Assembly: GCA_049997855.1 (NCBI GenBank)
Contig: JBEKSG010000001.1
Coordinates: 58,059 to 122,058, forward strand
Source: Minisyncoccia bacterium
GTDB lineage: Bacteria > Patescibacteriota > Minisyncoccia > Phycocordibacterales > SBAW01
DNA length: 64,000 bases
Direction: 5' to 3'
The notes under the pieces are model-generated. The model saw nothing but the letters and a program-made list of their open reading frames with translations, was not told the origin of the DNA and searched no databases. How positions within the stretch are numbered: the stretch's first letter is position 1; every line of letters begins with the position of its first letter. Shown piece after piece: positions 1-64,000 of this stretch. Both the position numbers and the translations under genes were made by a program.

Positions 1-1372
1 GGTCGGGGATCCAGGCGGCCGTGTTGAGGTCGTGCGTACGGCGGCGTTCGTCGCCGGTGTTTTTGCGAAGCTCGATAAAGTCTTCGATGTCGGCATGCCA
101 ATACTCGAGGTATACCGCGGCAGCGCCGCGGCGGCGGCCCGAGCGGTTGATGGAGATGGTAACGTCGTTGGCGATTTTAAGAAACGGGATGACCCCCTGG
201 CTCTCCACGCCGGTGCTTTTAACAATGGAACCGGTTGCACGCACGGGCGTCCAGTCGATGCCGAGGCCGCCCGCATATTTAAGGAGTTGCGCGCCATCGG
301 AGTAGTTTTTAAATATTGCATGGAGGTCGTCCGGCACCGTGGAGAGAAAGCACGACGAGAGCTGTGCGCGCACGAGCCCCGAGTGATAGAGCGTGGGGGA
401 GGACGGCGTGTAATACATCGTACTCATGACCTCGTAAAACTCAACAGCATAGCGGTTGCGCTCTTCCGGAGTTTTCTCGGCCAAGGCAATGCCCATCGCT
501 ATACGCATCCAAAAGATTTGCGGCGTCTCGAGGAGCTTGCGATTGCGGTGCTCTTTGGAAAGATAGTTGCTTTGCAATGTTTGAAGGCCGAGATACTTAA
601 ACTCATGATCGCGCTCGAGCGCGAGTGCGTCGGCTAAACGCGGCAAATCAAACTGTGCCATCTCCGGGTTAAATTGTCCGAGCTGCACGCCGCGCTTGAT
701 GGTTTGTATAAACGCATCTTTTTGTGCTTCCTCAATTTTTGCAGGTTCATGCTTGCCAAATACCTGGCTATACATCGATTGCAAAAGCAGACGAGCCGCC
801 ACCGTGGAGTGCGCCGGGTCGCGCTCGATCATCGAGCGCACCACCATAATGAGCACCTCGTGTATGTCTTTGGTAGAGATGCCTTCGTAGAGCTCGGTGC
901 GCACGCGGCTGACGATTGCCGGCACATCGACAACAGCCTCAAAGCCGCGCGCGGCGCGCAACAGCGTGCGCGTGAGCTTTGCTTCGCTAAAATACTCTTT
1001 GGTGCCTTCTTTTTTAGTGACAAGGAGCGCGTTTTCTCCTATTTTTTCGGCAATTTCCTGCTTTTTTTCTTCGCGCTTTTTTTCGTGCTCGTACCGGTAT
1101 ATGATGTAGTCTTTGGCGACGTTAAAATAGCCGCGCTCCATGAGCGCCGTTTCAACCAAGTCCTGAATATCCTCGACGCCCGGCACAAACGCCGTATTGC
1201 CAAACTTAAGGTCGATAGCGTCGACTACCGCGCGCATGATGTCCGAGGCATCGGCGTTGTGGGAGTCGCCGAGCACCGCGGCAAACGCTTTTTGGACAGC
1301 GATAGTTATTTTAACGGGGTCAAAGTCTGCTATCTCGCCGTTGCGCTTTTTAATCTTTTGCGTAATTGCCAT
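1..1372 (-). CDS. nrdA: Ribonucleotide reductase class I alpha subunit (partial, 5' part; continues beyond window start)
   Basis: Reverse-strand translation from ATG at 1370-1372 gives MAITQKIKKRNGEIADFDPVKI (ATP-cone), then ...GRRRGAAAVYLEYWHADIEDFIELRKNTGDERRRTHDLNTA, the conserved RNR large-subunit active-site region. Frame is open to position 1. Not in ORF track because it runs off the window. The plus-strand ORFs 32..637 and 674..1393 are antisense artefacts. Confidence 0.85.
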   Translation of the reverse strand, partial: MAITQKIKKRNGEIADFDPVKITIAVQKAFAAVLGDSHNADASDIMRAVVDAIDLKFGNTAFVPGVEDIQDLVETALMERGYFNVAKDYIIYRYEHEKKREEKKQEIAEKIGENALLVTKKEGTKEYFSEAKLTRTLLRAARGFEAVVDVPAIVSRVRTELYEGISTKDIHEVLIMVVRSMIERDPAHSTVAARLLLQSMYSQVFGKHEPAKIEEAQKDAFIQTIKRGVQLGQFNPEMAQFDLPRLADALALERDHEFKYLGLQTLQSNYLSKEHRNRKLLETPQIFWMRIAMGIALAEKTPEERNRYAVEFYEVMSTMYYTPSSPTLYHSGLVRAQLSSCFLSTVPDDLHAIFKNYSDGAQLLKYAGGLGIDWTPVRATGSIVKSTGVESQGVIPFLKIANDVTISINRSGRRRGAAAVYLEYWHADIEDFIELRKNTGDERRRTHDLNTAAWIPD

Positions 1373-1515
1373 ACCCAGTTCATATTATTGTAGTAATAGG
1401 TGTTAAAAAATTTAAAAAGGTTTGGCGTCTCAACGGGTCGGTTTTTGATTTTTGAGACGGATGTCAATTATACCTTTTTGAAGGATTAAATTCTGTGTAT
1501 AAGCCAGTCGGCAAT

Positions 1516-1549
1516 GTTTTTGCAAAAAATCAACACTTATTTTGCAAAA
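1516..1549. promoter_or_regulatory. Two copies of palindrome TTTTGCAAAA (1516-1527 and 1540-1549), centres about 23 bp apart, in the nrdA upstream/divergent region
   Basis: 12-bp perfect palindrome TTTTTGCAAAAA plus a second TTTTGCAAAA core seen directly in the sequence. Candidate operator; does not match the canonical NrdR box. Confidence 0.25.
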
Positions 1550-1648
1550 CGAGCACCGGCAAGCATGTTTTGAGTGATTTTTGTATGAATGTAGCCTAAA
1601 AATAACCCTCATTTTCCCACCAAAAACGCTCTAGGCGCCTTTTTCTTT

Positions 1649-1668
1649 TACAAATCTGTTGTAAAATA
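1649..1668 (+). promoter_or_regulatory. 20-nt element TACAAATCTGTTGTAAAATA containing a -10-like TAAAAT immediately abutting a start codon; exact second copy at 38985-39004
   Basis: Identical 20-mer at two loci 37 kb apart, each placing TAAAAT 6-7 nt upstream of an ATG, which implies leaderless transcripts. Confidence 0.4.
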
Positions 1669-2174
1669 TGCTTATGGAAACACACCACCAGAGCGATGGG
1701 CAAAATTTTTGGAACTTTATTTTTTCTATTCTTTTTATTGCAGTACTCGCGGGTTCTCTATGGCTCATGAAGGCGGTGCGCGGCGGCTATCTCGTTTCCG
1801 TGCCGCCGTTTGACGCGCTCCTCATGGCGCTCGCGTCGTTTCGCATTACGCGCCTCGTCGTATACGACAAAATCAGCCGCTGGTTTCGCGATTTGTTTCA
1901 ACATGCCGAGACAGGAGTCATGCGCACAATACGAGACCTCCTCGGTTGTCCGTGGTGCATCGGATTTTGGTCGGCGCTCGTGATTGTCGTAGGATATTTT
2001 ATCTTTCCATGGGCATGGTCGGTCATCTTCTTTTTGGCAGTGGCCGGCGTGGGCTCGCTTATACAGCTCTATGCCAACCAGATAGGCTGGCGCGCCGAAA
2101 ATTTAAAGCTCGATGCTCAAGAAAAAGAGGAGTGCCTGAGGGCGGAGATAGACCGCACCTCGCTCGGCAACTAG
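1668..2174 (+). CDS. DUF1360-like integral membrane protein (CPWC motif); true start possibly the second ATG at 1674
   Basis: ORF track; hydrophobic helices, GCPWCIGFW motif typical of the DUF1360 family. Confidence 0.5.
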   Translation: MLMETHHQSDGQNFWNFIFSILFIAVLAGSLWLMKAVRGGYLVSVPPFDALLMALASFRITRLVVYDKISRWFRDLFQHAETGVMRTIRDLLGCPWCIGFWSALVIVVGYFIFPWAWSVIFFLAVAGVGSLIQLYANQIGWRAENLKLDAQEKEECLRAEIDRTSLGN

Positions 2175-2180
2175 CACTAC

Positions 2181-2660
2181 CTAAAACCGGATTGGTATAT
2201 CAAGCTCTTTTTGCTTTGCCGGGTCGCCCGATGGATTGTCGTTTTTTAGCACCAACGTGCCGGTAGAGCCTGTCGGCTGGGCGGGGAAGGTGAGCGTTGC
2301 AGTAAACGGCACAAAGTCGGCGGTCGTCCAATCACTCTCAGCTTGGCCTTGACCTTGTGCTATCACCGTACCCGCGGCGTCTTTTAAGGTAATAGGAAAA
2401 ACTGCTTCAAAGTACCACGTGCCGCGTGCTTTTCCTATAATAGTGATTGTTGTTGAGCTGAGTGTAGAGTTTGGAAGCGGAGAAGTTACAACAATTAAAT
2501 CATCAAAAGATGCAGCTGCGGTAGGAGTGGTGGTACTCGTATTGCCAAAGTTTTGGGTAGGAGCCTCGGCCACTTTAGGTCCGGGGATAAAAATAAGAGC
2601 CAATATTCCAAGGACAATAACAATAAAAAGGCATATAACGATAATCCATCCTTTTTCCAT
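2181..2660 (-). CDS. Membrane-anchored Gmad2/Ig-like domain protein
   Basis: N-terminal TM anchor, Thr/Ser-rich linker, then GKARGTWYFEAVFPITLKDAAGTVIAQGQGQAESDW resembling the Gmad2 immunoglobulin-like domain. Confidence 0.45.
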   Translation of the reverse strand: MEKGWIIVICLFIVIVLGILALIFIPGPKVAEAPTQNFGNTSTTTPTAAASFDDLIVVTSPLPNSTLSSTTITIIGKARGTWYFEAVFPITLKDAAGTVIAQGQGQAESDWTTADFVPFTATLTFPAQPTGSTGTLVLKNDNPSGDPAKQKELDIPIRF

Positions 2661-2704
2661 GCGTACACTATAACATTCGTATGTTTTTGCGGTAGACTAA
2701 CCAT

Positions 2705-3901
2705 ATGGCGTCTCGTACGCATATTTTTGTACTCGGCCTCTGCGCTCTTTTATGTGCAGGGATGGGCAGTTTTGCAATACCAGCGCATGCACAAGACTCC
2801 AGCACCAGCCAGGGAGACCAAACGCAAGCAACCTCCGACGGCCTCAACGATGTTGTTACCTACGTTAAAGCGCAGGTAACGCAAGTATTGAGCCAAACCA
2901 CCAAAATAATTCCCGGCACGGACACCAGCTCGCCGTACCAAACTATCAAGGCAAAACTGCTCGACGGCCCCGACGCAGGACAAGTGATTGAAGTCGACAA
3001 CGACTACCTGATGATGAAGCCGGGCGACGTGTTTTATTTTAGGCATACGGTCAACACGGGCGAGGGCATCGACTTTTACTCGGTGTCCGATCCGTACCGC
3101 CTGCCGGTGTTGGAGTTTTTAATCGCGCTGTTTGTCGTTTTTCTTTTTATCATCGGCGGCAAGCAAGGGATACGCGGCCTTTTGGCGCTTATCGCGAGCT
3201 TCTTTTTTATCGGTTACCTGCTTTTGCCCGGCATTTTGCACGGCTACTCGCCAATTGTAGTGAGCGTATGCGTGTCGTCGCTCATTATTATATTGGGCTC
3301 CTACATAACGCACGGATTTAATCGCGCCACCACTGCGGCTGTTATCGGTATGATAGCCACGATTATCGTGACCGGCCTGTTGGCTTATCTGTCGATACAC
3401 TCCGCGCACCTCTCTGGCTTTACCAGCGAGGAAGCGACCTATCTCAACTTTGACACGCGCGGCTCGATCGATTTTGTCGGACTTTTGCTTGGGAGCATGA
3501 TGATAGGCCTCCTTGGCGTGCTCTACGATGCGGCCATTAGCCAGGCCGTGGCCGTGGAGGAGCTCTTTGCTATGGGCGCAAACAATGAGGAACATGCGCA
3601 TTCTCGCCATGTGTTTGTACGCGCGATGCGCATCGGTCGCGAACACATCGGTGCGTTGGTAAACACGCTAGCAATTACCTATGTGGGTGCGTCGCTTCCG
3701 CTCATTTTGCTTTTTGAAGAATCAAATTTAAATTTGTGGGTCACGGTCAACCAGGAAGTGTTTGCCACCGAGATAGTGCGCATGATGATAGGCTCGATTG
3801 GCCTCATCCTCGCGGTGCCTGTTACCACCGCGGTGGCAGTGTATATGCTCGCAGGAAAAAAGATACCTCTCAGTGCTATCCACAAAGGCCACCATCACTA
3901 A
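2705..3901 (+). CDS. YibE/F family membrane protein (signal peptide, extracytoplasmic N-domain, polytopic C-terminal part)
   Basis: ORF track; paralogous over its TM region to ORF 35206..35955; C-terminal His-rich tail HKGHHH. Confidence 0.55.
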   Translation: MASRTHIFVLGLCALLCAGMGSFAIPAHAQDSSTSQGDQTQATSDGLNDVVTYVKAQVTQVLSQTTKIIPGTDTSSPYQTIKAKLLDGPDAGQVIEVDNDYLMMKPGDVFYFRHTVNTGEGIDFYSVSDPYRLPVLEFLIALFVVFLFIIGGKQGIRGLLALIASFFFIGYLLLPGILHGYSPIVVSVCVSSLIIILGSYITHGFNRATTAAVIGMIATIIVTGLLAYLSIHSAHLSGFTSEEATYLNFDTRGSIDFVGLLLGSMMIGLLGVLYDAAISQAVAVEELFAMGANNEEHAHSRHVFVRAMRIGREHIGALVNTLAITYVGASLPLILLFEESNLNLWVTVNQEVFATEIVRMMIGSIGLILAVPVTTAVAVYMLAGKKIPLSAIHKGHHH

Positions 3902-3937
3902 TTGCAACTTATTTGCGTTTGTGATAAGGTAAAGGCA

Positions 3938-4369
3938 ATGAAGAAGGCCACGGTAGATTTAAAAGCGGCGCTTAAGGGAGCGGGGTTTAAAGCGACGCCT
4001 GGACGTTTACAGCTTTTGGAGCTTTTAGCTCACACCGATGAGCCTTTAAGCGTGCTCAAAATCCAAAAAAGGCTTGGTAAAAAGCTCAATGAAGTGACGC
4101 TATACCGCGCGCTCGAGGCTTTTACAGCAGCTGGTTTGGTACGCCGTGTCGACTTAGGCCACGACCACGCGCATTACGAGCTTGCACTCGGCCGTGCGCA
4201 TCACGACCATCTCGTGTGCACTAAATGCGGAGCGATAGAAGATATCGAAGGTTGTGCGCTTGTGCCGCTTCAAAAAAAGACACTCAAGCGGTCGCATTTT
4301 AAAAGCATTTACTCGCATAATTTGGAGTTTTTCGGCCTGTGCCGAGCATGCTCGAAGTACTATGAATAG
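3938..4369 (+). CDS. zur: Fur-family metalloregulator, likely zinc uptake regulator
   Basis: MKKATVDLKAALKGAGFKATPGRLQLLELL winged helix, HHDHLVCTKCG...E metal site; sits directly upstream of znuABC with ATGA overlap. Confidence 0.75.
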   Translation: MKKATVDLKAALKGAGFKATPGRLQLLELLAHTDEPLSVLKIQKRLGKKLNEVTLYRALEAFTAAGLVRRVDLGHDHAHYELALGRAHHDHLVCTKCGAIEDIEGCALVPLQKKTLKRSHFKSIYSHNLEFFGLCRACSKYYE

Positions 4370-5291
4370 AAACTGGCTTGTTGGAATCGTAGTCATTATT
4401 GTTCTCGTTACCGGCGGTTTTCTTATCTTTAGACGTGCCCCTGCGCCTAACGGCGGAGCGGCATCAAGTGGCGTTGTGCAAGTAGTTGCGGCGGAAAATT
4501 TTTGGGGCAGTATCGTATCGCAAATCGGCGGCGCGCACGTACAAGTTTTGAGTATCGTCTCAGACCCTAATGCCGACCCGCATGAGTACGAAAGCAATGC
4601 GAGCAACGCACGCGCGGTCTCTAATGCCGCTTATGTGATTGAAAACGGCGTCGGATACGACAGCTGGATGGACAAACTGTTATCCGCCGGTGGCAGCAAT
4701 CCCAACCGCAAAGTATTAAACGTGGGCCAGCTTGTCGGCAAACAGGAAGGCGACAATCCGCACCTCTGGTATAACCCTGTGTACGTCAACCAAGCCGCCG
4801 CGCAAATGGAGCAAGACTTAATCACAATTGACCCTTCCGACAAAGCGGATTTTGAGAAAAATTACCAAACATTGCAGTCCAACTTGGCTGAATACCAAAA
4901 CCGCATCGTTTCTATTAAGCAACAATATGCCGGCACCAACGTTGCCGCGACCGAAGATATTTTTGCTTATCTTGCCGCGGCAGCCGGGCTCAACCTCATC
5001 TCTCCTCCCGCATTCATTGAGGCAGTTGCCGAAGGCAATGACCCGCCTGCTCAAAGCGTCGTTGAGTTTGAAAATCAATTGAAAGCAAAAGAACCGGTAG
5101 TGCTTGTGTACAATGAACAAACAGTGACGCCTTTGACCGAGAACGTCAAAGCGCTCGCGGCGCAGGAGAATATTCCAGTCATCGGCGTTACCGAAACTAT
5201 CCAACCGCCGGATGCGACGTTCGAGGAATGGATGAACGCCGAGCTGATTGATCTGCAGAACGCTCTTAATGCAAACGTACTGGGACAATAA
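4362..5291 (+). CDS. znuA: Metal (zinc) ABC transporter substrate-binding protein, TroA/ZnuA family
   Basis: TM anchor then conserved SIVSDPNADPHEYE and TroA-like fold signature; operon context. Confidence 0.75.
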   Translation: MNRNWLVGIVVIIVLVTGGFLIFRRAPAPNGGAASSGVVQVVAAENFWGSIVSQIGGAHVQVLSIVSDPNADPHEYESNASNARAVSNAAYVIENGVGYDSWMDKLLSAGGSNPNRKVLNVGQLVGKQEGDNPHLWYNPVYVNQAAAQMEQDLITIDPSDKADFEKNYQTLQSNLAEYQNRIVSIKQQYAGTNVAATEDIFAYLAAAAGLNLISPPAFIEAVAEGNDPPAQSVVEFENQLKAKEPVVLVYNEQTVTPLTENVKALAAQENIPVIGVTETIQPPDATFEEWMNAELIDLQNALNANVLGQ

Positions 5292-5295
5292 CAAC

Positions 5296-6081
5296 ATGAA
5301 CGAACCAGTTATTACCGCAAAAAATTTAGCGGGAGGATATGCGAGTGTCCTCATATGGAAGAATGCAAGCTTCTCAATACATAAAGGTGAGTTTGTTGCG
5401 GTACTGGGGCCCAACGGCGCCGGCAAGACGACGCTGTTTCGACTTTTGCTTGGATTGGTTCAGCCTTTACAAGGCACTCTTTCCATTTTGGGTAGAAGTC
5501 CTACGCGCGGCAATCCGCGCATCGGCTACGTGCCCCAGCGTCATCACATAGACAGCGAAACAACCATCGAGGCTCTTGAGTTGGTGCGCCTCGGGGTTGA
5601 TGGCAATCATTGGGGTGTTGAAATCTCTGCCGATGCAAAAACGGAGGCTCTTGCCGCCCTTAAAACTGTTGGGGCGGAGGCATTAGCGCATCGACCGCTA
5701 GGCGCCCTCTCCGGCGGCGAGCTCCAGCGCATTTTCCTCGCTCAAGCATTAGTCGGCAAACCAGACCTGCTGTTGCTCGATGAGCCGCTTGCCAATCTCG
5801 ATATCCGCAGAGAGTCAAATTTTGTGCAGCTTATCAACAACGTCGTGCGCTCGCAAGGCGTTACGGTTTTGCTTATTGCACACAACATTAATCCGCTGTT
5901 CCCAGTGCTCGACCGCGTGATGTATGTGGCAAACGGCCATATCGCTACGGGCAAGCCGCATGAAGTGCTGACTTCCGAATCATTAAGCAAGCTGTACGAT
6001 ACACAGGTCGAAGTACTGCGAGACTCGCGCGGCAGGATAGCTATCGTCGGTACCGAAGAACCCGCGCACCACCATGAATAA
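5296..6081 (+). CDS. znuC: Metal ABC transporter ATP-binding protein
   Basis: Walker A GPNGAGKTT, signature LSGGELQR, Walker B LLLLDEP. Confidence 0.85.
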   Translation: MNEPVITAKNLAGGYASVLIWKNASFSIHKGEFVAVLGPNGAGKTTLFRLLLGLVQPLQGTLSILGRSPTRGNPRIGYVPQRHHIDSETTIEALELVRLGVDGNHWGVEISADAKTEALAALKTVGAEALAHRPLGALSGGELQRIFLAQALVGKPDLLLLDEPLANLDIRRESNFVQLINNVVRSQGVTVLLIAHNINPLFPVLDRVMYVANGHIATGKPHEVLTSESLSKLYDTQVEVLRDSRGRIAIVGTEEPAHHHE

Positions 6082-6919
6082 CGTAACGTTCAGCTTCAAC
6101 ATCATAGGCGATCTGCAAAACATGCTGCAGTACGATTTCATGTTGCATGCGTTTGAGGCGGGAACAATAGTTGCTATTGTCGCCGGTGTTGTCGGCTACT
6201 TCGTCGTATTGCGGCGCTCGTCGTTTGCGGCGCACGCACTTTCACACATCGGTTTTGCCGGAGCGGCAGGAGCCGTGCTTTTTGGCTTCAGTCCGCTTCT
6301 GGGGCTTTTGGCATTTACCACCGGAGGCGGCGTTGTTATGGCGACACTCGGTCGCAAAGCGGCAAGCCGCGATGTACAAATCGGGACAGTGTTGGCTTTT
6401 ATGCTCGGTCTCGGTGTTTTGTTTATCAGCCTGTACTCCGGCTACGCCACCGAAGCGTATTCGCTTCTTTTTGGCGAGATTTTGGGTATCAGCAGTACGG
6501 ATGTGCTGGTAACGCTTATCGCGGGGCTTATATTGCTTGCGGCAGTAGCCGTTTTGTATCGGCCACTGTTATTTACTTCGCTCGATGAAGATGTCGCTGA
6601 AGCAAAAGGGGTATCAATTTTCTGGCTTGGCGTTGCATTCATGATTTTGGTTGCAGTTGCAACCTCTATTGCGGTGCAGGTGGTGGGCGTACTGCTCATA
6701 TTTGCGCTCATGGTCACGCCCGCCGCTATAGCAGAGCGGATAGCTCGCCGCCCCGCTCAAGGCATAGCGATATCGATAGGCGTCGCCTTGCTTGCGACAT
6801 GGTTTGGGCTTTTTATTTCGTTTTATCTACCCTATCCGGTAAGCTTCTTTATCACGACTATAACATTTGCTATGTATCTCATAGTGCGTTTTTACAGAGG
6901 TTATTTTTACAGAGGTTAA
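6074..6919 (+). CDS. znuB: Metal ABC transporter permease (ABC-3 family)
   Basis: Polytopic membrane protein overlapping znuC stop. C-terminal RFYRGYFYRG is encoded by a 14-nt tandem duplication, and the stop lies inside the REP element. Confidence 0.75.
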   Translation: MNNVTFSFNIIGDLQNMLQYDFMLHAFEAGTIVAIVAGVVGYFVVLRRSSFAAHALSHIGFAGAAGAVLFGFSPLLGLLAFTTGGGVVMATLGRKAASRDVQIGTVLAFMLGLGVLFISLYSGYATEAYSLLFGEILGISSTDVLVTLIAGLILLAAVAVLYRPLLFTSLDEDVAEAKGVSIFWLGVAFMILVAVATSIAVQVVGVLLIFALMVTPAAIAERIARRPAQGIAISIGVALLATWFGLFISFYLPYPVSFFITTITFAMYLIVRFYRGYFYRG

Positions 6920-6956
6920 ACCTTCGTTACAACTTACGAAGGTTTAACCTCCGTAG
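6911..6956. repeat. REP doublet (inverted pair GAGGTTAAACCTTCGT / ACGAAGGTTTAACCTCCGT) between znuB and pilB
   Basis: Same palindromic family as REPs at 12062-12106, 12792-12829, 13402-13420; also acts as a likely terminator hairpin. Confidence 0.7.
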
Positions 6957-6997
6957 AGACTAGACAGAGAAAGGCTTTTTGGTATAACGGGCGCACT

Positions 6998-8164
6998 ATG
7001 AAACTTGCCTCTGCTCTCGAGGTCAAAACAGCTGCGCCTGTACCTGAGCATGAAGCAAGGATATCCGTCATCGCATTGGTTGACGATATCCTTGCTGAGG
7101 CACACCGACTCGGCGCCTCCGACATACACATCGATCCGCTCCCGCACACGGTGCGCATGCGCCTGCGCGTTGACGGTGTCTTGCATGACACGCGCGAGTT
7201 TCCCAAAAATATCCATCCCGAGGTGATAGCGCGCATCAAAGTGCTCTCGCGCCTCCGCACCGACGAGCATGCCGCCGGCCAGGACGGCCGCTTTCGTTTT
7301 GAAGTGCAAGGCGAGTGCGTCGACGTGCGCGTTTCTATTATGCCCACGTACCACGGCGAAAACGCGGTCTTGCGCTTGCTGTGCGCAAAAGCAAAACAAT
7401 ACTCGCTTGCCGACTTGGGTTTTACCTCGCGTAATCGGGAAAAAATAACGAATGCGATACAAAAACCCGGCGGCATGGTGCTCGCTACCGGCCCAACCGG
7501 GAGCGGCAAAACCACCACGCTCTATACGCTCTTAGATTTGCTTAACTCTAACGAGGTTTCCATCGTCACGATTGAAGACCCGATAGAATATGCCATCGAG
7601 GGTATTGAGCAAATCCAAGTTAATCCGCGCGCCGGGCTCGCATTTGCAAACGGATTGCGCTCAATGTTGCGCCAAGACCCCAACATCATCATGGTGGGCG
7701 AAATACGCGACGCCGAAACGGCGGCTATCGCGGTTAATACCGCGCTGACCGGACATCTTTTGCTCTCGACGCTCCACACCAACGACGCAGCCACGACACT
7801 CCCGCGCCTCCTCGATATGGGCATCGACGCCTATTTGGTGGCGTCGACCATCAATCTCGCTATAGGCCAGCGACTGGTGCGCAACATTTGTGCACACTGC
7901 AAACGGCGCATGCGTGACGGCTCATATAAAGGAACAGGATGCGACGAGTGCGGCGGGAGTGGTTACAAAGGGCGTGTGTGCATAAACGAGGTGCTCGTTG
8001 CGGACGAGCTCTTGCGCGAGGCCATCGTGCACAAAGCCTCTGCCGCGGAGCTCCGGAGCATTGCGATTGCAAACGGCATGGTTACCATGCAAGAAGATGG
8101 TTTTGCAAAAGCAAAAAACGGAGAAACAACACTTGAGGAAGTATTGCGCGTCGTCCGCGAATAA
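6998..8164 (+). CDS. Type IV pilus / type II secretion family assembly ATPase (PilB/GspE/ComGA-like, short form without N-terminal domains)
   Basis: Walker A GPTGSGKTT, Asp box, Walker B, His box, tetracysteine motif CAHC...CDECGGSGYKGR. Confidence 0.85.
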   Translation: MKLASALEVKTAAPVPEHEARISVIALVDDILAEAHRLGASDIHIDPLPHTVRMRLRVDGVLHDTREFPKNIHPEVIARIKVLSRLRTDEHAAGQDGRFRFEVQGECVDVRVSIMPTYHGENAVLRLLCAKAKQYSLADLGFTSRNREKITNAIQKPGGMVLATGPTGSGKTTTLYTLLDLLNSNEVSIVTIEDPIEYAIEGIEQIQVNPRAGLAFANGLRSMLRQDPNIIMVGEIRDAETAAIAVNTALTGHLLLSTLHTNDAATTLPRLLDMGIDAYLVASTINLAIGQRLVRNICAHCKRRMRDGSYKGTGCDECGGSGYKGRVCINEVLVADELLREAIVHKASAAELRSIAIANGMVTMQEDGFAKAKNGETTLEEVLRVVRE

Positions 8165-8169
8165 CCGGC

Positions 8170-9210
8170 ATGCATATGAAAGAACAAATTTTTTTATGCA
8201 AGCGCTTGGCCTATTTGATGAACGCCAATATTTCTTTGGTGGAGAGTCTCGAGATACTGCGCGCACAAGCAGGGGGGCGGAAGCCTCATGCGCTGTTTGA
8301 CCGGATGCTGATTGAAGTGCAAGAAGGGCGCGCGCTTTCGCAGGCCTTTAGCGCGTTTCCGCGTGTGTTTGGCGAATTTTGCGTTTCGATGATACAGGTG
8401 GGCGAGCGCAGCGGTACGCTCCCCGCCGCTCTCGAGCATGTGGCGGTCGAACTTGCAAAAAAGCAGCAGCTCCGTTCAAAAGTGTTGGGCGCTTTTATTT
8501 ATCCGGCAGTTATCGCCCTGGCAACACTCGGCATCACTGTCTTTTTGATGCTGTTTTTGTTTCCTAAAATAATGCCGATATTTAAAAGCCTCCACGCTGA
8601 GCTGCCGATGAGTACGCGCGTGGTGGTTGCCGCAAGTTCTTTTCTCTTGCACGATTGGCTCTTGTTATTGGCAGGCATCGCGCTTGTTGTGGCGGGAGGC
8701 GTTGTTGCGTATACGCGCAATGCGCGCGTGCGGCTCGCGTTTGAGCGCGCATTGCTCATGACGCCCGCGTTTGGCTCGATGCTCAAGAGCTACTATGTTT
8801 CAAACGCAAGCCGCATGCTCGGACTGCTTTTGCAAAGCGGTATGACGCTCCAGGATGCGGTGGTTGTCGCAGCGGAGGCGACCCGCAATCTGGTGTACAA
8901 GCGCGAGCTTGTGGCGCTTAGTGCGGTGGTAGCGCGCGGCGAGTTGTTATCAACTCATCTAGCCGCGCGCGCCGCATACTTCCCGCCGCTCTGTTCGCAC
9001 ATGGTAGCGGTGGGCGAGCGGAGCGGGACGCTCCCCGAAGCGCTCGGTTATGTGGCCGACCTTTACGGCGGCGAGGTCGACGAGCGCGCCAAAATACTCT
9101 CCGCGCTTGTCGAGCCGGTGCTCATGGTGTGCATGGGGCTCCTGGTTGGATTTATTGCTGTCTCCATCATCACTCCTATTTATGGCATCACGCAAAATCT
9201 CCATACCTAA
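8170..9210 (+). CDS. Type IV pilus inner-membrane platform protein (PilC/GspF family)
   Basis: Two GspF repeats with GERSGTL motif twice (VGERSGTLPAALEHV; VGERSGTLPEALGYV). Confidence 0.85.
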   Translation: MHMKEQIFLCKRLAYLMNANISLVESLEILRAQAGGRKPHALFDRMLIEVQEGRALSQAFSAFPRVFGEFCVSMIQVGERSGTLPAALEHVAVELAKKQQLRSKVLGAFIYPAVIALATLGITVFLMLFLFPKIMPIFKSLHAELPMSTRVVVAASSFLLHDWLLLLAGIALVVAGGVVAYTRNARVRLAFERALLMTPAFGSMLKSYYVSNASRMLGLLLQSGMTLQDAVVVAAEATRNLVYKRELVALSAVVARGELLSTHLAARAAYFPPLCSHMVAVGERSGTLPEALGYVADLYGGEVDERAKILSALVEPVLMVCMGLLVGFIAVSIITPIYGITQNLHT

Positions 9211-9667
9211 CAAACACGTGCGCGGATTTACACTCATTGAAGTGCTCGTGGTGCTGGGGATGTTCGCATTAGTTGGCGGATGTTCGCTCGTGATAGGTAT
9301 GGAAAGTTATCGGAGCGGTTCTCTCGCCGATGATCAGGCGTCGCTTGTCTCCGCGCTCCAAGAGGCAAGGAGCCAGGCCATAAGTGCCGTGTGCATCGGC
9401 AGTGCTTGCACGGCCGGGATGCCGCACGGCGTGCATATTACCCGGAAGCAGTTAGTGATTTTTCAAGGCGCTATATATAACGTCAACGACGACACCAATG
9501 ACTATATCCCTCTGCAAGACGCCGCACTTGCGACAAGCGGTTTGAACGACGTGGTATTTGCCGAATATTCGGGCGATGCAAACCCGCCCGGAGATATCGT
9601 CATGTCTGACGGAGCGGAACGTGTTGCCACAACCTCGATAGGCGCCGACGGGCAAATAGTATGGTAG
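9182..9667 (+). CDS. Prepilin-type N-terminal cleavage/methylation domain protein (minor pilin/pseudopilin)
   Basis: Leader MASRKISIPNKHVRG then FTLIEVLVVLG (class III signal, Glu+5). Start chosen inside the longer ORF 9050..9667 because that ORF overlaps pilC out of frame. Confidence 0.65.
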   Translation: MASRKISIPNKHVRGFTLIEVLVVLGMFALVGGCSLVIGMESYRSGSLADDQASLVSALQEARSQAISAVCIGSACTAGMPHGVHITRKQLVIFQGAIYNVNDDTNDYIPLQDAALATSGLNDVVFAEYSGDANPPGDIVMSDGAERVATTSIGADGQIVW

Positions 9668-11115
9668 CGCAAAAGGGTTTTTCGACGGTAGAGATGCTGG
9701 TAGCCATGACTCTCATGCTGCTCACGCTCGCGGCCGCGCTGCTCCTCTCTTTTGGAAGCCAATCATTGCTTGCGGACAGTGCCGGCAATACCGAGGCGCT
9801 TTCGCTGGCAGATGAGATACTCGGCAACGAGGAGGCGCTTGCGCGCAAAGATTTTAATTTAGTAGTCCCGACCACCGCCATCGCAACAATTGGCTCAACC
9901 GCCTACACCGAGTCGGTCGCTGTTCTGACACAAAACAACTCCTTAACTAAAAAAGTGACCGTCGCCGTGTCGTGGACGGGCGAGTACGGCCGCGCCGAGC
10001 AGGTGTCGCTCGGCACGTATGTCACCGACTTTGAAAATGCATTCTCGAGCGATACATGCGATACCGATCTTTCGGGTAACTGGATGGCTCCTATCGTGGC
10101 GAACGCAGTGCAAAACTTCGCGCAGCTCGCGGATGACGCCTCCGGCACGTACACGCTCACCGATGTAAAAGCTCGCCAAGGCAAGCTGTATGTCACCGCA
10201 AGCAACAGCTCGTCCGGTAAAGAAACTTTTTTTATTTTTACTCTTGCAAACAATATTCCGACTTTATTATCAAAGCTCGACAACGACGCCAAGCACAACA
10301 CCGGCCTCGCGGCGGTCGCGCTCTCAAACAATTACGCGTATGTCGCCGGTGCGCTTTCAAGCGACCAGCTCCAAATAATCGACATTAGCAATCCGAGCAA
10401 TCTGGCAAGCTCGAGCATTGTCGCGACCTATAAAATCCCCGCAAGCGATGTCCCCAATGCAGGCGCCGGCAACGCTATTTTTTATAAAAACGGTTATGTA
10501 TATCTCGGCCTCGTCGCGAGCGGCGGCGGCGAGTTTAACATCATCGACGTGCGCAATCCGCAAAGCCCCGAGTGGGTGGGGAGCTACAACGTCGGTAATG
10601 CGGTCAACGGCATATATATAGAAGGCTCGTACGCCTATCTCGCCAGCCCCAACGCGCGCAATCTTATCGTGCTCGACATCAGCAATCCGGCGAATCCGCT
10701 CTTGGTGGGTTCGTATACTCCTGCCACGAGCGCCAACGGCGAGCGAGTTCTCGCACTGGGCGACACCGTATATCTCGGCCGCACGTACGGCACCAACGAA
10801 CTCTATGCGTTAAACGCGACCGCGCCCGCTTCCATTGTGCCGCTTGGTTTTAAAGATTTGGGTGTGGGGAGCAATACCAGCATCAACGGCATGGTGTTGC
10901 GCTCGAACATCGCTTTTTTGCTCACCAACAAACAGCTCGTGAGTTACGACATGAGCAACCCGGCGGCTATCTCTGCATACGGTGCGCCGCTTGTGCTCCC
11001 AAACGCCACATCCGGCGCGGCGCTTGCGTGCGACGGCAACACACTCTTTGCGGCGGCTAACGACGCAAGCACTAACGGTCACGGCTACCTGTATGTGATA
11101 CAACCCGGCGTATGA
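9661..11115 (+). CDS. Pseudopilin-like protein fused to an LVIVD-repeat beta-propeller domain (candidate pilus tip adhesin)
   Basis: N-terminus KGFSTVEMLVAMTL (prepilin-like), followed by at least 4 repeats of the LxIIDISNP...VGSY type (LVIVD repeat). Confidence 0.6.
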   Translation: MVAQKGFSTVEMLVAMTLMLLTLAAALLLSFGSQSLLADSAGNTEALSLADEILGNEEALARKDFNLVVPTTAIATIGSTAYTESVAVLTQNNSLTKKVTVAVSWTGEYGRAEQVSLGTYVTDFENAFSSDTCDTDLSGNWMAPIVANAVQNFAQLADDASGTYTLTDVKARQGKLYVTASNSSSGKETFFIFTLANNIPTLLSKLDNDAKHNTGLAAVALSNNYAYVAGALSSDQLQIIDISNPSNLASSSIVATYKIPASDVPNAGAGNAIFYKNGYVYLGLVASGGGEFNIIDVRNPQSPEWVGSYNVGNAVNGIYIEGSYAYLASPNARNLIVLDISNPANPLLVGSYTPATSANGERVLALGDTVYLGRTYGTNELYALNATAPASIVPLGFKDLGVGSNTSINGMVLRSNIAFLLTNKQLVSYDMSNPAAISAYGAPLVLPNATSGAALACDGNTLFAAANDASTNGHGYLYVIQPGV

Positions 11116-11621
11116 ATAAAAAAATAACACAAGGATTTATCCGTCATGACGCCGGGTTTACGCTTATCGAAGTGATTATGTATCTCGCGCTTTTTAGCAT
11201 ACTGATGGCGGGCTCGCTCTCGGCTGCTTTTGCGCTGTGCGAGAGCAGCGGACACGAGCGCACGCGCGCGTTGTTGCTTGAGGAAGGCAATTTTATTATC
11301 GCCAAAACGGAGTGGGAACTTTCGGGCGCAGAACTTGTCACCGATCCAAGCGTCGGCAACTCCGGCGCGACGCTTTCGATTGAAAGGGTGTCGGGATACG
11401 ACAACACCGGCGCTCCTGTAACAAACGCCGTAGTGTTCGATCCGTCAACATTGGTTGGCGGCGGAGTTTCGCTTGCCTCCGTGCGTTTTTACCACGCCGC
11501 TGATTCGGGTATCGGTGCCAATCCCGAGAGCGTTGGCATAAGCTTTACGCTTGCTATGCGCACCGAGCAAGGTGCGCTGATGAGCCAAAGTTTTTTTAGC
11601 ACAACGACGCTTAAAAAATGA
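11112..11621 (+). CDS. Prepilin-type minor pilin/pseudopilin
   Basis: AGFTLIEVIMYLALFSIL N-terminal methylation motif. Confidence 0.7.
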   Translation: MNKKITQGFIRHDAGFTLIEVIMYLALFSILMAGSLSAAFALCESSGHERTRALLLEEGNFIIAKTEWELSGAELVTDPSVGNSGATLSIERVSGYDNTGAPVTNAVVFDPSTLVGGGVSLASVRFYHAADSGIGANPESVGISFTLAMRTEQGALMSQSFFSTTTLKK

Positions 11622-12058
11622 CTATGAAAAAACGGGGATTTATCGCGCTCATGTCCGTCATCATACTCTCGGCTGTCTTGCTCGGGATGGCAGCCACCGC
11701 GAGTACCGCGGGATTTTTTGCGCGGTTTAGCGCGCTCGATAAGGAGTATAAAAAAAGCGCGCTTGGGCTTGCCGACTCGTGCGCTAATGTCGCCCTTCTT
11801 ACTCTCGCGCAAAATTACGCATATACGCCCACTCTGCCTGTCGTGGTGTCGCTTGACAGCGACACATGCACCATACAATCAATAACCAACCTCGGCGCGC
11901 CCTCCGCCTCCTCGCGCACGGTGCTTATTACCGCTACAGCCAGTTATCGGGAGGCGTTTAGCGCAGTCGAGGTAAACGCCACGGCAGCAAACCCCGCTAG
12001 TAGTGCCTCTCCGGTCGCCTATCCCATAATCATTAACTCCTGGCGAGAAATCAACTAA
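11618..12058 (+). CDS. Pilus-associated small protein with N-terminal hydrophobic anchor (PilX-like minor pilin candidate)
   Basis: KRGFIALMSVIILSAVLLGMA N-terminus without Glu+5; operon position among pseudopilins. Confidence 0.4.
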   Translation: MTMKKRGFIALMSVIILSAVLLGMAATASTAGFFARFSALDKEYKKSALGLADSCANVALLTLAQNYAYTPTLPVVVSLDSDTCTIQSITNLGAPSASSRTVLITATASYREAFSAVEVNATAANPASSASPVAYPIIINSWREIN

Positions 12059-12061
12059 TAT

Positions 12062-12106
12062 ACGGAGGTTAAACCTTCGTTTAATGTACGGAGGTTAAAC
12101 CTCCGT
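12062..12106. repeat. REP doublet (ACGGAGGTTAAACCTTCGT + ACGGAGGTTAAACCTCCGT, direct) flanking the RAYT 3' end
   Basis: 19-bp perfect palindrome ACGGAGGTT-A-AACCTCCGT seen directly. Confidence 0.75.
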
Positions 12107-12761
12107 TTTCTCCGTAGGAAAGCCATTCTTTGAGACTATGTCTAAAATCTAACGCGGTTTCAAAATACTTTGGCAGCGTTGTTTTATTGAGAATGTTACC
12201 TTCTATACGTTTTGTGCCAATATAATCGGGATAACTTGAGTACGGATATTTTTTGAGATATGTTTCCGCTCTATTTTTGTCGGCAATGCCAGTCTCTTTC
12301 CATGCCGGTTCGATTAATTTTACCGGGTTTAAATGGATATAAGAAATAAGGTAAGAGAGATAGCGATCTTCACTAACGTGCGATGATTTGTATGTCCCTT
12401 GGAAGAGTGCACCTGAGTGTTTATATTTTTTATTAAAGTACATCGTGTAAGCTGTCGTCAGTTTCTGCATAAACTTGCTTATGCCCCCGTCTGCTTTTTC
12501 GTGCACAAGCAAATGAAAATGATTTGGCATTAAACAATAGACGCCAATATCTGTCAGGGTCTCTCCGCGCTCAACCATGTGGGCTTTTTCAAGCGTTTGA
12601 CCCTGCGCTCTGGTATCCGTTGAAATACTGCTATTACAGAGATAGAGAAGTGATATAAAACGATCATAATCTATTTGGGAGGTAAAAATGTCCCTTTTTT
12701 CGACGCCGCGATTGTATAAGTGGTAAAACTCTCCTGGTGCAAAGACGCTTTTTCGTGCCAT
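12081..12761 (-). CDS. REP-associated tyrosine transposase (RAYT; IS200/IS605-like Y1 HUH transposase)
   Basis: YHLYNRG, HUH motif NHFHLLVHE, C-terminal Tyr region. Gene bracketed by REP palindromes on both sides; the last residues GGLTSVH are encoded by the REP itself. Confidence 0.75.
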   Translation of the reverse strand: MARKSVFAPGEFYHLYNRGVEKRDIFTSQIDYDRFISLLYLCNSSISTDTRAQGQTLEKAHMVERGETLTDIGVYCLMPNHFHLLVHEKADGGISKFMQKLTTAYTMYFNKKYKHSGALFQGTYKSSHVSEDRYLSYLISYIHLNPVKLIEPAWKETGIADKNRAETYLKKYPYSSYPDYIGTKRIEGNILNKTTLPKYFETALDFRHSLKEWLSYGENGGLTSVH

Positions 12762-12791
12762 GGCGGCACTATACCAATCTGAAAAAAATAC

Positions 12792-12829
12792 ACAAAGGTT
12801 TAACCTTTGTACGGAGGTTAAACCTCCGT
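12792..12829. repeat. REP doublet (ACAAAGGTTTAACCTTTGT variant + ACGGAGGTTAAACCTCCGT) flanking the RAYT 5' end
   Basis: Direct sequence observation. Confidence 0.75.
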
Positions 12830-12877
12830 AACTTACGTGGGGCTTTACAAAGCTTGGAGTTTTGGTAGAGTCCCCGC

Positions 12878-13393
12878 ATGCAAACTATAAAGGACATTAT
12901 AAAGGACATTTTTTATAAAGGACAGAAAAAAACAGAAGTAGCAAAAGGTTTTACGCTTATCGAGATTTTGGTCGTTATTGGCATCATCGCCATTTTGGCG
13001 GCTATTGTGATAGTTGCCGTCAATCCTGCCCGCCAATTTGCCGAGGCGCGCAATAGTCAACGCCAAAGCAACGTTGAGTCTATCCTCAACGCGGTAGGGC
13101 AAAATATTGCCGACAATAAAGGGGTTTTTATCTGTGCGGCGGGCACACTCCCTCCAATTGCCACTACGATAGAAAGCACCGGCGGCTACGACTTGCGCGG
13201 ATGCATCGTGCCAACCTACATGGCCGAGATACCGGTTGACCCGTCAATCGGCACCATCTCAAGCGACGGCAGCACCTACAACACCGGCTATACCATCATG
13301 CAAAGCGCCTCAACCGCGCGCATCACGGTGTGCGCGCCCGGCGGCGCCGAGCCTGCAATCCAAGGGAGTGCCGCCATTTGCGTTACGCGATAA
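12878..13393 (+). CDS. Type IV major pilin (PilA-like)
   Basis: KGFTLIEILVVIGIIAILAAIVIVAVNP classical type IV pilin N-terminal helix, 24-aa basic leader, C-terminal Cys pair (CAAG...C, C...C). Confidence 0.75.
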   Translation: MQTIKDIIKDIFYKGQKKTEVAKGFTLIEILVVIGIIAILAAIVIVAVNPARQFAEARNSQRQSNVESILNAVGQNIADNKGVFICAAGTLPPIATTIESTGGYDLRGCIVPTYMAEIPVDPSIGTISSDGSTYNTGYTIMQSASTARITVCAPGGAEPAIQGSAAICVTR

Positions 13394-13401
13394 GTTCAAT
13401 T

Positions 13402-13420
13402 ACGGAGGTTTAACCTCCGT
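13402..13420. repeat. Single REP palindrome ACGGAGGTTTAACCTCCGT just after the pilin stop
   Basis: Direct sequence observation. Confidence 0.7.
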
Positions 13421-13515
13421 AAATTGATTCACCCGACCCTTCATCTGGTATTTAGTCAAGCTTGCTCACTGTTATAATAGTGCGGTATGTTTGAGCGGTA
13501 AGACAAGAGGGCGGT

Positions 13516-15357
13516 TTGACCGATTTATTAAATTATTTTAATAGTATGAATATCCAACGCACCGGCTCGACGTTTGTTTCCGGAATTCTTTTAGGTCTCG
13601 CTCTGTTTGTAGGTATTTCTTCTGCAGCGCAACCGGCTCCAGTTAAAGCACAATCTGTGCCGCTTGGCAGTCAGATTGTGTGTTTTGTTTTTACTAGTCT
13701 CAACATGTTTGGTCAGCCTATTCCGCCTCTGAGCACCAGTGATTGTCCGAGTGCGCCATCATACGGCACAGGCACACTTACAGTTATGAAAGTTGTTGTG
13801 GGAGGCACTGCAGTATCTTCTGGTTTTAGTATTCATGTTAAAAGTGGAGGTACTGATATCTCATACAGCCCGCAGCCGGGCTCAGTAACCGGGACCTCAT
13901 ATATCAGCCTTACGCCGGACAATTACACGGTGAGCGAAACAGGAGGGCCAGCCAACTACATCGGCGTCTTTAGTGGTGATTGCAACCCAAGCGGGATTGT
14001 ATCCGTGGCATCAAGTAGTATTCCTGCCGTGTGCACCATCACTAACACCTACACCGGATCGAGCGGAGGTGGGGGAGGCACGGCAAGCACGTCCGACCTC
14101 TCGATCAGTAAAACGGTCAGCACAAGTACTCCTAACGAGGGACAGACCATTACCTACACGCTTACGGTACACAACATCGGTCCCGATACGGCGCAGCATG
14201 TTTCGGTTACTGATATGCTCCCGGCAGGCCTCACTTATGTTTCCGATGACAGCGGGGGTACCTATACTCCAAGCACAGGAATCTGGCTTGTAGGTACAGT
14301 GACAACCCTGGCAAACGCTTTGCTCCATATCGTTGCCACAGTGGGCAATACCACAAATACTATTACCAACACAGCCAACATCGCTGCCGCCAGCAGCACC
14401 GACCCGGTAAGCACCAACAACACGGCACAGGTGAGCATTACGCCAGTAGCTCCCTCAAGCGGTGGCGGAGGCGGCGGCGGTGGAAGTGGCGGAAGTGGAA
14501 CCACCACCTCGGATGTAGCTATCACCAAAACAGTCGACAACAGCACGCCCAATATTGGCGGCACTGTCACCTACACAATCACTGCAAGCGATAGCGGGGT
14601 AGACGCAAGCGGCGTGGTAGTGCAGGACATTCTGCCCAGCGGGCTTACCTTTGTCTCAACCAGCACTGCCGACACGGTGGGTGTGTACAACCCGACCACG
14701 GGCAACTGGACTATAGGCGCTCTGAGCAGCACGACTCCTGCCGTGCTCCATATTATGGCTACCGTAAACAGCAGTTTGGACAACGGCACGGTTATCACCA
14801 ACACAGCTGCGGTGACCAGTGGCGATACTTCCTCGGATAGCGCAAACAACTCATCTTCGGCGCCGGTAACCGTTACTATCCCCGTTACGCCAACTAATAC
14901 CACTGGTGGTGGCGGAGGCGGTGGAGGTGGCGGGGGGGGCGGCGGTGGTGGAATTATCTCTGGTCCGCTCTCATACGGATACGGCGGAGGAGGAGGATAC
15001 CTAACACCGGGCTTGGTGCTCGGTACTTCTACCCAACAAGGAACATCGTGCGGTACATACCTCACCAGCTATTTGCGCATGGGCAGACCAAACGATGCCG
15101 GACAGGTTAAAAAACTGCAGACCTTCCTCAATACTTATGCCGGCGCAAAACTCCCGGTTACCGGCTTCTTTGGCAAGCTTACCGATGCGGCTGTGCGCAA
15201 GTTCCAGACGCAATATACCGCAGACGTGCTCACGCCGTGGATACCATACGGTCTTCCCGTTAACGAGACCACCGGCTACGTGTACAAGACAACGCAGCGC
15301 AAAATTAATCTTATTATGTGCAGCGCTCTCAACCTTCCGATGCCAAGGCTCCCTTAG
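13516..15357 (+). CDS. Large secreted cell-surface protein: DUF11-like conserved repeat domains separated by poly-Gly linkers, C-terminal peptidoglycan-binding (PG_binding_1-like) domain
   Basis: Signal peptide; two repeats LSISKTVSTSTPNEGQTITYTLTVHNIGPD.../ITKTVDNSTPNIGGTVTYTITASDSG... (DUF11 style); G8-G16 linkers; C-terminus RMGRPNDAGQVKKLQTFLN...GFFGKLTDAAVRKFQ. Confidence 0.65.
   Translation: MTDLLNYFNSMNIQRTGSTFVSGILLGLALFVGISSAAQPAPVKAQSVPLGSQIVCFVFTSLNMFGQPIPPLSTSDCPSAPSYGTGTLTVMKVVVGGTAVSSGFSIHVKSGGTDISYSPQPGSVTGTSYISLTPDNYTVSETGGPANYIGVFSGDCNPSGIVSVASSSIPAVCTITNTYTGSSGGGGGTASTSDLSISKTVSTSTPNEGQTITYTLTVHNIGPDTAQHVSVTDMLPAGLTYVSDDSGGTYTPSTGIWLVGTVTTLANALLHIVATVGNTTNTITNTANIAAASSTDPVSTNNTAQVSITPVAPSSGGGGGGGGSGGSGTTTSDVAITKTVDNSTPNIGGTVTYTITASDSGVDASGVVVQDILPSGLTFVSTSTADTVGVYNPTTGNWTIGALSSTTPAVLHIMATVNSSLDNGTVITNTAAVTSGDTSSDSANNSSSAPVTVTIPVTPTNTTGGGGGGGGGGGGGGGGIISGPLSYGYGGGGGYLTPGLVLGTSTQQGTSCGTYLTSYLRMGRPNDAGQVKKLQTFLNTYAGAKLPVTGFFGKLTDAAVRKFQTQYTADVLTPWIPYGLPVNETTGYVYKTTQRKINLIMCSALNLPMPRLP
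14932..14939 (+). repeat. G8 homopolymer inside the poly-Gly linker coding region of ORF 13516..15357
   Basis: cggggggggc seen directly; a potential slipped-strand site. Confidence 0.5.
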
Positions 15358-15610
15358 AGCCTATTTGACATCAACACAGCACAAAGTAACATAACCCGGC
15401 TGAGCTACGCTTGGCCGGAGACTCCGTGCTTCGATACGACTCTTAGATGGGTCCAAAACCTTCCGGCTTTCCGCTGGTTTCCCAGGAATTTGGACCCATC
15501 TAAACGCCGTATCTATACAGTATATGCCCATGGCAATGAATCTTTTTTGAAGAGTGCATATTGACGGGGTATCCTGCTCGTTCTCCAGTCGTAGCCGGAG
15601 ATAAAAATCA

Positions 15611-15639
15611 TTGACACTTCATAGTGAGCTTACGATAAT
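15611..15639 (+). promoter_or_regulatory. Sigma70-like promoter TTGACA-N17-GATAAT
   Basis: Consensus -35, 17-nt spacer, near-consensus -10; a second copy of the ATTGACACTTCAT element at 15802-15814. Confidence 0.5.
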
Positions 15640-15663
15640 GTATACGTTCAAGGAGCACGTACA

Positions 15664-15702
15664 ATGCTCTTACGAACAGGGAAACCGGCGACAGCCACAT
15701 GA
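15664..15702 (+). CDS. Candidate 12-aa sORF MLLRTGKPATAT with strong RBS AAGGAG (15650-15655, 8-nt spacing)
   Basis: Sits between the promoter at 15611 and the terminator at 15749. Could be a leader peptide or a small-protein gene; could equally be a non-coding RNA. Confidence 0.25.
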   Translation: MLLRTGKPATAT

Positions 15703-15748
15703 CTGTTGCTATTTTTTCTGTGTCACTATTAATTGGTTCAAAACTGAA

Positions 15749-15792
15749 GCGAAACGCTGCATAAGCGTTTCGCTGTTTTTGTTTTTTGTTTC
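15749..15792 (+). terminator. Rho-independent terminator: GCGAAACGCT-GCATA-AGCGTTTCGC followed by TGTTTTTGTTTTTTGTTT
   Basis: 10-bp perfect stem, 5-nt loop, U-rich tail. Confidence 0.7.
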
Positions 15793-15976
15793 AAAAATTG
15801 TTTATTGACACTTCATGTAGAGTTCAGAGCTTAGCCGCACAATACAACACGTGAGGCTGTGCTGTGAACTGTACAAGTACAGTCCACAAAAAGGTCGATG
15901 CCCCGACATCGCGCTCGCCGTACGGAGGCGAGATGCCGGGATTACCAATTATTTAAATTAAAAGCTTCAGAACTCT

Positions 15977-16648
15977 ATGAACAAACTTATTGCAGTGGCA
16001 ACAGGACTCGCGATGCTCGCAATGGCATCTCCGGCGTTCGCATCGGTCAACAGCAGCTCGATTACCATCTTGAACACGAACTCGGGTTACATCAGCAACA
16101 CCACTTCTGCAGTGGCACAAACCGGCGGCAATACCGCAGGCGGAAGCAATGCAGGGCATGGTGGCAATGGTGGCAGTATCGTTGCTGCCGGTAGCGGCAC
16201 TGACAACAACGGCGGTGCGACAGCCGGCAATGCCGGCAATGGAGGCAGCTCCAGCGCAGGCGGCACGGTCTCTTCGGGTGCTGCAACGTCGGACTCAGGC
16301 TCGGCAAACGCACTCAACAGCAATGTTGTTACGGTTAGCGGAGGCACCCTGAATAGTTCCTCGGCAACAGTGGAAAACAGCAATACCGGTAGTTATATTT
16401 CGGACGGCACCACTGCAGGCGCTCAAACAGGCGGCAATCATGCGCACGGTAGCAATGCTGGCAACGCTGGCAATGCCGGAAGCGTCGGTTCGAACGGCGG
16501 TAGCGGCAACAACGGCGGCGCGACGAGCGGCAATAGCGGCAGCGGCGGCAATAGCGGCACGGGCGGCTATGTTGCGACTGGCGCTTCGAGCGCAACTTCG
16601 GGCAGCATCAACGTGATGAACACGAACATCATTCGCACGCACTTCTAA
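15977..16648 (+). CDS. Secreted Gly/Asn/Ser/Thr-rich repeat protein (paralogous repeat family shared with 19151..22378 and 22424..22939)
   Basis: Signal peptide MNKLIAVATGLAMLAMASPAFA; repeats of the type TGGNTAGGS...ALNSNVVTV / SINVMNTNII. Confidence 0.55.
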   Translation: MNKLIAVATGLAMLAMASPAFASVNSSSITILNTNSGYISNTTSAVAQTGGNTAGGSNAGHGGNGGSIVAAGSGTDNNGGATAGNAGNGGSSSAGGTVSSGAATSDSGSANALNSNVVTVSGGTLNSSSATVENSNTGSYISDGTTAGAQTGGNHAHGSNAGNAGNAGSVGSNGGSGNNGGATSGNSGSGGNSGTGGYVATGASSATSGSINVMNTNIIRTHF

Positions 16649-16793
16649 ATCGCTGAAGGTTAGACGAGTTCGCTCGTGTAATATAGCGATTCTTTGAGGG
16701 TTCGGGAGCTTGGGTTAGCAAGCTCCCGCCCTCGGGAGAGTCTTTTGGGAAAGAAGGTTGTCCGGAGGGTTATTACTAACTTATTAGCAGCTA

Positions 16794-18983
16794 ATGATAA
16801 AAATTATGAAAAAACTCCTTACCAGCATCGCGACCATAGCGGCGGCTACGTTGTTTCTCGCCTCGGCGGGGCTTGCGTCAGCGTCATCTGTTGTCCCTGT
16901 GTACAACTTACAGCCGAGCTGGACAGCAGTCGGCGGTGTGGGCGTCTGGGCCGCGTATTACGCGCCTGATTCACAAGTCAGTTCTGGCATATCACCAGGA
17001 ACGACAGCAATCTACGATGGACGTGCGGCTGGCGTCATTAAGGCCGGTATTACCGCAGAACCGTCTGGGCCAAACGCAGGACACTACATGGATGAAGGTC
17101 TCCTAGGCTTTCAAGTGCCGAATGTAAGCCTCTCTTCATTCGCTTCGCAGACGCTCACATATGACGTCGATAAACAGACAGGCACAAACCCAGTGTGGGT
17201 ACGTATCAGACTGACAGATACAAATCAAACTGAATACCAGTTCATACCAACCACTAATCCCGCAGGCTGGCACACGGTTGACGCCGCTGCCGGGCAATGG
17301 CAGTTAATGGATGCCAATGGCGATGGCACTGGCCCAATGATGACACTTGCGCAGGTCGCTGCGGCCAATCCCGGGTTGGCGGTAGACCGCGTCTACTTGA
17401 CGTTGGGTATGGGCGATTCGTACAACGTAAGTCCCGGTGTCGGGACCGAAGCGTGGGTTGATACAGTCACAGTCGGCGGGACGACATATGATTTTGCACT
17501 TTCAGCGGTCACTGTCACGATAGATAAATTTATCGATGGGCACATGGCAACGGCGGCGAGCGCGAATAATTCCGCGTTCCCGATGGTTTCATCATGGACA
17601 AACGCTCCCAGTTACGGCAGTGGCAATTACGATCTCGGAACAGATGATTCATATCAAGCTGTTACGTCATCCATGAACGGAGGTGCGAGCTACACGACCA
17701 ATGAAGTAACCGCTCCATCTTCTGTCGTTGGCACAGACTGTACGACAGGAGATCCGTACGCACTCGTCGGTTATTCCTCCGGTCCGGATCTTACAACTGC
17801 AGAGGCGGCGACCCAGAGCCTGACACCTCCAAACTTCACTACTCTCACTCAAAATGAAGTGGTAATCGTCTGGAACAAGGAATGCCTCGCAGCCCCGACT
17901 CCGCTCGCTCCAGCAAATGGCACCATAACAACGACCGCAGGCTTTACCTCGGTGAGTTGGAATTCGGTAACGGATCAGGCCGGCGGCATCACGTATGTCT
18001 ACCAATCCTCTAATTCTTCGGCCACGAAACCTGATGGTTCGTTCGTGACACCGGCATACACCTCTGGATCCCTAACCGCAACGAACATCCCGACATCCGG
18101 AACTCCGGCAGGCACTTACTACTGGCACGTGCAGGCGAAAGATGCCGATGGCAACGTCAGCCCATGGAGTACGATGTGGTCGGTTACAGTCATCAACACT
18201 CCCGCAGTGATCACCAATCCTGCCACTAACGTGACTGCAACTGATGCAACACTCAACGGTGTCAATGAGGGGAACGGTGCTGGCGGACACTCGTTCTGGG
18301 TTTCGCTTGCTCCGTTCGTCACTACGAGCCCGACCATTCCGGCTGGCGTTTATTCCACGCCTGTTCTTCCGGGCGTTGCGGCGAACACGGCATTTTCTGA
18401 TCCTCTTTCGCTGGTTACCACGAACGGTATTCCAGGTAACATGCCCGCAATAACGCCAAGCACGAAGTACTACTACGCAGCATGGGCTTACATCGGTGGC
18501 ACCTGGTATCCGGGCGCAGTCTTAAACTTCACCACCCTCGCCGCACCAGTCCTCCTTCCGACTCCGGTCAATGCGTGTTCTAACCTCACGAGCCCTCCTG
18601 CAAACTACGTGCTGAAGAACGGCGTGGCGGGCAACGGCACATACGCACTTGCGCCATACACAATGTTCGTTGGCAAAGCCGGTAATTACACCGTGACCGG
18701 CTCCGGCGGGGATTACATCATCTGTCTCCCCAACGGAAACGGTACGGTCAATCTCGGCTACGGCAACGATACGGTCGTGACCGGCAACGGCAATCAGAAC
18801 ATCACGGTCGGCGCGGGCAATAGCGTCATCACGACCGGCAATGGCAACAGCAAGATTACCGCAGGCGCGGGCAATGACACCATCACCGTCGGCAATGGCA
18901 ACAATACAATCATCGCAGGCGGAGGCGCGAGCATTTGCCATGTCGGCAAAGGTCTCAATTCCATCACCGGCTGCACGCACTAG
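16794..18983 (+). CDS. Large secreted protein with FN3-like domains and C-terminal Gly/Asn-rich beta-roll-like repeats (GNGNxxITxGxGN)
   Basis: Signal peptide; FN3-like segment PAGTYYWHVQAKDADGNVSPWS; C-terminal GNDTVVTGNGNQNITVGAGNSVITTGNGNSKITAGAGNDTITVGNGNNTIIAGGGAS. Confidence 0.5.
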   Translation: MIKIMKKLLTSIATIAAATLFLASAGLASASSVVPVYNLQPSWTAVGGVGVWAAYYAPDSQVSSGISPGTTAIYDGRAAGVIKAGITAEPSGPNAGHYMDEGLLGFQVPNVSLSSFASQTLTYDVDKQTGTNPVWVRIRLTDTNQTEYQFIPTTNPAGWHTVDAAAGQWQLMDANGDGTGPMMTLAQVAAANPGLAVDRVYLTLGMGDSYNVSPGVGTEAWVDTVTVGGTTYDFALSAVTVTIDKFIDGHMATAASANNSAFPMVSSWTNAPSYGSGNYDLGTDDSYQAVTSSMNGGASYTTNEVTAPSSVVGTDCTTGDPYALVGYSSGPDLTTAEAATQSLTPPNFTTLTQNEVVIVWNKECLAAPTPLAPANGTITTTAGFTSVSWNSVTDQAGGITYVYQSSNSSATKPDGSFVTPAYTSGSLTATNIPTSGTPAGTYYWHVQAKDADGNVSPWSTMWSVTVINTPAVITNPATNVTATDATLNGVNEGNGAGGHSFWVSLAPFVTTSPTIPAGVYSTPVLPGVAANTAFSDPLSLVTTNGIPGNMPAITPSTKYYYAAWAYIGGTWYPGAVLNFTTLAAPVLLPTPVNACSNLTSPPANYVLKNGVAGNGTYALAPYTMFVGKAGNYTVTGSGGDYIICLPNGNGTVNLGYGNDTVVTGNGNQNITVGAGNSVITTGNGNSKITAGAGNDTITVGNGNNTIIAGGGASICHVGKGLNSITGCTH

Positions 18984-19150
18984 CTTTCGTCGAACATCAT
19001 ATGAAAAAGACGTAATTATCAAATAAATCGAAGGTGAGGATGACGGCGCCTCGGCGCATCGAATCCTCCCTTCTCATAAAGCCTTGTTTCTGGTATAAGA
19101 GACAGACCTCAAACACCCCAACGAGGCTTTAGAGAGGGAAACAATACATT

Positions 19151-22100
19151 ATGCATATACTGAAAAAGGATTGGACGTTGCCCACAGCCTCGCTAAGCGC
19201 TTTTTTGGTTCTTTCTCTTGTTGCCATTTCTTTCGGTATCTCGGCGCATGCTCAAACGGTGCCGACCGTTGCGCTTGCTCCCATCACGGGTCCTACGGTC
19301 ACCGTCGGAGATATTGCCACCTTTACCGCAAGCGCGACTGATTCAGATGCGAGCAGTACCATTGCCTACGGTCTCTCCGCCGCGCCTTCCGGCGCCATCA
19401 TCGACCCCACAGCCGGCACCTTCTTGTGGGATACCACCGGCGCTACGCCCGACACCTACACCTTTTCGGTAACGGCAACCGGCTCAACCGGCGGGTCCGA
19501 CAGCCAGAATGTCTCGATTGTCGTCAACGCTCCCGTCGTTCCGTCAGATGCAGACGCGTCTTCAACAGACCCCGATTTGCAAACACAGGTTGCCACCTCG
19601 ACCGACGGCACCGGCGGCACCGCCACCACGACCGGCGGGACAGTAACTACCGGCGACGCGGTTGCAACATCCAGCGTCGACAATGAGCTCAACTCCAACA
19701 CCACCGACCCCGACCAGCCGGGAAGAACAAACTCTTCAACCATTACGAGCGACAACACTAACGTCGGTGCGCTCGACAGTGTCGCAACCTCAACGGCGGA
19801 TACCGGCAGCAACACCGTGACCGGCGGCACTGCGGATAACACGATCGTCACCGGCGACGCCGTCTCAACCTCCAACGTCATCAACGAGGTCAATACCAAC
19901 ATCTTTAACTCCGACGGCCTCATCCTTTTTATCAACCAGCTCTTTGGCGGCGGTTTTGATATCAACGATTACGACCTTTCATACTTTTTTGCGGGCGGTC
20001 CCGGGATGTCAGAGACAACCAACCCGACCACCGGCAAGCCGCAATGCACTCTGCTCACGTGCCTCAATAGCAGCTCGCTCAACGTTCTTAATAGCAACAC
20101 GGCAACGGTAACCAACAGCGTTATCGTGCGCTCCTCAACCGGCGACAACACCGCTTCTTCCACCGGCGATGCCACCATAGACACCGGCAGCGCCTACGCC
20201 GCAGCCAACGTGGTCAACCTCGTCAACACCAACATCGTCAATTCGAGCTATCTCTTGCTCTCATTTAATAACTTTGGCGATTTGAGCGCCAATATCACGC
20301 TCCCCGGCAATGACTTTTTCCAACAGCTTTTTGCAAACGGCGAGGCGACCTCCTCGATGAACTCGAGCACCTATGCGGTAGACAACGTTAACAGCGTCGA
20401 CTTTACCGGCACCACGACGGCGGATGCGACAACGGGCGACAATATGGCATCGACAACCACCGCCGACGCGTCAACCACGCCAAGCGGCAGCGGGGTGGTT
20501 GCCACCGGCGACGCCTATTCATCGGCAAACACCTACAATCAGGCAAATACCAACGACGTCGGGGGCACCTCCGTCTTCATGCTCTTTCGCGTGGCGGGCA
20601 ATTGGACAGGGTCGGTCATCGGTTTGCCTGCCGGTATAACCGAGTCAACATTTCCCGACGGCAACGACCAACTCATTGAGTTTGTCTCGACCGGAGCTTC
20701 GACGACGCTTGCGACCGATTGGCTGCAAAAGTACAATTCCTCGCACTTTCTCGCGGCCGCGACAAGCACTGCCAATGTCGACAACGACGTTACGGTGTCT
20801 GCGGACACGGGCAGTAATCAGGCAACCACGGACACCGGCACCTCGTCGGTTACCACCGGCAACGCCTATGCGGCGGCGAGCGTGGTCAACCTCATAAACA
20901 CCAACATCGTCGGGCAAAATTGGATATTCTCCGTTTTTAACATCTTTGGCAATTTTAGTGGCGATATTGTCTTTGGCGGCAGCCTCAATCTTTCGCTGAG
21001 CGCGCTCACATCGACAAGCAATACATCTCCAAGCTCGGATGTGACCTATACCTTTACGGTGACAAACTCGGGCGATGCGGATGCAAGCAGCGTTCTTTTG
21101 AATGCAACCTTCGACAATACCTTGCTGTCGTTTGCTCCCACAGACATAGATGCCACATCGACTCCCGCGGGCGAGTCATGGAATCTTGGTCTTATTCCAC
21201 AAGGGCAGAGCCGGACCTTCAGCTTTACGGCGCATGTGGGCAGCAACTTCCCTGCCGGGCAATCGGCTACGGTCCCTCTGACAGCTGCGGTAGTAAACGA
21301 CAGCATCACGGCCCCCAGCACAAGCAACACTGCCGACGCGTCGATTGTCGTTTCGTCGCCTGCAAACCCTTCGACAAGCTCAGGATCTTCGAGCGGCGGT
21401 GGAGGGGGCGGTGGAGGCGGCGTCCTCAGCAGTTCAAATCCGCTCAGCTCATACTCGAATGATCCCAAGCTTTCGCTTACCAAAACGGTGTCTATCGCAA
21501 CGACCAGCGCAACAACCTCTGTCGATTACAAAGTGGTAGTTACCGACGACAAAAGCGCAGGACCTCTCTTCAACTCGTACCTTACCGACACGCTCACCGA
21601 CCCTACCGGCAAAGTGATGATGCAGCGCTCGTGGAATCTCGATACAATCAACCCGGGAGACGAAATAGACCTCACCTACTCGATAGTGTATGCCGCCACC
21701 TCGACTCCCGGCATCTACAACAACGTCGCGCAAGTCACCGGGTATAAAAACTACAGCGGGCTCGCGTACGGGACTCTAATATCGCCATTGGCGGCTACCG
21801 GCACGGTGTTGTTTACCCCGGAGGGCTACGTCGTCGCATCGAGCACGTCGGAGGGTATTGTCCTCGGTGCATCAACCTCTACCCCCTCTATTACCACTCC
21901 GACATCTTGCTCGCCTCTGCTCTCCACCTTCCTCGGTCGTGGTAGGGCAAACGATGCCGGTCAAGTAATGAAGCTCCAGCAGTTTCTTAACGATGAAGTG
22001 GAAGCCGCACTCCCAATCACCGGCGTCTTTGGCCCGCTCACCGAGGGGGCGGTAAAAGCGTTTCAAAGTAAGTATAAGGACCAGATACTCGCTCCGCTCG

Positions 22101-22378
22101 GCCTTACCGCTCCAACCGGCATAGTACTTTCCGCGACGCAGAGCCAAATAAACGCCTTGGTCTGCAATAATACCGGGTTGAGTTATCTCTTTACCACTGC
22201 TGAGCAAGTTACGAGCGTAGCGGCGCCAATGATAGCGCCGGTATATGTACCTAAGCCGCACATTGTAAAAACGCCAAGAGTGCCACAAACAGCTGCTGCT
22301 CCAACAACTGTTTCCGCCACTCCCGCCGCACCAAAGGCCGGACCCTTGGGATGGATCAAAAACCTATTTTCGTTCTAA
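19151..22378 (+). CDS. Very large (1075 aa) secreted surface protein: N-terminal TGDxxA...NTNIV repeat region, DUF11-like domains, poly-Gly linker, C-terminal peptidoglycan-binding domain
   Basis: Signal peptide; at least 5 repeats such as TGGTADNTIVTGDAVSTSNVINEVNTNIFN; C-terminus GRGRANDAGQVMKLQQFLN...GVFGPLTEGAVKAFQ paralogous to the 13516 C-terminus. Confidence 0.65.
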   Translation: MHILKKDWTLPTASLSAFLVLSLVAISFGISAHAQTVPTVALAPITGPTVTVGDIATFTASATDSDASSTIAYGLSAAPSGAIIDPTAGTFLWDTTGATPDTYTFSVTATGSTGGSDSQNVSIVVNAPVVPSDADASSTDPDLQTQVATSTDGTGGTATTTGGTVTTGDAVATSSVDNELNSNTTDPDQPGRTNSSTITSDNTNVGALDSVATSTADTGSNTVTGGTADNTIVTGDAVSTSNVINEVNTNIFNSDGLILFINQLFGGGFDINDYDLSYFFAGGPGMSETTNPTTGKPQCTLLTCLNSSSLNVLNSNTATVTNSVIVRSSTGDNTASSTGDATIDTGSAYAAANVVNLVNTNIVNSSYLLLSFNNFGDLSANITLPGNDFFQQLFANGEATSSMNSSTYAVDNVNSVDFTGTTTADATTGDNMASTTTADASTTPSGSGVVATGDAYSSANTYNQANTNDVGGTSVFMLFRVAGNWTGSVIGLPAGITESTFPDGNDQLIEFVSTGASTTLATDWLQKYNSSHFLAAATSTANVDNDVTVSADTGSNQATTDTGTSSVTTGNAYAAASVVNLINTNIVGQNWIFSVFNIFGNFSGDIVFGGSLNLSLSALTSTSNTSPSSDVTYTFTVTNSGDADASSVLLNATFDNTLLSFAPTDIDATSTPAGESWNLGLIPQGQSRTFSFTAHVGSNFPAGQSATVPLTAAVVNDSITAPSTSNTADASIVVSSPANPSTSSGSSSGGGGGGGGGVLSSSNPLSSYSNDPKLSLTKTVSIATTSATTSVDYKVVVTDDKSAGPLFNSYLTDTLTDPTGKVMMQRSWNLDTINPGDEIDLTYSIVYAATSTPGIYNNVAQVTGYKNYSGLAYGTLISPLAATGTVLFTPEGYVVASSTSEGIVLGASTSTPSITTPTSCSPLLSTFLGRGRANDAGQVMKLQQFLNDEVEAALPITGVFGPLTEGAVKAFQSKYKDQILAPLGLTAPTGIVLSATQSQINALVCNNTGLSYLFTTAEQVTSVAAPMIAPVYVPKPHIVKTPRVPQTAAAPTTVSATPAAPKAGPLGWIKNLFSF

Positions 22379-22423
22379 ATCGCAGTATAATGGGTTGATA
22401 CGGAGCGTACCCACCAACAACCT

Positions 22424-22939
22424 ATGAACTACCAGATAGCCATACTATGTATCGTGTTGGCAGCACTCCTGCCTGCCTCTGTGCATGCGCAAGTAATTTC
22501 TAACGTCAGCGCCTCTTCAGATACAGGAGGCAATACCGCAGAGAGCGGCACGGTTACCACAGGCGCATCAAGCGCCTCGGTGAAGGTAGAAAACATAAGC
22601 GGGGGAGGGGGAGGCACAGCAACCGTGCATATTGAGACCAGCGTAAATGGACAAACACACGAAGAAACCTACACTATGCCTGGCGGAAGCATCGGCGTCT
22701 CGGTCGTTGCAACCTCAAGCGGCTACGAGGCGCATGTGTGGGAGCCGGGGGCATCAACGCCTCAAAGCGGGAGCGTACACCGCGGAGCCTACGCATTAAC
22801 CTCTCTTTTGGAACACAACCAAGCGTCTACGAGCATCGCTTCCTCCATCGCAAGCTCTACAGCACAGGCGCATTTTATTGGGCGGATTTCAAGCTGGTTT
22901 GAGAGATTATTTAATATCTTCGGCTGGTTCGGCAAATAG
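22424..22939 (+). CDS. Small secreted protein of the same Thr/Gly repeat family
   Basis: Signal peptide; DTGGNTAESGTVTTGASSASVKVENISGG. Confidence 0.5.
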   Translation: MNYQIAILCIVLAALLPASVHAQVISNVSASSDTGGNTAESGTVTTGASSASVKVENISGGGGGTATVHIETSVNGQTHEETYTMPGGSIGVSVVATSSGYEAHVWEPGASTPQSGSVHRGAYALTSLLEHNQASTSIASSIASSTAQAHFIGRISSWFERLFNIFGWFGK

Positions 22940-22980
22940 TCGCTGGAGTATATAGAACATTTGACCGTAGTGTATACTAT

Positions 22981-24366
22981 ATGCATATGAGTAACTTGGT
23001 AAAAGCCCTCGTGGCTTTGGGCGCGGCAATTTTATTGGTAGGCAGTTTTTCGTTCGCATATGCACAAGGTTTGGACATTGGACAGTTGCAATCTCGCAGT
23101 AGCATATCCGGCGCTATCAATGCTTTCGTCGATCAACTGAAAGCAAAAGGCGACCCCGTCCCCGCAGAGGACCGCGATGCATATATCAACGGCAATAGTT
23201 TGGCGCGGTCCGGTGCCGCGTTCCAACCATACATCAAGGTGTGCACCGATGCGGGAGTAGGGCAGGCAAGCTGCAACGCGCGCGTCATTACCGACTCTGC
23301 CGGCGTGCCGGTTACTAATGCACGGAATCCGTCACAGTCATCGGCACTCCCCGCGGGCTACGGACCGGCGCAGTTCCACGGCGCCTACAACTTGCCGCTG
23401 ACCGCGGCGGCGGGCACACCGATCATCGCCATCGTCGATGCGTATGATGACCCGAACATTGCAAGCGACCTCAACACCTACAGCACCATGTACGGCTTAC
23501 CTCAATGCACTACCGCAAACGGATGCTTTAAGAAAGTAAATCAAACCGGCGGCACTAAATATCCAAACTCCAACGCCGGCTGGGCGCTTGAGATTTCGCT
23601 TGATGTCGAAATTGCGCATGCCACATGCCAAAATTGCAACATTATGCTTGTCGAAGCCAACTCGGCCACCTATACCAACCTTATGGCCGCAGAGGACTAC
23701 GCAATAGCTCATGCATCCGTGGTCTCAAACTCCTGGGGTAGCGGCGAGTTCGGCGGAGCCTCAGGCGAAACGTCCTATGACTATCACTTTACCAATCCAA
23801 ACCACCCGGGTGTGGCTATTACCTTTAGCGCCGGAGACGGCGGCTATGGCGCGGAGTACCCGGCTTCCTCGCCGTATGTCACGGCGGTCGGCGGCACTTC
23901 ATTGTCTGTAAACTCGCTCGGCAACAATACGTATAGCTATAAGAGCGAGAGCGCATGGAGCGGGACAGGGAGCGGTTGCAGCTCCTACGAGCCGCAACCG
24001 TCTTGGCAAACTGCATTAGGTCTTTCGGGATGTTCTAAACGAATAGTTGCCGATGTTTCGGCAGATGCCGATCCTAATACCGGCGCGGCGGTGTACGACT
24101 CGGTGCGCTACGCAGGCATGAGCGGTTGGTTCCAAGTCGGAGGCACGAGCCTGGCGTCGCCCATCATTGCGGCAACGTATGCCCTTTCGGGCAACATTCC
24201 CGCCAATACGTCTGAAAATTCTATCCCGTATAAAAACGTGGGCGATTTGCGCGATGTGACATCGGGCAGCAACGGCTCTTGCGGCGGCTCATACCTCTGC
24301 ACGGCCATGCCTGGCTTTGACGGTCCTACCGGCGAGGGCACTCCCAACGGCACAGCGGCATTTTAG
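22981..24366 (+). CDS. Secreted serine peptidase, sedolisin-like (S53; possibly S8 clan)
   Basis: Signal peptide; EISLDVEIAHA (sedolisin GExxLDVE-type Glu/Asp motif); catalytic Ser motif GGTSLASPIIAA; no HGT His motif. Confidence 0.55.
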   Translation: MHMSNLVKALVALGAAILLVGSFSFAYAQGLDIGQLQSRSSISGAINAFVDQLKAKGDPVPAEDRDAYINGNSLARSGAAFQPYIKVCTDAGVGQASCNARVITDSAGVPVTNARNPSQSSALPAGYGPAQFHGAYNLPLTAAAGTPIIAIVDAYDDPNIASDLNTYSTMYGLPQCTTANGCFKKVNQTGGTKYPNSNAGWALEISLDVEIAHATCQNCNIMLVEANSATYTNLMAAEDYAIAHASVVSNSWGSGEFGGASGETSYDYHFTNPNHPGVAITFSAGDGGYGAEYPASSPYVTAVGGTSLSVNSLGNNTYSYKSESAWSGTGSGCSSYEPQPSWQTALGLSGCSKRIVADVSADADPNTGAAVYDSVRYAGMSGWFQVGGTSLASPIIAATYALSGNIPANTSENSIPYKNVGDLRDVTSGSNGSCGGSYLCTAMPGFDGPTGEGTPNGTAAF

Positions 24367-24371
24367 GATGT

Positions 24372-25130
24372 TTATTGCGCAAGCACTTCTTCGATAACTT
24401 TTGCCGTTTCTATTGGACCCGACACTTCTTGCGTGCGTATGCCGGTAGGAATTACTACGGCGTCGTTTCCGCCCTCTTTGAGCGCATCGCCTACATAAAG
24501 CATGCTTGAGATAGGAATGCCGCTCATTTTTGCAAGCTCTCCAAGCCCGTAGGCTTTGGTGATGCCTTTGCGCGTGATATCTATGGTCGTGAGGCCGCCT
24601 GTGGCGTTTGCAAATTCCGGCAGCTCCCGCACGAGCGCCTCATGAAGTTTTTGTCGCATGTCGTCATGGCTCTTATGCCACACCTCTTTTTCTTTGAGAG
24701 GCGCTTGTTGCCCCAGGGGAGAAAACGCGATTTCCGCATCGCGGTCTTCAACACGCTCGCCCCACACGCGCACCGGCGCGTGTGAGAGACCCACTTCGGC
24801 AAGCGCTTGTGCGAGAACGCTCATAATGTGCTCTTTCTCTTCGTGAGTGAAGGCTTTGTTATAAACCGTTTGCCAGGCGTTATGTTTGTACTGCCAGCAT
24901 TGCGCCGCGCTGTCAGGAAATATATACAGGTGTGCGAAGTTGATGTCTGTCGGGAGTGCAGGCAAAAATTGCCTTTCAAATTGGGGAAAACCGGCTCCCG
25001 ACATCACCGCAACCGGCATTTTTTGCAGGAGTTTTCCTAACAGCTCGCCCATTTCTTTCGTGACAGGCTGTTTACTCTCGGCGAGCGTGCCGTCGAGATC
25101 GAATGCTACGAGCTTTGGCGTAAAATCCAT
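24372..25130 (-). CDS. HAD-IIB family hydrolase (phosphomannomutase/sugar-phosphatase-like)
   Basis: DLDGTL motif I (VAFDLDGTLAES), C-terminal YVGDALKEGGND (motif IV). Confidence 0.6.
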   Translation of the reverse strand: MDFTPKLVAFDLDGTLAESKQPVTKEMGELLGKLLQKMPVAVMSGAGFPQFERQFLPALPTDINFAHLYIFPDSAAQCWQYKHNAWQTVYNKAFTHEEKEHIMSVLAQALAEVGLSHAPVRVWGERVEDRDAEIAFSPLGQQAPLKEKEVWHKSHDDMRQKLHEALVRELPEFANATGGLTTIDITRKGITKAYGLGELAKMSGIPISSMLYVGDALKEGGNDAVVIPTGIRTQEVSGPIETAKVIEEVLAQ

Positions 25131-25177
25131 TTTTTCATTATACCATTGCTAAAAATCATTCTTTTGGTAAATTCTCC

Positions 25178-25191
25178 ATATTACGTAATAT
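25178..25191. promoter_or_regulatory. 14-bp perfect palindrome ATATTACGTAATAT (copy 1 of 3), upstream of the yerC-like gene
   Basis: Exact copies at 25653-25666 and 60599-60612. Confidence 0.5.
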
Positions 25192-25210
25192 CAATAATTA
25201 ACTCATCGGT

Positions 25211-25642
25211 ATGAAAGTACGAACAAAAGAGTTGGAAGAAAGTGTAAGAATCAAAGTTCTCGATGCCTTGTATACAGCAACTTCGGCAATACAGGGCCGC
25301 GCGGCCCTGAAGCTTTTCCTGCGCGATTTGTTGACCGAAAGCGAGAGAATTATGCTCGGGAGGAGAATACTCATTGCACAACAATTGCTCCAAGGCGAGC
25401 GACCTACGGCTATCGCTTCAAACCTCAAGGTGGGCTATGACAACATCTATCGTGTACAACGCTGGCTCAGCGATCAACTTCCTGGTTATGAGCAAGCGAT
25501 TAAGGAAATGGAAAAAGAACTGAAAAAGAGGCGAGACCATTATGAAGATAGGCGACTGTATGCGACTAATATGTTATATCGACTTAAGAAAAAATATCCC
25601 GGTCATTTTTTACTTTTTCCGACTCCAACTATAAAACAATAG
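25211..25642 (+). CDS. TrpR/YerC/YecD-family DNA-binding protein
   Basis: LLTESERIMLGRRILIAQQLLQGERPTAIASNLKVGYDNIYRVQRWL matches the YerC/TrpR helix pattern; gene is bracketed by identical palindromes. Confidence 0.5.
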   Translation: MKVRTKELEESVRIKVLDALYTATSAIQGRAALKLFLRDLLTESERIMLGRRILIAQQLLQGERPTAIASNLKVGYDNIYRVQRWLSDQLPGYEQAIKEMEKELKKRRDHYEDRRLYATNMLYRLKKKYPGHFLLFPTPTIKQ

Positions 25643-25652
25643 AAATATTATG

Positions 25653-25666
25653 ATATTACGTAATAT
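25653..25666. promoter_or_regulatory. 14-bp palindrome ATATTACGTAATAT (copy 2), between the yerC-like gene and the GH130 operon
   Basis: Direct sequence observation. Confidence 0.5.
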
Positions 25667-25733
25667 AGTAATATTCTTGGCAGAATAAACAAAAAGCGGA
25701 TATATCGCAAGCAGACCTATAAGGATCCTTATT

Positions 25734-27650
25734 TTACAGATTGTTGGGCAGTAATATTTTTAACAGTTTCTTGAGCGATATTTTGGCGACGCACACCACG
25801 GTGTCGGCGCCGCCGTAATACACCAGGAGCGTGTCTTTGCGCAACACTGCTCCGCACGAAAACACCGCTTTAGGCATCACGCCAATACGTTCGTACTCCT
25901 CGATAGGTTCAAGGATAGTATCCACGAGGCGTGAGACAACCACGGAGGGATTTTTTAAATCGAGCAGCACCGCCCCCAAGCGATAGGTCGACGTTTTAGA
26001 GACGCCGTGATAAATGAGCAGCCAACCCTTCCGAGTTTTAATGGGCGCGCCCGCAATGCCGATTTTTACCGAGTCCCACATGCCGGGCCGCGGATTCATG
26101 ATCTCGATACAGCGCGTAAGGCGCGTCTTGGTAAAGTCGAGCGTATTAAGAAAGTCGGCGCACAACTGCGGATCGATACGATGCAGCAGCATGTACTGAC
26201 CTTTTATCTTTTCGGGAAAGAGACAGGTGTCTTTATCATTGACGTTGTCGGGCGTGGTGAGCATGGGCTTTTGCCACTTGTCCCAGCGTTTGGCCAAAAA
26301 ATCCTTGACCGATATGGAGGTAATGGCAACACGCGTCGGATCAACGCCGTTATAGGCGGTATACATCATATATATGACGTTGCCAATCCTTGTGATGCGC
26401 GGGTCCTCACAGCCGGAGTTGCCGCCGCCTTTCTTCATTTCGAAATCTTCACGTGGCTTGTAGGCGGGCCCCTCGTCGCGCTCGGTGATTTTGATGCCAT
26501 TTTTGGTTTCCGCGTAGCCAAGGACCGACGTGTTGTCGTCGCCCATGGCGCGATACAAGAGATGGATAGTGCCGTCTATATCAAGCGCGGCAGTATTGAA
26601 CACGGCCTTCTTTTCCCACGCGTGGGCTTGGTTTGGCTTTATGATGGGGTTTTCTTTGGCACGCACCGCAAGCTCCACGCGGCGCTCGGGCATCATCGCG
26701 CTCAAAAGGTCGGGCAAGTTGAGCGAGGCGCGTGCGCACACGGTATCGGCGCCGCCATAATAGAGGTCAACTCGGCCGTTTTTTTGCAACAATGCGCCGG
26801 AGGGGAAGACGATATTTGGCACGATGCCGTATTTTTCGTAAATTTCTTCCGGCACCATAATTGGTCCGCGGGTAGCGCCGACGATTTTTGTGGGATCTTT
26901 GAGGTCGAGAAGGAGCGCCTCGATGCCAAACACGCGCTCGCCGCCGCCGAAATAGTTTTGTATGTAGGAATAAAACAACAACCAGCCGTCTTTGGTTTTA
27001 ATAGGTACCGAACCTACCTCCGCGTGGTCGTGATCAAAACGCAAGGGATTGATGATGTGCGATTCAAGCTCCGCATGCCACTCTTCCCAAAAGCCCAAAT
27101 CCCAGAGCTCTTCTATCTTGTCGCACTCCGCTATGGCGATATGTGCCGGCGGCTCGTCGGTGTGCACGGTAACAATGACCGTTATCTTGCCGCCGATGCG
27201 CTCGGGGAAGAGCGCCATGGCTTTGGCGTTAAAGGGAGTAATGAGGTGTCTCTCTTCAATCGATTCAAGATTTTTGGAAATAGCGCAGGCAACTTTGATA
27301 TTGCCCGGACCAAACGGCATGCCGCCGAGCGCCGTATAAAAAATGTAGTATTTGCCTTCAAAAAAAGTTATGCGCGGATCCTCGCATCCGTATGTTTCCC
27401 ACTCTTCGGTAGGCACGATAAATTGCTGGCGGTTTTGAAAGTGCTTGCCGTCTATCGTAAACGCTTTACCGATAGTCGAGATGCCGCCGGGGGCAAGCAG
27501 GGCGTCGGGGCGGCTTTGTGCTCGGTACAAGATATGCGTAAATTTGCCCACCTGCACCGGGCTTGGGTTAAACGCGCCGCGGGACTCCCATTGCCGGTCG
27601 TTGGCAGGAGCGATAAGTGGGTTATGCGAGCTTCTGCGGATAACGTACAT
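25734..27650 (-). CDS. Tandem double-domain glycoside hydrolase family 130 protein (beta-mannoside phosphorylase/hydrolase-like)
   Basis: Two internal repeats each with the GCEDPRIT motif, plus YYGGAD twice. Confidence 0.7.
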   Translation of the reverse strand: MYVIRRSSHNPLIAPANDRQWESRGAFNPSPVQVGKFTHILYRAQSRPDALLAPGGISTIGKAFTIDGKHFQNRQQFIVPTEEWETYGCEDPRITFFEGKYYIFYTALGGMPFGPGNIKVACAISKNLESIEERHLITPFNAKAMALFPERIGGKITVIVTVHTDEPPAHIAIAECDKIEELWDLGFWEEWHAELESHIINPLRFDHDHAEVGSVPIKTKDGWLLFYSYIQNYFGGGERVFGIEALLLDLKDPTKIVGATRGPIMVPEEIYEKYGIVPNIVFPSGALLQKNGRVDLYYGGADTVCARASLNLPDLLSAMMPERRVELAVRAKENPIIKPNQAHAWEKKAVFNTAALDIDGTIHLLYRAMGDDNTSVLGYAETKNGIKITERDEGPAYKPREDFEMKKGGGNSGCEDPRITRIGNVIYMMYTAYNGVDPTRVAITSISVKDFLAKRWDKWQKPMLTTPDNVNDKDTCLFPEKIKGQYMLLHRIDPQLCADFLNTLDFTKTRLTRCIEIMNPRPGMWDSVKIGIAGAPIKTRKGWLLIYHGVSKTSTYRLGAVLLDLKNPSVVVSRLVDTILEPIEEYERIGVMPKAVFSCGAVLRKDTLLVYYGGADTVVCVAKISLKKLLKILLPNNL

Positions 27651-27665
27651 ACTATATGCGGTATT

Positions 27666-28781
27666 TCATACCTTGTTTTCGGGACGGGTCAGCGTTGCCA
27701 AAAATTCATCGAGATTTATTTTTGCCGCGGCAATGCGCTTGTCGCCGCCGCCGTAGTACACAAGCAGGTCGTCGCCAAACACCACGCCGCCCGAGGCGTA
27801 AATGATGCCGGGCTTCCAGTCGTTTTCGTACCAGGCATCGGGCGAGAGTATCGGCTTGTGCGAGCGATAGAGCACTTTGGTCGGATCGTTGAGATCAAGC
27901 AAAAGCGCGCCTACCTTGTAACGCTCTCGGTCGTCTTTATCCATGGCGTGGTAGAGCAGTATCCACCCTTTTTTTGTCTTGATAGGCGGCGAAGCGGCGC
28001 TCCTCGTGCGATTGTGCCAGCCCACAACCCGGTCGGGCACCTGTTGCGGGTCGGGGCTCTCGTGCTGGAAGGGCGCCTCATCCGTCGAAAGCTTATCCAT
28101 GTAGGCAACCTTCACTTTGTTGGCATCTTCATCATAAAGATTATGAAGAAGCGCAAATTTGCCGTTTATTTTTTCGGGGAAAAGCACCCAGTTTTTGTGG
28201 CGCTCGCCCGGGCGCGAAAGATAATTAAATTTGTTCCACAACCACTGCGCGCGCGTGAGATTTTGTGCGTCAATGCTGGTGAGTGCAACACGCATAGAGC
28301 TCCAGCCGTTAAACATATTAAAAGTAAGATACACGCGACCGTCTATTTTTACCGCGCGCGGATCCTCACAGCCGCCCCAACCGCCGCCCGAAGGATTGTG
28401 TATTGTGTCGTACGTAAGCCGTGCCGGCGAGGTGTAGAGATGATGCTCCTTGGCTTCTGTAACGTTCTCGGCGGCATACACAGGGAAGGGGAGCCGCTCA
28501 TCAAAGTGGACGCCGTCGGTGCTTGAAGCGTAGCCAATGCGGGATATGCCATCGCGCCCGAGCGCGCGATAAAAAAGATGCACGCGGCCATCCTCAACCA
28601 CGGCGGCCGGATTAAACACCGCCTCCGACTCCCACCAGTTGAGAGCAATAGGCTCAAGCACGGGATTCTCCGCAATGCGATGCAACTGCGGAGCTATGCC
28701 GCGTTTTTTGCCTGACGGCCACAAAAGAATGATTAGGAGTGCGAGTACAAGAACGAGTACGATCAAAATGAAGATGATCAT
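27666..28781 (-). CDS. Membrane-anchored GH130 family protein
   Basis: N-terminal TM helix, GGCEDPRAV and YYGGGD motifs. Confidence 0.7.
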   Translation of the reverse strand: MIIFILIVLVLVLALLIILLWPSGKKRGIAPQLHRIAENPVLEPIALNWWESEAVFNPAAVVEDGRVHLFYRALGRDGISRIGYASSTDGVHFDERLPFPVYAAENVTEAKEHHLYTSPARLTYDTIHNPSGGGWGGCEDPRAVKIDGRVYLTFNMFNGWSSMRVALTSIDAQNLTRAQWLWNKFNYLSRPGERHKNWVLFPEKINGKFALLHNLYDEDANKVKVAYMDKLSTDEAPFQHESPDPQQVPDRVVGWHNRTRSAASPPIKTKKGWILLYHAMDKDDRERYKVGALLLDLNDPTKVLYRSHKPILSPDAWYENDWKPGIIYASGGVVFGDDLLVYYGGGDKRIAAAKINLDEFLATLTRPENKV

Positions 28782-28796
28782 AATATATGAAATTCC

Positions 28797-29150
28797 TTAC
28801 ACTCGGCCATAATTGTCTTCAAAGCGGGTAATGTCGTTTTCATCAAATTGACCAAGGGCAATTTCAAGAAACGTGAGACCTTCGGAGCCGCCGGCCACGC
28901 GGTGATGTGTGTGCCGTGCGACAAAAAACTCGTCCCCCGGGCTCACCTTAGTTTGTGTATCGCCAACAATGATCGTGCCAAAACCTTTGAGGATCTTCCA
29001 CTCCTCATCTCGATGCTCGTGCTGTTGCAAACTGAGCTCTTGGTTGGGGTCAATGGTGATTATTTTTACCGTAGAAGGCTCGTTAAGCGTAAAGCGCTCA
29101 AAGGAGCCCCATGGGCGCGCCTCTTTATAGTAATGAGAAAGGCCCCGCAT
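28797..29150 (-). CDS. Cupin domain protein (mannose-6-phosphate isomerase type II C-terminal-like)
   Basis: EARPWGSFERF...HRDEEWKILKG...GD...H cupin motifs; start set at the internal Met (MRGLSHYY). Confidence 0.55.
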   Translation of the reverse strand: MRGLSHYYKEARPWGSFERFTLNEPSTVKIITIDPNQELSLQQHEHRDEEWKILKGFGTIIVGDTQTKVSPGDEFFVARHTHHRVAGGSEGLTFLEIALGQFDENDITRFEDNYGRV

Positions 29151-29204
29151 GCACCTAGTATACGCTATTTTTGCAAGGGCGGTGCACAAAGATATGCACA
29201 GATG

Positions 29205-30428
29205 CTAACGTCCCATGGCTTTTAAAAGGAGCCGCGCCCCCAAAAACACCACCACCAACGAGGCGGCATACAACAGAAGCCCAACAGAGAGAACCTCTCG
29301 TTGCTGCAAAAATAATACGGCCGCTCCGAGGAGGAGACAGGCTCCCGTCATACGCCACAGCCACATAGATGCATCACGGAAGATCATGGTGGCGTAAAAA
29401 TCCCTGCCTCTACGACCTATCGATTCCATGGTATGCAAGTCGGTTACATGTATGGATACGCGTACCATCGGCCAAAGCACTGCGCCCACGCATCCATAAG
29501 CCATCAATGTTATCAGTGAGATGTGGGTAGCGAACAGGGCGGTTGCAAGAGAAAGCAAGAGCGTCGAAAAACCCAGGATCCGCAAGCGATTTTGAGTCGT
29601 ACGATATTGCGAAAATAGTAACACGAACAGCGCCGCAAAAAATGCAAACCCGGTGGCATAAAGCCCCACCTGTATCGCGCCGCCGAGCACAAACAGTACC
29701 ACGAGCGGCAATATGATGGTGGTGAATGTTTCTTGCAGTGCCGTGCCGGCAAGGTACGGTTGCGTGGCGCGGTTTTTGCGCTCGGTAATAAAATAAATGA
29801 CATCTTTCCATTCGATGGGCGCAGGCCGGTACTCGTTGAGATTACTAAAGCAAAAAAAACCAAGGAGGTACACCAGCGGCGTTAGAAGAAAAAGGAGTGT
29901 GAAATCCCCCCGATGCAAAAGCGTCCCTGACACAAACAAAAGCCCGGTCGCAAGCGCCGGCCCCACGACCGAAAATATCACTGTGCCGGTTGTGAGGAGA
30001 GACGAGTAAAAATCCCGCTCCTCGTCTTTGGTTTCGGAGAGCTCAAAGGTGTGGATGGTCAGCCAAAAGAGCCCGTTGCCGAGGCCGTTGAGGAACATCG
30101 CTACATATGCTAAAAGCGGCATACTACTATTGAGCAATACCACGAGCGTAACTCCCATAAAGATAAAGCTCCAAAAAAATCCGTACTTGATGTTAAATCG
30201 CATGCGCGAAGCGACAAATCCAAAGACGCAAAACGTGATAAAAATGCCGCTGTTAAAGATGGCGGTTGCCGCTACGTTGAGAAAGAAGCTCGAAAATTGC
30301 TGGTAGAGGAATATCTGGATGAACACGCTGGTGAGGCTGGTGGTGAGGCTGTAAATCCAAAAGAGCTGGACCAGCGAACGCACCGGCGGACGCAATCCCT
30401 TAAACTGCGCTACGATTCCTCTAACCAT
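29205..30428 (-). CDS. MFS transporter (12 TM)
   Basis: ORF track; polytopic hydrophobic pattern. Confidence 0.6.
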   Translation of the reverse strand: MVRGIVAQFKGLRPPVRSLVQLFWIYSLTTSLTSVFIQIFLYQQFSSFFLNVAATAIFNSGIFITFCVFGFVASRMRFNIKYGFFWSFIFMGVTLVVLLNSSMPLLAYVAMFLNGLGNGLFWLTIHTFELSETKDEERDFYSSLLTTGTVIFSVVGPALATGLLFVSGTLLHRGDFTLLFLLTPLVYLLGFFCFSNLNEYRPAPIEWKDVIYFITERKNRATQPYLAGTALQETFTTIILPLVVLFVLGGAIQVGLYATGFAFFAALFVLLFSQYRTTQNRLRILGFSTLLLSLATALFATHISLITLMAYGCVGAVLWPMVRVSIHVTDLHTMESIGRRGRDFYATMIFRDASMWLWRMTGACLLLGAAVLFLQQREVLSVGLLLYAASLVVVFLGARLLLKAMGR

Positions 30429-30592
30429 GGGGCAATTCTAACACCCGTATGAATATAAGTATTGTTATCCCCGCAAACCTTTACAGGGGGTATTGCGCAC
30501 AGCCCCGAGCTGGTACACTATACGTGGGACGAGGCTACGCACGGTGGATCCTCAGTTTGGTTACTATTAATAAATAATTAACACACGTTTTT

Positions 30593-30850
30593 ATGGTTAG
30601 AACCGCAAACCCAGCTTTATTAAAACCGATGAAGCTCTCACCCGAGCTTGAGGCAGTTGTAGGCAACGGCCCGATGCCGCGCTCAGCCGTTGTTAAGGAG
30701 CTTTGGGTGTACATTAAAAAGCACGATCTCCAGAATCCTCAGAATAAGCGCAATATTTTAGCCGACGATAAACTCAAAGCCGTGTTTGATGGTAAGAGCG
30801 AGGTCTCAATGTTTGAGATGACCAAACTCGTCTCCAAGCACCTGAGCTAG
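30593..30850 (+). CDS. SWIB/MDM2 domain protein
   Basis: LSPELEAVVG...SAVVKELWVYIKKHDLQNPQNKRNILADDKLKAVFDGKSEVSMFEMTKLVSKHL matches the SWIB fold signature nearly throughout. Confidence 0.7.
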   Translation: MVRTANPALLKPMKLSPELEAVVGNGPMPRSAVVKELWVYIKKHDLQNPQNKRNILADDKLKAVFDGKSEVSMFEMTKLVSKHLS

Positions 30851-30855
30851 ACTCC

Positions 30856-31692
30856 ATGTTCTCATACGCGCAGGCGGCGGTGCTCGGACTTCTTCAGGGA
30901 GTTACCGAACTCTTTCCCATATCGAGCTTGGGACACAGCGTCATACTCCCTTCACTTTTGGAATGGAACATCGACCAAGCATCCGCGTCGTTTGTTGGCT
31001 TTGTCGTACTTACACACTTAGCCACGGCGCTCGTACTCTTTGCGTTTTTTTGGCGCGATTGGCTCCGCATTATTATAAGTGTGTTGCGTTCGATAGGAGC
31101 GCGCACCCTGCGTGACCCGTATGCAAAGCTCGGCTGGCTTATTATCGTGAGCACCATTCCGGTAGGTGTACTTGGGTTTTTATTTCAAGATCCGCTCACG
31201 CATCTTTTTGCATCACCGCGCCTCGTGGCAGGAATGTTAATCCTCAACGGCCTTGTGCTTTATGCGGCAGAAAAGTTGCGCAGAAAAGCATCTGAGGGGG
31301 AGGCGAGCGATGCGGCGCTCGCACAGCTCTCGTTTACGCAGGCTATGGGCATAGGGTTGGCACAGTGCTTTGCGTTGGTGCCAGGTTTTTCGCGTACCGG
31401 ACTTACGATGACCGGTAGCTTGGCAAGTGGCCTTGGGCACGAAAACGCCGCGCGATATGCCTTTTTGCTCGCAACACCGGTCATTTTTTCGGCGGCGGTG
31501 CTTAAAGTGCCTCATGTGTTTAAAGAGGGCGGCGCCGTGCTCGGCCCGGCTTTATTCGGTGCTCTTTGTGCGGCGCTCGCCGCCTACGTCTCGGTGCGGT
31601 TTCTCACAACATACTTTAAAACAAACACACTTATGCCTTTTGCGGTTTATTGCGTCATCGCGGGTGCGGCGTGCGTCCTCTTGCTCGCCTAG
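30856..31692 (+). CDS. uppP: Undecaprenyl-diphosphate phosphatase
   Basis: GLLQGVTELFPISSLGHS motif of BacA/UppP. Confidence 0.85.
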   Translation: MFSYAQAAVLGLLQGVTELFPISSLGHSVILPSLLEWNIDQASASFVGFVVLTHLATALVLFAFFWRDWLRIIISVLRSIGARTLRDPYAKLGWLIIVSTIPVGVLGFLFQDPLTHLFASPRLVAGMLILNGLVLYAAEKLRRKASEGEASDAALAQLSFTQAMGIGLAQCFALVPGFSRTGLTMTGSLASGLGHENAARYAFLLATPVIFSAAVLKVPHVFKEGGAVLGPALFGALCAALAAYVSVRFLTTYFKTNTLMPFAVYCVIAGAACVLLLA

Positions 31693-31704
31693 TGTTTACG
31701 TCGC

Positions 31705-32799
31705 ATGATGCTCCGTATGTGTACCACCTCGCGCACGTATCTGGTTTTATTGCTGCTGGCCTCACTCCTTGCGATGGGCGCCGCTTACGCGGCGCTCTTT
31801 CCCTCGCAGGCACGCTCTGTCCTCGGCTTGCCCGGTCCGGAGCCGACGCTCGCGACCCTCAACACCGCGCCAGAAGGCTCGCTGTCGCTTGTGGTTGAAC
31901 CGCAAAACGGCGTCGCCCCCGTGCTCTTTTTGATACAAAACGCCAGCACATCGGTTGACATGGTGATGTACGAGCTCACCGACAGCCGCGTGGAACAGGC
32001 GCTGGTCGATGCAAAAAGCAGGGGCGTCGCGGTGCGAGTGTTGCTTAACGAGGGATATTACGGCAAACAAACCGGCGACTACGGTGCGCCCCTGCCGGTC
32101 AATCAGCCGGCGTACGAATATCTAGAATCGCACGGCGTTGCGATTAAATGGGCGCCCGCATACTTTGCGCTGACGCACCAAAAGACGCTGGTAGTAGACG
32201 GGAGTGAGGCTCTTATCATGTCTTTTAACTTAGTGCCGCGCTACTACGCAACCGGCAGAGATTTTGGCATTGATGATACCGACCGAGCAGACGTCTCCGC
32301 GATAGAAAAAACTTTTAACGAGGATTGGACCGGAGAGCAGGAGACCGCTCCGCAAGGCGACGATCTTTTATGGAGCCCGGGAGCAAAAAGCATAGTACTT
32401 TCGCTCATCGCGAGTGCGAGCTCAACGCTTGAGATATACAACGAAGAGATGAACGACCAAGATATTATACAGGCGCTTGAGGCGGCGGCCGGGAGAGGAG
32501 TTACCGTGCGAGTGGATATGACATACGCCACCAACTGGAAGCCAGTCTTTGCCGAGCTTACACAGAGCGGAGTGTTGGTGCGCACCTACGCCTCGAACTC
32601 AAAGAATCTCTACATACACGCCAAAATGATTTTGGTCGACAACCACATTGCATTTGTCGGCTCAGAAAATTTTTCGACAGGTTCTCTCGACGACAATCGC
32701 GAGCTTGGAATCGTATTTTTGCAACCAAACATATTAGCTTCTCTGCAAACCATCTTTAATGCCGATTGGTCAGATGCGCGCCCGTTTGCGTCTCAATAA
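31705..32799 (+). CDS. Secreted phospholipase D-like (two HKD motifs) protein
   Basis: HQKTLVVDG and HAKMILVDNHIAFVGSENFS HxK(x)4D motifs; signal peptide. Confidence 0.7.
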   Translation: MMLRMCTTSRTYLVLLLLASLLAMGAAYAALFPSQARSVLGLPGPEPTLATLNTAPEGSLSLVVEPQNGVAPVLFLIQNASTSVDMVMYELTDSRVEQALVDAKSRGVAVRVLLNEGYYGKQTGDYGAPLPVNQPAYEYLESHGVAIKWAPAYFALTHQKTLVVDGSEALIMSFNLVPRYYATGRDFGIDDTDRADVSAIEKTFNEDWTGEQETAPQGDDLLWSPGAKSIVLSLIASASSTLEIYNEEMNDQDIIQALEAAAGRGVTVRVDMTYATNWKPVFAELTQSGVLVRTYASNSKNLYIHAKMILVDNHIAFVGSENFSTGSLDDNRELGIVFLQPNILASLQTIFNADWSDARPFASQ

Positions 32800-32825
32800 A
32801 GAATTAGCGTATTATTAAAGAATAT

Positions 32826-33566
32826 ATGTTTTCAATCATCAGACGCGTGCTCTTTTTTCTCGTGCCATTTTCTCTGGCATTTTGGTATATCCACGAATTG
32901 TTCGAATCGGTTATTTCCCGTTCGACTCAAAACGGACTGGCGGGATTTTACTCCGTCGACGGGATTATTTTCGGTCTCATTTTAGCTTTTGTCATTCAGC
33001 GTGAGTGGGAGACCTGGACCAAGCTTTCGGAGTCGGTACGGACCGAGATAGACTCGGTACGGGAAATGTGGAAGTGGAGCAATTACGCCGAAGCGCCCCT
33101 GTGCAAAGAGGCGCACAAACATCTCGAAAGCTATCTGCAGTTGATTATTGCAGAATGGAACGACGGCGAAGAGCATATGCGGAGCGAAACCGTCGATGCG
33201 GAGCTCGACGGTCTCCGGGGCATACTGGTTGCTATGTCATCTTCGGTCGGCAGTCTTGCCGAGCCGTTGCGTAACGCCTTTATCAACCTTATCCAAGCGC
33301 GCAATCAGCGCCTTAACTTTAGCAACGAGCACATGCCTGTCATCTTAAAACGCATCGTATTTTTGACGGACATACTTCTTATTATTTTGTCTCTGTTTAT
33401 CGCCGTTAACAACGTGTATTTGGATTACATTTTTACCGCTTCCATAGGCTTGCTGGCTTTTGCGCTCATTCTCGTTGTCGACGATCTCGACAATCCCTTC
33501 CGGCCGGGTACCTGGCACTTAACGGCTGAGGGATACGAGCGACTGTTAGAGGAGCTTAAAGATTGA
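32826..33566 (+). CDS. Hypothetical membrane protein
   Basis: ORF track; N- and C-terminal hydrophobic segments. Confidence 0.35.
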   Translation: MFSIIRRVLFFLVPFSLAFWYIHELFESVISRSTQNGLAGFYSVDGIIFGLILAFVIQREWETWTKLSESVRTEIDSVREMWKWSNYAEAPLCKEAHKHLESYLQLIIAEWNDGEEHMRSETVDAELDGLRGILVAMSSSVGSLAEPLRNAFINLIQARNQRLNFSNEHMPVILKRIVFLTDILLIILSLFIAVNNVYLDYIFTASIGLLAFALILVVDDLDNPFRPGTWHLTAEGYERLLEELKD

Positions 33567-34841
33567 GATAAAAAAATTAATCGTACTATTGAGGAGAAAA
33601 CTTCCCATGGATTCTGTCGGTGTGTTTGGAGGAATAACTACTTGCGTACCTGGCACCGGACTTGGTGTTATTGATACCGTGCCAGTAGCTGAGACAGTCA
33701 CCTGGAGAGGGAATGCTTGCGTTTGGGGGGGCGCGGTGACTGCGCCTATGTTCTGCGGAACAACAGACGGCTGTGTAATTTTTTTTGTACTGACCGTTGA
33801 CGGTGTTTGAGGCGCGATTGTTGGTGGCGCGACAGGCGCGGCTTGTATTGCTGACGTTGAGATGGCTGGTGTAACCGTTTGCGTCAGGGGTGTGGCCAAG
33901 GGAGGCAACACGGTAATGGCAACGGTTGACGTCCCACTGCGGCCGGTGCTGTCGGTTGCCGTAACACTGATAGTGTGCACCCCAATATCATTGTAGATCG
34001 GCACCCAGCTTGCTTTGCCGGAGGTAGGGTCGATGGTCATAGTCGATGTGCCAATACTGTAAAAAGCATCCTTTGCCGTGTAAATCGGCGATACAAATCC
34101 TGTTGAGGTTGCGGCAAATGTAAGCGTACTGCCCGCGTTAACGCTCATGCCGGGCACAAAATTTATGAGGGATACCATAGCGGCCGGCAAGACGGTAATG
34201 GTAGCTGAAGTACTGGCAATGTTCCCATATTGGTCTTTTGCCGTCACAACGATAATGTGAGTACCGATATCTTGGGCAATGGGTGTCCAATTAAAGTTGC
34301 CCGAGGCGTTGAGCGTATAACTCTGCATGGATGAATTAAAAAAAGAATCGGCAATCGTATAGGTCGGGTTAAAAAGTCCGGAGACAGAGACCGAAAAGGT
34401 AACGGGGTTACCGATATTTACGTTTGCGCTCGGCGATAATGATTGTATCGAGACACTCGCGGTACCATCGACTATTATTTGTTGCGATACCGTTGCGCTG
34501 TCGCCTTGCGCGTCGGAGACGGTAATGGTGAGCCCATGAGTGCCGACATCGTCTTTATTGGGCGTCCACGAAAAATTGCCCGAGCTGTCCACATTAGTGC
34601 TCGTGACGCCGCCAGGGAAGGAGTCGACCAGATAATAGGTTGGATTGGTAAAGCCGCTCGTGATAATCGAGAAGGTAACTTTGGCGCCAGTGGGAACCTC
34701 GGCGGCAGGGTAGAGACCGGCAATGCTTGCCGTACTATCGGCGCGGGCAGGATTTTGTGCTAATGCAAAAATGCACACAAACACCAGAGCGGTGACTATG
34801 TATATTAAAGTTCGGCGCATATGCTTTTTAGTGTAACGCAT
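33546..34841 (-). CDS. Secreted protein with four tandem Ig-like (putative He_PIG-type) repeats and Pro/Thr-rich C-terminal stalk
   Basis: Four repeats of roughly 95 aa of the form VTFSxxxSGFxNPTYxxxDSF...SGNFxWTPxxxDIGTHxI.V.A.D. Confidence 0.5.
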   Translation of the reverse strand: MRYTKKHMRRTLIYIVTALVFVCIFALAQNPARADSTASIAGLYPAAEVPTGAKVTFSIITSGFTNPTYYLVDSFPGGVTSTNVDSSGNFSWTPNKDDVGTHGLTITVSDAQGDSATVSQQIIVDGTASVSIQSLSPSANVNIGNPVTFSVSVSGLFNPTYTIADSFFNSSMQSYTLNASGNFNWTPIAQDIGTHIIVVTAKDQYGNIASTSATITVLPAAMVSLINFVPGMSVNAGSTLTFAATSTGFVSPIYTAKDAFYSIGTSTMTIDPTSGKASWVPIYNDIGVHTISVTATDSTGRSGTSTVAITVLPPLATPLTQTVTPAISTSAIQAAPVAPPTIAPQTPSTVSTKKITQPSVVPQNIGAVTAPPQTQAFPLQVTVSATGTVSITPSPVPGTQVVIPPNTPTESMGSFLLNSTINFFISIFKLL

Positions 34842-35205
34842 AAAAAAAGAGCCGGGCAGGCTCTTTTGAATGACACACTAAACTTAGGGTTTGCGTACGT
34901 TCGAACCATTCGCGCGCCTAGAAACTATTTCCCCTTCCTCAAATACGACAATGTTAGGCCGAAACCTCAAAAAACCCTTAGGCCCTAAGACTACTTTAAT
35001 TGTCTTTAGCAACTTACATTTGATAGATATTTTTCCAACTCCAACAACCGTAGCAGGACACCATTTCTGTCCGAAGCGAACTTCGACTGGTTCTCCATCC
35101 TTCCACTGTTGTTCGAGACTCTGCAACGCGATAATCCCGTGCATGTTACCCATCTCCTATAAACGAACCGTTCCTTCTGGATAGTATCCTGCAGGCTAAT
35201 AATAG

Positions 35206-35955
35206 TCAACTTTCGCGGCCTTTTTGCCACCAGGTTGCCAAAACGGTCGAGGTGGGCATGGCGATAATAAGCCCGATTGTTCCGGCAAGCGTCCGTATGA
35301 TATCGCTCACCAAAGGCTCGTAGTTGAGTGCGCTCCATAGCGAGCTGCCGTCGCCGACATAGACAATAAGCAGGGGCAACGAAACTCCCGCATACACCAA
35401 AAATAAGGTGTTAATAATCGAGCCGAGATGCGCGATGCCAACGACGTAAGACTGCCGATAGATTTCCTGCATGGGCGCATCGGGCTGTGCGGCAACAAAT
35501 TCCATAACCGTAGCGACTTGCGTAACCACCATTTCTGTCAAAATGCCGAGCGTTCCGAGCATGATGCCCGCGGTTAATAATTGCCGCAAGTTAATCCCTG
35601 CCAGGCCCAAAAAACTATCGTCGGTTGAGGTGATGCCTGTTAAATGTGCCGCAGAGACGGCGCCGTGTACAACCGCGCTTATAAACAAGAAATTTAAAGC
35701 GATACCGATTACCGATACATGCGATAGTGTCGTAAACCCTTCGGTCAGATACACAATGCATACCAACATCGGCAATCCCACCAGCAACACCGCCAGCTCG
35801 GGATTGTAGCCGCCCACAATAAGCGGAGTAATAATCCACAATAGCGCGGCGATGGTTAACAGGAGCGAAAAGAGGATTCGAAAACCTTTTTTGCCGCACA
35901 CGACAAACACAAGCGCCAAAAATATGATCGACAATGCCGTAACTACCGGTTCCAT
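35206..35955 (-). CDS. YibE/F family membrane protein (paralog of 2705..3901, lacks the N-terminal extracytoplasmic domain)
   Basis: Alignable to the C-terminal 240 aa of ORF 2705. Confidence 0.5.
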   Translation of the reverse strand: MEPVVTALSIIFLALVFVVCGKKGFRILFSLLLTIAALLWIITPLIVGGYNPELAVLLVGLPMLVCIVYLTEGFTTLSHVSVIGIALNFLFISAVVHGAVSAAHLTGITSTDDSFLGLAGINLRQLLTAGIMLGTLGILTEMVVTQVATVMEFVAAQPDAPMQEIYRQSYVVGIAHLGSIINTLFLVYAGVSLPLLIVYVGDGSSLWSALNYEPLVSDIIRTLAGTIGLIIAMPTSTVLATWWQKGRES

Positions 35956-35958
35956 GAG

Positions 35959-37830
35959 TTATGTTTTACCTGCGACTAATGGTAGCAGATTGTATCGGAC
36001 TATGAAGTCGGATGCTTTGGTATTTTGCACCTGTGCGTTATACAGCGTTTGGCAAGAGGCGGCAGGCAGAGGTGCAAGCCTGGGGAAGGTGGTGCACGTA
36101 CCGTGCCCGAATATGCCGTCAACGGAGCCGATGTATTGCAGGTCCGAACTGATGATAAACTTTACCGCTCCCGTTCCGGGCACCCTCTGCGTCACCACCG
36201 GTGTCTTGGTGGTAAAAAGATCCTGACCGAGCACTGTAATAGGATATTGAATTCCCAACAAATCAGCAACCGTCGGATATAAGTCTATATGGCTCCCCGG
36301 CGTTTGGTCTACTCCCTCCGGCAACACATTGCCGGGAGCAAGAATAATAAGCGGTACATGCTGGTTTTGAGAATCGGAAGTGCCTATAAAAGCGCCATGA
36401 TCGCCATAAATAACAATGAGCGAATTATTGTACAAACCGTCCTTTTTTAAGCCGTCAATAAAATTCCCTAGCGCCTGGTCGCTGTAGTGCACGGCTTCTA
36501 AATATTGTTGCTGCGTCGGCGTGAGCGTTGTATCCTTCGGTATCGCCAACGTTTCAAGATCAGAGGGCAGGGTAAAGGGCGTATGCGTGCTCAGCGTAAT
36601 GAGCGTCGCCATGAACGGTTTCGGCAAGAACGTGAGTTTCGGCAGAGACTGCTCGAAAAAATCATTGTCCCCCAATCCTTCGGGCCCCACCTGCCGCGGC
36701 AGGACGTAAGCGGGCTTGCTGAAGACATCTTCATAGCCGAGCGAGGGGTACGCGTTTGAGCGATTCCAAAACGTTGCGACATCGCCGTGCATGGCCGCCG
36801 TGGTGTATCCGTTTGTGTCCAGGAGATGCGGCAAGGCGTCATACGTGTTTTCCGCATAGGTGGTGAATGCCACTTCATCGGGCAGGGGATACAACGAGTT
36901 TTGTGTGGAAAACTCCGCATCCGCCGTATTGCCTTCACCGTCTTGCGAGTAGTAGTTGGTAAAATACGCCCCTTCTTTCGAGAGTTCGGTGAGGTTGGGA
37001 GCGACTTCAACTCCGTTGATACTGTATCCTATGACCCAATTTTCGAGCGACTCCACTTGGATAAAAATAAGATTTTTGCTTTTAAGTATGCCAAAGTCGG
37101 AGCCTGTGGGTGGTAATGTTCTCTCCTTTGCCCACTCCGTCAAAAACGCTATGTCGGCCGCACTTGCCACGCGCGGCTGTAAAGCGTACTCTATCAAGCT
37201 TTCTGCATAAAAATTGACAATACCGACCTTGGCCACCAGCGAAGACAAGTTGTACATGTCGCTGTTGTCGTATAAATCTTGCGCGCTCCCAAACGTGAGT
37301 CGCTCCGAAACGATGAGCCCGCCATATCCGCCGCAGAAAACAACGATCATCAAAAAAAAAGGCAACATTTTTTCTGTTATTGAGAGCCGCCTCTCTTGTG
37401 TGCCTGTGTCGATTGCCATGTATCCCACAACCAACAAAAGCAACGGCACTATGAAAACAAGCAGTTTGTAGGTGATCAATGTTTTGATGGTGCTGATGAG
37501 ATCAATTGATTGACTAGAGTAAACAAGCGACGAGGCCTGCAAAAATCCTCCGGAATATCGGTAATACAAAAATTGCGAAATAAAGACAAGGCTTACGAGC
37601 AAAGAAACTAAAAAGAGATACGCATACCGAATGTATCTTTTTTCAAAAAACATCGCCGGGAAGAAGAGGACGGCACTGAGACCGACCGATGCCGCAACAC
37701 AACGCCACATAAAAGACCCCCACACAATATCGAGCCACCAGTTAAAAAGGAGGGTCTCTGCAATCAAAAGAAGTGCCAAAACGGTTGGCAGCCAAACTAT
37801 TTCAACAATACGGTTATATTTCATCAGCAA
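35959..37830 (-). CDS. LTA synthase / sulfatase-family membrane protein (phosphoglycerol or phosphoethanolamine transferase-like)
   Basis: 5 N-terminal TM helices plus an extracytoplasmic alkaline-phosphatase-superfamily domain (FIQVESLENW...YFTNYYSQDGEGNTADAEF). Confidence 0.6.
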   Translation of the reverse strand: MLMKYNRIVEIVWLPTVLALLLIAETLLFNWWLDIVWGSFMWRCVAASVGLSAVLFFPAMFFEKRYIRYAYLFLVSLLVSLVFISQFLYYRYSGGFLQASSLVYSSQSIDLISTIKTLITYKLLVFIVPLLLLVVGYMAIDTGTQERRLSITEKMLPFFLMIVVFCGGYGGLIVSERLTFGSAQDLYDNSDMYNLSSLVAKVGIVNFYAESLIEYALQPRVASAADIAFLTEWAKERTLPPTGSDFGILKSKNLIFIQVESLENWVIGYSINGVEVAPNLTELSKEGAYFTNYYSQDGEGNTADAEFSTQNSLYPLPDEVAFTTYAENTYDALPHLLDTNGYTTAAMHGDVATFWNRSNAYPSLGYEDVFSKPAYVLPRQVGPEGLGDNDFFEQSLPKLTFLPKPFMATLITLSTHTPFTLPSDLETLAIPKDTTLTPTQQQYLEAVHYSDQALGNFIDGLKKDGLYNNSLIVIYGDHGAFIGTSDSQNQHVPLIILAPGNVLPEGVDQTPGSHIDLYPTVADLLGIQYPITVLGQDLFTTKTPVVTQRVPGTGAVKFIISSDLQYIGSVDGIFGHGTCTTFPRLAPLPAASCQTLYNAQVQNTKASDFIVRYNLLPLVAGKT

Positions 37831-37919
37831 AATGCAATATAAGATACTATACGTATAAAGGTACGAATCCGTTTCCTATACACCCGAAAGAGTCTTGCTA
37901 TAATACGTGTAACAGCCAC

Positions 37920-38972
37920 ATGCCGCGACCATCCAAAGAACCGCATACTTTCTATAATACGACCGTTTTGATGTTAACTTCGTTTATTGTCGGTGCATTG
38001 CTTTCGGGTGGCATAACGGTTTTTGTATATTCACAAATGCCGTCATCAACGCTAAAGGCGATACGGGAAAGTGATATAGACCCCAACAATACCTACAAGT
38101 TTACCGATCCTTTAATAACTCTCTCGTCTTCCAATATAGAATCTCCCTTATATGATGCGCTGGAGCAGAATATAGAGTCATATATCGCCGAGCAAAAACC
38201 CGACGGCCTGCTTGCCGCGTCGGTATATTTTAGAGATATCAATGAGTCAAAGGGTTTTACCATCAATCCCGGCGACACCTATTATCCGGCGAGCTTGTAC
38301 AAGGTTCCGGTTATGATGACCTATTATGAAATTGCTGAGCAAGATCCTTCCATTTTGTCAGAGCAGTTGCCGTACGCTGGCGTTTCCAACTTAAACAACA
38401 TGGAGGAGGTGAGGTCGCCAATCCAACTCACGCCGGGCACCACGTATACCGTTGAGGAACTCATTGAGCATATGATCAGATACTCCGACAACAATGCGGC
38501 TCAATTATTGCTCTCCAATCTTTCGTCCAGCGGACGCTATCAAGAGTATCTCAATTTGTTTACCAGTCTTGGCATCAGTACCAGTACGGTAGATGAAGCG
38601 GCGGATTCGCTTACAGTTGGCAAATATCCGATTTTCTTGCGCACGTTGTATAACTCGACGTTTCTTGACCGCGATTACTCCGAGAAAGCGCTCCAACTTT
38701 TAACGGAGACCGATTTTACCGCAGGCATAGAGAGCGGTATTCCTAACGGGGTATTGGTTGCACAGAAATTTGGAGAGACCACGGTGGCAAATGAGCAGAC
38801 AGACATTGGCAAAGAGTTAAGCAACTGCGGCATTATCTATTATCCGAGTCATCCATACATATTGTGCATCATGACCAAAGGGGTTGGAGACAATGTTAAA
38901 GGTCTCGAAAGCAATATAGCGGCAATTTCTCGTATGGTGTATCAAAAAATGGAAGAGATTTATCCTTCCTAA
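37920..38972 (+). CDS. Class A beta-lactamase-like serine hydrolase (membrane-anchored)
   Basis: SLYK (SxxK), YSDNNAA (SDN), KFGET (KTG-like) motifs; start uncertain (ORF track start 37773). Confidence 0.5.
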   Translation: MPRPSKEPHTFYNTTVLMLTSFIVGALLSGGITVFVYSQMPSSTLKAIRESDIDPNNTYKFTDPLITLSSSNIESPLYDALEQNIESYIAEQKPDGLLAASVYFRDINESKGFTINPGDTYYPASLYKVPVMMTYYEIAEQDPSILSEQLPYAGVSNLNNMEEVRSPIQLTPGTTYTVEELIEHMIRYSDNNAAQLLLSNLSSSGRYQEYLNLFTSLGISTSTVDEAADSLTVGKYPIFLRTLYNSTFLDRDYSEKALQLLTETDFTAGIESGIPNGVLVAQKFGETTVANEQTDIGKELSNCGIIYYPSHPYILCIMTKGVGDNVKGLESNIAAISRMVYQKMEEIYPS

Positions 38973-38984
38973 AAAATGGAGGCG

Positions 38985-39004
38985 TACAAATCTGTTGTAA
39001 AATA
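38985..39004 (+). promoter_or_regulatory. Second copy of 20-mer TACAAATCTGTTGTAAAATA (-10-like TAAAAT 6 nt before the ATG at 39010)
   Basis: Exact identity to 1649-1668. Confidence 0.4.
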
Positions 39005-39009
39005 CAGGC

Positions 39010-39132
39010 ATGAAAAGGAAAGCGGTTCGGAGTGCTATAACGGGGCGGTTTGTACACAAGGGTAAGGCAAGAGCTAACCCCAAGACAACCGTCACCGAAA
39101 GCATAAGAATCCCAAAGCGTAAATCCAAATAA
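39010..39132 (+). CDS. Candidate 40-aa highly basic small protein MKRKAVRSAITGRFVHKGKARANPKTTVTESIRIPKRKSK (leaderless)
   Basis: Found by reading downstream of the conserved 20-mer; below the ORF-track size cutoff. Confidence 0.25.
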   Translation: MKRKAVRSAITGRFVHKGKARANPKTTVTESIRIPKRKSK

Positions 39133-39485
39133 TTTTTTGGGTTGCGGGCTGGGAAAACTCAAAAAAGAAAAGCCCGACTTGCAAAGACGGGGTAGTTTGG
39201 GGCATCAGCCAATATTTGACTGAGTTCTTTCCTTCAAGCGATTGGCGGCTCGTTTCCCGAATTCCTTTACGAGAAACAAGGGGTCCACTGCGGATGGTTC
39301 TTCGGGCAACATTTCGAAATACTGGTTCGTTGTCGCCCGAGCCGAGGACCTGATACTAAGCATTGCGAGACATGCCGCGAGGGCGCTCTGTACAACAAAG
39401 GGCATCGAAGTCTCCTCCTCTACAATCTAAAACCAATTATAAACATTGCCGCTGAATTTTAGATTAATTTTACGCGGTGCTATTT

Positions 39486-40115
39486 TTATTCTTCCAAATT
39501 CCTTACAGAATCGGCGTTGAGCGTCGGCTCCTGCGCGACGGTGTCGAGCATGCCGGTAATAGTCACATAATCTCCTATAAGTACATTCTGAGGAGAAATC
39601 TCTTGGCCGTCACGGTTGAGGAAACGTGTTCCGAAATTGTGCGTTTCGTAACTGCTTGCATCAGTGAGTACTATCCACCTAAAATCCGTCGAGCCCCATG
39701 CCGCACTGACGGTTATAGTCGTTCCATTTACCGCCACCACTCGTGCACTACGCAGGAGAGTGAGCCCGTTGTTGGCAATATGCATCTCACTGGGAAAGAG
39801 CGGGACGCCTGTGGCGACTGCGGGCGCAGACATCGCGGTACCTTGAGCCGCGGCTTTGTGCGGTGGAAGCGAAAAAAGGAAAACAGAGAACGAAAAAACA
39901 AAAAAGAAAATAGCGCCTACAAACAGAAAAGTTCCGAAGAGTTTGACATACGACATATCCACCATCGCCTTAAACCAGCGGCGGATTACTCCACTCCTCG
40001 CTCGGGGAAAGTCAAAGGAGTGCGGATCAAAGGTCTGCACCTCCGCAAAAAAGGCCGTAGGGGGAGCGTATAAACGCATGTTCTTAACTATAATTATATC
40101 CCGTGAAGCCATCAT
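39486..40115 (-). CDS. Hypothetical membrane-anchored protein
   Basis: ORF track; one TM helix. Confidence 0.3.
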   Translation of the reverse strand: MMASRDIIIVKNMRLYAPPTAFFAEVQTFDPHSFDFPRARSGVIRRWFKAMVDMSYVKLFGTFLFVGAIFFFVFSFSVFLFSLPPHKAAAQGTAMSAPAVATGVPLFPSEMHIANNGLTLLRSARVVAVNGTTITVSAAWGSTDFRWIVLTDASSYETHNFGTRFLNRDGQEISPQNVLIGDYVTITGMLDTVAQEPTLNADSVRNLEE

Positions 40116-40381
40116 GAATCACCGATGAATCCATTTGATTCATTTGGACTTCATGAGAAAGAACTTGGCGTGAAAGTTGGATATAAGATTTCTGTTACTA
40201 AACTCGCCACTGCCACAAAGAAGCCTGGCATAGAAGGGAAACGAGCGCGTCTTGCGGAGACTATCAAGAGCTTTCATCAAATTCATTGGGTAACTATATC
40301 AAAGATGAAAAAACACCCAAGGAAAAAATTCCTTGGGTGTTGATCTGCTCGGATGATCGCTCCTGAAACCTGCTTATTTAT

Positions 40382-40690
40382 TCAGTACGGATCATGCTCG
40401 TCGCGCACTTCCTGCACGACATAATATACGAGTGCAAAGAGGCTTATCATGATTCCGCCGAGCGCATACGAAATTGCGCTCAATGACAGATGCCACGGAT
40501 GTATGACCCACGTGTCCTGGTGATACCAAAAATGATCTCCGGCAACAGACCACAACGCAATGCCCGCGATGATTACTCCCACCATGCATGCGAAGTATAC
40601 GACTGCCCGGACCCACCACGACCAATTTTCATGCATCAGCTTCAACGGCACCGTGACGGGCCATCCAGCTACGAAGAAGATAATTTTCAC
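40382..40690 (-). CDS. Hypothetical small membrane protein (3 TM)
   Basis: ORF track. Confidence 0.3.
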   Translation of the reverse strand: MKIIFFVAGWPVTVPLKLMHENWSWWVRAVVYFACMVGVIIAGIALWSVAGDHFWYHQDTWVIHPWHLSLSAISYALGGIMISLFALVYYVVQEVRDEHDPY

Positions 40691-40794
40691 GGTTTTTCCC
40701 CCTGTGTTTTGTGCTAACTGTGCTACAGTATACAGATATATTTTAGAAAGTCAAGTATTAGTAAAGGGATGCCCAACACAGAGGCTGGGCAAGT

Positions 40795-41034
40795 TCATCG
40801 CGGCAGACCTTTATTTGCTTTGAAGATTCCGCCGCCGGAATGTAGACCGAACGAGGTGACAAGGCCGGGTATTGCTTGCGGCATGTTCTTATTACGCCAA
40901 CAAGCGTCGCAGTAAGCAGTCCCTTTTCTGACTGATTTTCCGCAGCGTACTCCTGTGGCGTAGTCTAATCCGTTACATGTTGCCTCATTGGTTTTTTCGG
41001 TAGGCTGCTTTTGAGCACTGATCGATATTGCCAT
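40795..41034 (-). CDS. Small Cys-rich zinc-ribbon-like protein
   Basis: CNGLDYATGVRCGKSVRKGTAYCDACW contains 4 Cys in a C..C...C..C arrangement. Confidence 0.35.
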   Translation of the reverse strand: MAISISAQKQPTEKTNEATCNGLDYATGVRCGKSVRKGTAYCDACWRNKNMPQAIPGLVTSFGLHSGGGIFKANKGLPR

Positions 41035-41215
41035 AGTACATCCTCCTACCCAAACTATATCATCGTTTCAGACCACCAGCTCAATGTATTAAAAAAGGGC
41101 CGCCCAAGAGGGGCGGCTTGAAACAACAGATCTTCCTGTTCGTGTGTTCGCGAACAACATGCTCCCATTGCTTGAGGCATGCCTCAAGCACGGCGGCGTC
41201 TTCGTGAAGAATCAT

Positions 41216-41869
41216 TCACATCTTCCAGCGTTCGGCGCGCTGGATCTTCAGCGCCCAGCAGACCTCCCGAACATTTTCACAGAGTCTCGTCTGTTGGTCG
41301 ACGATCTTATGAGTCGCCCGTTCATACAGAATATTGACGTAGTCCGGTTTGAATCTCAAAGCCCGGCCGATCGCAACGACATCCAGATGTAGCACGTCGC
41401 ACCCGATGAGGATGACTGCCTGCTGGGCAGCGGCGCATTTGGTGCTCTTCAGGGCGCCATCAACGATATGTTGCCATGACATACCGAATACTTGCGCGAC
41501 GCAGTCTCTTACGGCATAGATCGTCAGCTCAGCGTCACTGCTGCTTTTCATCTTCGGTGAGAATAGGCGCCAAATCTCCGTCGCACACGCCGACAGTTTC
41601 TTGTCGGCGGCGAGATGCGCCCTAGCATCCGCAATTTCCTTCCCCGAGCAGAACATGCTGTCTTGCAGAAAGCCATCCGCATCTTGCACAAACTTATGCG
41701 TACTCCCCAAGGCGAGCACCAATACTCGGGCATTCCAGCAATCCGACGAAGGATCGTCGACGGGTTCTTTGATCAGCTCGGGCGGAACTCCCATCCTACT
41801 CGAGACGATACCGGCTAAAGCCGCCAGTGTTTCCTCACGGCTTCTGTAGCCAACCTGCACATGTGCCAT
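41216..41869 (-). CDS. Hypothetical protein (start at MAHVQVGY)
   Basis: ORF track; no recognisable motif. Confidence 0.3.
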   Translation of the reverse strand: MAHVQVGYRSREETLAALAGIVSSRMGVPPELIKEPVDDPSSDCWNARVLVLALGSTHKFVQDADGFLQDSMFCSGKEIADARAHLAADKKLSACATEIWRLFSPKMKSSSDAELTIYAVRDCVAQVFGMSWQHIVDGALKSTKCAAAQQAVILIGCDVLHLDVVAIGRALRFKPDYVNILYERATHKIVDQQTRLCENVREVCWALKIQRAERWKM

Positions 41870-42093
41870 ATCTTTCTTTCTCCTGAGAGTTATGTATGGC
41901 CTTAAAGATCTCAAAACAGAACCGCACAATACTAAACCATACTATAGCACCCGGTACAATCGTACAATTATATCTTATACCACAAAAATCAATACTTGCA
42001 AATAGATTACAGCTGCATGAATCACCTACAAAGAGGAAGACCTTATTTGAGAGATGATACCGCTCCGCTCGAATAGTACAGGATTTAGTAAGC

Positions 42094-42125
42094 CAATTTA
42101 TCCCTGCGGCAGAAGCCGCAGGGAG
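42094..42125 (+). terminator. Hairpin CCCTGCGG-CAGAAG-CCGCAGGG followed by AGTTTTTGG
   Basis: 8-bp perfect stem; also may terminate the minus-strand membrane-protein operon. Confidence 0.4.
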
Positions 42126-42201
42126 TTTTTGGCTAAATGCTTAAACTGGTAACTTAACGATCCGAGACCCCCGCCGAGAATAAGGTCGCTCTCGCCGCAC
42201 C

Positions 42202-42360
42202 CTACTTTGAGGTAGGATTCAATGCGCCCCAGAATCCGACAACCGCAATGACTACGCCCAGAACTACGAGCGTCCACGTGAGCGTCATGCCCGTGAGACC
42301 TAAGAACGCCGCCACAATCACACAAAGCCCGAGCACCCCATTTGTCCAATCTTGCCACAT
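42202..42360 (-). CDS. Small 2-TM membrane protein (52 aa, start MWQDWTNG)
   Basis: ORF track 42202..42480, trimmed to the internal Met preceding the hydrophobic core. Confidence 0.3.
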   Translation of the reverse strand: MWQDWTNGVLGLCVIVAAFLGLTGMTLTWTLVVLGVVIAVVGFWGALNPTSK

Positions 42361-42542
42361 AGTATTTAGTATTAGTTGTTTTTGATAAAATGATGAAGCA
42401 AATCTCGGATGTGCCCCATGCGGTAAGTATATATCGGTTTTGGTGCTCTTTTGGAGCGAAGTGGAATAACGGGCTCCCACTGGCTGACAAGTTCAGAACC
42501 GCAGATTGGATACAGTTTGAGCGCGACCTACAGTTCAGTGGC

Positions 42543-43058
42543 CTACTTGACCTGCCGTTGTTTAGGCAGTTTTCTCTGACTTGAACGGACCAATACGTAA
42601 ATAGATACTGCCACGAGCGAGATGCCGACCGGCGGAAGCACATACAAAACGAATGCTGCGAAGTTGTAGAGGATAGTCGCACTCGTGTTCAGGACAGTAA
42701 ATAGGGTTGGCACGATGTACTGATACGACAAGAACATCAAGAAGAGCCAGACGACCGCCTTGATAAAGTTGTACAGCTCCCATGAGCCGAAACCCTTTAC
42801 GACGACGTCGTGCAACACTTTGTAAAAACGTGCTTCGTAGAGTAGGAAGCCAAGCGTGCAAAAAGTAAAAGCGCTGTAAAACGCTCGGTAGAAAAACTCG
42901 GGCTCCGACAGCGGCTTCACCTCTACCCACTGGAACTTCACACGAAGCGCGAAGCGCCAAAGTAGCAGCACCAAAAGCAAAACAGTGTACGGCACTGCCG
43001 AGCTAAAAACCTCTTTTGTTTGAGCAACGAGAACGGTTCGATACCACGGCTTTTTCAT
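42543..43058 (-). CDS. Hypothetical 4-TM membrane protein (start MKKPWYRT)
   Basis: ORF track trimmed. Confidence 0.4.
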   Translation of the reverse strand: MKKPWYRTVLVAQTKEVFSSAVPYTVLLLVLLLWRFALRVKFQWVEVKPLSEPEFFYRAFYSAFTFCTLGFLLYEARFYKVLHDVVVKGFGSWELYNFIKAVVWLFLMFLSYQYIVPTLFTVLNTSATILYNFAAFVLYVLPPVGISLVAVSIYVLVRSSQRKLPKQRQVK

Positions 43059-43075
43059 GTTGGATAAGTTCAGAA

Positions 43076-43315
43076 CTACTTCGGCCAAGCTAGGTAAATC
43101 TGGATACCCGACGCCATCAGCGAAAGCAGGATTGCCACTATCGCGATGCCTAACGACCAACGTGCATAGCGTTTCGACGAAGCTGAGTTTTCTACTGCCA
43201 GTCGTCGCTGTAGCTCGTGCGCCGCAAGAGCGCCGTACCTCGGGTCCCAGTTGTCCATTCTCTGGAACAGCTCTTCTTCGGTGTAGCTCGGCAACGGTTT
43301 ATCAAAGTTAGCCAT
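43076..43315 (-). CDS. Small tail-anchored membrane protein (cytoplasmic N-domain, C-terminal TM)
   Basis: ORF track. Confidence 0.4.
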   Translation of the reverse strand: MANFDKPLPSYTEEELFQRMDNWDPRYGALAAHELQRRLAVENSASSKRYARWSLGIAIVAILLSLMASGIQIYLAWPK

Positions 43316-43321
43316 ACAGGT

Positions 43322-44062
43322 TTACTCTTTTCTTGCGCCGTCTGCCTGCTCTTTTTCCAAGACAGCTCTTTCAGCCGAAAGCTCTTTATCGGTAAAGCGT
43401 AAATCGTTTTTGTACCAGATGCGGCTTCCTTTGCCGAACCCATAAAATCTCTTCATCTTGAGTGTGTCGGTTTTATTCGCATCGTTCAAGAGCAAACGAA
43501 CCTTCACGCGAAGGTCGGTTAGGTCCTCGATGACTTTCGGATACTGGTCGTCTATGGTGCCAAGAGCTTCATTGAAAAAACTGATGACGTTCTCTGCGAG
43601 TTTACCGCCCCCGCTCATAATGGTCCTTTTGAAGGCCTGATACTCGTTGTCTATCATCCGCAAGTGATGGTCAAAACCCTTGAGTTTTCTGATGATGACA
43701 TACACCTCGTTTACCAACTCCACGTTGTAGCTCTTGAAAAAGTCCATCGAAGGAAAGTCGTAAAACTGGAAGTTCTTTGGGAAAATGGCTCCCGGCGTTT
43801 TCAAAACATCCAAAAACTCGTTGGTTGTCCGTGCATCGTAGGCGGTTATGTTCAACCACTCAAGTAAGTAAATCTCTATCTGGCGTAGAAACTCTTTGTG
43901 CTCCTTGTTTGCGGCATAGATTTTTTCGTATCGGATTATCAGGTAAGGCACGATGACTGAAACCAACAAGGCGACGCTGCTTATCAAGACCGGCAAAACG
44001 TCTTTCCAAAAGTCGAACGACCCTCCGGTTCCTATTTGGTGGAAGTAGTGATGGGGATACAT
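43322..44062 (-). CDS. Hypothetical protein with N-terminal TM helix and about 200-aa cytoplasmic domain
   Basis: ORF track; no recognisable motif. Confidence 0.4.
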   Translation of the reverse strand: MYPHHYFHQIGTGGSFDFWKDVLPVLISSVALLVSVIVPYLIIRYEKIYAANKEHKEFLRQIEIYLLEWLNITAYDARTTNEFLDVLKTPGAIFPKNFQFYDFPSMDFFKSYNVELVNEVYVIIRKLKGFDHHLRMIDNEYQAFKRTIMSGGGKLAENVISFFNEALGTIDDQYPKVIEDLTDLRVKVRLLLNDANKTDTLKMKRFYGFGKGSRIWYKNDLRFTDKELSAERAVLEKEQADGARKE

Positions 44063-44074
44063 TCGCGTTCAGTA

Positions 44075-44326
44075 TTAGATGCGACCACGAAGAGCACTCA
44101 CGAGAGCAATCAGGTTTTGCAGCTTTCCTTCCGCGTTATCTTCGTTGAAGTTCTTGATAATGCCTTGCACCCTCGTAAGCAATGCGACGGGGTCCGCAGG
44201 CCGCGGTTCTTTTTTTGGTTTTGTGCTTTTTTCTTTTGCTGCTCTTGGCGGCGCTGCTACCATCCCCGCCTCGGTAAGAAGGGCTTGAACTTTCTTGAGC
44301 GTTTCGAGTGCTTTTTCGGCGTCCAT
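44075..44326 (-). CDS. Hypothetical small protein, Lys/Pro-rich middle
   Basis: ORF track. Confidence 0.3.
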   Translation of the reverse strand: MDAEKALETLKKVQALLTEAGMVAAPPRAAKEKSTKPKKEPRPADPVALLTRVQGIIKNFNEDNAEGKLQNLIALVSALRGRI

Positions 44327-44362
44327 TGTCCTGTAGTGTAATGTAAACTAAAGTAAAGGGCA

Positions 44363-45490
44363 ATGGAACCTCTACAGATACTCGAACGCTACTTCAACTC
44401 CTTTATCGGGTCCGAAGACCCGAAGCAGTTTTTTATGGGCCTCAAGGACTATCTCGACTATGGCGACGCGGTGCCAGAGTTTGACCTCATTACGACGCAG
44501 GTTTCAGCCATGCCAAAGGAGCTGATGGAACGGTACGAAAAACAACATAACGAAGCACTCTCCAAGATAAAAGAGGCGCACAAGAAAATAGCCAAGTACG
44601 TCGCCAAAAACAAAGTTGAGATACCAGTCGTTCTGAACGCTCTCAAACAGTACGATAGTTTCGAACAAAAACGCTCGACTAGCAGCTGGCCTCTTGCGTA
44701 CACCTTGCACGATGAGTTGCATGACGCAATCGAGTTCCTCTACCGGACCCCCGAGCACAAAGAGTTCGCCGAGAAGTTCATTGAGTTTTCCGACCCCACA
44801 AAGGCGCACGCGCGGCACTACCTACCCATCAAAGAGCTGGACGACTTTCTCGAAACGAAAAAGGAGTTTGAACGCCAGTATGAAAATGAGTTATGGGGTG
44901 CACAGCAGCACTTGTACGAGCTTTGTAAAATCGTTCGCGAAGGACATGCGATGGGCAAAGAAGTTATTGCTCGAGCACAGAGGAAAGAGCCCGGCGCAGT
45001 GTTCGACTGGATGAACTTCAGCGTGATTATGAGCGAGTGGATGAAAATCGAAGAAGGCCGCCCCGAGCGCGACCCTGTGTTCTTCAAACCGAAAGAAGTA
45101 CGGCCAAAGGCGCAGCGCTTTCACTTGTATGTTTTGTCCCGCTTCGCAGCTGCGCACGCAGCTCTTGCCGAGGTAAAGCAAGAGAAGCCGCTCTCCTTCG
45201 ATGAGAACGAGGCAGTTTTGTGGGTCAAGAACAAACCCTTTCCTATCCGTCGGGTATCGGACCAGTACGACTTGCTCCGGGTCATTTTTGCTGACCCAGC
45301 AGAGGTCGGTAAAGAGTGGTTTTTTGATGAGATAGCAGAGAAAGTAGACCCAGCACGCTCAAACGAACGGCTCAAGAAGTACTACAACGCCGCGTATCAG
45401 ATAAGTAAGAAACTCGCCGAAAAGGGACTTCCGGGCTTCTTTATTACGAAGAGACACTCTGCACGTATCGGTTCGACCTACTTGTCTTAG
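44363..45490 (+). CDS. Hypothetical cytoplasmic protein (375 aa)
   Basis: ORF track; no recognisable motif. Confidence 0.4.
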   Translation: MEPLQILERYFNSFIGSEDPKQFFMGLKDYLDYGDAVPEFDLITTQVSAMPKELMERYEKQHNEALSKIKEAHKKIAKYVAKNKVEIPVVLNALKQYDSFEQKRSTSSWPLAYTLHDELHDAIEFLYRTPEHKEFAEKFIEFSDPTKAHARHYLPIKELDDFLETKKEFERQYENELWGAQQHLYELCKIVREGHAMGKEVIARAQRKEPGAVFDWMNFSVIMSEWMKIEEGRPERDPVFFKPKEVRPKAQRFHLYVLSRFAAAHAALAEVKQEKPLSFDENEAVLWVKNKPFPIRRVSDQYDLLRVIFADPAEVGKEWFFDEIAEKVDPARSNERLKKYYNAAYQISKKLAEKGLPGFFITKRHSARIGSTYLS

Positions 45491-45714
45491 ATGTCTTAGA
45501 TTTTATCTAGGCCACACCAAGATACCCATTGTCTACGCTTAGTGCGTGGACGCTCAAAAAGGACAACCCGATAAACAGACCGAGGATACCGAGCTGATGC
45601 AGCGGTTTTTCGGCGACTTCGAAGCACGACGCAACATCGTCGGACTTTACGACCTGCTCTACAAAATCGACCGGCGCGTCAATCCAGACCTTTACCAGCA
45701 TAAAGAACCCGACC

Positions 45715-46836
45715 ATGGTTGATACCGTCATACTCACGCTGCCGCTCGAAAAAGCGCTCTTCCTCGACTTGAAGGCAAGCGGCGTTGAGCCATGGGACCT
45801 TCAAGCGCGAACCAAGGCCTACGAGAAGTTCGTCCGCAATCCTTCGCGCCGCGATGCCGAGAGCGGGCTGTACTTCCCGCGTCTTACCGGCTACAAGCGC
45901 AAGAACGGCAAGCTCACATGGCAAAAGAGCATGAAGATAGAGTTTTCCGCTCCGAAACTCATCTACAAAAACAATCTCGAAGAGCTGGCCGATAGCGACT
46001 TCGAAAATGTCGTGGACGCGCTCATGGACCGGATGCAGCAGATGGGCGTCGTCATCAAACGGCATGACTTGTGCAATGCCGAGGTGCGCTCGGTTCACTA
46101 CTCCAAAAACATCGAGCTAAAAGACGGTTACACGGCGCAGTACGTTATCGGCGAACTCGGCAAGATAAACCTCAACAAACGCTTCGACCTCACGCGTGCG
46201 CGTTTTATGAACGATGGGCAGAGCTTGTACCTCTACACCATCGCGCACTCGTTCGTTTTGTATGACAAGGTCGCCGACCTCGGCAAAGACGCGAAGCGAG
46301 CAATCGACAGAGAGCAGACACCGCAGCAGTTGAACTTGTTCAAACAGCTCGACAAGAAAAAAGAGATACTGCGCCTCGAGGTACGCTTGAGCCAGAAGCA
46401 GAAGATGAACTCACTCTTCAAGAAACTCGGGTTCGCAGAAAATCCTACCTTCCGCGACGTGTTCTCAAAAGCAAAGAGCAAGAAGGTCCTCGGGCACTAC
46501 TGGGAAACGATGATAGCCGGACACAGCGTCTCGCTCTTCGCACCATCGCTCACGCCGAAAGACCTGCTCAAACAGGTGCTCATCGCACGCAAGGGAGCGA
46601 AAGGCAAGACGGCAATCTACCTTGCGGGGTTGCTGCTGTTCGCTCGGGACGGCAACGGCCAACGCGAGCTGCGTTCGATACTCTGCAAAAAGAACGACGA
46701 CCGGACGTGGTACCGCATTGCGGCAGACGTGAAGAGCATCGCGACCGACTTGAGAAAAGTGCATCCGCGCGACTGGTACGACCAAGTTCAAAAGGCACTC
46801 ACGAGTTATCAGCGGTATCGCATGGACAGCAGTTAG
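45715..46836 (+). CDS. Hypothetical protein, possibly Rep_trans-like rolling-circle replication initiator
   Basis: Weak resemblance to RepC-type motifs (VLYDKVADLGKDAKR vs RIYNKKQERK; LRLEVRLSQKQ vs WRVEIELKRD). Not verified. Confidence 0.3.
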   Translation: MVDTVILTLPLEKALFLDLKASGVEPWDLQARTKAYEKFVRNPSRRDAESGLYFPRLTGYKRKNGKLTWQKSMKIEFSAPKLIYKNNLEELADSDFENVVDALMDRMQQMGVVIKRHDLCNAEVRSVHYSKNIELKDGYTAQYVIGELGKINLNKRFDLTRARFMNDGQSLYLYTIAHSFVLYDKVADLGKDAKRAIDREQTPQQLNLFKQLDKKKEILRLEVRLSQKQKMNSLFKKLGFAENPTFRDVFSKAKSKKVLGHYWETMIAGHSVSLFAPSLTPKDLLKQVLIARKGAKGKTAIYLAGLLLFARDGNGQRELRSILCKKNDDRTWYRIAADVKSIATDLRKVHPRDWYDQVQKALTSYQRYRMDSS

Positions 46837-47027
46837 AGGTCGTGCGTGTTCGAAACTATCAAATAAAAAATAACAACATGAAAACAGCAGTACAGAAGTT
46901 CGTTGAAGAGATGACAAAGGCCTTTGATGCCTACTACCGACAACGCCTTTCCGAGAGCGTAAAGCGCGGCCTCCGAGCCAAGAAGTTATCAACTCGGGCA
47001 AAGTTGCCCTGTAAACCAATGTAAAGT

Positions 47028-47216
47028 ATGATTATAGGCATGCAGCAGAGGGAGTTCTACAACCCGCAGGAACTGGCCGACAAGCTAGTCGTAAACGTCA
47101 TGACTATTTATCGCTACATCAAAGCGAAGAAACTCAAGGCGCACAAAATCGGAAAAGAGTTTCGCATCGAAAAGTCCGAGTTTGATGCGTTTCTGAAACG
47201 CACCAGTACGAAATAA
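47028..47216 (+). CDS. Excisionase/Xis-family helix-turn-helix DNA-binding protein
   Basis: PQELADKLVVNVMTIYRYIKAKKLKAHKIGKEFRI HTH pattern. Confidence 0.55.
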   Translation: MIIGMQQREFYNPQELADKLVVNVMTIYRYIKAKKLKAHKIGKEFRIEKSEFDAFLKRTSTK

Positions 47217-47220
47217 AACC

Positions 47221-49026
47221 ATGAACGAAAAGGAACTCATACAGCAAAGAGACAATCAGATACTCCGGCTCCAAAAGGAAGTCGAGAAACTGAAGAAGTC
47301 CATAAAAACACAACGGTATGGCATCGTCTGGGCCGATGTACCCGAGGCCTTCGAGGACGATGTAGAGAACAAGCTACCCGTACTCGAAGAGGTGCCAAAA
47401 CTCGCAATAAAGAGCAAGGACGACAAGCCGACGCACATACTCATCGAAGGCGACAACTACCACGCGCTCACGTGCCTCAACTACACGCACAAGGGCAAAG
47501 TGGACGTGATTTACATAGACCCGCCCTACAACACGGGCTCGGACGGCTTCCGCTACAGGGACAAGCGCATCCTCGATAAGTATCCTGACGGTACAGACGT
47601 GCCACAGGACCATCCGTTCAGACATAGCTACTGGTTGTCGTTTATGAAAAAACGCCTCGAACTCGCAAAGGACTTGCTCAAAGATGACGGCGTTATTTTC
47701 ATCAGCATTGACATAAATGAGATGGCCCAACTCAAGCTACTCGCCGATGAGGTCTTTGAAAACAACCTGATTAGCTTGATTACAGTAAAGGTAAAGGACC
47801 CTGCTGGTGTTGGCCAACAGAGCTTTATCTTCGATGTAGCCGAGTACGTCTTGATGTATGCAAAAAACACAGCGACGTTCAAAGCCAAGCACCAAGACCT
47901 TCCACTGGATTACGAAGAGTTGAATGAACAGTACGGGAGCTATAACAAAGTAGTGCTTGATTTTGGGAAGCCGAAGCTCGTAAAAGAGATTACGCGGCAA
48001 AATGTTGGTGCGATAAAAATCTATCAATGTCAGGACGCAGAAATTGGAAGGACGACGAACTTCACTTTCAAGGAGTACATCAAGAAGCGCGACACCATTT
48101 TTGCTGACTACAATCCAAGCGGCGGGATGATACTCGCCATCAGAGACCAGATACCGAAGAAGGGTCTGGCTTACATAGAATACGTCCCCACGAAAGGTAG
48201 AAATGCAGGGCAGATGACAAAGGGCTACTTTTTGAACGGCAGAATACTCGCGTGGCTCTCTACTGTCGCCAAGTACGAGAACGGTGTTTTGCGTAAACAG
48301 ACAAAAATGAGTAACGTCTGGAATGTTGCCAACGCCTCTCTTCATTTGGAAGGCAATGTTGATTTTACAAACGGAAAGAAACCCTTGGAGCTAGTAGAAA
48401 AGCTCATAGGAATGTTCAACATCCCGAACGGTCTGGTGCTCGACTTCTTCGCTGGGTCAGGCACGACAGGAGAAGCTGTTATGTCCCTGAACGCGACAGA
48501 TGCCGGAAAGCGACAGTTCATTTTGATTACGAATAACGACGAAATTACGAATGGAAAGACACAAAAGATAATGTCGGACGTTTGCTATCCGCGCATAAAA
48601 AACAGTATCAAGGGTTACAGAAGTAGGAAGGGGCTGGGCAACTCAATCAAGTTCTACAAGACCAGTTTTGTCGGTAAACACAACATTCTCGATGCGGATG
48701 ACAAAGACAGGGTACAACTCGCACATCATGCAGGAGAGATGTTGAGCATCGCAGAAAATACGCTCGACGCGGTCGAGAAAACCGACCACTGGCAGGTCTT
48801 CGAGAGCCGCGAGCGCTTCACAGCCGTTTATTTCCGCGAGGAGTACGACAAACTGGATGCCTTCATCGCGATGGTCAAGAAGCTCAAGAAACCTGTAACG
48901 GTCTACGTCTTCAGCTGGGAAGACGACCCGTACATCGCGGACTTCGAGGACCACGGCAACATCACAGTCAAGACGATACCGGAGCCGATAGTTGAGATTT
49001 ACAAGCAAATCTACAACCTTGTATGA
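47221..49026 (+). CDS. mod: Type III restriction-modification N6-adenine DNA methyltransferase (Mod)
   Basis: Motif IV IDPPYNT, motif I LVLDFFAGSGTTGEA; followed by res with ATGA overlap. Confidence 0.8.
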   Translation: MNEKELIQQRDNQILRLQKEVEKLKKSIKTQRYGIVWADVPEAFEDDVENKLPVLEEVPKLAIKSKDDKPTHILIEGDNYHALTCLNYTHKGKVDVIYIDPPYNTGSDGFRYRDKRILDKYPDGTDVPQDHPFRHSYWLSFMKKRLELAKDLLKDDGVIFISIDINEMAQLKLLADEVFENNLISLITVKVKDPAGVGQQSFIFDVAEYVLMYAKNTATFKAKHQDLPLDYEELNEQYGSYNKVVLDFGKPKLVKEITRQNVGAIKIYQCQDAEIGRTTNFTFKEYIKKRDTIFADYNPSGGMILAIRDQIPKKGLAYIEYVPTKGRNAGQMTKGYFLNGRILAWLSTVAKYENGVLRKQTKMSNVWNVANASLHLEGNVDFTNGKKPLELVEKLIGMFNIPNGLVLDFFAGSGTTGEAVMSLNATDAGKRQFILITNNDEITNGKTQKIMSDVCYPRIKNSIKGYRSRKGLGNSIKFYKTSFVGKHNILDADDKDRVQLAHHAGEMLSIAENTLDAVEKTDHWQVFESRERFTAVYFREEYDKLDAFIAMVKKLKKPVTVYVFSWEDDPYIADFEDHGNITVKTIPEPIVEIYKQIYNLV

Positions 49027-51398
49027 ACCTCAACCCGCTCAAGTTCCAGAGAGATGGCGTAGATACACTCACAACGCGCTTCCTTGCACTATGGAAGAAG
49101 AAAGGCCGCCAGTTGCCACTAGTGCTCAAAGCCCCGACGGGTAGCGGCAAGACCTACGTTGCCGCGCTCTTCGTGCGTGGTTTGAACCACCTGCCACAGT
49201 GGGATGAGGATAAGGCGTTCATCTGGATTACTTTTAGCGACGACCTTGCAATGCAGAGCAGGGACAAGTTCCGCGCGTACTTCGAGAACACTCTCGAGAA
49301 TGGATTGCTCACGGTCCAAGACATCAACCGCGGCAAACTCAATCCGAATGACATCCTTTTCTTGAACTGGCAGAAGGTTGTGTCAGTCGCCGCAGAAAAC
49401 CGCACCTTGCGCCGTCCTGATGACGAAGAGATGCGCAAAGAAAGCGGCAAGTATTTTGAGGACGTGATTGACGCGACGAAGCGAGACGCCCGCGAGATTA
49501 TCCTCATCATAGACGAAGCACACACGCACGTTTCGACCGTACTTGCGCAGAAGATAATTGACTACATAGACCCGAAGGTCGTGCTCCACGTTTCTGCAAC
49601 GCCCGACCCGAGCATCATTGCTCAAGCGGCCGAGAACGACAGCTTCATAAAGCTCGACCGCGATGCAGTCGTGGCACAAGGGCTCATCAAAGAGAGTATC
49701 GTATCGCAGACGACCGATGACCTGAAAGGAATGGGCCGCAAAGACCTCGACGAAGTGCTACTTGAGCTTGGAATGGAAAAACGCGAAGAGATTGTGAGGG
49801 AGTATAAGAAGTTAGGCAAGGACGTGAACCCTCTGATGCTCATACAGCTTCCGAATGACGACAAGGACCTCATTGACGCTGGCGAACGCACAAAAGAAGA
49901 AGTTGTGATGTCGTATCTGCTCAAGCGTGGTATGAAGGAGCACAAGATAGGCCGTTGGTTCGACGGCAAGAAGGAAAATATGACGGGCATTACGGAAAAC
50001 GACAGCGATGTTGATTTTATGCTCTTCAAGCAAGCAGCGGGCACGGGCTGGGACTGTCCACGCGCCTCGGTCTTGGTCATGTTCCGCGAAGTTCGCTCCG
50101 ATAAGTTCTACACGCAGACAGTCGGTCGCATCCTGCGCATGCCGGAGCCGCAGTTGAAGGATAACTACAAGGACAGCCCGCTTCTGCGTCGCGGTTATCT
50201 CTACACGAACTACAAGCGCGAGCAGGTAAAGGTGCCCGACGAAGATGAGAAGAACAAAGCACAAACGCAAGCTGCGTTCATCAAAGATGGTATCAAGAAC
50301 ATTACGCTTCAGTCTGACTACATCTCGCGCGTGGATTATGGCGACATACCGAGGTCGTGGACGTTTCAAGAGAACTTCCGCAACTCGATGAATGTCTACT
50401 TCAAAATCGGCAAAGATGACATTCTCGGGAAGGCAGAGAAGAAGCTCAAAGACGCGCGTCTCGACCTAGATGATACTCTCTTGAACTCTGTCGTCGCGAA
50501 CGCGCAGTTCGAGGACTTCGACCAGCTGTCGCTTGAGTTCGCGAAGCAAGGCACAGACGTGTCGCTCGAGATGTCGGTAAGTGATGTCGAAAAAACCTTC
50601 AACTACCTTTGCTATCAGCTGCTCAAAGAGCAACAGGATGAGCAAGCAAAATACTCCAACGTTGCACGTTCGTGGAGCGTCCTCAAGTCGGCTATTCGTA
50701 TCTGGTTCAAGGGCGTGCTTGGCGACGACAGCACCTACTACTACCGCGTGTTCGTGAAGGACATACAGAAAGGCCCCGAGAGCGTTCTACGCCCTGCGAT
50801 TACGAAAGCCCTTCGCGACTTCAAGCCGATAGCGCGTAAGCTCGTCGAGGAAAAGAAGAAGGAAGCCGAGACGAAGGAGGCCCCGACCTTCTCAATCCAA
50901 AGGGAGTACACCTACACCGACGACTACGAGGCAGTGCCACAAAAACTCTGCGCCCTCGACAAGTTCTTTGTGCTTCGCACCTACAGCGGCAAGGCAAACG
51001 AGACGAAGTTCGCATCCTATCTCGATAAGAAGGGCGGCAAAATCGCGTGGTGGTTCAAGAACGGCAATCAGGGCAAAGACTACTTTGCAGTACGCTACAT
51101 AAACTCATCAACGAAAGGAGAAGAGCTTTTCTACCCCGATTGGATAATCCTCTTCAAGGACGGGACTATCGGCATTTTCGATACAAAGAAAGGTCGCACG
51201 CTCACTGACCTCGAGACGGCAGATAAGGCCGCCGCGCTCCAGAAGAAGCTCAAGGAGTTCGGCAAGAAGTACGTCGGGGGCATCGTCCAAGAAGAAGCGG
51301 GTGTCTGGTATTACAATGATAGACCAAACTACAGCTTCAAGGATGGGCAGTCGGTCAACGATAGTAAGGACTGGAAGCCGTTTGAAAGTCTATTTTAG
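49023..51398 (+). CDS. res: Type III restriction endonuclease subunit (Res; SF2 helicase plus C-terminal PD-(D/E)xK nuclease)
   Basis: Walker A KAPTGSGKT, DEAH box IIDEAHTHV, motif VI QTVGRILR, C-terminal YPDWIIL...IGIFDTKKG nuclease motif. Confidence 0.8.
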   Translation: MNLNPLKFQRDGVDTLTTRFLALWKKKGRQLPLVLKAPTGSGKTYVAALFVRGLNHLPQWDEDKAFIWITFSDDLAMQSRDKFRAYFENTLENGLLTVQDINRGKLNPNDILFLNWQKVVSVAAENRTLRRPDDEEMRKESGKYFEDVIDATKRDAREIILIIDEAHTHVSTVLAQKIIDYIDPKVVLHVSATPDPSIIAQAAENDSFIKLDRDAVVAQGLIKESIVSQTTDDLKGMGRKDLDEVLLELGMEKREEIVREYKKLGKDVNPLMLIQLPNDDKDLIDAGERTKEEVVMSYLLKRGMKEHKIGRWFDGKKENMTGITENDSDVDFMLFKQAAGTGWDCPRASVLVMFREVRSDKFYTQTVGRILRMPEPQLKDNYKDSPLLRRGYLYTNYKREQVKVPDEDEKNKAQTQAAFIKDGIKNITLQSDYISRVDYGDIPRSWTFQENFRNSMNVYFKIGKDDILGKAEKKLKDARLDLDDTLLNSVVANAQFEDFDQLSLEFAKQGTDVSLEMSVSDVEKTFNYLCYQLLKEQQDEQAKYSNVARSWSVLKSAIRIWFKGVLGDDSTYYYRVFVKDIQKGPESVLRPAITKALRDFKPIARKLVEEKKKEAETKEAPTFSIQREYTYTDDYEAVPQKLCALDKFFVLRTYSGKANETKFASYLDKKGGKIAWWFKNGNQGKDYFAVRYINSSTKGEELFYPDWIILFKDGTIGIFDTKKGRTLTDLETADKAAALQKKLKEFGKKYVGGIVQEEAGVWYYNDRPNYSFKDGQSVNDSKDWKPFESLF

Positions 51399-51400
51399 CT

Positions 51401-52927
51401 ATGAAAGCAGTTGAGGTATCACGAGTATCGACCGAAGAACAAAAGGATGCGGGCAACTCGCTTCCGGCTCAAAGCGAACGCATAAAAAACTACTGCAAGC
51501 GCAAGGACTTCGACATAGCTGCGTCGTTCAGCTTCGATGAGAGCGCCTACAAGACCAAACGCGATGAGTTCGACAAACTGCTCACATTCGTTGAAGAAGC
51601 CATCAAAAAAGAGAAGCTGGCCGTTTGTTTCGATAAAGTGGACCGGCTTTCGCGTAGCGTTTTTGACAAGCGTGTTGCTCGACTGTACGAACTTGCCATT
51701 GCCGACAAGATAGAGCTGCACTTCGTCTCGGACGGGCAGGTCATAAACGCTCAGATGTCGGCTGTCGAGAAGTTCCAGTTCGGCATGAGCTTGGGCCTTG
51801 CAAAGTACTACTCGGACGCTATCAGCGACAACGTAAAGCGAGCGTTCGAGCAGAAGCGCCGGAAGGGCGAATGGACCGGCCCTGCGCCCTTGGGCTATCT
51901 CAACGTGGCTCTCGACGCAGAAAAGCGGCTTCGTAAGGACATCATTGTCGACCCCGAACGAGCACACCTCATCGAGCGCCTTTTCCTGCTGTACGCGACC
52001 GGCAACTACTCAATCACGACAGTGCATGAAGAGATAACACGCCTCGGGCTTCGTGGCCGCGAAGGAAACGTGTTGGCCCGCAGCAACATCGAGTTCACTC
52101 TCAAGAACCCTTTCTATTACGGTTTCGCACGACCACGCAAAGGTGCTCCGTATCCACACAAGTACAAGACGATAATCTCGCGTGAGCTTTTCGACCGCGT
52201 ACAGTCGGTTTTTTACAGCCGCCACAAAGCAACTTCGAAGCCGCTGTCCGACCTCTTTATCTTCAAAGGGCTTTTGCACTGCGACCACTGCGGCTGCGTC
52301 ATGTCGCCAGAGATAAAGAAGGGCCGTTTTATCTACTACTCCTGCACGAACGCCAAAAGGACCTGCAAACGCGTGTATGTGCGCGAGGAAGAGCTTCTGA
52401 AGCCCGTACAGGACGTTTTCAAGGCCTTTGAGAAGATACCGGCCGACGTTGAGAAGCGGCTTTTGAAGGAACTGCGCGACCTCAACGAAAGCGAGGTTGA
52501 GTACAACAAGAAAGAGCTGGTCCGTATCCGAGCCGAGTACGACCGCGTACAGAACCTCATCGACGGCTACATGGACATGCTCGCCGACAAGAGTATTACC
52601 AAGGATGACTATGACAAAAAACTGGAAAAGCTAAAAGACCGGCAGTACCGGTTGAACATCGAAGCGGAAGAACATACGAAAGCCGACCACGACTACAAAC
52701 TGACCATCTCCCACGTGTTTTCTATGTCGCGCCGCATGGGCGCCATCTTCGAGAGTTCGGAAGTGCCCGAGAAAAGGGCTATTTTGAACTTCTTACTTCA
52801 GAACCCGAAGGTATCAGACAAAAAGCTAGTGTTTACAATGGCAAAACCGTTTGATGCCGTACTCGAACTAGCTAACTGTCCAACTGGGCTCCGCGACCAG
52901 GACTCGAACCTGGAACCAACTCCTTAA
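51401..52927 (+). CDS. Large serine recombinase (integrase)
   Basis: N-terminal resolvase domain with catalytic RVSTEEQ, recombinase domain, zinc ribbon HCDHCGC...YYSCTN, coiled-coil; the 3' end overlaps tRNA-Asn. Confidence 0.8.
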   Translation: MKAVEVSRVSTEEQKDAGNSLPAQSERIKNYCKRKDFDIAASFSFDESAYKTKRDEFDKLLTFVEEAIKKEKLAVCFDKVDRLSRSVFDKRVARLYELAIADKIELHFVSDGQVINAQMSAVEKFQFGMSLGLAKYYSDAISDNVKRAFEQKRRKGEWTGPAPLGYLNVALDAEKRLRKDIIVDPERAHLIERLFLLYATGNYSITTVHEEITRLGLRGREGNVLARSNIEFTLKNPFYYGFARPRKGAPYPHKYKTIISRELFDRVQSVFYSRHKATSKPLSDLFIFKGLLHCDHCGCVMSPEIKKGRFIYYSCTNAKRTCKRVYVREEELLKPVQDVFKAFEKIPADVEKRLLKELRDLNESEVEYNKKELVRIRAEYDRVQNLIDGYMDMLADKSITKDDYDKKLEKLKDRQYRLNIEAEEHTKADHDYKLTISHVFSMSRRMGAIFESSEVPEKRAILNFLLQNPKVSDKKLVFTMAKPFDAVLELANCPTGLRDQDSNLEPTP

Positions 52928-52960
52928 CAGGGAGCTGCTCTACCATTGAGCTATCGCGGA
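52889..52960 (-). tRNA. tRNA-Asn (anticodon GUU)
   Basis: Manual fold: acceptor TCCGCGA/TCGCGGA, D-arm GCTC-AATGGTA-GAGC, anticodon arm GCTCC-CTGTTAA-GGAGT (GTT), T-arm CCAGG-TTCGAGT-CCTGG, discriminator G; CCA not encoded. Confidence 0.75.
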
Positions 52961-53049
52961 ATGTAAACAAACCTTAATACTATACATCTTTTTTCTTAAA
53001 AATCTAACCCTTTATTATATTATCTAGTCCCCTGGGGTATAATAAAAAT

Positions 53050-53415
53050 ATGAATTACAACATTAAAGGCACTGAGGTTGTTATTACTCCGGAGATCCGC
53101 GAGTATTTGGTAAAAAGGCTGGAGCGTTTCGACAAGTTTATGTCTGCCAAAGAAGCGGCGCGCGCCGATGTGGAGCTAGGTTATAAAGCTGGGGAAGAAA
53201 AAAGATATCGCGCTGAGATTATGTTGTTTGAACAGAGCTTACCCGTGCCACTGCGCGCCGTGGCGGAGGGTGGTGCTTTATACGAGGCAATAGACAAAGC
53301 GGCGGGAGATATTTTTATCGAGCTCACGCGCGAAAAAAAGAAGAAACAACACGTCTTTCGCCGCGGAGCGGCAAGGATTAAGGAATATATCCGCGGATTT
53401 CGCAGCCGGCCTTAG
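53050..53415 (+). CDS. hpf: Ribosome hibernation promoting factor / ribosome-associated inhibitor A (short form)
   Basis: MNYNIKGTEVVITPEIREYLVKRLERF matches the HPF/YfiA N-terminus. Confidence 0.7.
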   Translation: MNYNIKGTEVVITPEIREYLVKRLERFDKFMSAKEAARADVELGYKAGEEKRYRAEIMLFEQSLPVPLRAVAEGGALYEAIDKAAGDIFIELTREKKKKQHVFRRGAARIKEYIRGFRSRP

Positions 53416-54305
53416 TTTTTTGCGCCGCGCACAAAGTCGGCATACGACATTTCTTTTTTACCCTCGGGGATAACGCAGGTGATAGTAAGCACACCATCAG
53501 CAAATTCGGCATCGGTGATGATGACGCGTTTCCCATCTGCGGTGACAACATGTGCGCGGGGATTTTTGTCGAACGCGCGTATTTGTAAAAAAGCTTGTCG
53601 AGGATTTTCAAATTCGATGAGGGCTTGCCCGTCCGAAGCCTTTAGGCGAAGGAGGGAGTCGGCGTCGGTAAATTTTCGGGTAAACGTCGCTTTGCTCTCA
53701 TCTTGTGGCTCGGGCGTTATTTTACCGGCTATCCACAACGGGAGCGTCTCGGCAAGCAGGTTGCCTCCCTCGGTGGCAAGCAGATCCTCAAACTGCGAGC
53801 CCGGCATCGGCCACGCCTCTTCCTCAAGCTCCACGCGCGCTTGGGCGACAATCGGCCCCGTGTCCATCTGCTCGCTCATCTGCATGATTGATACACCGGT
53901 CGTGTGCTCATCGGCCAGTATCGCCGAGAGAACAGGCGAGGGACCGCGGAACTTTGGTAAGAGCGACGGATGCACGTTTAATGCGCCGTGCCGCGGCATC
54001 TCAAGAAATTTTTTTGGTATGAGCTTGGCGTAGGCTGCAACCACAAACACATCCCACTCGGTATTTTGCAACTTAGCAAACAGCGCCTCGTCTTTAAGCG
54101 TGGCCGGCGTAAGCACATCAATGCCGCGCTCGAGCGCCCACTTTTTAGCGGGAGCCATTTTGAGTTCCATCCCGCGGTCGGCAGGCTTGTCAGGTGCCGT
54201 TATCACCAGTGCCGGCAGGAACCCGTGGCTCTCAAGTGCGTTTAAAACGGTGACCGCAAAATGCGGTGTGCCAAAAAAAGCAAAAAGCGGTTTTTTAGTG
54301 CTCAT
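53412..54305 (-). CDS. fmt: Methionyl-tRNA formyltransferase
   Basis: Formyl-transferase N-domain (FFGTPHFAV...), GALNVHPSLLPKFRGPSP motif. Confidence 0.8.
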   Translation of the reverse strand: MSTKKPLFAFFGTPHFAVTVLNALESHGFLPALVITAPDKPADRGMELKMAPAKKWALERGIDVLTPATLKDEALFAKLQNTEWDVFVVAAYAKLIPKKFLEMPRHGALNVHPSLLPKFRGPSPVLSAILADEHTTGVSIMQMSEQMDTGPIVAQARVELEEEAWPMPGSQFEDLLATEGGNLLAETLPLWIAGKITPEPQDESKATFTRKFTDADSLLRLKASDGQALIEFENPRQAFLQIRAFDKNPRAHVVTADGKRVIITDAEFADGVLTITCVIPEGKKEMSYADFVRGAKN

Positions 54306-54891
54306 GTATTTCCTTGTCTGTTACTTTATCGTCTGTAAGCTTGATAGCTTTGTCGGTGTAAAGAATGCCTTCCAAGTGGTCGCATTCGTGTTGAAAGATG
54401 TGCGCTAGAAGCCCGCTTGCATGGTAGATAAAAGGCTTGCCGGTTTCGTTGAGCGCTTTAACGGTAGCTTTTTCGTGGCGCATCACAGTACCGTATTTGC
54501 CGCGCACCGAGAGACAGCCCTCCGACTTTTCTTTTTGTTTGCGAGAGAGCCGTGTGAGCTCCGGATTTATAAACACCAGATCAGGAGGAGAGAAGTGACC
54601 TGGGCGTGAACGCCGATACAGAGCGGAACTCTGTGGAGGGTGAGCGGAAAGGTCACTCCTCTCCTCCGACAGCTCTTTCTCCTCAAAAACACGTCCACTT
54701 ATGACAAACATGCGCAACGACTCGCCGATTTGTGGAGCGGCAATGGCGACGCCAAAATCCTCTTTAGATAAGGCTTTCTTCATGCGGGCGATGATTTTTT
54801 TTATAGCGGGCGATGTAACATCTTTTTTGGCGACCGGTTTTGCCTTTTGCCGCAAAATCAGAGCTCCCGCCTGCACGATTGGGTCTTTCAT
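54295..54891 (-). CDS. def: Peptide deformylase (with an internal insertion of about 40 aa)
   Basis: GVAIAAPQIG, EGCLS, HECDHLEG motifs. Confidence 0.8.
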   Translation of the reverse strand: MKDPIVQAGALILRQKAKPVAKKDVTSPAIKKIIARMKKALSKEDFGVAIAAPQIGESLRMFVISGRVFEEKELSEERSDLSAHPPQSSALYRRSRPGHFSPPDLVFINPELTRLSRKQKEKSEGCLSVRGKYGTVMRHEKATVKALNETGKPFIYHASGLLAHIFQHECDHLEGILYTDKAIKLTDDKVTDKEIHEH

Positions 54892-54954
54892 ACGAGATTT
54901 TTATTATGCCATGTTTAGAAAAAAAAGAAAGGGAGGCTCAAAAAAACGCCGCAA

Positions 54955-56154
54955 TTGGTGTATAGTACACATATGTGGCTCGGTAAAACCAAAGAGGTTG
55001 ATACTCAAGGAGATTTTGGCTATCTTGCGCCGGGGTCGTACTATTTTGACTCGGCGTGTCAGACGCTCCGACCCTCGCAGGTCATCGAAGCGCAGCGCTC
55101 CTATTTTGAAACCTTTAACGCCTGCGGCGGCCGGGTGTCATATCCGTGGGGAGAAAAGGTGGATGAAATAACCGAGCATGTGCGCACGGCGATGCTCGAC
55201 TATTTTGAGCTTTCGGCAAAGGAATACGCGGTTTCTTTTACGCTCAATACAACGTACGGGATTAATCTTTTACTTTCACAATTGCCGAGGGGTAAGTATG
55301 CGCGCGTTGTTACCTCGGAGATCGAGCACAACTCGGTGTTCTTGCCAACCATCTCACTTGCAAAACGGCTTGGCATCCCGCGCGTGATATTGTCGCGCGC
55401 CGAAGACGGCGCGCTCCGCTACGAGCCGAGCGACCTTGAGCGCGCGATAGTGGTAGTTAACGCGCGCTCCAACTTTGATGCACAAGCGCTCCACAACTTA
55501 CACGAGCTGGTACAAGACACGCATGCCAAAGGCGGCATTGTAATACTTGACGCGGCGCAGGCAGCCACACACGAGCCAGCACTCCTCCGAGGATGCGGCG
55601 CCGATGCTATCGTCGCCTCGGCGCACAAGATGTACGGCCCAAGTCTCGGCGTTATGACTGTGCGCATCGCATTGCTCAACGAACTTGAGCTTTCGTTTGT
55701 CGGCGGCGGGATGGTGCGCGATGTCGAGGAGGATTCTTTTTTGCCGAGCATTGAGCCACACGACAGACTCGAGCCCGGGCTCCAAAATTATAGTGGCATC
55801 GTTGGGTTCGATGCGGCTATGCCACGCCTCGCGGCCTATGAGGCAAGCGGCAAAGAGGCGAAGCTTACAACGCAACTGTCAAAGTCGCTCAGCGAGTTGC
55901 CGCTTACCCTTATTACCTCCAAGCCAAGCTCTATTGTGAGTTTTTACAGCGAAAAGGTAGACTCGAATCGTCTCGCGCTTTTTTTGGCGGGGCAGGGTGT
56001 AATGGTGCGCAGTGGATACTTTTGTTGTCATTATTATCTCCAAAAAGTAAAACAGTATCCACCGCTCGTGCGCTTCTCGCTCGGGGCACACAATACGGAG
56101 GAGGACATTACGCATGCGATTTCAATAGTAAAAACAATTCTTAACAATATATAA
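54955..56154 (+). CDS. Class V aminotransferase / cysteine desulfurase-like PLP enzyme
   Basis: SAHKMYGPSLG Lys-PLP motif. Confidence 0.6.
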   Translation: MVYSTHMWLGKTKEVDTQGDFGYLAPGSYYFDSACQTLRPSQVIEAQRSYFETFNACGGRVSYPWGEKVDEITEHVRTAMLDYFELSAKEYAVSFTLNTTYGINLLLSQLPRGKYARVVTSEIEHNSVFLPTISLAKRLGIPRVILSRAEDGALRYEPSDLERAIVVVNARSNFDAQALHNLHELVQDTHAKGGIVILDAAQAATHEPALLRGCGADAIVASAHKMYGPSLGVMTVRIALLNELELSFVGGGMVRDVEEDSFLPSIEPHDRLEPGLQNYSGIVGFDAAMPRLAAYEASGKEAKLTTQLSKSLSELPLTLITSKPSSIVSFYSEKVDSNRLALFLAGQGVMVRSGYFCCHYYLQKVKQYPPLVRFSLGAHNTEEDITHAISIVKTILNNI

Positions 56155-56157
56155 AAC

Positions 56158-57234
56158 ATGTTTTGCATTGCGGCTTTCATTATTTTATGCATCCTCGGGA
56201 TCTTTTCGGCCCGGTATCGCCGGCTTGCAGGCAAGGCGTGGTATTGCGTCTCGCGCAAACTAACCTTGAGGCCCTGCGAGATACGCTTTGACGAAGAGAT
56301 TAAAGGCAAACTATTAGGCAAGCTCATCCTCACGCATCCGCGCCTGGCGCGATTTTTGGGACGCTGGTTTGACGTGTTGGCATTTATTTTTGTGGTACTC
56401 AGCATTTGGAGTCTGGTAGTGGCGCTCATCGCCGGGCTCAATCTCTTTGTATATGGCACTTGCGATCCGCAAAATGCCGAGGCATGCTCCTTGAGTTCCG
56501 AGACGTGCTCTATCGCGAGCGCACAAGAAACATTTTGGCAATCGGTACTCGACAATCACGAGCTCCTATGGGCGTCTGAGCAAGTGGGCGACATCGGCGA
56601 GGCTATAACACGCATACCGGACAGGCTTAAAAACTGGAACGTCGCGGACTATATAACTACGGATAACACCTACTACGCACCGTTTGACGCGTCTAAACAA
56701 ACCGCGCTCGAAATCATCGACCCGGGTTGTATCTATTGCGCAAAATTATTTACCAATATTGAGGCGGCTGATTTTGAGCATAGTCACAACCTTACCTATA
56801 TTGTGTATCCGATTCCTAACCCCACCAAACCCGGCCAGTACAAGTTTAAAAACTCGTATCTCATTGCAGAGTATCTTGAGGCGGCCAAGCGCATTGCTCC
56901 GGCAACGGCAGGGAGCGTACCTCCCGATTGGCAAGTGCTCCAAGCGGTGTTTACCGGGGAGGATAGCAACGGCGCGCGGTTGCAAGATCTTTTTGACAGC
57001 TATTATACCACCGAACAGGCAACTATGGAGCTCCACACGCTCCTCCTTGCGGCAGGGTATGTGGAGAGCCAGCTATCAGCACTTGATAAAGAGGCCGCCT
57101 CGGCCGAGGTTGCGGGCGTACTCGCTGTGAATAAAGCAGTAGTCGAGCAGGAAATCCACACAGTTAAAATCCCGACTATCATTTTTGGCGGACAGCGTTA
57201 TAGCGAGGTGCTTACACCTGCGCAGTTGCGTTAA
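56158..57234 (+). CDS. Membrane-anchored thioredoxin-fold (DsbA-like) thiol-disulfide oxidoreductase
   Basis: N-terminal TM helices with Cys pairs (CDPQNAEAC), periplasmic domain with CIYC CxxC motif. Confidence 0.45.
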   Translation: MFCIAAFIILCILGIFSARYRRLAGKAWYCVSRKLTLRPCEIRFDEEIKGKLLGKLILTHPRLARFLGRWFDVLAFIFVVLSIWSLVVALIAGLNLFVYGTCDPQNAEACSLSSETCSIASAQETFWQSVLDNHELLWASEQVGDIGEAITRIPDRLKNWNVADYITTDNTYYAPFDASKQTALEIIDPGCIYCAKLFTNIEAADFEHSHNLTYIVYPIPNPTKPGQYKFKNSYLIAEYLEAAKRIAPATAGSVPPDWQVLQAVFTGEDSNGARLQDLFDSYYTTEQATMELHTLLLAAGYVESQLSALDKEAASAEVAGVLAVNKAVVEQEIHTVKIPTIIFGGQRYSEVLTPAQLR

Positions 57235-57236
57235 TT

Positions 57237-57560
57237 ATGGATCATATCAGCGCGCACATAAAAAAAGCCGCAGATAAACCCCGACGCCCTGGGGTCGGGG
57301 TCCCGACCAGGGCGTCGGGAGACCGTGTTACCGAGCGCGGCGAGCTGATGCAGTATTTTATGGAACGGTTGAATAGCTCGCGCGTGCGCGATGGCTTGCC
57401 CAAACTCACCATGCCACGCATGGGACACTTGCTGACGGCGATACCCACCAAAGATTTATACTATTTAAAAAGTGTGTGCGACAACGCAAAGGACTTTTCC
57501 AAAAAATTTTGGTGGGAGATCGATCCTAAGAAACATTCTGACAATAATCATGCAAAATAA
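57237..57560 (+). CDS. Hypothetical small protein overlapping the murA start
   Basis: ORF track; no motif. Confidence 0.3.
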   Translation: MDHISAHIKKAADKPRRPGVGVPTRASGDRVTERGELMQYFMERLNSSRVRDGLPKLTMPRMGHLLTAIPTKDLYYLKSVCDNAKDFSKKFWWEIDPKKHSDNNHAK

Positions 57561-58806
57561 ATTTATCGTCGAAGGGCTCGCAGGCAAAAAAACGCTGGAA
57601 GGCGAGATTGTCGTTGGCGGCGCTAAAAACGCAGCCACCAAGGCGCTTGCCGCCTCAATCTTGTTTGAAGACGAGTTGCAGTACCACAACATGCCTGAGA
57701 TAGAAGACGTCGCGCGCATGCGCGAGCTCCTCGCTGTTGCCAAGCAGGGCACCATACTCAATCCAGTGATGGATAAAAAAATATCCGAGCGCATGCGTTC
57801 ATCTATTGTAATGGCCGGCCCTTTGCTCGCGCGCGCAGGCGCGGTGACCTTCCCGTTCCCCGGGGGATGCGTGCTCGGCGAGCGGCCCATCGATTTGTTT
57901 TTGGAGGGATTTAAGGCGATGGGGGCCTGCATTGAGGAAAGAAACGATTTATTTGTTGTCACCGCGCCGGGTAAAAAATTAAAGGGTGCACACATCGCAT
58001 TCCCGTTTGTCTCGGTGACCGCAACCGAGACACTCATGCTCGCAGCAGTGCTTGCGGAAGGAGAGACAATTTTGGAAAATGCGGCTATGGAACCCGAGAT
58101 ATCGTGCTTGGCAGAGTTTTTAAACTTATGCGGCTCACACATCGACGGTGCAGGCACAAACACCATAAAAATTGCTGGTGGCAATTTGCTCAAAGCCGAA
58201 GGCAAAGCGTTTGTAACGCCTCCCGACAGGATAGAGGCGGGAAGCTTTGTGATACTCGCCGCGCTTGCCGGCAAAGAAGTAACAATACAAAAGTGCGAGC
58301 CAAAACATATGGGAGCGATTATCACTTTGATTCGGCATGCGGGCGTGCCGCTCGAGGTCGGCGCAGAGTATATAAAAGTATCGGCAGGCGACATCCGGAA
58401 CAGCGCGTTTAAGCTCGTTTCGGTGCGCACACACGAGTATCCGGGATTTCCCACCGACCTCCAAGCGCCGATGGCGGTGTTTCTCTCCCAGGCAACCGGC
58501 GAGGGCATGATACTCGAAACAATTTTTGACGGGCGCTTTAGGTACGCCGATGACTTGGTGCGCATGGGCGCCGACATCACGGTGATGAATCCGCACAAAA
58601 TGTTAATCAAAGGCCCGCGCCCTCTTAGCCGTAAAGAGCTCGAGAGCCCCGACCTGCGCGGCGGCTTGGCCTACATCATTGCCGCGGCGGTTGCCACCGG
58701 CACCTCAACAATCAGCAACGCCTACGTGATAGACCGCGGCTACGAGCATATAGAGGAACGCCTTCAAAAATTAGGCCTTAATATCAAGAGGGAAGTATCC
58801 GCATAA
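57550..58806 (+). CDS. murA: UDP-N-acetylglucosamine 1-carboxyvinyltransferase
   Basis: MQNKFIVEGLAGKKTLEGEIVVGGAKNAA N-terminus, full-length EPT fold signature. Confidence 0.85.
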   Translation: MQNKFIVEGLAGKKTLEGEIVVGGAKNAATKALAASILFEDELQYHNMPEIEDVARMRELLAVAKQGTILNPVMDKKISERMRSSIVMAGPLLARAGAVTFPFPGGCVLGERPIDLFLEGFKAMGACIEERNDLFVVTAPGKKLKGAHIAFPFVSVTATETLMLAAVLAEGETILENAAMEPEISCLAEFLNLCGSHIDGAGTNTIKIAGGNLLKAEGKAFVTPPDRIEAGSFVILAALAGKEVTIQKCEPKHMGAIITLIRHAGVPLEVGAEYIKVSAGDIRNSAFKLVSVRTHEYPGFPTDLQAPMAVFLSQATGEGMILETIFDGRFRYADDLVRMGADITVMNPHKMLIKGPRPLSRKELESPDLRGGLAYIIAAAVATGTSTISNAYVIDRGYEHIEERLQKLGLNIKREVSA

Positions 58807-58844
58807 TTTGTTTAAGTCGCTTTGCTCTTGTATCATGGCGGGGC

Positions 58845-59859
58845 TATGGCTTTTTTTACTCCCAAGCTCGGCATTGACCTCGGCACCACCAACACGCTGG
58901 TGTTTGTGCCGGGTAAGGGGGTCATACTCAACGAACCATCGGTGGTCGCAATCTCCGAGGTCGACAAGCACGTGTTGGCGGTGGGTTTTGCCGCCAAAGA
59001 AATGATAGGCCGCACGCCGGGCGAAATTGTGGCCTATCGGCCGCTCCGCGACGGCGTCATTGCCGACTATCGCGTCACGCAAGCGATGCTGCGCTATTTT
59101 ATACAAAAGGCGCTCGGGCGCTTCCAATTTTTTAAGCCGGAGGTGATGATTAGCGTGCCCACTGGCGTCACCTCGACCGAGCGGCGCGCGGTAGTAGAGG
59201 CCGCGATACGCGCGGGCGCAAAGAGTGCCTACGTGGTTAAAGAGTCGGTGCTCGCAGCCATCGGCGCGGGCATTCCCATACAAGAAGCGCGTGGCAACAT
59301 GGTGGTCGACCTCGGCGGCGGCACGTGCGATGTGGCGGTCATCAGCCTCGGCGGCATTGTGGCTTCCACAAGCGTTAAATGCGCGGGCGACAAGCTTGAC
59401 CATGCTATCGCCGATTATATTAAAAAAACATATAACCTCGGCATCGGCGAGAAGACCGCCGAGGACGTCAAAATCGCCATCGGTTCGGCGGTACCGATGG
59501 AAGAGGAGTTTGCCGTCATGGTGCGCGGCCGCGATTTTATCTCAGGGCTCCCGCGCACGGTTGAGATAAAAACCAATGACATTGTTAAAGCTATTGGCAA
59601 AGAACTCCGCGAAATAATCAAAGCAATACGCGATGTTTTGCAAGAGACGCCGCCCGAGCTCGCGAGCGACATTATTGATAGGGGTATCATCATGACAGGA
59701 GGCACTTCGCTGTTGCGCAACTTTCCCGAGCTGGTGCTCCGCCGCACGGGTGTTAAGGCTGAGGTGGCAAACGACCCTCTCTATTGCGTGGCGCGCGGCA
59801 CGGGCATTGCGCTCAACCATCTCGACACGTACAAAAAAGCCATCATCACTAAAAGGTAG
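58845..59859 (+). CDS. mreB: Rod shape-determining actin homolog MreB
   Basis: GIDLGTTNTLV phosphate-1 motif, DLGGGTCD phosphate-2. Confidence 0.85.
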
Positions 59860-59901
59860 CTCCCAAAAAGATTTGCATTTTGGGAGCTTATAATTATCCT
59901 C

Positions 59902-60588
59902 ATGACTCACCATGCCTATTTTTTAGAAGGCGAGCTGAACCTCTTGCAAGCGGTAAGCAACGACGTGCGCGCACGCGAGCATATAAAAAGTAATGATCCC
60001 GACTTTCTTGAACGAATGTACGAAAAGTTTGGCGTCGAAGAAGCGGCAAAGCTGAGAACTCTTGCGTCTTTTAGAGCGGCGGGAGAAAAAAGTTTTTTTA
60101 TTATCGCAATTTCTTCGATTACCATCGAGGCGCAGCAAGCGTTGCTCAAACTGCTCGAGGAACCGCGCACAGGATTGACGCTCGTGCTCGTGGTGCCGCA
60201 CGGTGCGCTGTTGCCAACACTGCGCTCGCGCATGCTCGCATATCCACACAAGTTGAAATTTGCTGAGCAAAATAGTCTGGTTGAGACGAAGTCGACCCGA
60301 GGACTTTTTGAACAGCAAATTTCAACTTTCCTAAAATCGCCCTATAAAGCGCGCAGTGCAATCATTACCGAGTTGCTTGGGGACGACGAGGGTGCCCGGG
60401 AGCGCGTGCGGGCTTTTTTAAACGGGCTCGAAATCGAGCTCCATACAAAATTTTTGCAGTCGAAGGGTAAAAAAGAGTTTCGCGAAGCGCTCGAGGATAT
60501 TGCGAAAGTGCGCTCTTACGCGGGCGACCGCTCGCCATCTTTTAAAATGTTACTTGAGCATTTGGCTTTGGCGTTACCGAGGTTTTGA
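59902..60588 (+). CDS. holB: DNA polymerase III delta-prime-like clamp-loader subunit (degenerate, no Walker A)
   Basis: HAYFLEG...LLKLLEEPRTGLTLVLVVPHGALLPTLRSR pattern. Confidence 0.55.
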   Translation: MTHHAYFLEGELNLLQAVSNDVRAREHIKSNDPDFLERMYEKFGVEEAAKLRTLASFRAAGEKSFFIIAISSITIEAQQALLKLLEEPRTGLTLVLVVPHGALLPTLRSRMLAYPHKLKFAEQNSLVETKSTRGLFEQQISTFLKSPYKARSAIITELLGDDEGARERVRAFLNGLEIELHTKFLQSKGKKEFREALEDIAKVRSYAGDRSPSFKMLLEHLALALPRF

Positions 60589-60598
60589 AATTATTACT

Positions 60599-60612
60599 AT
60601 ATTACGTAATAT
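60599..60612. promoter_or_regulatory. 14-bp palindrome ATATTACGTAATAT (copy 3), 12 nt upstream of the nth start
   Basis: Direct sequence observation. Confidence 0.5.
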
Positions 60613-60623
60613 AGGAAACTTTC

Positions 60624-61301
60624 ATGAGTCCCAAAAAACTACAAGAAAGAAAACTGCGCGTGCGAAAGCTCAACAAAGCTCTTGCGGAGCTTTTTCCGCA
60701 TGCAAGAATTGAGCTCAACTATAAAACGCCGTTGGAGCTTTTGGTGGCCGTCCAGCTCTCCGCACAGTCGACCGATAAAACCGTCAACAAGATTACCGAA
60801 ACGTTGTTTAAAAAATATAAAAATCTTGATGCCTACGTGCGTGCGAGCCAAACCGAACGAGGCAGGCGTGAGTTTGAACGCGCCATCTTTTCATCTGGAT
60901 TTTATCGCAACAAAGCTAAAAACATCCTTGCTGCCGCCGCAATGATAAAAGAAAAGTTTAATGGGAAAGTGCCCAAAACAATGGAAGGGATGTTGCGCCT
61001 GCCGGGCGTTGCGCGCAAAACAGCCAACGTGGTGCTTGCCGAGGCGTTCGGTGCTTTGGCAGGCGTTGCGGTAGATACGCATGTCATACGCTTTGTAAAA
61101 CGATTTGACCTTTCCGACGAAAAAATGCCCCAAAGAATAGAAAAAGACTTGACGCAACTCTTGCCGCACAAAGAATGGCGCGCGTTTACGCACAGGGTTA
61201 TCTGGTATGGCAGGCGCATGGCGCCTGCCAGGCCCTACGACACTGGCAAAGACCCGTTGGTTAAAATCTATCCGCCTGCCACCAAACGCTTTAGGGTGTA
61301 G
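60624..61301 (+). CDS. nth: Endonuclease III-family HhH-GPD DNA glycosylase lacking the C-terminal 4Fe-4S cysteine cluster
   Basis: LLVAVQLSAQSTDK, LPGVARKTANVVL HhH-GPD; no CxxxxxxCxxCxxxxxC at the C-terminus. Confidence 0.7.
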   Translation: MSPKKLQERKLRVRKLNKALAELFPHARIELNYKTPLELLVAVQLSAQSTDKTVNKITETLFKKYKNLDAYVRASQTERGRREFERAIFSSGFYRNKAKNILAAAAMIKEKFNGKVPKTMEGMLRLPGVARKTANVVLAEAFGALAGVAVDTHVIRFVKRFDLSDEKMPQRIEKDLTQLLPHKEWRAFTHRVIWYGRRMAPARPYDTGKDPLVKIYPPATKRFRV

Positions 61302-61435
61302 CACCGTGGAAACTTCTTGAGAAAAATCTAGGCGGGGGCGTGCCGCTTTTTAAGGAGCAGAGCGACTATAAAAAGTGGGGTTAAGGATTTTTTGAGAGAA
61401 TGTTCCCATGGTGCTGTTAATGTTATAATGTCGCC

Positions 61436-61987
61436 ATGGCATACGATTTTAAAACTTTTGATAAGAAGATTGCAGATATTACCGAGCGGCTCGGCAAAGA
61501 GCTGGCATCTGTGCGCACGGGGCGCGCCGGGCCGGCGATACTCGACGGCGTGTTAGTGGAGAGCTATGGCACTCGCGTGCCGATAACTCAAGTTGCCAAT
61601 ATCTCGATTGAAGACGCGCGCACGTTGCGTATCGTGCCGTGGGATAAAGCCCTAGCCAAAGAAATTGAGAAGGCTATAACAAGCGCAAATCTCGGCCTCT
61701 CGGTCGGTGTGGACGAAAAAGGGGTTCGCGTGTTTTTTCCCGAGCTCACCTCGGAGCGCCGCGTGTCGCTCCTTAAACTCGCCAAAGAAAAAGTTGAGGA
61801 GATGCGCACGTCGCTTCGCTCGGTACGCGATGAGGTGTGGAGTGATATCCAAAAGCTGGAACGTGACGGCAAGATGCCCGAAGACGACAAGTTTAAAGCA
61901 AAATACGACATGCAAAAGCGCGTCGATGCGGCCAACGCCGCCTTTGACACCGCGCTCGCGCGGAAAGAGAAGGAGATAGCGGGCTAA
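61436..61987 (+). CDS. frr: Ribosome recycling factor
   Basis: Full-length match (LASVRTGRA...VPWD...). Confidence 0.85.
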   Translation: MAYDFKTFDKKIADITERLGKELASVRTGRAGPAILDGVLVESYGTRVPITQVANISIEDARTLRIVPWDKALAKEIEKAITSANLGLSVGVDEKGVRVFFPELTSERRVSLLKLAKEKVEEMRTSLRSVRDEVWSDIQKLERDGKMPEDDKFKAKYDMQKRVDAANAAFDTALARKEKEIAG

Positions 61988-62004
61988 ATGCTATCATAAG
62001 GCGC

Positions 62005-63132
62005 ATGACCTTTGTCTACTTTATCCTCATTTTGGTGGTGCTTGTCATCGTGCACGAGTTTGGACATTTTATCGTGGCCAAATTGTGCGGCATACGTGTC
62101 GACGAGTTTGGCATATTTTTCCCGCCGCGCATCGCGGCCATCACAAGAGGGGAGACCATATACTCCATTAATTGGCTGCCGTTTGGCGGGTTTGTAAAAA
62201 TCTTCGGCGAAAATTACAACGACCTGCCTGCGCAGGCAGGAGGGCAAACCGGCACGCGGAGCTTTGCGAGCAAGCCGCCGCTTATGCAAGCCATGGTTAT
62301 CGTTGCGGGCATCGTGTGCAACCTTCTTTTTGCGTGGCTTGTGCTCTCGACGGGTTACATGGCGGGCATCCCTACCTCGCCCGGCACCAACACCTTTGGC
62401 ACCGTTACCAACGTACAGGTACTTGTGACTGACGTGTTGCCCGGCTCTCCGGCCGAAAAATCCGGTCTTGTGAGCAACGACCAGATAGAGAAAATACAAA
62501 CCGCCAGCGCCTCGCTCGATGTGCGCTCGCTTATACAAACTCAAAGCTCCGGCGCGGCTGATACCGTAACCAACTTTATTGTGGCGCATCAAGACGAGAG
62601 CGTAATTATCACGGTGTTGCGCGGCGGGCAACAAAAAGAGTTTTTAGCCAAAGCCGAGAGCGGACTTGTCGCAGGGCGCAAAGCAATAGGCGTTGAACTC
62701 TCCGATGTGGGCACGCTGAGGCTTGCGCCCCCGCAAGCTATACTCCAAGGTGCGATATTTGGCTACGACATTACCATCAACACAGCGCAAGGCCTCGCTG
62801 TTTTTTTAAAGCAATTGGCAACCGGCACCGCCGATTTTAGTCAAGTATCGGGCCCCATCGGCATCACCGTGTTTGGTGCGGCAACGCTCAAGGAGGGATG
62901 GGTAGCGGCGGCGCTCTTAACCGCGCTCATATCGATAAATCTGGCAATCATAAACCTCATCCCCATCCCCGGGCTTGACGGCGGCCGCTTGCTTATCATT
63001 GGCATCGAGGCAATACGCCGCCGCCCAATGCACCCGAGCCTCGTGATGAAGGCTACCATGGTCGGTTTTGTGCTCCTCATTATCCTCATGGCTGTAGTGT
63101 CGTATCACGACATAGTTCGCCTCGTGGGATAA
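62005..63132 (+). CDS. rseP: RIP site-2 metalloprotease (M50, RseP-like) with PDZ domain
   Basis: HEFGHF zinc motif in TM1; PDZ region; C-terminal NLIPIPGLDGG motif. Confidence 0.8.
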   Translation: MTFVYFILILVVLVIVHEFGHFIVAKLCGIRVDEFGIFFPPRIAAITRGETIYSINWLPFGGFVKIFGENYNDLPAQAGGQTGTRSFASKPPLMQAMVIVAGIVCNLLFAWLVLSTGYMAGIPTSPGTNTFGTVTNVQVLVTDVLPGSPAEKSGLVSNDQIEKIQTASASLDVRSLIQTQSSGAADTVTNFIVAHQDESVIITVLRGGQQKEFLAKAESGLVAGRKAIGVELSDVGTLRLAPPQAILQGAIFGYDITINTAQGLAVFLKQLATGTADFSQVSGPIGITVFGAATLKEGWVAAALLTALISINLAIINLIPIPGLDGGRLLIIGIEAIRRRPMHPSLVMKATMVGFVLLIILMAVVSYHDIVRLVG

Positions 63133-63137
63133 AAAAT

Positions 63138-64000
63138 ATGGACGATCGTCTGCAAACAAAACGAGAAGAGTTTGATTTTTTAGCGAAAGAGTACCAAGTT
63201 CATCCGGAGCTGTTTCTGCGGTCGGCATTTGTGGAGGATGCCGAGACGTTGGGAGAGTTTGGCATATACATCCCCGGCAAGGAATCCTGCGCACCCGGCC
63301 TCCTCAAATTATGGCCGGAAGATTTTATTGTTGAAGAACAAACACAAAAAGGCAACTCAAGTGTCAGCGGCACTCGTGCGACTGTCTCGGGAGAAGGCGG
63401 TACAGTGTATGCAACGCTCGTTAAGTGCGGGCTCTCAACAATCGAGGCAGTTGAGGACATTGCACAAAAACTGGGGCTTTGTGTCGAAGACATCGCCTAT
63501 GCGGGGATTAAAGACAAAGACGCTATTACGGCACAGCTTATCTCGCTCCGGCGCACGTCGGTTGCAAAAGTTGCAGCAATCAAAACCCCGAATTTTTTTC
63601 TTAAGGATATATATAGTGGGCAAGGCGCGATAGAAAAAGGCGGTCTCACCGGCAATCGCTTTACTATTGTCGTGCGTACCGAGCCGTCATTTTTTGAAGG
63701 CGGGCAAGCATCTTTATTTGTTAAAAAACTGACACAACTTAAAAGAAAGGGTTTTTATAATTTCTTTTACCTCCAACGTTTTGGCACACCACGCCTGCAC
63801 AACTTTGCCTGGGCACGACAGATTTTGCGCGGTGAGTATGAGGCCGCTGTGCGCGATATCATTGCCTTCGAAGGCTCGCGCGAGTTACCATACTTTAAAC
63901 AGATGCGCCAAAAAATGGATGCGTCGTTTGGCCGCTGGGACAAAATCCAAAAACTGATAGAGCCGCTGCCTCTCATGTTTAGGCACGAGCAAAGGCTCGC
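63138..64000 (+). CDS. truD: tRNA pseudouridine synthase TruD-like (partial, continues past window end)
   Basis: Hand translation: ...KESCAPGLLKLWPEDFIVEEQ (TruD N-terminal motif), IAYAGIKDKDAIT (catalytic Asp region); no stop before 64000. Confidence 0.6.
   Translation, partial: MDDRLQTKREEFDFLAKEYQVHPELFLRSAFVEDAETLGEFGIYIPGKESCAPGLLKLWPEDFIVEEQTQKGNSSVSGTRATVSGEGGTVYATLVKCGLSTIEAVEDIAQKLGLCVEDIAYAGIKDKDAITAQLISLRRTSVAKVAAIKTPNFFLKDIYSGQGAIEKGGLTGNRFTIVVRTEPSFFEGGQASLFVKKLTQLKRKGFYNFFYLQRFGTPRLHNFAWARQILRGEYEAAVRDIIAFEGSRELPYFKQMRQKMDASFGRWDKIQKLIEPLPLMFRHEQRL

What the first reader, a model, noticed from the sequence alone, without database searches (positions are those of the whole stretch)
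1649..1676. Identical 20-mer promoter-like element placing TAAAAT directly against start codons, suggesting leaderless mRNAs
TACAAATCTGTTGTAAAATA occurs at 1649-1668 and 38985-39004. In both places an ATG lies 6-7 nt after the TAAAAT (ATG 1674, giving METHHQ..., and ATG 39010). This is where transcription would start, leaving no room for an SD sequence. The second copy precedes an unannotated 40-aa lysine/arginine-rich ORF.
Basis: partly seen in the sequence, partly recalled or inferred. Interest (0 to 1): 0.5.

Follow-up and report, generated by a model that had tools for sequence, protein, structure and literature searches.

The report
Shared promoter for two leaderless genes
Two unrelated genes in an uncultured Patescibacteria (Minisyncoccia) genome carry the same 20-base promoter placed so that transcription should begin at the start codon; this start-codon-first layout is the normal way genes begin in this genome, so the element is real but ordinary.

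Summary
TACAAATCTGTTGTAAAATA occurs exactly twice (1649-1668, 38985-39004; none expected by chance). In both copies TAAAAT is followed by exactly 6 nt and an ATG.

The leaderless reading is well supported by comparison, though no transcript 5' ends were available:
- TANNNT sits 6 nt before 12 of 110 first ATGs in the window, against 1.3 expected.
- About 20 transcription units share this layout, and Shine-Dalgarno motifs are essentially absent.
- The layout is kept before orthologues of both genes in many relatives, even where the -10 sequence differs.

Gene 1 is a 166-aa DUF1360 membrane protein starting at ATG 1674. Gene 2, the 40-aa basic ORF, is a real gene. It shows purifying selection and belongs to a large uncharacterised family (1,504 cluster representatives, in no Pfam, NCBIfam or PHROGs model).

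Only the right half, TGTTGTAAAAT, is invariant in relatives. The left half drifts at about the rate of the 6-nt gap before the ATG. The TACAA-N5-TTGTA palindrome changes spacing (N4 or N5). An operator is therefore possible but weakly supported.

No further copy was found in 73 kb of this genome or about 590 kb of fetched loci. Verdict: a lineage-specific variant of a known promoter type. Low to moderate interest.

The parts
1649..1668 (+). 20-mer copy 1 (TACAAATCTGTTGTAAAATA), the core promoter of the DUF1360 gene
   Evidence: Exact match. Identical in relative L023; near-identical in L017, L022 and L021.
1657..1667 (+). Invariant part TGTTGTAAAAT: -10 hexamer TAAAAT (1662-1667) plus upstream TGTTG (-17 to -13)
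   Evidence: Unchanged in all 7 orthologous promoters, while the 6-nt gap changes at about 46% of positions.
1649..1663 (.). Imperfect palindrome TACAA-ATCTG-TTGTA (5-bp arms), centred near -18 and overlapping the -10
   Evidence: Read from the sequence. Spacer is N5 in window, L023 and L010 but N4 with one mismatch in L017, L022 and L021.
1674..2174 (+). DUF1360 membrane-protein gene, 166 aa, start codon ATG 1674 = predicted transcription start
   Evidence: Pfam PF07098, E 1.2e-16. 320 homologues, mostly 165-166 aa. NCBI calls it 166 aa, MGC9602169.1. ATG 1668 is not conserved in L022 or L021.
38985..39004 (+). 20-mer copy 2, the core promoter of the small ORF; it begins 13 nt after the stop codon of the upstream beta-lactamase-like gene (37773-38972)
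   Evidence: Exact match. Orthologous promoter in L010/L011 is TACAAACTTGTTGTAAAATA + aaagat + ATG.
38998..39003 (+). -10 hexamer TAAAAT of copy 2; 6-nt gap to ATG 39010
39010..39132 (+). 40-aa basic ORF MKRKAVRSAITGRFVHKGKARANPKTTVTESIRIPKRKSK: a conserved small protein of unknown function
   Evidence: 13 homologues with invariant VRSAITGRFV..A..P.TTVTE. 13 synonymous versus 6 non-synonymous codon differences to L010. 1,504 cluster representatives at E<=1e-3. AlphaFold pLDDT 89, strand-helix-strand.

Best explanation
Each copy is a compact promoter without a -35 element. An RNA polymerase holoenzyme with a housekeeping-type sigma factor would recognise the -10 hexamer TAAAAT together with the conserved TGTTG just upstream of it. 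Transcription would then start 7 nt past the hexamer, on the A of the ATG.

The resulting mRNA has no 5' untranslated region and no Shine-Dalgarno sequence, so translation would begin on the 5'-terminal AUG. This is how most first genes of transcription units appear to be expressed in this Minisyncoccia (Patescibacteria) genome.

The two genes served are a DUF1360 membrane protein and a 40-aa basic protein from a large uncharacterised family.

The identity of the upstream half (TACAAATCT, -25 to -17) most likely reflects common descent or copying of a roughly 20-bp promoter, plus at most weak constraint. A strictly required operator is less likely.

Shown: the repeat, the spacing, the genome-wide enrichment, conservation of the layout in orthologues, and the reality of both genes. 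Inferred: the transcription start site, the sigma factor, the mode of translation initiation, and why the left half is identical.
For: - Exact 20-mer twice, 0 expected by chance. The gap to the ATG is exactly 6 nt in both copies.
- TANNNT at a 6-nt gap precedes 12 of 110 first ATGs of ORFs of at least 90 codons, against 1.26 expected. There is no Shine-Dalgarno enrichment, and internal operon genes also lack it.
- About 20 window genes show TGn/TANNNT + 6-7 nt + ATG.
- Most of the roughly 20 DUF1360 orthologues examined keep a -10-like hexamer 5-8 nt (usually 6) before the ATG, although the hexamer differs (TATAGT, TAGAAT, TATAAA, TATACT and others).
- Small-ORF orthologues are also leaderless, with other hexamers: L015 TACTAT, L070 TAGAAT, L071 TAGACT, each + 6 nt + ATG.
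- TGTTGTAAAAT is invariant in 7 orthologous promoters, whereas the adjacent 6-nt gap differs at 11 of 24 compared positions (my count).
- In about 590 kb of window plus loci, exact TGTTGTAAAAT followed 6 nt later by an ATG opening an ORF precedes only these two gene families; a one-mismatch variant with an 8-nt gap precedes a GH130 gene in L019.
Against: - There are no transcript 5'-end data.
- No -35 hexamer is present. The TG dinucleotides lie at -17/-16 and -14/-13, not at the canonical -15/-14, so the promoter class is inferred from local consensus rather than from a textbook match.
- Descent or copying alone is an unsatisfying account of 13/13 identity upstream of the -10. The next-best promoter pairs share 9/13. 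The window's version equals the apparent ancestral consensus at both loci, which hints at some constraint or gene conversion.
- L023 has an identical 45-nt promoter region although 62 of its 166 DUF1360 codons differ (23 amino-acid changes, 39 synonymous). This suggests either extra constraint or recombination.
Confidence: 0.8

Rival explanations
1. The promoter also carries an operator. The 15-bp palindrome TACAA-N5-TTGTA, centred at about -18 and overlapping the -10, binds a dimeric repressor that co-regulates the DUF1360 protein and the small basic protein as a small regulon.
For: - Perfect 5-bp inverted arms occur in both window copies, in L023 and in L010.
- An ACAA...TTGT inverted repeat persists in 6 of 7 orthologous promoters.
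- 13/13 identity upstream of the -10 is an outlier among the window's promoters.
- The exact TGTTGTAAAAT + 6 nt + ATG arrangement precedes only these two gene families in about 590 kb.
Against: - The right arm is confounded with the promoter itself (TTG + TA of the -10).
- The left arm changes register: N5 in window, L023 and L010; N4 with one mismatch in L017, L022 and L021. A dimeric binding protein would rarely tolerate that.
- Left-half positions -25 to -18 differ at 11 of 32 compared positions, similar to the unconstrained gap at 11 of 24 (my count).
- L070 and L015 small-ORF promoters lack the left arm.
- No third site and no candidate regulator were found.
- The genome does contain a much more convincing operator-like palindrome elsewhere (ATATTACGTAATAT, 3 perfect copies). 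That shows what a conserved operator looks like here.
Confidence: 0.22
2. TGTTGTAAAAT, with the A-rich segment upstream, is the recognition sequence of an alternative sigma factor. On this view the two genes form a sigma-specific regulon and are not read by the housekeeping enzyme.
For: - TGTTG at -17 to -13 is invariant, and it differs from the TGn at -15/-14 seen in most other leaderless promoters of the window.
- The exact motif is restricted to two gene families.
Against: - TAAAAT is a good housekeeping -10 (T-12, A-11, T-7), at the same 6-nt distance from the ATG as every other promoter here.
- More distant orthologues of both genes use ordinary TGnTATAAT-like promoters, so the genes are not tied to a special sigma.
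- No sigma factor gene was seen in the window among the ORFs scanned.
- Sigma-54 is excluded on sequence: the -24 GG and -12 GC are absent.
Confidence: 0.08
3. It is not a promoter at all. The 20-mer would be a fragment of a dispersed repeat, a mobile-element end or recombination site, or a chance repeat, and the genes would be transcribed from upstream.
For: - Copy 2 lies at the left edge of a probable integrated element (about 39.1-52.9 kb: methylase, helicase, serine recombinase, tRNA-Asn).
- The L010 and L011 contigs both break 14 nt after the small ORF.
- Distant homologues of the small ORF sit in mobile-element contexts.
Against: - Identity is exactly 20 nt, with unrelated flanks and only two copies.
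- No matching repeat lies at the other end of the island.
- Copy 1 is in a conserved core context (nrdA / DUF1360 / YibE-F) in many relatives.
- The exact 6-nt spacing to a conserved ATG in seven orthologous loci is unexplained by a repeat or att-site model.
- No Shine-Dalgarno sequence is available for a leadered transcript.
Confidence: 0.04

Closest known systems
Bacterial leaderless-mRNA promoters ('group C' genomes of GeneMarkS-2: Actinobacteria, Deinococcus-Thermus; e.g. Mycobacterium tuberculosis, Deinococcus deserti)
   Same: A Pribnow-type -10 box (TANNNT) lies 6-8 nt upstream of the start codon of the first gene of a transcription unit. There is no Shine-Dalgarno sequence, the start codon is ATG, and the pattern is genome-wide (PMC6028130).
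   Different: The host is a Minisyncoccia/Paceibacterota (Patescibacteria) MAG. Full-text searches found no paper describing leaderless transcription in this phylum. Internal operon genes here also lack Shine-Dalgarno motifs, unlike typical group C genomes, where internal genes keep an RBS.
Extended -10 (TGn) / Bacillus '-16 region' (TRTGn) promoters that work without a -35 element
   Same: There is no recognisable -35. Conserved T/G-rich bases lie immediately upstream of the -10. Most other promoters in the window are TGnTATAAT-like.
   Different: In the 20-mer the conserved bases are TGTTG at -17 to -13, so TG sits at -17/-16 and -14/-13 rather than -15/-14. Whether sigma region 3 contacts them is not known. 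The comparison with the textbook consensus rests on general knowledge and was not tested here.
Operators overlapping the -10 (LexA, Fur or TetR-type palindromic repressor sites)
   Same: A 15-bp sequence with 5-bp inverted arms overlaps the -10 and is shared by two promoters.
   Different: The arms are short, spacing is not conserved between orthologues (N4 versus N5), and neither a regulator nor a third site was found. It does not resemble the probable Fur/Zur box next to the fur gene of the same genome. It also differs from the E. coli LexA CTGT-N8-ACAG box (from memory). The Patescibacteria LexA paper (PMID 28618189) could not be read.

Membership tests
Leaderless-mRNA promoter (bacterial group C type) | -10-like hexamer TANNNT ending 6-8 nt before the start codon | tested here: met
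   TAAAAT + exactly 6 nt + ATG at both copies.
Leaderless-mRNA promoter (bacterial group C type) | No Shine-Dalgarno sequence and no room for one; start codon is AUG | tested here: met
   The gaps ATGCTT and ACAGGC contain no GGAG-like motif, and both starts are ATG. An in-frame TAA inside the -10 blocks upstream starts.
Leaderless-mRNA promoter (bacterial group C type) | Pattern is genome-wide and peaks at a fixed distance from first-gene starts | tested here: met
   12 of 110 first ATGs have TANNNT at a 6-nt gap, against 1.26 expected; other gaps give 0-6.
Leaderless-mRNA promoter (bacterial group C type) | Arrangement conserved in orthologues although the promoter sequence turns over | tested here: met
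   DUF1360 orthologues L017-L039. Small-ORF orthologues L010, L015, L070, L071.
Leaderless-mRNA promoter (bacterial group C type) | Primary transcript 5' end coincides with the A of the start codon | not testable with these tools
   No transcriptome data available.
Canonical sigma-70 -35/-10 promoter | TTGACA-like hexamer 16-18 nt upstream of the -10 | tested here: not met
   The consensus scan found no such site on the + strand at either copy. The window's leaderless promoters show no -35 consensus.
Extended -10 promoter (TGnTATAAT) | TG at -15/-14 | tested here: not met
   The sequence is TGTTG-TAAAAT, so TG lies at -17/-16 and -14/-13. Most other window promoters do have TGn.
Palindromic repressor operator | Inverted repeat whose two arms and spacing are conserved across orthologous promoters | tested here: inconclusive
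   N5 and perfect in window (x2), L023 and L010. N4 with one mismatch in L017, L022 and L021. Absent in L015 and L070.
Palindromic repressor operator | Further sites in the genome and an identifiable cognate regulator | tested here: not met
   No third site in 73 kb of this genome or about 590 kb of loci. No regulator could be linked to it.
Dispersed repeat / REP / MITE | Similarity extending beyond the short core, in many copies | tested here: not met
   Exactly 20 nt in two copies. It is distinct from the REP-like TACGGAGGTTAAACCTCCGTA family.
Sigma-54 (-24/-12) promoter | GG at -24 and GC at -12 | tested here: not met
   Read from the sequence: TA at -25/-24 and GT at -13/-12.
Known protein family for the 40-aa ORF (Pfam, NCBIfam, PHROGs, PDB) | Significant profile or fold match | tested here: not met
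   No hits. Best PDB sequence match E 0.099. Best Foldseek match E 1.1.

The most novel reading that the evidence does not exclude
The left half of the 20-mer is a functional operator (TACAA-N4/5-TTGTA) for an unidentified regulator. That regulator would couple expression of a near-universal Paceibacterota DUF1360 membrane protein to a 40-aa basic protein from a large, completely uncharacterised family, making a first defined mini-regulon in an uncultured Patescibacteria lineage. Alternatively, roughly 20-bp leaderless promoters may be copied between loci as self-contained cassettes in these reduced genomes.
Probability: 0.2. Interest if true: 0.45.

Novelty: new member of a known kind. Interest (0 to 1): 0.3.

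Why it matters
Main consequences:
- **Translation initiation in Patescibacteria.** The element shows, from sequence comparison alone, that a Minisyncoccia genome starts most transcription units at the start codon and uses almost no Shine-Dalgarno sequences. Full-text searches found no paper describing this for Patescibacteria.
- **Gene calling in CPR MAGs.** It fixes the DUF1360 start at ATG 1674. It also rescues a conserved 40-aa gene that was missed in this MAG.
- **A new small-protein family.** The 40-aa gene belongs to a widespread module (S-A-I-T-G-R-F-V ... P-x-T-T-V-T-E, often in tandem) that has no Pfam, NCBIfam or PHROGs model.
- **The 20-mer itself.** It is probably just a lineage-specific promoter variant shared by two genes.

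Tried and rejected
- **Genome-collection scan for the 19-mer.** It gave 9 single hits in unrelated taxa (Shewanella, Flavobacterium, Bacteroidales and others). I read these as chance.
- **Fur/Zur operator idea.** A fur gene lies at 3938-4369 and a 7-1-7 reading of the 20-mer is possible. Rejected: the conserved element before fur in the window, L017 and L021 is TTGCAAgTTATTTGCGTTTG-like and unrelated to the 20-mer.
- **NrdR box idea.** DUF1360 is divergent from nrdA. Rejected: the 20-mer is a single site, has the wrong length (13-15 bp against 16), and the nrd-proximal conserved elements are different (2 x TTTTGCAAAA).
- **LexA box.** It bears no resemblance to the LexA motifs I know. The Patescibacteria LexA paper could not be read.
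- **Sigma-54 -24/-12 reading.** The spacing coincides, but the GG and GC are missing.
- **att site or mobile-element end for copy 2.** No matching repeat lies near tRNA-Asn or the recombinase.
- **Function of the small protein.** No hit in Pfam, NCBIfam, PHROGs, PDB sequences or Foldseek, despite a confident model.
- **Literature on leaderless transcription in Patescibacteria/CPR.** Nothing relevant was found.
- **Extending the genome.** A further 9 kb to the right (L073, 100% identical in the overlap) holds no further copy.

Full report
**1. The observation**

TACAAATCTGTTGTAAAATA occurs at 1649-1668 and 38985-39004, both on the + strand. No other match appears even with 3 mismatches allowed, and none appeared in 100 shuffles.

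Identity begins and ends exactly at the 20-mer; the flanks are unrelated. It is the second-longest exact repeat in the window and is distinct from the REP-like family that gives the longest.

TAAAAT lies at 1662-1667 and 38998-39003. In both copies exactly 6 nt separate it from an ATG (1674 and 39010). In both, the TAA of TAAAAT is an in-frame stop. The ORFs therefore cannot start further upstream, apart from ATG 1668 in copy 1.

**2. The organism and its usual gene starts**

Exact protein look-ups place the window in an NCBI MAG named 'Minisyncoccia bacterium', on a 147,346-bp contig. NCBI calls the DUF1360 protein at 166 aa there. A JGI contig is 100% identical over 12 kb. Homologues are labelled Candidatus Paceibacterota or Patescibacteria.

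Leaderless layout is the rule in the window:
- Among 110 first ATGs of ORFs of at least 90 codons, TANNNT ends exactly 6 nt upstream in 12 cases, against 1.26 expected. Other distances give 0-6.
- About 20 transcription units show (TGn)TANNNT + 6-7 nt + ATG. Examples are 2660(-), 2705, 12761(-), 12878, 25130(-), 30428(-), 53050, 54973, 59902, 61436 and 62005.
- There is no -35 consensus.
- Shine-Dalgarno 4-mers are not enriched before first ATGs. They are also missing before internal operon genes.

This is the 'group C' pattern of Lomsadze et al. [quoted passage not shown] That pattern is known mainly from Actinobacteria and Deinococcus-Thermus.

**3. The two genes**

*Gene 1 (1674-2174)* is a DUF1360 membrane protein (PF07098).
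- It is divergent from nrdA, whose N-terminal part occupies 1-1374 on the minus strand.
- It has 320 homologues at E<=1e-10, mostly 165-166 aa.
- ATG 1668 is not conserved: the equivalent codon is ATC in L022 and ATA in L021. The start is therefore ATG 1674.

*Gene 2 (39010-39132)* encodes MKRKAVRSAITGRFVHKGKARANPKTTVTESIRIPKRKSK.
- It has 13 word-index homologues with 17 invariant positions.
- Against the L010 orthologue, 13 codons differ synonymously and 6 non-synonymously.
- A profile search found 1,504 cluster representatives at E<=1e-3. Many carry two tandem modules.
- There is no Pfam, NCBIfam, PHROGs or PDB match.
- AlphaFold gives a confident strand-helix-strand model (pLDDT 89) with no fold match.
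- Its exact sequence is absent from the protein collection, so it was not called in this MAG.

**4. Comparative anatomy of the promoter**

| Locus | Gene | Sequence from -25 to the start codon |
|---|---|---|
| window, L023 | DUF1360 | TACAAATC TGTTGTAAAAT atgctt ATG |
| L017 | DUF1360 | TAACAATC TGTTGTAAAAT gtggga ATG |
| L022 | DUF1360 | TCACAATT TGTTGTAAAAT atcttc ATG |
| L021 | DUF1360 | ATAAAAAT TGTTGTAAAAT ataagc ATG |
| window | small ORF | TACAAATC TGTTGTAAAAT acaggc ATG |
| L010 | small ORF | TACAAACT TGTTGTAAAAT aaagat ATG |

(DUF1360 rows. Small-ORF rows.)

- TGTTGTAAAAT and the 6-nt spacing never change.
- The 6-nt gap differs at 11 of 24 compared positions. The left half (-25 to -18) differs at 11 of 32, which is close to that apparently unconstrained rate. 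Both figures are my counts.
- More distant orthologues of both genes remain leaderless but use ordinary hexamers (TATAGT, TAGAAT, TATAAA, TACTAT and others).
- The most distant small-ORF homologues have a leader and a Shine-Dalgarno sequence, and sit in mobile-element contexts.
- Across about 590 kb of window plus loci, exact TGTTGTAAAAT followed 6 nt later by an ATG that opens an ORF precedes only these two gene families. A one-mismatch variant (TGTAGTAAAAT, 8-nt gap) precedes a GH130 gene in L019.

**5. The palindrome**

The 20-mer contains TACAA-ATCTG-TTGTA, centred near -18. It is perfect with an N5 spacer in both window copies, in L023 and in L010. In L017, L022 and L021 the best reading has an N4 spacer with one mismatch. 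It is absent from L015 and L070.

The right arm is part of the promoter itself, so only the left arm is independent evidence, and the left arm drifts.

In favour of some extra constraint or gene conversion:
- The two window promoters share 13 of 13 positions upstream of the -10, against at most 9 of 13 for any other promoter pair.
- L023 keeps an identical 45-nt promoter region although 62 of its 166 DUF1360 codons differ, 23 of them changing the amino acid.

I therefore rate an operator as possible (about 0.2) but not the best reading.

**6. Mechanism**

Shown:
- the repeat and its exact 6-nt spacing to an ATG;
- the genome-wide enrichment of that spacing;
- conservation of the layout in orthologues;
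- that both genes are real.

Inferred:
- RNA polymerase with a housekeeping-type sigma factor recognises TAAAAT plus the upstream TGTTG, without a -35 element;
- it initiates on the A of the ATG, 7 nt after the hexamer;
- translation starts on the 5'-terminal AUG.

The identical left half is best explained by descent from, or copying of, one roughly 20-bp promoter. Both loci appear to have carried TACAAATCTG ancestrally, and the relatives each differ from that consensus by 0-4 changes.

**7. Rivals**

- *Operator or mini-regulon* (0.22): see section 5.
- *Alternative sigma factor* (0.08): TAAAAT is a good housekeeping -10, and orthologues use ordinary promoters.
- *Not a promoter* (0.04), meaning a repeat fragment, an att site or chance. 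Against it: the 20-nt limit, only two copies, the conserved ATG spacing, no partner repeat, and the core-genome context of copy 1.
- *Rejected on sequence:* Zur, NrdR, LexA and sigma-54 readings.

**8. Verdict**

The element is a lineage-specific variant of a known promoter type, in a phylum where this has not been described in the searchable literature.

The most useful by-products are the corrected gene start, the rescued small gene with its large unannotated family, and the evidence that this Patescibacteria genome is largely leaderless and free of Shine-Dalgarno sequences. Interest is low to moderate (0.3).

Noticed in passing
window 25178-25191, 25653-25666, 60599-60612: Three perfect copies of the 14-bp palindrome ATATTACGTAATAT (0.05 expected). 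Two flank a TrpR-like repressor gene (25211-25642, PF01371). The third lies 12 nt upstream of gene 60624-61301, an HhH-GPD glycosylase according to the L073 annotation. It looks like the operator of the TrpR-like protein, with autoregulation plus one target.
   Followed up: partly
window 6912-6955, 12061-12106, 12808-12830, 13400-13422: A REP-like palindromic repeat, TACGGAGGTTAAACCTCCGTA, occurs in at least four places. Two copies bracket an IS200-like Y1 transposase ORF (12081-12761, minus strand; PF01797). This is a RAYT/REP-type arrangement in a Patescibacteria genome.
   Followed up: partly
window 1-1374 (-) and 1375-1673: The left end of the window is the N-terminal part of nrdA (ATP-cone ribonucleotide reductase), so the listed + strand ORFs 32-637 and 674-1393 are spurious. 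The nrdA-DUF1360 intergenic region holds two perfect TTTTGCAAAA palindromes (about 1518-1527 and 1541-1550). The block is conserved in L017 and, with one base changed in the second palindrome, in L019. This may be a lineage-specific nrd regulatory site.
   Followed up: partly
window 3895-3937, before the fur-family gene 3938-4369: The conserved element TTGCAActTATTTGCGTTTGTGA overlaps the leaderless promoter of a Fur-family gene (NCBIfam hits), which is followed by a ZnuC-like ABC ATPase (5248-6081). The same element precedes fur in L017, L018 and L021, where a second related copy lies nearby. It is probably a Fur/Zur box.
   Followed up: partly
window about 39140-52961: A block of ORFs with no Pfam or PHROGs hits, plus an N6/N4 DNA methylase (47221-49026), a ResIII helicase (49023-51398) and a large serine recombinase (51401-52927). 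The recombinase abuts tRNA-Asn (52885-52961, minus strand). This is probably an integrated mobile element; no att repeats were found. The small ORF lies at its left edge, and two independent assemblies of a relative break 14 nt after the small ORF.
   Followed up: partly
window-wide; e.g. starts at 6074, 8170, 9661, 11112, 49023, 56158: Genes inside operons also lack any Shine-Dalgarno-like motif upstream. Translation initiation in this organism therefore appears largely independent of Shine-Dalgarno pairing, not only at leaderless first genes.
   Followed up: partly
L015 2990-3030; L070 480-510: In two relatives the 3' end of the small ORF contains GGGTATAAT + 6 nt + ATG, a leaderless promoter for the downstream gene (MRNCTLVLHNIRSVHNVG...). 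The promoter is embedded in the coding sequence of the 40-aa gene.
   Followed up: no
proteins P0134-P0283: The 30-aa module RSAITGRFV-x6-A-x3-P-x-TTV-x-E is widespread: 1,504 cluster representatives, 86 of them at E<=1e-10. It often occurs as two tandem copies in 65-75-aa proteins, and occasionally at the C-terminus of long proteins (e.g. P0222, 424 aa). It is not in Pfam, NCBIfam or PHROGs.
   Followed up: partly

Follow-up and report, generated by a model that had tools for sequence, protein, structure and literature searches.

Modular pilins have been proposed to be tip-exposed adhesins, and Raynaud et al. 2021 list, in their Dataset S1, 30 proteins that combine a prepilin signal (IPR012902) with LVIVD repeats (IPR013211), among them an 860-aa Falkowbacteria protein (PMC8179133). 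Two described examples, PilB-vWA and PilC-lectin of Streptococcus sanguinis (PMC8179133), consist of a class III pilin module, a short linker, and a bulky C-terminal module; their genes lie in a monoderm-type pilus operon, and adhesive display at the tip has been proposed for them. Monoderm type IV pilus (T4P) tips are functionalised via modular minor pilins (10.64898/2026.09.18.752573). The locus described here, located at positions 6998-13393 of a 64,000-nucleotide stretch of DNA (the window) from an ultrasmall, uncultured Minisyncoccia bacterium, encodes a protein with the same organization, operon setting, and proposed display, in which the C-terminal module is an LVIVD beta-propeller (the LVIVD pilin).

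Regarding the Saccharibacteria, deletion of PilX2 in Nanosynbacter lyticus TM7x lowered host binding from 10.6% to 4.6%, and deletion of this propeller-pilin did not stop filament extrusion (PMC11623550, PMC12206443). Like the LVIVD pilin, PilX2 is a CPR minor pilin with a C-terminal seven-bladed propeller, and its system, T4P-2, is, like our cassette, a second pilus system without a retraction ATPase. In contrast, PilX2, which was compared by description only, contains RCC1 repeats, and its signal peptide is non-canonical, whereas the LVIVD pilin has LVIVD repeats, no Pfam match to RCC1, and the canonical, conserved G/F..E5 pattern; T4P-2 of TM7x also includes PilM2/N2/O2, which the cassette lacks. 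Likewise, PilY1/PilC of diderm type IVa pili places a propeller on a four-minor-pilin tip of the H-I-J-K kind and is encoded among the minor pilin genes. That family is recognized by IPR008707/PF05567, with a PilY1-type propeller on a non-pilin protein that has a C-terminal plug strand, a combination that the LVIVD pilin does not show.

Locus layout and assembly machinery

The initial annotation had described a minimal type IV pilus locus that fits a monoderm or CPR-type pilus, with an ATPase without its N-terminal domain, a PilC platform, a major pilin, and four proteins of the prepilin type. All of these components are present, and the locus is a compact type IV filament locus from the CPR/Patescibacteria, a database protein 100% identical to an ORF of the locus being labelled 'Minisyncoccia bacterium'. 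The pilus gene set at 6998-13393 was confirmed to be real, with every gene on the + strand at the coordinates given below, where a slash marks the predicted prepilin cleavage site.

6909..6954, no strand: REP-like palindrome, two copies (ACRGAGGTTWAACCTYCGT), immediately upstream of pilB
6998..8164, + strand: PilB/GspE-type assembly ATPase, 388 aa, without the N1/MshEN N-terminal domain
8170..9210, + strand: PilC/GspF platform protein, 346 aa, with a short N-terminus
9182..9667, + strand: minor pilin 1, GspH/FimU-like, 161 aa, leader MASRKISIPNKHVRG/FTLIE
9661..11115, + strand: minor pilin 2 (the LVIVD pilin), a modular pilin in which a GspI-like pilin module is fused to a seven-bladed LVIVD beta-propeller, 484 aa
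9661..9678, + strand: class III leader peptide of the LVIVD pilin, M1-G6 (MVAQKG), predicted cleavage before F7, Glu +5 being E11
9679..10026, + strand: pilin module of the LVIVD pilin, alpha1 helix at residues 9-63, four-stranded sheet at 71-122
10078..11112, + strand: seven-bladed LVIVD propeller, residues 140-484, strand 140-146 closing blade 7
11112..11621, + strand: minor pilin 3, in the GspJ/PilW position, 169 aa, leader ...HDAG/FTLIE
11624..12058, + strand: minor pilin 4, in the GspK/PilX position, 144 aa, MKKRG/FIALMS, without Glu5
12062..12106, no strand: REP-like palindrome, two copies, immediately 3' of minor pilin 4 and reaching into the 3' end of the Y1 transposase-like gene
12081..12761, - strand: IS200/REP-associated tyrosine (Y1) transposase-like gene, 226 aa, inside the pilus locus
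12793..12830, no strand: palindrome pair, one variant and one perfect REP-like copy, between the Y1 and major pilin genes
12878..13393, + strand: major-pilin-like protein, 171 aa, ...AKG/FTLIEILVVIGIIAILAAIVIVAVNPARQF
13402..13420, no strand: REP-like palindrome, 9 nt past the major pilin stop codon

From pilB through minor pilin 4 the genes are separated by at most 5 nt or overlap, the minor pilin 1 gene sharing 29 nt with the end of pilC and the minor pilin 3 gene sharing 4 nt with the LVIVD-pilin gene, which is translationally coupled to the adjacent minor pilin genes. Between 6700 and 13700, neither sigma-70 promoter-like sites (9 versus a shuffled expectation of 6.1) nor terminator-like sites (12 versus 10) exceeded expectation. 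The REP-like palindrome had six matches in the 64 kb, against 0.03 expected, all six at the boundaries of the pilus locus. The Y1 transposase-like gene, which the initial annotation did not mention, splits minor pilin 4 from the major pilin gene; its product matched PF01797 (E 7.8e-11) and scored 44.9 bits against NF047646, below the cut-off of 80. One related locus carries a 57%-identical Y1 homologue in the equal slot and orientation. The REP-like hairpins are species-specific and the Y1 gene is recurrent, and both bracket the major pilin gene.

The ATPase matched T2SSE (PF00437, E 9e-121), and its translation contains a readable Walker A (GPTGSGKTT), Asp box (EDPIE), Walker B (GEIRD), and His box, as well as a CxxC...CxxC tetracysteine motif. 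Because the alignment spans only positions 101-485 of the 486 in the GspE model and 180-563 of the 564 in the PilB model, the N-terminal domain is missing. The platform protein contains two T2SSF domains (PF00482, E 3e-52) and aligns to GspF model positions 63-400 of 401. The ATPase stayed below all equivalog cut-offs, including those of GspE (477 bits, cut-off 630) and PilB (448.5, cut-off 675.7), as did PilC for GspF (271 bits, cut-off 424). The shortness of the ATPase goes together with the absence of PilM/N/O, and the second system in a related locus, L042, has PilM, PilO, and a 577-aa MshEN-bearing PilB; in L042 this separate classical T4P set adjoins the cassette.

When considering the components reported as absent from the window by the initial annotation (secretin, PilMNO, and prepilin peptidase), their absence was borne out: Pfam scans of about 57 window ORFs, six-frame motif scanning of the whole window, and the 10 kb beyond each of its ends on the 148,859-bp contig yielded neither an A24 prepilin peptidase nor PilT, PilM/N/O, or a secretin. 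The search for pilD that had been suggested for the rest of the genome was extended beyond the window and found no PilD within 10 kb of either end or in the flanks of 48 related loci (up to 10 kb on each side, often shorter). The GxGD[..]K prepilin peptidase motif was likewise absent from the window and 54 loci under a strict regex, which a divergent A24 enzyme could escape. PilD is reported to be widespread in CPR, and CPR are without PilQ and without an outer membrane (PMC6744442).

Besides ComG, treated below, two known identities were rejected, on the curated cut-offs and on components that are missing. A T2SS has a secretin, GspC/L/M, and an outer membrane, which the cassette is without; neither the secretin GspD nor GspC/L/M was found in the window, and the GspE and GspF scores were below cut-off. 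Against a type IVa pilus, the window has one T2SSE gene only (6998..8164, the sole T2SSE Walker A in the six-frame scan) and neither PilT nor PilM/N/O, and the PilB N-terminus is missing. The cassette would probably operate independently of PilMNO.

The LVIVD pilin and its companion pilins

The N-terminus of the LVIVD pilin (MVAQKG/FSTVEMLVAMTLMLL) has the features of a type IV prepilin, namely a short basic leader, Gly(-1), a hydrophobic +1 residue, Glu +5, and about 20 hydrophobic residues. By itself, its Pfam N_methyl match was weak (E 0.013). On the strength of the family alignment, we rejected both a chance match and an ordinary Sec signal: its cleavage-site consensus reads GFSTLExLIAM, with E11 conserved to at least 90%. 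The class III motif was present in 96 of 120 homologues, most of the other 24 being start-truncated gene calls, and in 63 of 71 further cluster representatives. The initial annotation had allowed for a normal signal peptide on this ORF; this alternative does not hold, as the alignment shows a conserved class III cleavage motif, and ORF 9661-11115 is a real pilin-propeller fusion. Judging from the motif, PilD would be expected to cleave the protein.

The full-length AF2 model (pLDDT 92.3, pTM 0.88) shows a two-module fold composed of the pilin (residues 7-122), a 17-residue linker (123-139), and the propeller (140-484), that is, an N-terminal pilin module joined to an independently folding extra module that is not T4P-specific, as in other modular pilins. 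In the pilin module, a long N-terminal alpha1 is packed on an antiparallel beta-sheet, and the head is structurally similar to GspI-family subunits, which places it in the GspI / PilV(PilI) class; the carrier is thus a complete GspI-class pilin fold and more than a signal peptide. GspI/EpsI/XcpV are about 120 aa long and without an extra module, and the LVIVD pilin escapes their sequence models: TIGR01707 (gspI) was absent among its NCBIfam matches, the best pilin matches being ComGE (E 0.001) and GspH (E 0.054), both at the N-terminus only.

LVIVD (PF08309) matched ORF 9661-11115 with an E of 3.2e-21, above the Pfam gathering threshold, and the repeats form the propeller blades. All four motifs listed in the initial annotation (IIDISNP, IIDVRNP, IVLDISNP, VSYDMSNP) are present, and its estimate of at least four LVIVD repeats in a beta-propeller became seven blades in the predicted structure. 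Two cysteines are invariant, Cys133 (10057-10059) in the linker and Cys457 (11029-11031), and they may form a disulfide. Loop insertions in the propeller fall mostly (79%) in the B-C and D-A loops, which make up one face, as counted on the DSSP string of the model and depending on the analyst's blade assignment; this clustering suggests that the face may be a diversifying surface. Overall, the propeller varies no more than the pilin module does (entropy 1.78 bits versus 1.5-2.0), and its rate of evolution is close to that of PilC (30-43% versus 33-52% identity in distant relatives); such sequence conservation would be easier to reconcile with a conserved ligand or a structural role than with a host-specific adhesin.

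Regarding the other pilins, the true start of minor pilin 1, as given by the gene call on the contig, lies 44 codons inside ORF 9050-9667. This protein matched N_methyl (E 2.4e-6) and, over residues 54-154, the GspH domain (E 0.013), which was also matched by 12 of 30 family members, with a best E of 6e-5. Minor pilin 3 matched N_methyl (E 1.4e-7), as did all 33 of its family members. Minor pilin 4 had no Pfam match, no PDB sequence match, and no fold match; its family has two invariant cysteines and a conserved N-terminus, G[FY][IV]AL[MI]S, with Glu5 absent in the approximately 40 readable relatives. In T2SS and T4P, GspK-type tip subunits are without Glu5. Several relatives have a minor pilin 4 that is extended by 650-1600 aa. 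With respect to a possible H-I-J-K set, minor pilin 1 is a candidate H-type pilin by the GspH match and the LVIVD pilin is of the I type by structure, while minor pilin 3 is a candidate J-type pilin by gene order only and minor pilin 4 a candidate K-type pilin by gene order and the missing Glu5. Searched against PDB sequences, the family profiles of minor pilins 1, 3, and 4 matched the N-terminal helix only (as for minor pilin 3) or nothing; solved minor pilins are N-terminally truncated. The product of 12878-13393 matched N_methyl (E 3e-6) and is the most conserved pilin of the set, with 46-90% identity across loci; it is probably the major pilin.

Proposed function and alternative readings

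The gene order of the cassette is kept in 48 species-level Patescibacteria genomes, in which the fusion protein shows 30-87% identity, and full-length relatives of the LVIVD pilin made up about 70 of the best 150 cluster representatives at 50% identity. More distant LVIVD matches were mostly giant LVIVD surface proteins. The label of an unusual architecture given by the initial annotation was thus overstated, as both the fusion and the whole operon recur in these genomes and 30 comparable proteins were already on record (PMC8179133); the locus is a further example of the known modular-pilin theme, not a one-off.

We consider it fairly probable that these genes form an accessory type IV filament cassette, self-contained and conserved in Paceibacteria-type Patescibacteria, with the propeller displayed at the tip as a ligand-binding head. 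What is observed is the set of genes, a class III motif kept across the family, a fold of two modules, a GspI-like carrier, and the conservation of the operon. The short N1-less PilB-type ATPase and PilC would polymerise the major pilin (12878-13393), and assembly would start on a priming complex of the four minor pilins, arranged as GspH-I-J-K or FimU-PilV-W-X, which would finally sit at the tip of the filament, its uppermost subunit being minor pilin 4, which has no Glu5. Because the LVIVD propeller is fused via the linker to the GspI-class minor pilin of this tip complex, it would be displayed at the tip and would most likely attach to host or partner cell surfaces. The gene fusion would do the job of PilY1/PilC, which is non-covalent in diderm type IVa pili. 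The LVIVD pilin thus probably sits at the tip, and its role as a tip adhesin is a reasonable inference. As no PilD was within reach, prepilin processing is assumed and would depend on a PilD encoded elsewhere. A bolder version, which we hold to be doubtful, would recognize a distinct Paceibacteria-type filament lineage without PilM/N/O and N1, in which the propeller-GspI fusion would have captured the PilY1 function, both tip stabilisation and target recognition, the variable face would set the partner-cell specificity of these episymbionts, and the REP-like hairpins and the Y1 transposase-like gene would tune or switch pilin expression.

An unlikely alternative is that the cassette serves DNA uptake as a ComG-like pseudopilus of the competence type; the filament would be short and either non-retractile or PilT-independent, would capture DNA or open the wall, and would carry the propeller as a DNA- or wall-binding head. 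The initial annotation had called the locus Com-like, and in gene content this holds: like ComGA-GG of Firmicutes, the cassette has one N1-less ATPase, one platform, and one major plus four minor pilins, without PilT, PilMNO, or secretin, although its major pilin gene is last instead of third and we know of no ComG minor pilin with a propeller. CPR genomes widely encode both pili and competence systems (PMC6744442). The curated models do not bear out the name. Weak ComGD/GE/GF matches occur, but every ComG equivalog cut-off was missed (ComGA 245.7 bits of 300, ComGB 133.7 of 240, ComGC 23.9 of 75, ComGD/GE/GF far below), so that ComG identity was rejected, and the GspE/GspF and PilB/PilC models outscored the ComG models for the ATPase and the platform, their own cut-offs still being missed. 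Additionally, neither the window ORFs that were scanned nor the annotated flanks of two relatives contained a Competence/ComEC or ComEA domain, and the YncE match was no better than those to dozens of WD40 proteins.

It is still less likely that the propeller is mainly structural or priming, stabilising the tip complex and licensing assembly like the PilC/PilY1 plug on PilK, with ligand binding secondary or left to other subunits such as the giant minor pilin 4 variants, whose 650-1600 aa extensions might then act as the actual adhesin. Conservation of the propeller matches that of the machinery, and in PilY1 the conserved part is the propeller and the essential role is the stabilisation of PilK (10.64898/2026.09.18.752573); yet TM7x continued to extrude filaments after loss of its propeller-pilin (PMC11623550, PMC12206443). 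Furthermore, the propeller sits on an I-type and not a K-type pilin, and the insertions cluster on one face, as a diversifying surface would. A PilD-processed LVIVD protein anchored in the membrane outside the filament, like archaeal bindosome proteins, is very improbable: the module matches 'choice-of-anchor B' (TIGR04312, E 5e-7), a family that takes many different, interchangeable anchors, and giant surface proteins dominate its distant matches, but the gene is fixed between minor pilin genes in 47 of the 48 loci, translationally coupled to them, and its carrier extends beyond a signal peptide to the whole pilin fold.

Significance for the Patescibacteria

Patescibacteria account for a large share of bacterial diversity. 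To our knowledge, every cultivated member lives in attachment to other microbes, and for locating hosts and keeping hold of them pili are the leading candidates; functional data on their pili exist, as far as we know, for one Saccharibacterium only. With this locus, the Paceibacteria side of the radiation, which is large and uncultured, gains a second pilus cassette that is compact and strongly conserved. Its candidate ligand-binding tip, a GspI-like pilin with an LVIVD propeller, is a concrete target for expression and ligand tests and a possible marker in metagenomes. The modular-pilin concept is thereby extended, with nothing overturned. We know of no established biochemical function for LVIVD propellers, and the cassette offers a first plausible role for them, the LVIVD pilin being a natural "covalent" counterpart to the complex of PilY1 and minor pilins at the tip.

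Gene organization and architecture of the LVIVD pilin

The 484-aa product of 9661-11115, hereafter the LVIVD pilin, was 100% identical to NCBI ABSE76_00330 of a 'Minisyncoccia bacterium' MAG, the source contig being JGI 3300037843 Ga0427918_0000214 (148,859 bp); Minisyncoccia is a class in the Minisyncoccota (= Patescibacteria/CPR). The pilus cassette and an intervening gene were located as follows:

6998-8164, + strand, pilB-like ATPase
8170-9210, + strand, pilC
9182-9667, + strand, minor pilin 1
9661-11115, + strand, LVIVD pilin (minor pilin 2)
11112-11621, + strand, minor pilin 3
11624-12058, + strand, minor pilin 4
12081-12761, - strand, Y1 transposase-like gene
12878-13393, + strand, major-pilin-like gene

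From pilB to minor pilin 4, adjacent genes were separated by gaps of at most 5 nt or overlapped by 4-29 nt, a spacing that looks like that of one translationally coupled operon.

The LVIVD pilin matched the Pfam LVIVD model with an E of 3.2e-21, while the N_methyl match was weak. The family alignment yielded the N-terminal consensus xxGFSTLExLIAM, with Glu +5 conserved in at least 90% and Gly -1 in nearly all aligned sequences, and 96 of 120 homologues carried a G-x4-E pattern within the first 70 residues, the remainder being mostly start-truncated gene calls. The initial annotation had allowed for a normal signal peptide, with no cleavage motif on alignment; because G-x4-E is conserved across the family, that objection falls and the class III prepilin-type N-terminus stands. 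An AlphaFold2 model based on 102 sequences (pLDDT 92.3, pTM 0.88) showed a pilin module, made of the alpha1 helix (residues 9-63) and a four-stranded sheet (71-122), then a linker and a propeller whose 27-28 strands (residues 140-483) make up seven four-stranded blades, the last one completed by the N-terminal strand 140-146. The third strand was LVIVD-type in every blade; the repeats, earlier put at at least four, thus number seven. Cys133 and Cys457, invariant among the 102 sequences, appear to be placed where a disulfide would lock propeller closure.

Assembly machinery and minor pilins

The ATPase encoded at 6998-8164 matched PF00437 (E 9e-121), and its translation shows the Walker A, Asp box, Walker B, His box, and tetracysteine motifs. 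Since the alignment was limited to the C-terminal three quarters of the GspE (101-485/486) and PilB (180-563/564) models, the protein lacks the N1/MshEN domain. The pilC product contains two T2SSF domains and starts at approximately model position 63. Against the curated equivalog models, the ATPase scored below the cut-offs of GspE (477/630), PilB (448/676), and ComGA (246/300), as did the platform protein for GspF (271/424) and ComGB (134/240). The description of the locus as Com-like therefore holds for its composition, yet by these tests it does not belong to ComG, T2SS, or T4aP. In the motif scan, the window held a single T2SSE Walker A and no A24 motif, and Pfam scans of approximately 57 window ORFs found no PilD, PilT, PilM/N/O, or secretin, in agreement with the earlier remark that the window contains no prepilin peptidase. 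These components were likewise absent from the 10 kb adjoining each end of the window.

In minor pilin 1, a GspH domain match spanned the whole head (E 0.013), and the same domain was matched in 12 of 30 relatives (best E 6e-5). Minor pilin 3 has the features of a canonical prepilin and matched nothing else. Minor pilin 4 carries two invariant cysteines and a G[FY][IV]AL[MI]S N-terminus without Glu5, conserved in approximately 40 readable relatives; the absence of Glu5 is a mark of the filament-capping GspK/PilX-type subunit in T2SS and T4P. Gene order, sizes, and features agree with a GspH-I-J-K priming/tip complex bearing the propeller on the I subunit, where we infer both the J and K assignments and the formation of the complex.

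Conservation of the cassette and its surroundings

A homologous-protein search with the LVIVD pilin returned 283 matches, nearly all full length and of 470-540 aa; the few bearing names were named as Patescibacteria. An exhaustive search of 1.84 billion cluster representatives (E<=1e-30) gave 2,306 matches, and approximately 70 of the best 150 were single-stretch full-length relatives, the others being giant multi-LVIVD surface proteins. The class III motif was present in 63 of 71 new cluster representatives of up to 1100 aa. From GTDB species representatives, 48 loci (L-numbers) were recovered, all from Patescibacteria MAGs, namely Paceibacterota, Kaiser-, Adler-, Lloyd-, Zambryski-, and Doudnabacteria, and others labelled generically. 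By tblastn with the proteins of the window as queries, the order PilB-PilC-minor pilin 1-LVIVD-minor pilin 3-minor pilin 4-(0.1-3 kb)-major pilin was found in essentially every locus with enough flank. The only rearranged one was L023 (Kaiserbacteria MAG, 5118-11425), in which the LVIVD pilin is encoded after the major pilin; elsewhere its gene lies between minor pilins 1 and 3. The flanks (up to 10 kb on each side) of no locus contained an A24 motif. In L042 (Parcubacteria MAG), a second, classical type IVa-like gene set is situated 1-7 kb downstream of the cassette (12570-19799), comprising PilM, PilO, a PilB of 577 aa that includes an MshEN domain, a response regulator, PilT, and PilC2; at least this genome therefore encodes two filament systems, which has also been reported for TM7x. 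Absence of PilM/N/O accompanies the short ATPase.

Variants of the LVIVD pilin of 650-1020 aa were also observed, in the loci L043, L048, L053, and L054 and in the homologous proteins P0018, P0044-P0047, P0093, P0097, P0101, P0111, P0114, P0159, P0165, and P0167. Some carry an insert of approximately 170-200 aa separating the pilin module from the propeller, and others have added C-terminal domains, e.g., a Big_3_5 match in P0111. Likewise, the Glu5-less minor pilin 4 ORF reaches 650-1630 aa in several relatives vs 144 aa in the window (L009 12204-, L013 7073-, L017 12126-, L021 9508-, L053 12542-, and others); in these, the capping subunit may be a large modular pilin in its own right.

The 19-nt REP-like palindrome ACGGAGGTTWAACCTCCGT occurred in six copies in 64 kb (0.03 expected), all at pilus locus boundaries: two upstream of pilB, two after minor pilin 4, and one each before and after the major pilin gene, the sites being:

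6909-6954, REP-like palindromes
12062-12106, REP-like palindromes
12793-12830, REP-like palindrome
13402-13420, REP-like palindrome

The copies flank both the Y1 (IS200/REP-associated) transposase-like gene and the major pilin gene; GC falls to 0.455 in the 12-14 kb region. The exact core GGAGGTTWAACCTCC was present in no other fetched locus. Y1 homologues with 32-57% identity recur beside the cassette in distant relatives, the 57%-identical copy of L010 (Adlerbacteria) occupying the same slot and orientation. Other palindromes, specific to each genome and sharing an AGGTnnnACCT core, lie between minor pilin 4 and the major pilin gene in L010 and L031; L031 has them upstream of pilB as well, and in L041 they surround the Y1 gene (Y1 homologue/palindrome sites: L010 4901-5609; L031 7003-7077 and 12419-12439; L041 1722-1943; L045 6363-6935). 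This looks like a REP/RAYT-type arrangement recurrently bracketing the major pilin gene; the Y1 gene could be either a resident that is conserved or the product of site-specific insertion.

Directly downstream of the cassette (13516-24366), six predicted secreted/surface proteins are encoded in a run. Two of them (13516-15357 and 19151-22378) combine DUF11/isopeptide-type repeats with a peptidoglycan-binding domain; the others include Gly/Ser/Asn-rich proteins and a protein of 729 aa whose end is RTX-like. L010, L021, L024, L026, L039, L053, and L054 likewise have DUF11 homologues close to the cassette. Immediately upstream of pilB (3902-6919) are a Fur-type regulator and a ZnuA/ZnuC/ZnuB-type metal ABC transporter, with no evident pilus link, and a DsbA-like gene is located 13 kb upstream. 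Large ORFs (839, 375, and 373 aa) in 26007-28526 and 44363-46836 had no Pfam match at E<=0.01. At 47221-52927, genes for a DNA methylase (N6_N4_Mtase), a ResIII/helicase protein, and a large serine recombinase stand in a row and may form a type III-like restriction-modification module carried by an integrated element; AT skew is strongly positive (0.16-0.25) at 46-52 kb. The contig holds two MreB paralogues (window 58822-59859; L005 14678-18441), the second followed by MreC and a PBP2-type transpeptidase, a set that is the elongation machinery in an ultrasmall bacterium.

Possible role of the propeller and relation to modular pilins

Conservation was about equal in the propeller (mean column entropy 1.78 bits) and the pilin module (1.5-2.0 bits). 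The B-C and D-A loops share one face of a propeller, and here they hold 79% of the residues inserted in propeller loops, a value that depends on our blade assignment. The pattern fits a conserved scaffold whose binding face is structurally plastic. Because the published parallels are adhesins, a tip adhesin ranks first among the readings, and the model as a whole seems reasonably probable to us. The modular pilins of S. sanguinis bind host proteins and glycans (Raynaud et al. 2021), and removing PilX2, the RCC1-propeller pilin of TM7x, halved host binding but did not abolish the filament. Below the tip adhesin rank a pseudopilus for DNA uptake, a propeller that serves mainly in structure or priming, and a surface anchor outside any filament.

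Modular pilins form an established class, with 1,219 proteins counted by Raynaud et al. (2021), whose Dataset S1 lists seven IPR012902+IPR013211 architectures (30 proteins in total) and describes the IPR013211 motif, which is the LVIVD repeat, as 'of unknown function'. According to Denic et al. (2026), monoderms functionalise T4P tips via modular minor pilins; diderms rely instead on PilC/PilY1, which is plugged into PilK. Full-text literature searches returned no description of the GspI-class nature of the carrier module, of the conserved H-I(LVIVD)-J-K cassette that combines an N1-less ATPase with the absence of PilMNO, or of its wide distribution in Paceibacteria-type lineages. The LVIVD cassette is therefore of a known kind and belongs with the modular pilins, with some variant features rather than as a new category.

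Follow-up and report, generated by a model that had tools for sequence, protein, structure and literature searches.

A RAYT-like Y1 HUH transposase gene with matching flanking palindromes inside a type IV pilus operon of a Minisyncoccia bacterium

We analyzed a stretch of 64,000 nucleotides from a Minisyncoccia bacterium (the window) and found that its type IV pilus operon carries, on the antisense strand, a gene for a predicted Y1 HUH transposase bracketed by doublets of a 19-nt palindrome. We consider it likely that this is a REPtron-like cassette, made up of a class-2 (subclass 2.1-like) Y1 HUH endonuclease/transposase gene and its cognate short hairpin repeats. The positions of the features are collected in Table 1.

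Table 1. Features of the transposase cassette and of its surroundings in the window
Feature	Position	Strand	Remarks
Solo doublet, REPIN-like	6909..6954		6909-6927 and 6936-6954, inverted, 8-nt spacer
Final gene of the pilus block upstream	11618..12058	+	146 aa; stop 3 nt ahead of the left doublet
Left doublet (3' side of the transposase gene)	12062..12106		12062-12080 is ACGGAGGTTAAACCTTCGT, 1 mismatch; 12088-12106 is perfect
RAYT-like Y1 HUH transposase gene (predicted)	12081..12761	-	226 aa, intact; motif, profile and fold match
Putative RAYT -10 box TATAGT	12768..12773	-	6 nt upstream of the ATG; presumed function
Right doublet (5' side of the transposase gene)	12792..12829		12792-12810 is ACAAAGGTTTAACCTTTGT, fused to the perfect copy 12811-12829
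Pilin promoter-like element	12844..12871	+	TTTACA-16-TAGAGT with upstream TG; presumed function
Major pilin gene	12878..13393	+	Intact, N_methyl motif
Solo perfect palindrome	13402..13420		8 nt past the pilin stop codon

The open reading frame 12081..12761 had been predicted from its HUH and YHLYNRG motifs to encode a Y1 transposase, and the Pfam, profile and fold searches bore this out. YHLYNRG occupies residues 13-19, NHFHLL residues 80-85 and SYIHLNPVK residues 140-148. The HUH metal-site residues, H81 and H83 in PNHFHLL, were invariant in 27 homologues; in the profile alignment this segment falls on PEHMHCI of 4ER8, the structure of E. coli TnpA_REP (RAYT, YafM), and in the AF2 model HUH lies on beta strand 82-88. 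The catalytic tyrosine, Y141 in YIHLNP, was aligned with Y115 of 4ER8 (DYIYINPVK; 4ER8 residues are numbered in alignment coordinates), is invariant among the homologues and lies on helix 132-149 of the model. The SS motif of the tail (YSSY, S175/S176) is invariant as well, and every family-invariant residue is kept. The ORF scored 42.6 bits with Pfam Y1_Tnp, for which the cutoff is 23, and 44.9 bits with the NCBIfam equivalog REP_Tyr_transpos, which is below the cutoff of 80. The AF2 model had a pLDDT of 82, with values under 50 at residues 219-226 of the tail, and its best PDB match in Foldseek was 4er8_A (E 7.7e-6), with the TnpA proteins of ISDra2 and ISHp608 next. A PDB search with the single sequence (phmmer) gave no match, whereas the profile and fold searches did. 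On the basis of sequence and model, the ORF is thus a predicted Y1 HUH transposase, most similar among solved structures to the E. coli RAYT. No tnpB is present, one copy of the gene is present in 81.5 kb (the window plus 17.5 kb of adjoining contig), and its GC content is 0.40 compared with about 0.55 in its neighbours.

The palindrome ACGGAGGTTWAACCTCCGT or a close variant of it occurs seven times in the window, at four sites: a doublet on either side of the transposase gene, a doublet at the znuB stop and a single copy after the pilin gene. At no more than 2 mismatches from ACGGAGGTTWAACCTCCGT there are six copies in the window, against 0.01 expected from shuffles; the seventh is the compensated variant ACAAAGGTTTAACCTTTGT at 12792, in which two pairs are changed. 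All seven lie within 6909-13420, that is, in 6.5 kb, and no further copy was found in the rest of the window or in the adjoining 17.5 kb (about 75 kb together). The doublets that bracket the gene had been described as consisting of a perfect 19-mer; the doublets are present, but only three of the seven copies (12088, 12811 and 13402) are perfect, the left copy at 12062 having one mismatch and the right copy at 12792 being the ACAAAGG variant. The stem is compensated inside the window, ACAAAGG..CCTTTGT compared with ACGGAGG..CCTCCGT. Because symmetric stem changes are also expected for a site where a dimeric protein binds double-stranded DNA, they are no proof of a hairpin. The left doublet and the znuB doublet are each predicted to form one long hairpin (-15.9 kcal/mol, z -5.9, and -16.9 kcal/mol, z -6.7, respectively), and the solo copy after the pilin gene can be extended to the palindrome TTACGGAGGTTTAACCTCCGTAA at 13400-13422.

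The seven copies are preceded immediately 5' by TTT, CTT, ATAT, ATGT, ATAC, TTGT and AATT, followed by AC in each case. The hairpin foot GT[AG]G is absent at all seven, neither GTAG nor GTGG being present, and no GGGGWSAS repeat was found at the cassette ends. T-runs are found 3' of some copies only. Palindrome 12088 together with TTTT was considered as a terminator of the upstream operon; it was not flagged by a terminator scan, and we do not claim it as one. Rfam, searched over the window at the gathering threshold, returned one tRNA only, so the palindromes belong to no curated RNA family.

Some copies are also part of coding sequences. The original prediction held that the palindrome encodes the C-terminal residues and stop codons of three ORFs, and about one third of this was right. 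The doublet 6909..6954 is inserted at the 3' end of the znuB-like ORF 6074..6919, preceded by a partial duplication (TTTTACAGAGGTTA twice), and the palindrome at 6909 does supply the last codons of that ORF, AGA GGT, and its TAA stop. In the transposase gene, palindrome 12088-12106 encodes the C-terminal residues NGGLTSV; the stop codon (12081-12083) is carried instead by the 7 nt that separate the two left copies. The third case, an ORF downstream of the pilin (13236..13427), was rejected as a gene: it overlaps the pilin gene out of frame and is in the gene calls of neither assembly, and the genuine pilin ends at 13393, leaving 8 nt to the palindrome.

The transposase gene lies between the 146-aa ORF of the pseudopilin operon and the major pilin gene, with the PilB, PilC and N_methyl proteins encoded upstream of the cassette, so that it does separate the major pilin from the pseudopilin and assembly genes, as had been proposed. 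The major pilin is about 90% identical to its counterparts in relatives without the cassette. A pilin promoter-like element is kept to the right of the cassette, and L105 and L099 have the homologous segment; L099 also retains half a palindrome, ACCTCCG. Given that the pilin gene retains this element of its own, disruption of the operon was probably mild, and the pilin may be transcribed independently. The right doublet sits amid the divergent promoter-like elements of the transposase and pilin genes. The putative -10 box of the transposase gene is preceded by TGG, as in an extended -10, and the -35 position coincides with the right arm of the palindrome at 12792. TAtAaT at -12 to -7 is conserved family-wide (64 loci). 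So short a distance between the -10 box and the ATG implies a leaderless mRNA, if the box functions as a promoter.

The original prediction that the gene was inserted inside the pilus operon agrees with three related genomes. At the cassette site a spacer of just 18 nt is all that L097/L098 and L101 have, and positions 12059-12946 of the window have no counterpart in L097, so the cassette is an insertion relative to these genomes. In L105, where the flanking DNA is about 80% identical, an 87%-identical transposase gene occupies this site too and carries the same palindromes. Because L105 shares the cassette at this site, we concluded that the insertion is old and inherited and not a recent hop; its retention in a lineage diverged by about 20%, with a protein still 87% identical, suggests long vertical persistence under selection. 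Low GC as a sign of recent acquisition was ruled out, since the diverged L105 has the same cassette, site and low GC. L101 lacks the znuB doublet at its orthologous znuB-pilB junction, and the close relative CAYWJX01 has the identical 19-mer and the fused doublet of the right type on three other contigs, none of them in its pilus operon; the fused doublet is also found in L105. That solo doublets are present or absent in close relatives suggests ongoing turnover, and on this comparison the solo palindrome copies appear to move.

Homologues 56% and 52% identical, from two other Patescibacteria, have the identical 19-mer on both flanks; the 19-mer is carried by the homologues L009, L011 and L105. 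According to the original prediction, a motif confined to the window, or an ORF in which the catalytic tyrosine failed to align, would have counted against it. The 19-mer does occur beyond the window, on the three CAYWJX01 contigs and beside the homologues of the two other Patescibacteria, and Y141 is present on alignment. Across the family, the palindromes vary between loci and match between the two flanks of one gene. At 58 of 70 metagenome loci one locus-specific palindrome was present both upstream of the gene and at its stop, compared with 1 of 70 in the control, counting any palindrome of at least 12 nt that the stop region shared with the 120 nt ahead of the gene. This difference supports a cognate enzyme-hairpin pair. 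About one-third of the homologues bear a third, in-frame palindrome copy inside the ORF (nt 150-199, residues ~52-57), upstream of HuH and always in one reading frame; the window gene has kept the peptide QGQTL and lost the internal palindrome. At many family loci the palindrome extends over the -35 of the gene or lies directly against its -10. The hairpin of one homologue is TACAAGGTTCAACCTTGTA.

The family comprises at least 8000 proteins and, at E<=1e-30, 437 clusters at 50% identity. Viral contigs yielded no relatives, those on plasmids were at most 36% identical, and a search of the literature on RAYT or REP in Patescibacteria/CPR returned nothing relevant. The transposase belongs to a large, apparently undescribed family of Patescibacteria in which each gene has its own matching palindromes. 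The exact 19-mer was found at 14 loci in 185,579 species genomes (596 Gb; the source genome is not among them), where about 4 chance matches are expected at equal base frequencies. Six of these loci are single matches in unrelated taxa, several of them within longer terminator-like palindromes, and were treated as chance. Each of the four reference genomes having the 19-mer carries it on 2-4 contigs, which is a lower bound because imperfect copies fall outside the scan. With only three other contigs of CAYWJX01 bearing the exact 19-mer, no large-scale REP proliferation is seen.

Among known systems, E. coli TnpA_REP comes closest in both structure and profile, with the same HUH/Y1 fold and the same HUH and Y---NP motifs. 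The E. coli REPtron likewise has cognate hairpin repeats on both flanks of the gene, some of them inverted doublets, and a gene that is locally single-copy. However, the two proteins are only about 13% identical, and that of the window has about 80 extra C-terminal residues with the SS motif. Canonical REPs have a 5' foot, GT[AG]G (or CGTC), number more than 100 per genome and are mostly extragenic, whereas the window has short, near-perfect 19-bp palindromes that lack the GT[AG]G foot and amount to seven clustered copies in 81.5 kb, a handful compared with the hundreds of the E. coli REPtron. Unlike in the latter, the 3' hairpin of the window is translated as a protein tail. The cassette is not a canonical RAYT/REP system. 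Where the original prediction saw the hallmark of RAYT and REP, the tie between the palindromes and the gene family stands, and the canonical assignment falls on the profile score (44.9 against 80 bits), the missing foot and the few copies.

Y---NP is the signature of class 2 TnpA-Y1 (PMC6006769), which the window protein fits with YIHLNP. TnpA-Y1 subclass 2.1 (Quentin et al. 2018, PMC6006769) is RAYT group 1 (Bertels et al. 2017, PMC5581495), which includes TIRYTs, and for a second variant of it Table 1 of PMC6006769 gives NH[YF]H, FQ, Y[IV]HLNP, an SS tail and a median of 238 aa; the window protein, compared by motifs only, has NHFH, ALFQG, YIHLNP and YSSY in 226 aa. Signs of horizontal spread are common to subclass 2.1 and the family described here, and the low gene copy number of the subclass would fit the one copy in 81.5 kb. 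No REP-like sequences near the gene were reported for subclass 2.1, some members of which have GGGG[AT][CG]A[CG] terminal inverted repeats (PMC6006769), whereas the window gene and the 58 of 70 homologous loci have clear cognate palindromes on their flanks. REPs in-frame inside tnpA_REP are known from subclass 2.4 (PMC6006769), and about one-third of our family is similar in this respect; its internal copy, however, is upstream of HuH, in a single frame and in a subclass other than 2.4.

We propose, by analogy with E. coli TnpA_REP and with IS200/IS608 TnpA, that the enzyme would bind the 19-nt hairpin on single-stranded DNA and would cut and rejoin beside it via Tyr141 and the H81/H83 metal site. 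Such cutting and rejoining may spread hairpin doublets, which would account for the solo doublet at the znuB tail and for the lone copy downstream of the pilin gene. The whole palindrome-gene-palindrome unit would also have moved on at least one occasion, inserting, antisense to the operon, into the 18 nt that separated the last minor-pilin-type gene from the major pilin gene. This presumably happened in an ancestor of the lineage and would have been followed by vertical inheritance under purifying selection. The 5' palindrome would overlap the promoter of the gene itself, from which a leaderless transcript is probable. With one palindrome over the promoter and the other over the last codons, substrate and gene would be physically interlocked.

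It seems rather unlikely that the cassette is instead an autonomous insertion sequence of the IS200 type, with the palindromes as its subterminal hairpins and the solo palindromes as decayed ends or MITE-like derivatives. In favour of this reading, IS200 (IS200/IS605, subclass 1.1) is about 0.7-0.8 kb with a single Y1 gene and subterminal hairpins at both ends, and the cassette, a unit of about 770 bp, likewise has one Y1 gene and a hairpin at each end, is absent at the site in three related genomes and has a GC of 0.40 in a host of about 0.55. IS200 also has a hairpin adjoining the gene start, with a T-run, just upstream of the gene, and the cassette has a hairpin and T-run in the same place. 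Group 1 RAYTs are, moreover, the most IS-like (PMC5581495). However, the tyrosine motif of IS200 is Y---Q (PMC6006769 Table 1) and that of the window protein is Y---NP. IS200 is found as multiple near-identical copies per genome, whereas here there is one copy in 81.5 kb, with solo doublets and with long vertical retention at one site in a diverged lineage. The solo doublets are intact, conserved palindromes and not decayed ends, and the lack of tnpB, of relatives in viral contigs and of plasmid relatives above 36% identity also argues against an IS of this type.

Quite improbable, in our view, is a domesticated, non-mobilising enzyme that maintains or regulates palindromes serving mainly as host regulatory elements (terminators, insulators or promoter parts), for example in autoregulation, with a possible effect on the divergent pilin promoter. 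The position of the palindromes at the -35 or against the -10 of the gene at many loci, amid divergent promoter-like elements in the window and at the 3' ends of genes is consistent with domestication, as is the long vertical retention of the cassette, but the turnover of solo doublets between close relatives and the presence of T-runs after only some copies speak against it. A further possibility, that the palindromes have no tie to the ORF and are intrinsic terminators of a generic kind or repeats due to chance, has almost no probability left and is effectively refuted. The six single 19-mer matches in unrelated taxa, with about 4 matches expected by chance, speak for it; the six to seven copies in the window against 0.01 expected, the identical 19-mer beside homologous genes in other genomes and the flank co-variation at 58 of 70 loci against 1 of 70 speak against it.

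Beyond the REPtron-like cassette itself, we tentatively suggest a wider reading, which may well prove too broad: a Patescibacteria-wide, subclass-2.1-like family in which each gene is interlocked with a co-evolving hairpin through a copy in the promoter of a leaderless transcript, a copy that encodes the disordered tail and, in about one-third of members, an internal copy. It is equally tentative that the internal copy would dictate a surface-loop peptide (QGSTL, IGLPY, RGLAS, GGLTS and others) that co-varies with the flanks. If true, the element would be self-referential, its substrate being built into the enzyme's own promoter and coding sequence, with autoregulation, self-excision or inactivation, and concerted evolution of enzyme and substrate as possible roles. 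Because the promoter-proximal doublet lies between the divergent promoters of the RAYT and the major pilin, the enzyme could then also modulate pilin expression.

Work on RAYT/REP systems has dealt almost exclusively with Proteobacteria and a handful of further phyla. Patescibacteria are covered by neither reference classification (PMC5581495, PMC6006769) and go unmentioned in PMC6006769, and the protein subclass that matches ours was reported to be free of REPs. The present data clearly tie enzymes of that subclass to hairpins, and do so in Patescibacteria, whose genomes are tiny and gene-dense. The family offers many natural enzyme/hairpin pairs from which the specificity of Y1 HUH enzymes could be worked out, which is relevant to ssDNA editing tools, and it also touches on the question of domestication or mobility of such elements. 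For the window, it means a pilus operon that has held an antisense cassette beside the pilin promoter over long evolutionary time.

The original prediction recognised the pilus-operon ORF as a Y1 transposase by its HUH (NHFHLL) and YHLYNRG motifs, and we found both in the protein (see table). It scored 42.6 bits against Pfam Y1_Tnp, above the cutoff of 23, and 44.9 bits against the NCBIfam REP_Tyr_transpos equivalog, below the cutoff of 80. By profile (27 sequences), the best solved relative was E. coli TnpA_REP (4ER8); the alignment placed the HUH motif on PEHMHCI and Y141 on Y115 within DYIYINPVK, showing that the catalytic tyrosine is not missing. The AlphaFold model (pLDDT 82, pTM 0.83) matched 4er8_A best in the PDB (E 7.7e-6), with ISDra2, ISHp608 and Sulfolobus IS200-type TnpA as the next matches. 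Because all family-invariant residues are kept, the RAYT gene looks functional.

Features of the RAYT cassette and related loci
Feature	Position	Strand	Detail
RAYT ORF	12081..12761	minus	226 aa
YHLYNRG	residues 13-19		RAYT ORF
PNHFHLL (HUH)	residues 79-85		RAYT ORF
SYIHLNPVK	residues 140-148		RAYT ORF
Putative -10 box TATAGT	12768-12773	minus	preceded by TGG
Inverted palindrome doublet	6909/6936
Palindrome doublet, gene 3' end	12062/12088
Fused palindrome doublet, gene 5' end	12792/12811
Single palindrome copy	13402
Pilus loci L097/L098	cassette site		LVIVD protein 85% identical; 18-nt spacer between last minor gene and pilin
Pilus locus L101	cassette site		LVIVD protein 65% identical; 18-nt spacer
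Pilus locus L099	L099 12363-12757		LVIVD protein 87% identical; different 395-nt insert at cassette site
Pilus locus L105	cassette site		cassette present at the identical site with the same doublets; RAYT 87% and flanking host DNA ~80% identical
Homologue loci noted with internal palindrome copy			L009, L018, L019, L021, L022, L024, L026, L032, L035, L036, L039, L042, L053, L074, L077, L084, L089

In the window, the palindrome ACGGAGGTTWAACCTCCGT (the 19-mer) occurred six times at up to 2 mismatches, where shuffled sequence gave an expectation of 0.01. Two compensated pair changes distinguish from it a seventh copy, ACAAAGGTTTAACCTTTGT at 12792. The seven copies occupy four sites spanning at most 6.5 kb, and neither a further copy nor a second RAYT gene was found when the source contig (JGI 3300037843 Ga0427918_0000214) was searched over 81.5 kb (window -8333 to +9132). 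Doublets bracket both ends of the gene as predicted, but only three of the seven copies are perfect. When folded as ssDNA, the 6909 and 12062 doublets each gave one long hairpin and the 12792/12811 doublet gave two adjacent hairpins, with z-scores of -5 to -7 for all three. No solo palindrome is farther than about 5.2 kb from the RAYT gene, and the remaining 75 kb of the contig has none, which hints at local spread, statistically not firm with two solo sites only.

Among 185,579 species genomes, the exact 19-mer was found at 14 loci, where about 4 were expected by chance. Six were single matches in unrelated taxa and resemble terminators that match by chance. Four Patescibacteria genomes stood out, three with matches on two or three contigs each, and in two of the four the identical 19-mer lay on both sides of a RAYT homologue (56% and 52% identical), so the motif is not confined to the window. 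The family is large: a word-indexed search returned at least 8000 candidates (about 60% identical among the matches listed, under the names Minisyncoccia, Kaiserbacteria, Taylorbacteria and Yanofskybacteria), and an exhaustive search, clustered at 50% identity, gave 437 clusters with E<=1e-30 and 6921 with E<=1e-10.

We analyzed the flanks of homologous genes at 80 metagenome loci. Most carried a palindrome 30-55 nt before the start and the same one at or just past the stop; its sequence varied by locus (for example, TACAAGGTTCAACCTTGTA, ACATAGGCGAGGCCTATGT, GGAGGACCGTCCTCC or TACGGAGGCAACGCCTCCGTA), with an AGG...CCT core kept in most. A 12-mer or longer was common to the upstream and stop sides at 58 of the 70 loci with enough flank, compared with 1 of 70 when the upstream region was set against the gene interior. 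The 19-mer itself is unchanged between proteins about 45% diverged. This constancy and the co-variation of the flanks are the main evidence that palindrome and enzyme would form a cognate enzyme-hairpin pair. Exact 19-mers also occurred not between genes but within long ORFs (280-299 aa) at three loci (L007 2185, L010 2364 and L012 2334) of two low-GC Patescibacteria genomes; these could be in-frame insertions into other genes.

A third, in-frame palindrome copy was present inside the ORF (nt 150-199, before the HUH motif) at 26 of 76 loci, and the other ORF parts at these 76 loci had almost none. The internal copy keeps one reading frame, its loop peptide follows the flanking palindrome of the locus (QGSTL, IGLPY, RGLAS, GGLTS, EGLTF, QGGAL), and in the AlphaFold model it maps to a coil lying after helix 29-42 and before strand 70-77. 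The window gene has kept the peptide QGQTL but lost the palindrome (CAGGGTCAAACGCTT; decayed equivalent at 12591-12605), and some homologues have the loop deleted. In an ATG-anchored alignment of 64 loci, a TAtAaT box appeared at -12 to -7, ending 6 nt before the ATG, without a Shine-Dalgarno sequence, suggesting putative leaderless transcripts. The upstream palindrome of these loci adjoins this box (...CCTCCGTGTATAAT...) or contributes a TTGACA at position -35. A single frame of the 3' palindrome is translated, giving a protein tail that is predicted to be disordered (NGGLTSV in the window; LQGETL, QGSTL or similar in homologues).

The palindrome had been proposed to supply the C-terminal residues and stop codons of three ORFs. 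This was borne out for the znuB-like gene (ABC-3, 6074..6919), which terminates within the 6909 palindrome (AGA GGT TAA). The C-terminal residues of the RAYT are likewise palindrome-encoded, but its stop codon is located in the spacer separating the two left copies. The third, a pilin-downstream ORF at 13236..13427, was rejected: it shares sequence with the pilin gene in another frame, and both assemblies leave it uncalled. The major pilin stop lies 8 nt before the palindrome at 13402. The znuB-like tail FYRGYFYRG is a duplicated FYRG-FYRG that arose where the left half of the palindrome was partly copied in tandem (TTTTACAGAGGTTA x2; 6889-6919). Since the L101 orthologue ends in ...RFFKH and has no counterpart of the 6909 doublet, this doublet is an insertion that rewrote the znuB-like C-terminus.

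The gene order, Fur-ZnuABC-PilB-PilC-four prepilin-type/LVIVD genes-[cassette]-major pilin, agrees with the claim that the unit parts the major pilin from the pseudopilin and assembly genes. Judged from the spacer at this site in L097/L098 and L101, and from L097 having no counterpart of window 12059-12946, the cassette is an insertion into the pilus operon, as predicted. The site states in relatives, with L105 carrying the cassette and the others not, lead us to conclude that it entered an ancestor of these lineages and that purifying selection has maintained it since. The low GC of the cassette (0.40-0.42 vs. about 0.55) has persisted and is thus not a sign of recent arrival. Secondary loss of the cassette is suggested for L099, where the pilin promoter segment is still present together with a half palindrome (ACCTCCG) and a short sequence like the RAYT 5' region. 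The insert in L099, the closest relative without the cassette, contains a terminator-like hairpin and a 57-aa hydrophobic minus-strand ORF; it may represent a cassette that was replaced or deleted, in which case the site would be an insertion hot spot. CAYWJX01, the genome of L097, has the same 19-mer and fused doublet on three other contigs and none in its pilus operon, so solo doublets turn over between close relatives. The RAYT gene runs antisense to the pilus genes. Right of the cassette, the pilin has kept a promoter-like element (TTTACA-16-TAGAGT, with TG upstream) that is conserved in L105 and L099. Since the major pilin ORF is intact as well, the pilin probably has a transcript of its own.

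Other features were seen around the operon. Between Fur and PilB, the window (4254-6919) and L101 have ZnuABC and L097/L098/L099 a single ZIP-family transporter (L097/L099 6608-7359), so a metal-uptake module is swapped at a fixed position. Downstream of the pilin, large and probably surface proteins (13516-15357, 15977-16648 and 16794-18983) form a set conserved in relatives: one combines DUF11/CLIPPER repeats and a PG_binding_1 domain with poly-Gly runs (up to ~16 G), a second (223 aa) is Gly/Ser/Asn-rich, and the third (729 aa) has no Pfam match. GCA_964459335.1 (CAYWJX01; loci L004, L006, L014 and L097) is titled 'Candidatus Saccharibacteria', yet its pilus operon is 82% DNA-identical to the window, whose proteins are Minisyncoccia in the NCBI naming; of these two taxonomic labels, one is probably wrong.

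Among known systems, the cassette is like the REPtron in fold, motifs and flanking repeats, which supports the idea that it would work like one. These features of a REP-associated tyrosine transposase stand, but the cassette departs from canonical RAYT/REP units in three others: its equivalog score is below the cutoff, a GT[AG]G foot is missing and copy number is not high. The motif set (NHFH, ALFQG, YIHLNP and an SS motif in a C-terminal tail of about 80 residues; 226 aa) fits TnpA-Y1 subclass 2.1 (second variant), equal to Bertels group 1, as assigned by motifs only (PMC6006769 Table 1). No REPs were found in subclass 2.1 (PMC6006769), whereas the RAYT here and most homologues are palindrome-flanked. 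The cassette is not IS200-like because of its Y---NP motif, single copy (81.5 kb) and long vertical retention. Patescibacteria are unmentioned in both classification papers, Bertels 2017 (PMC5581495) and Quentin et al. 2018 (PMC6006769), and we found no description of this homologue family in the literature. The pattern across the family is of greater interest than the single locus in the window.
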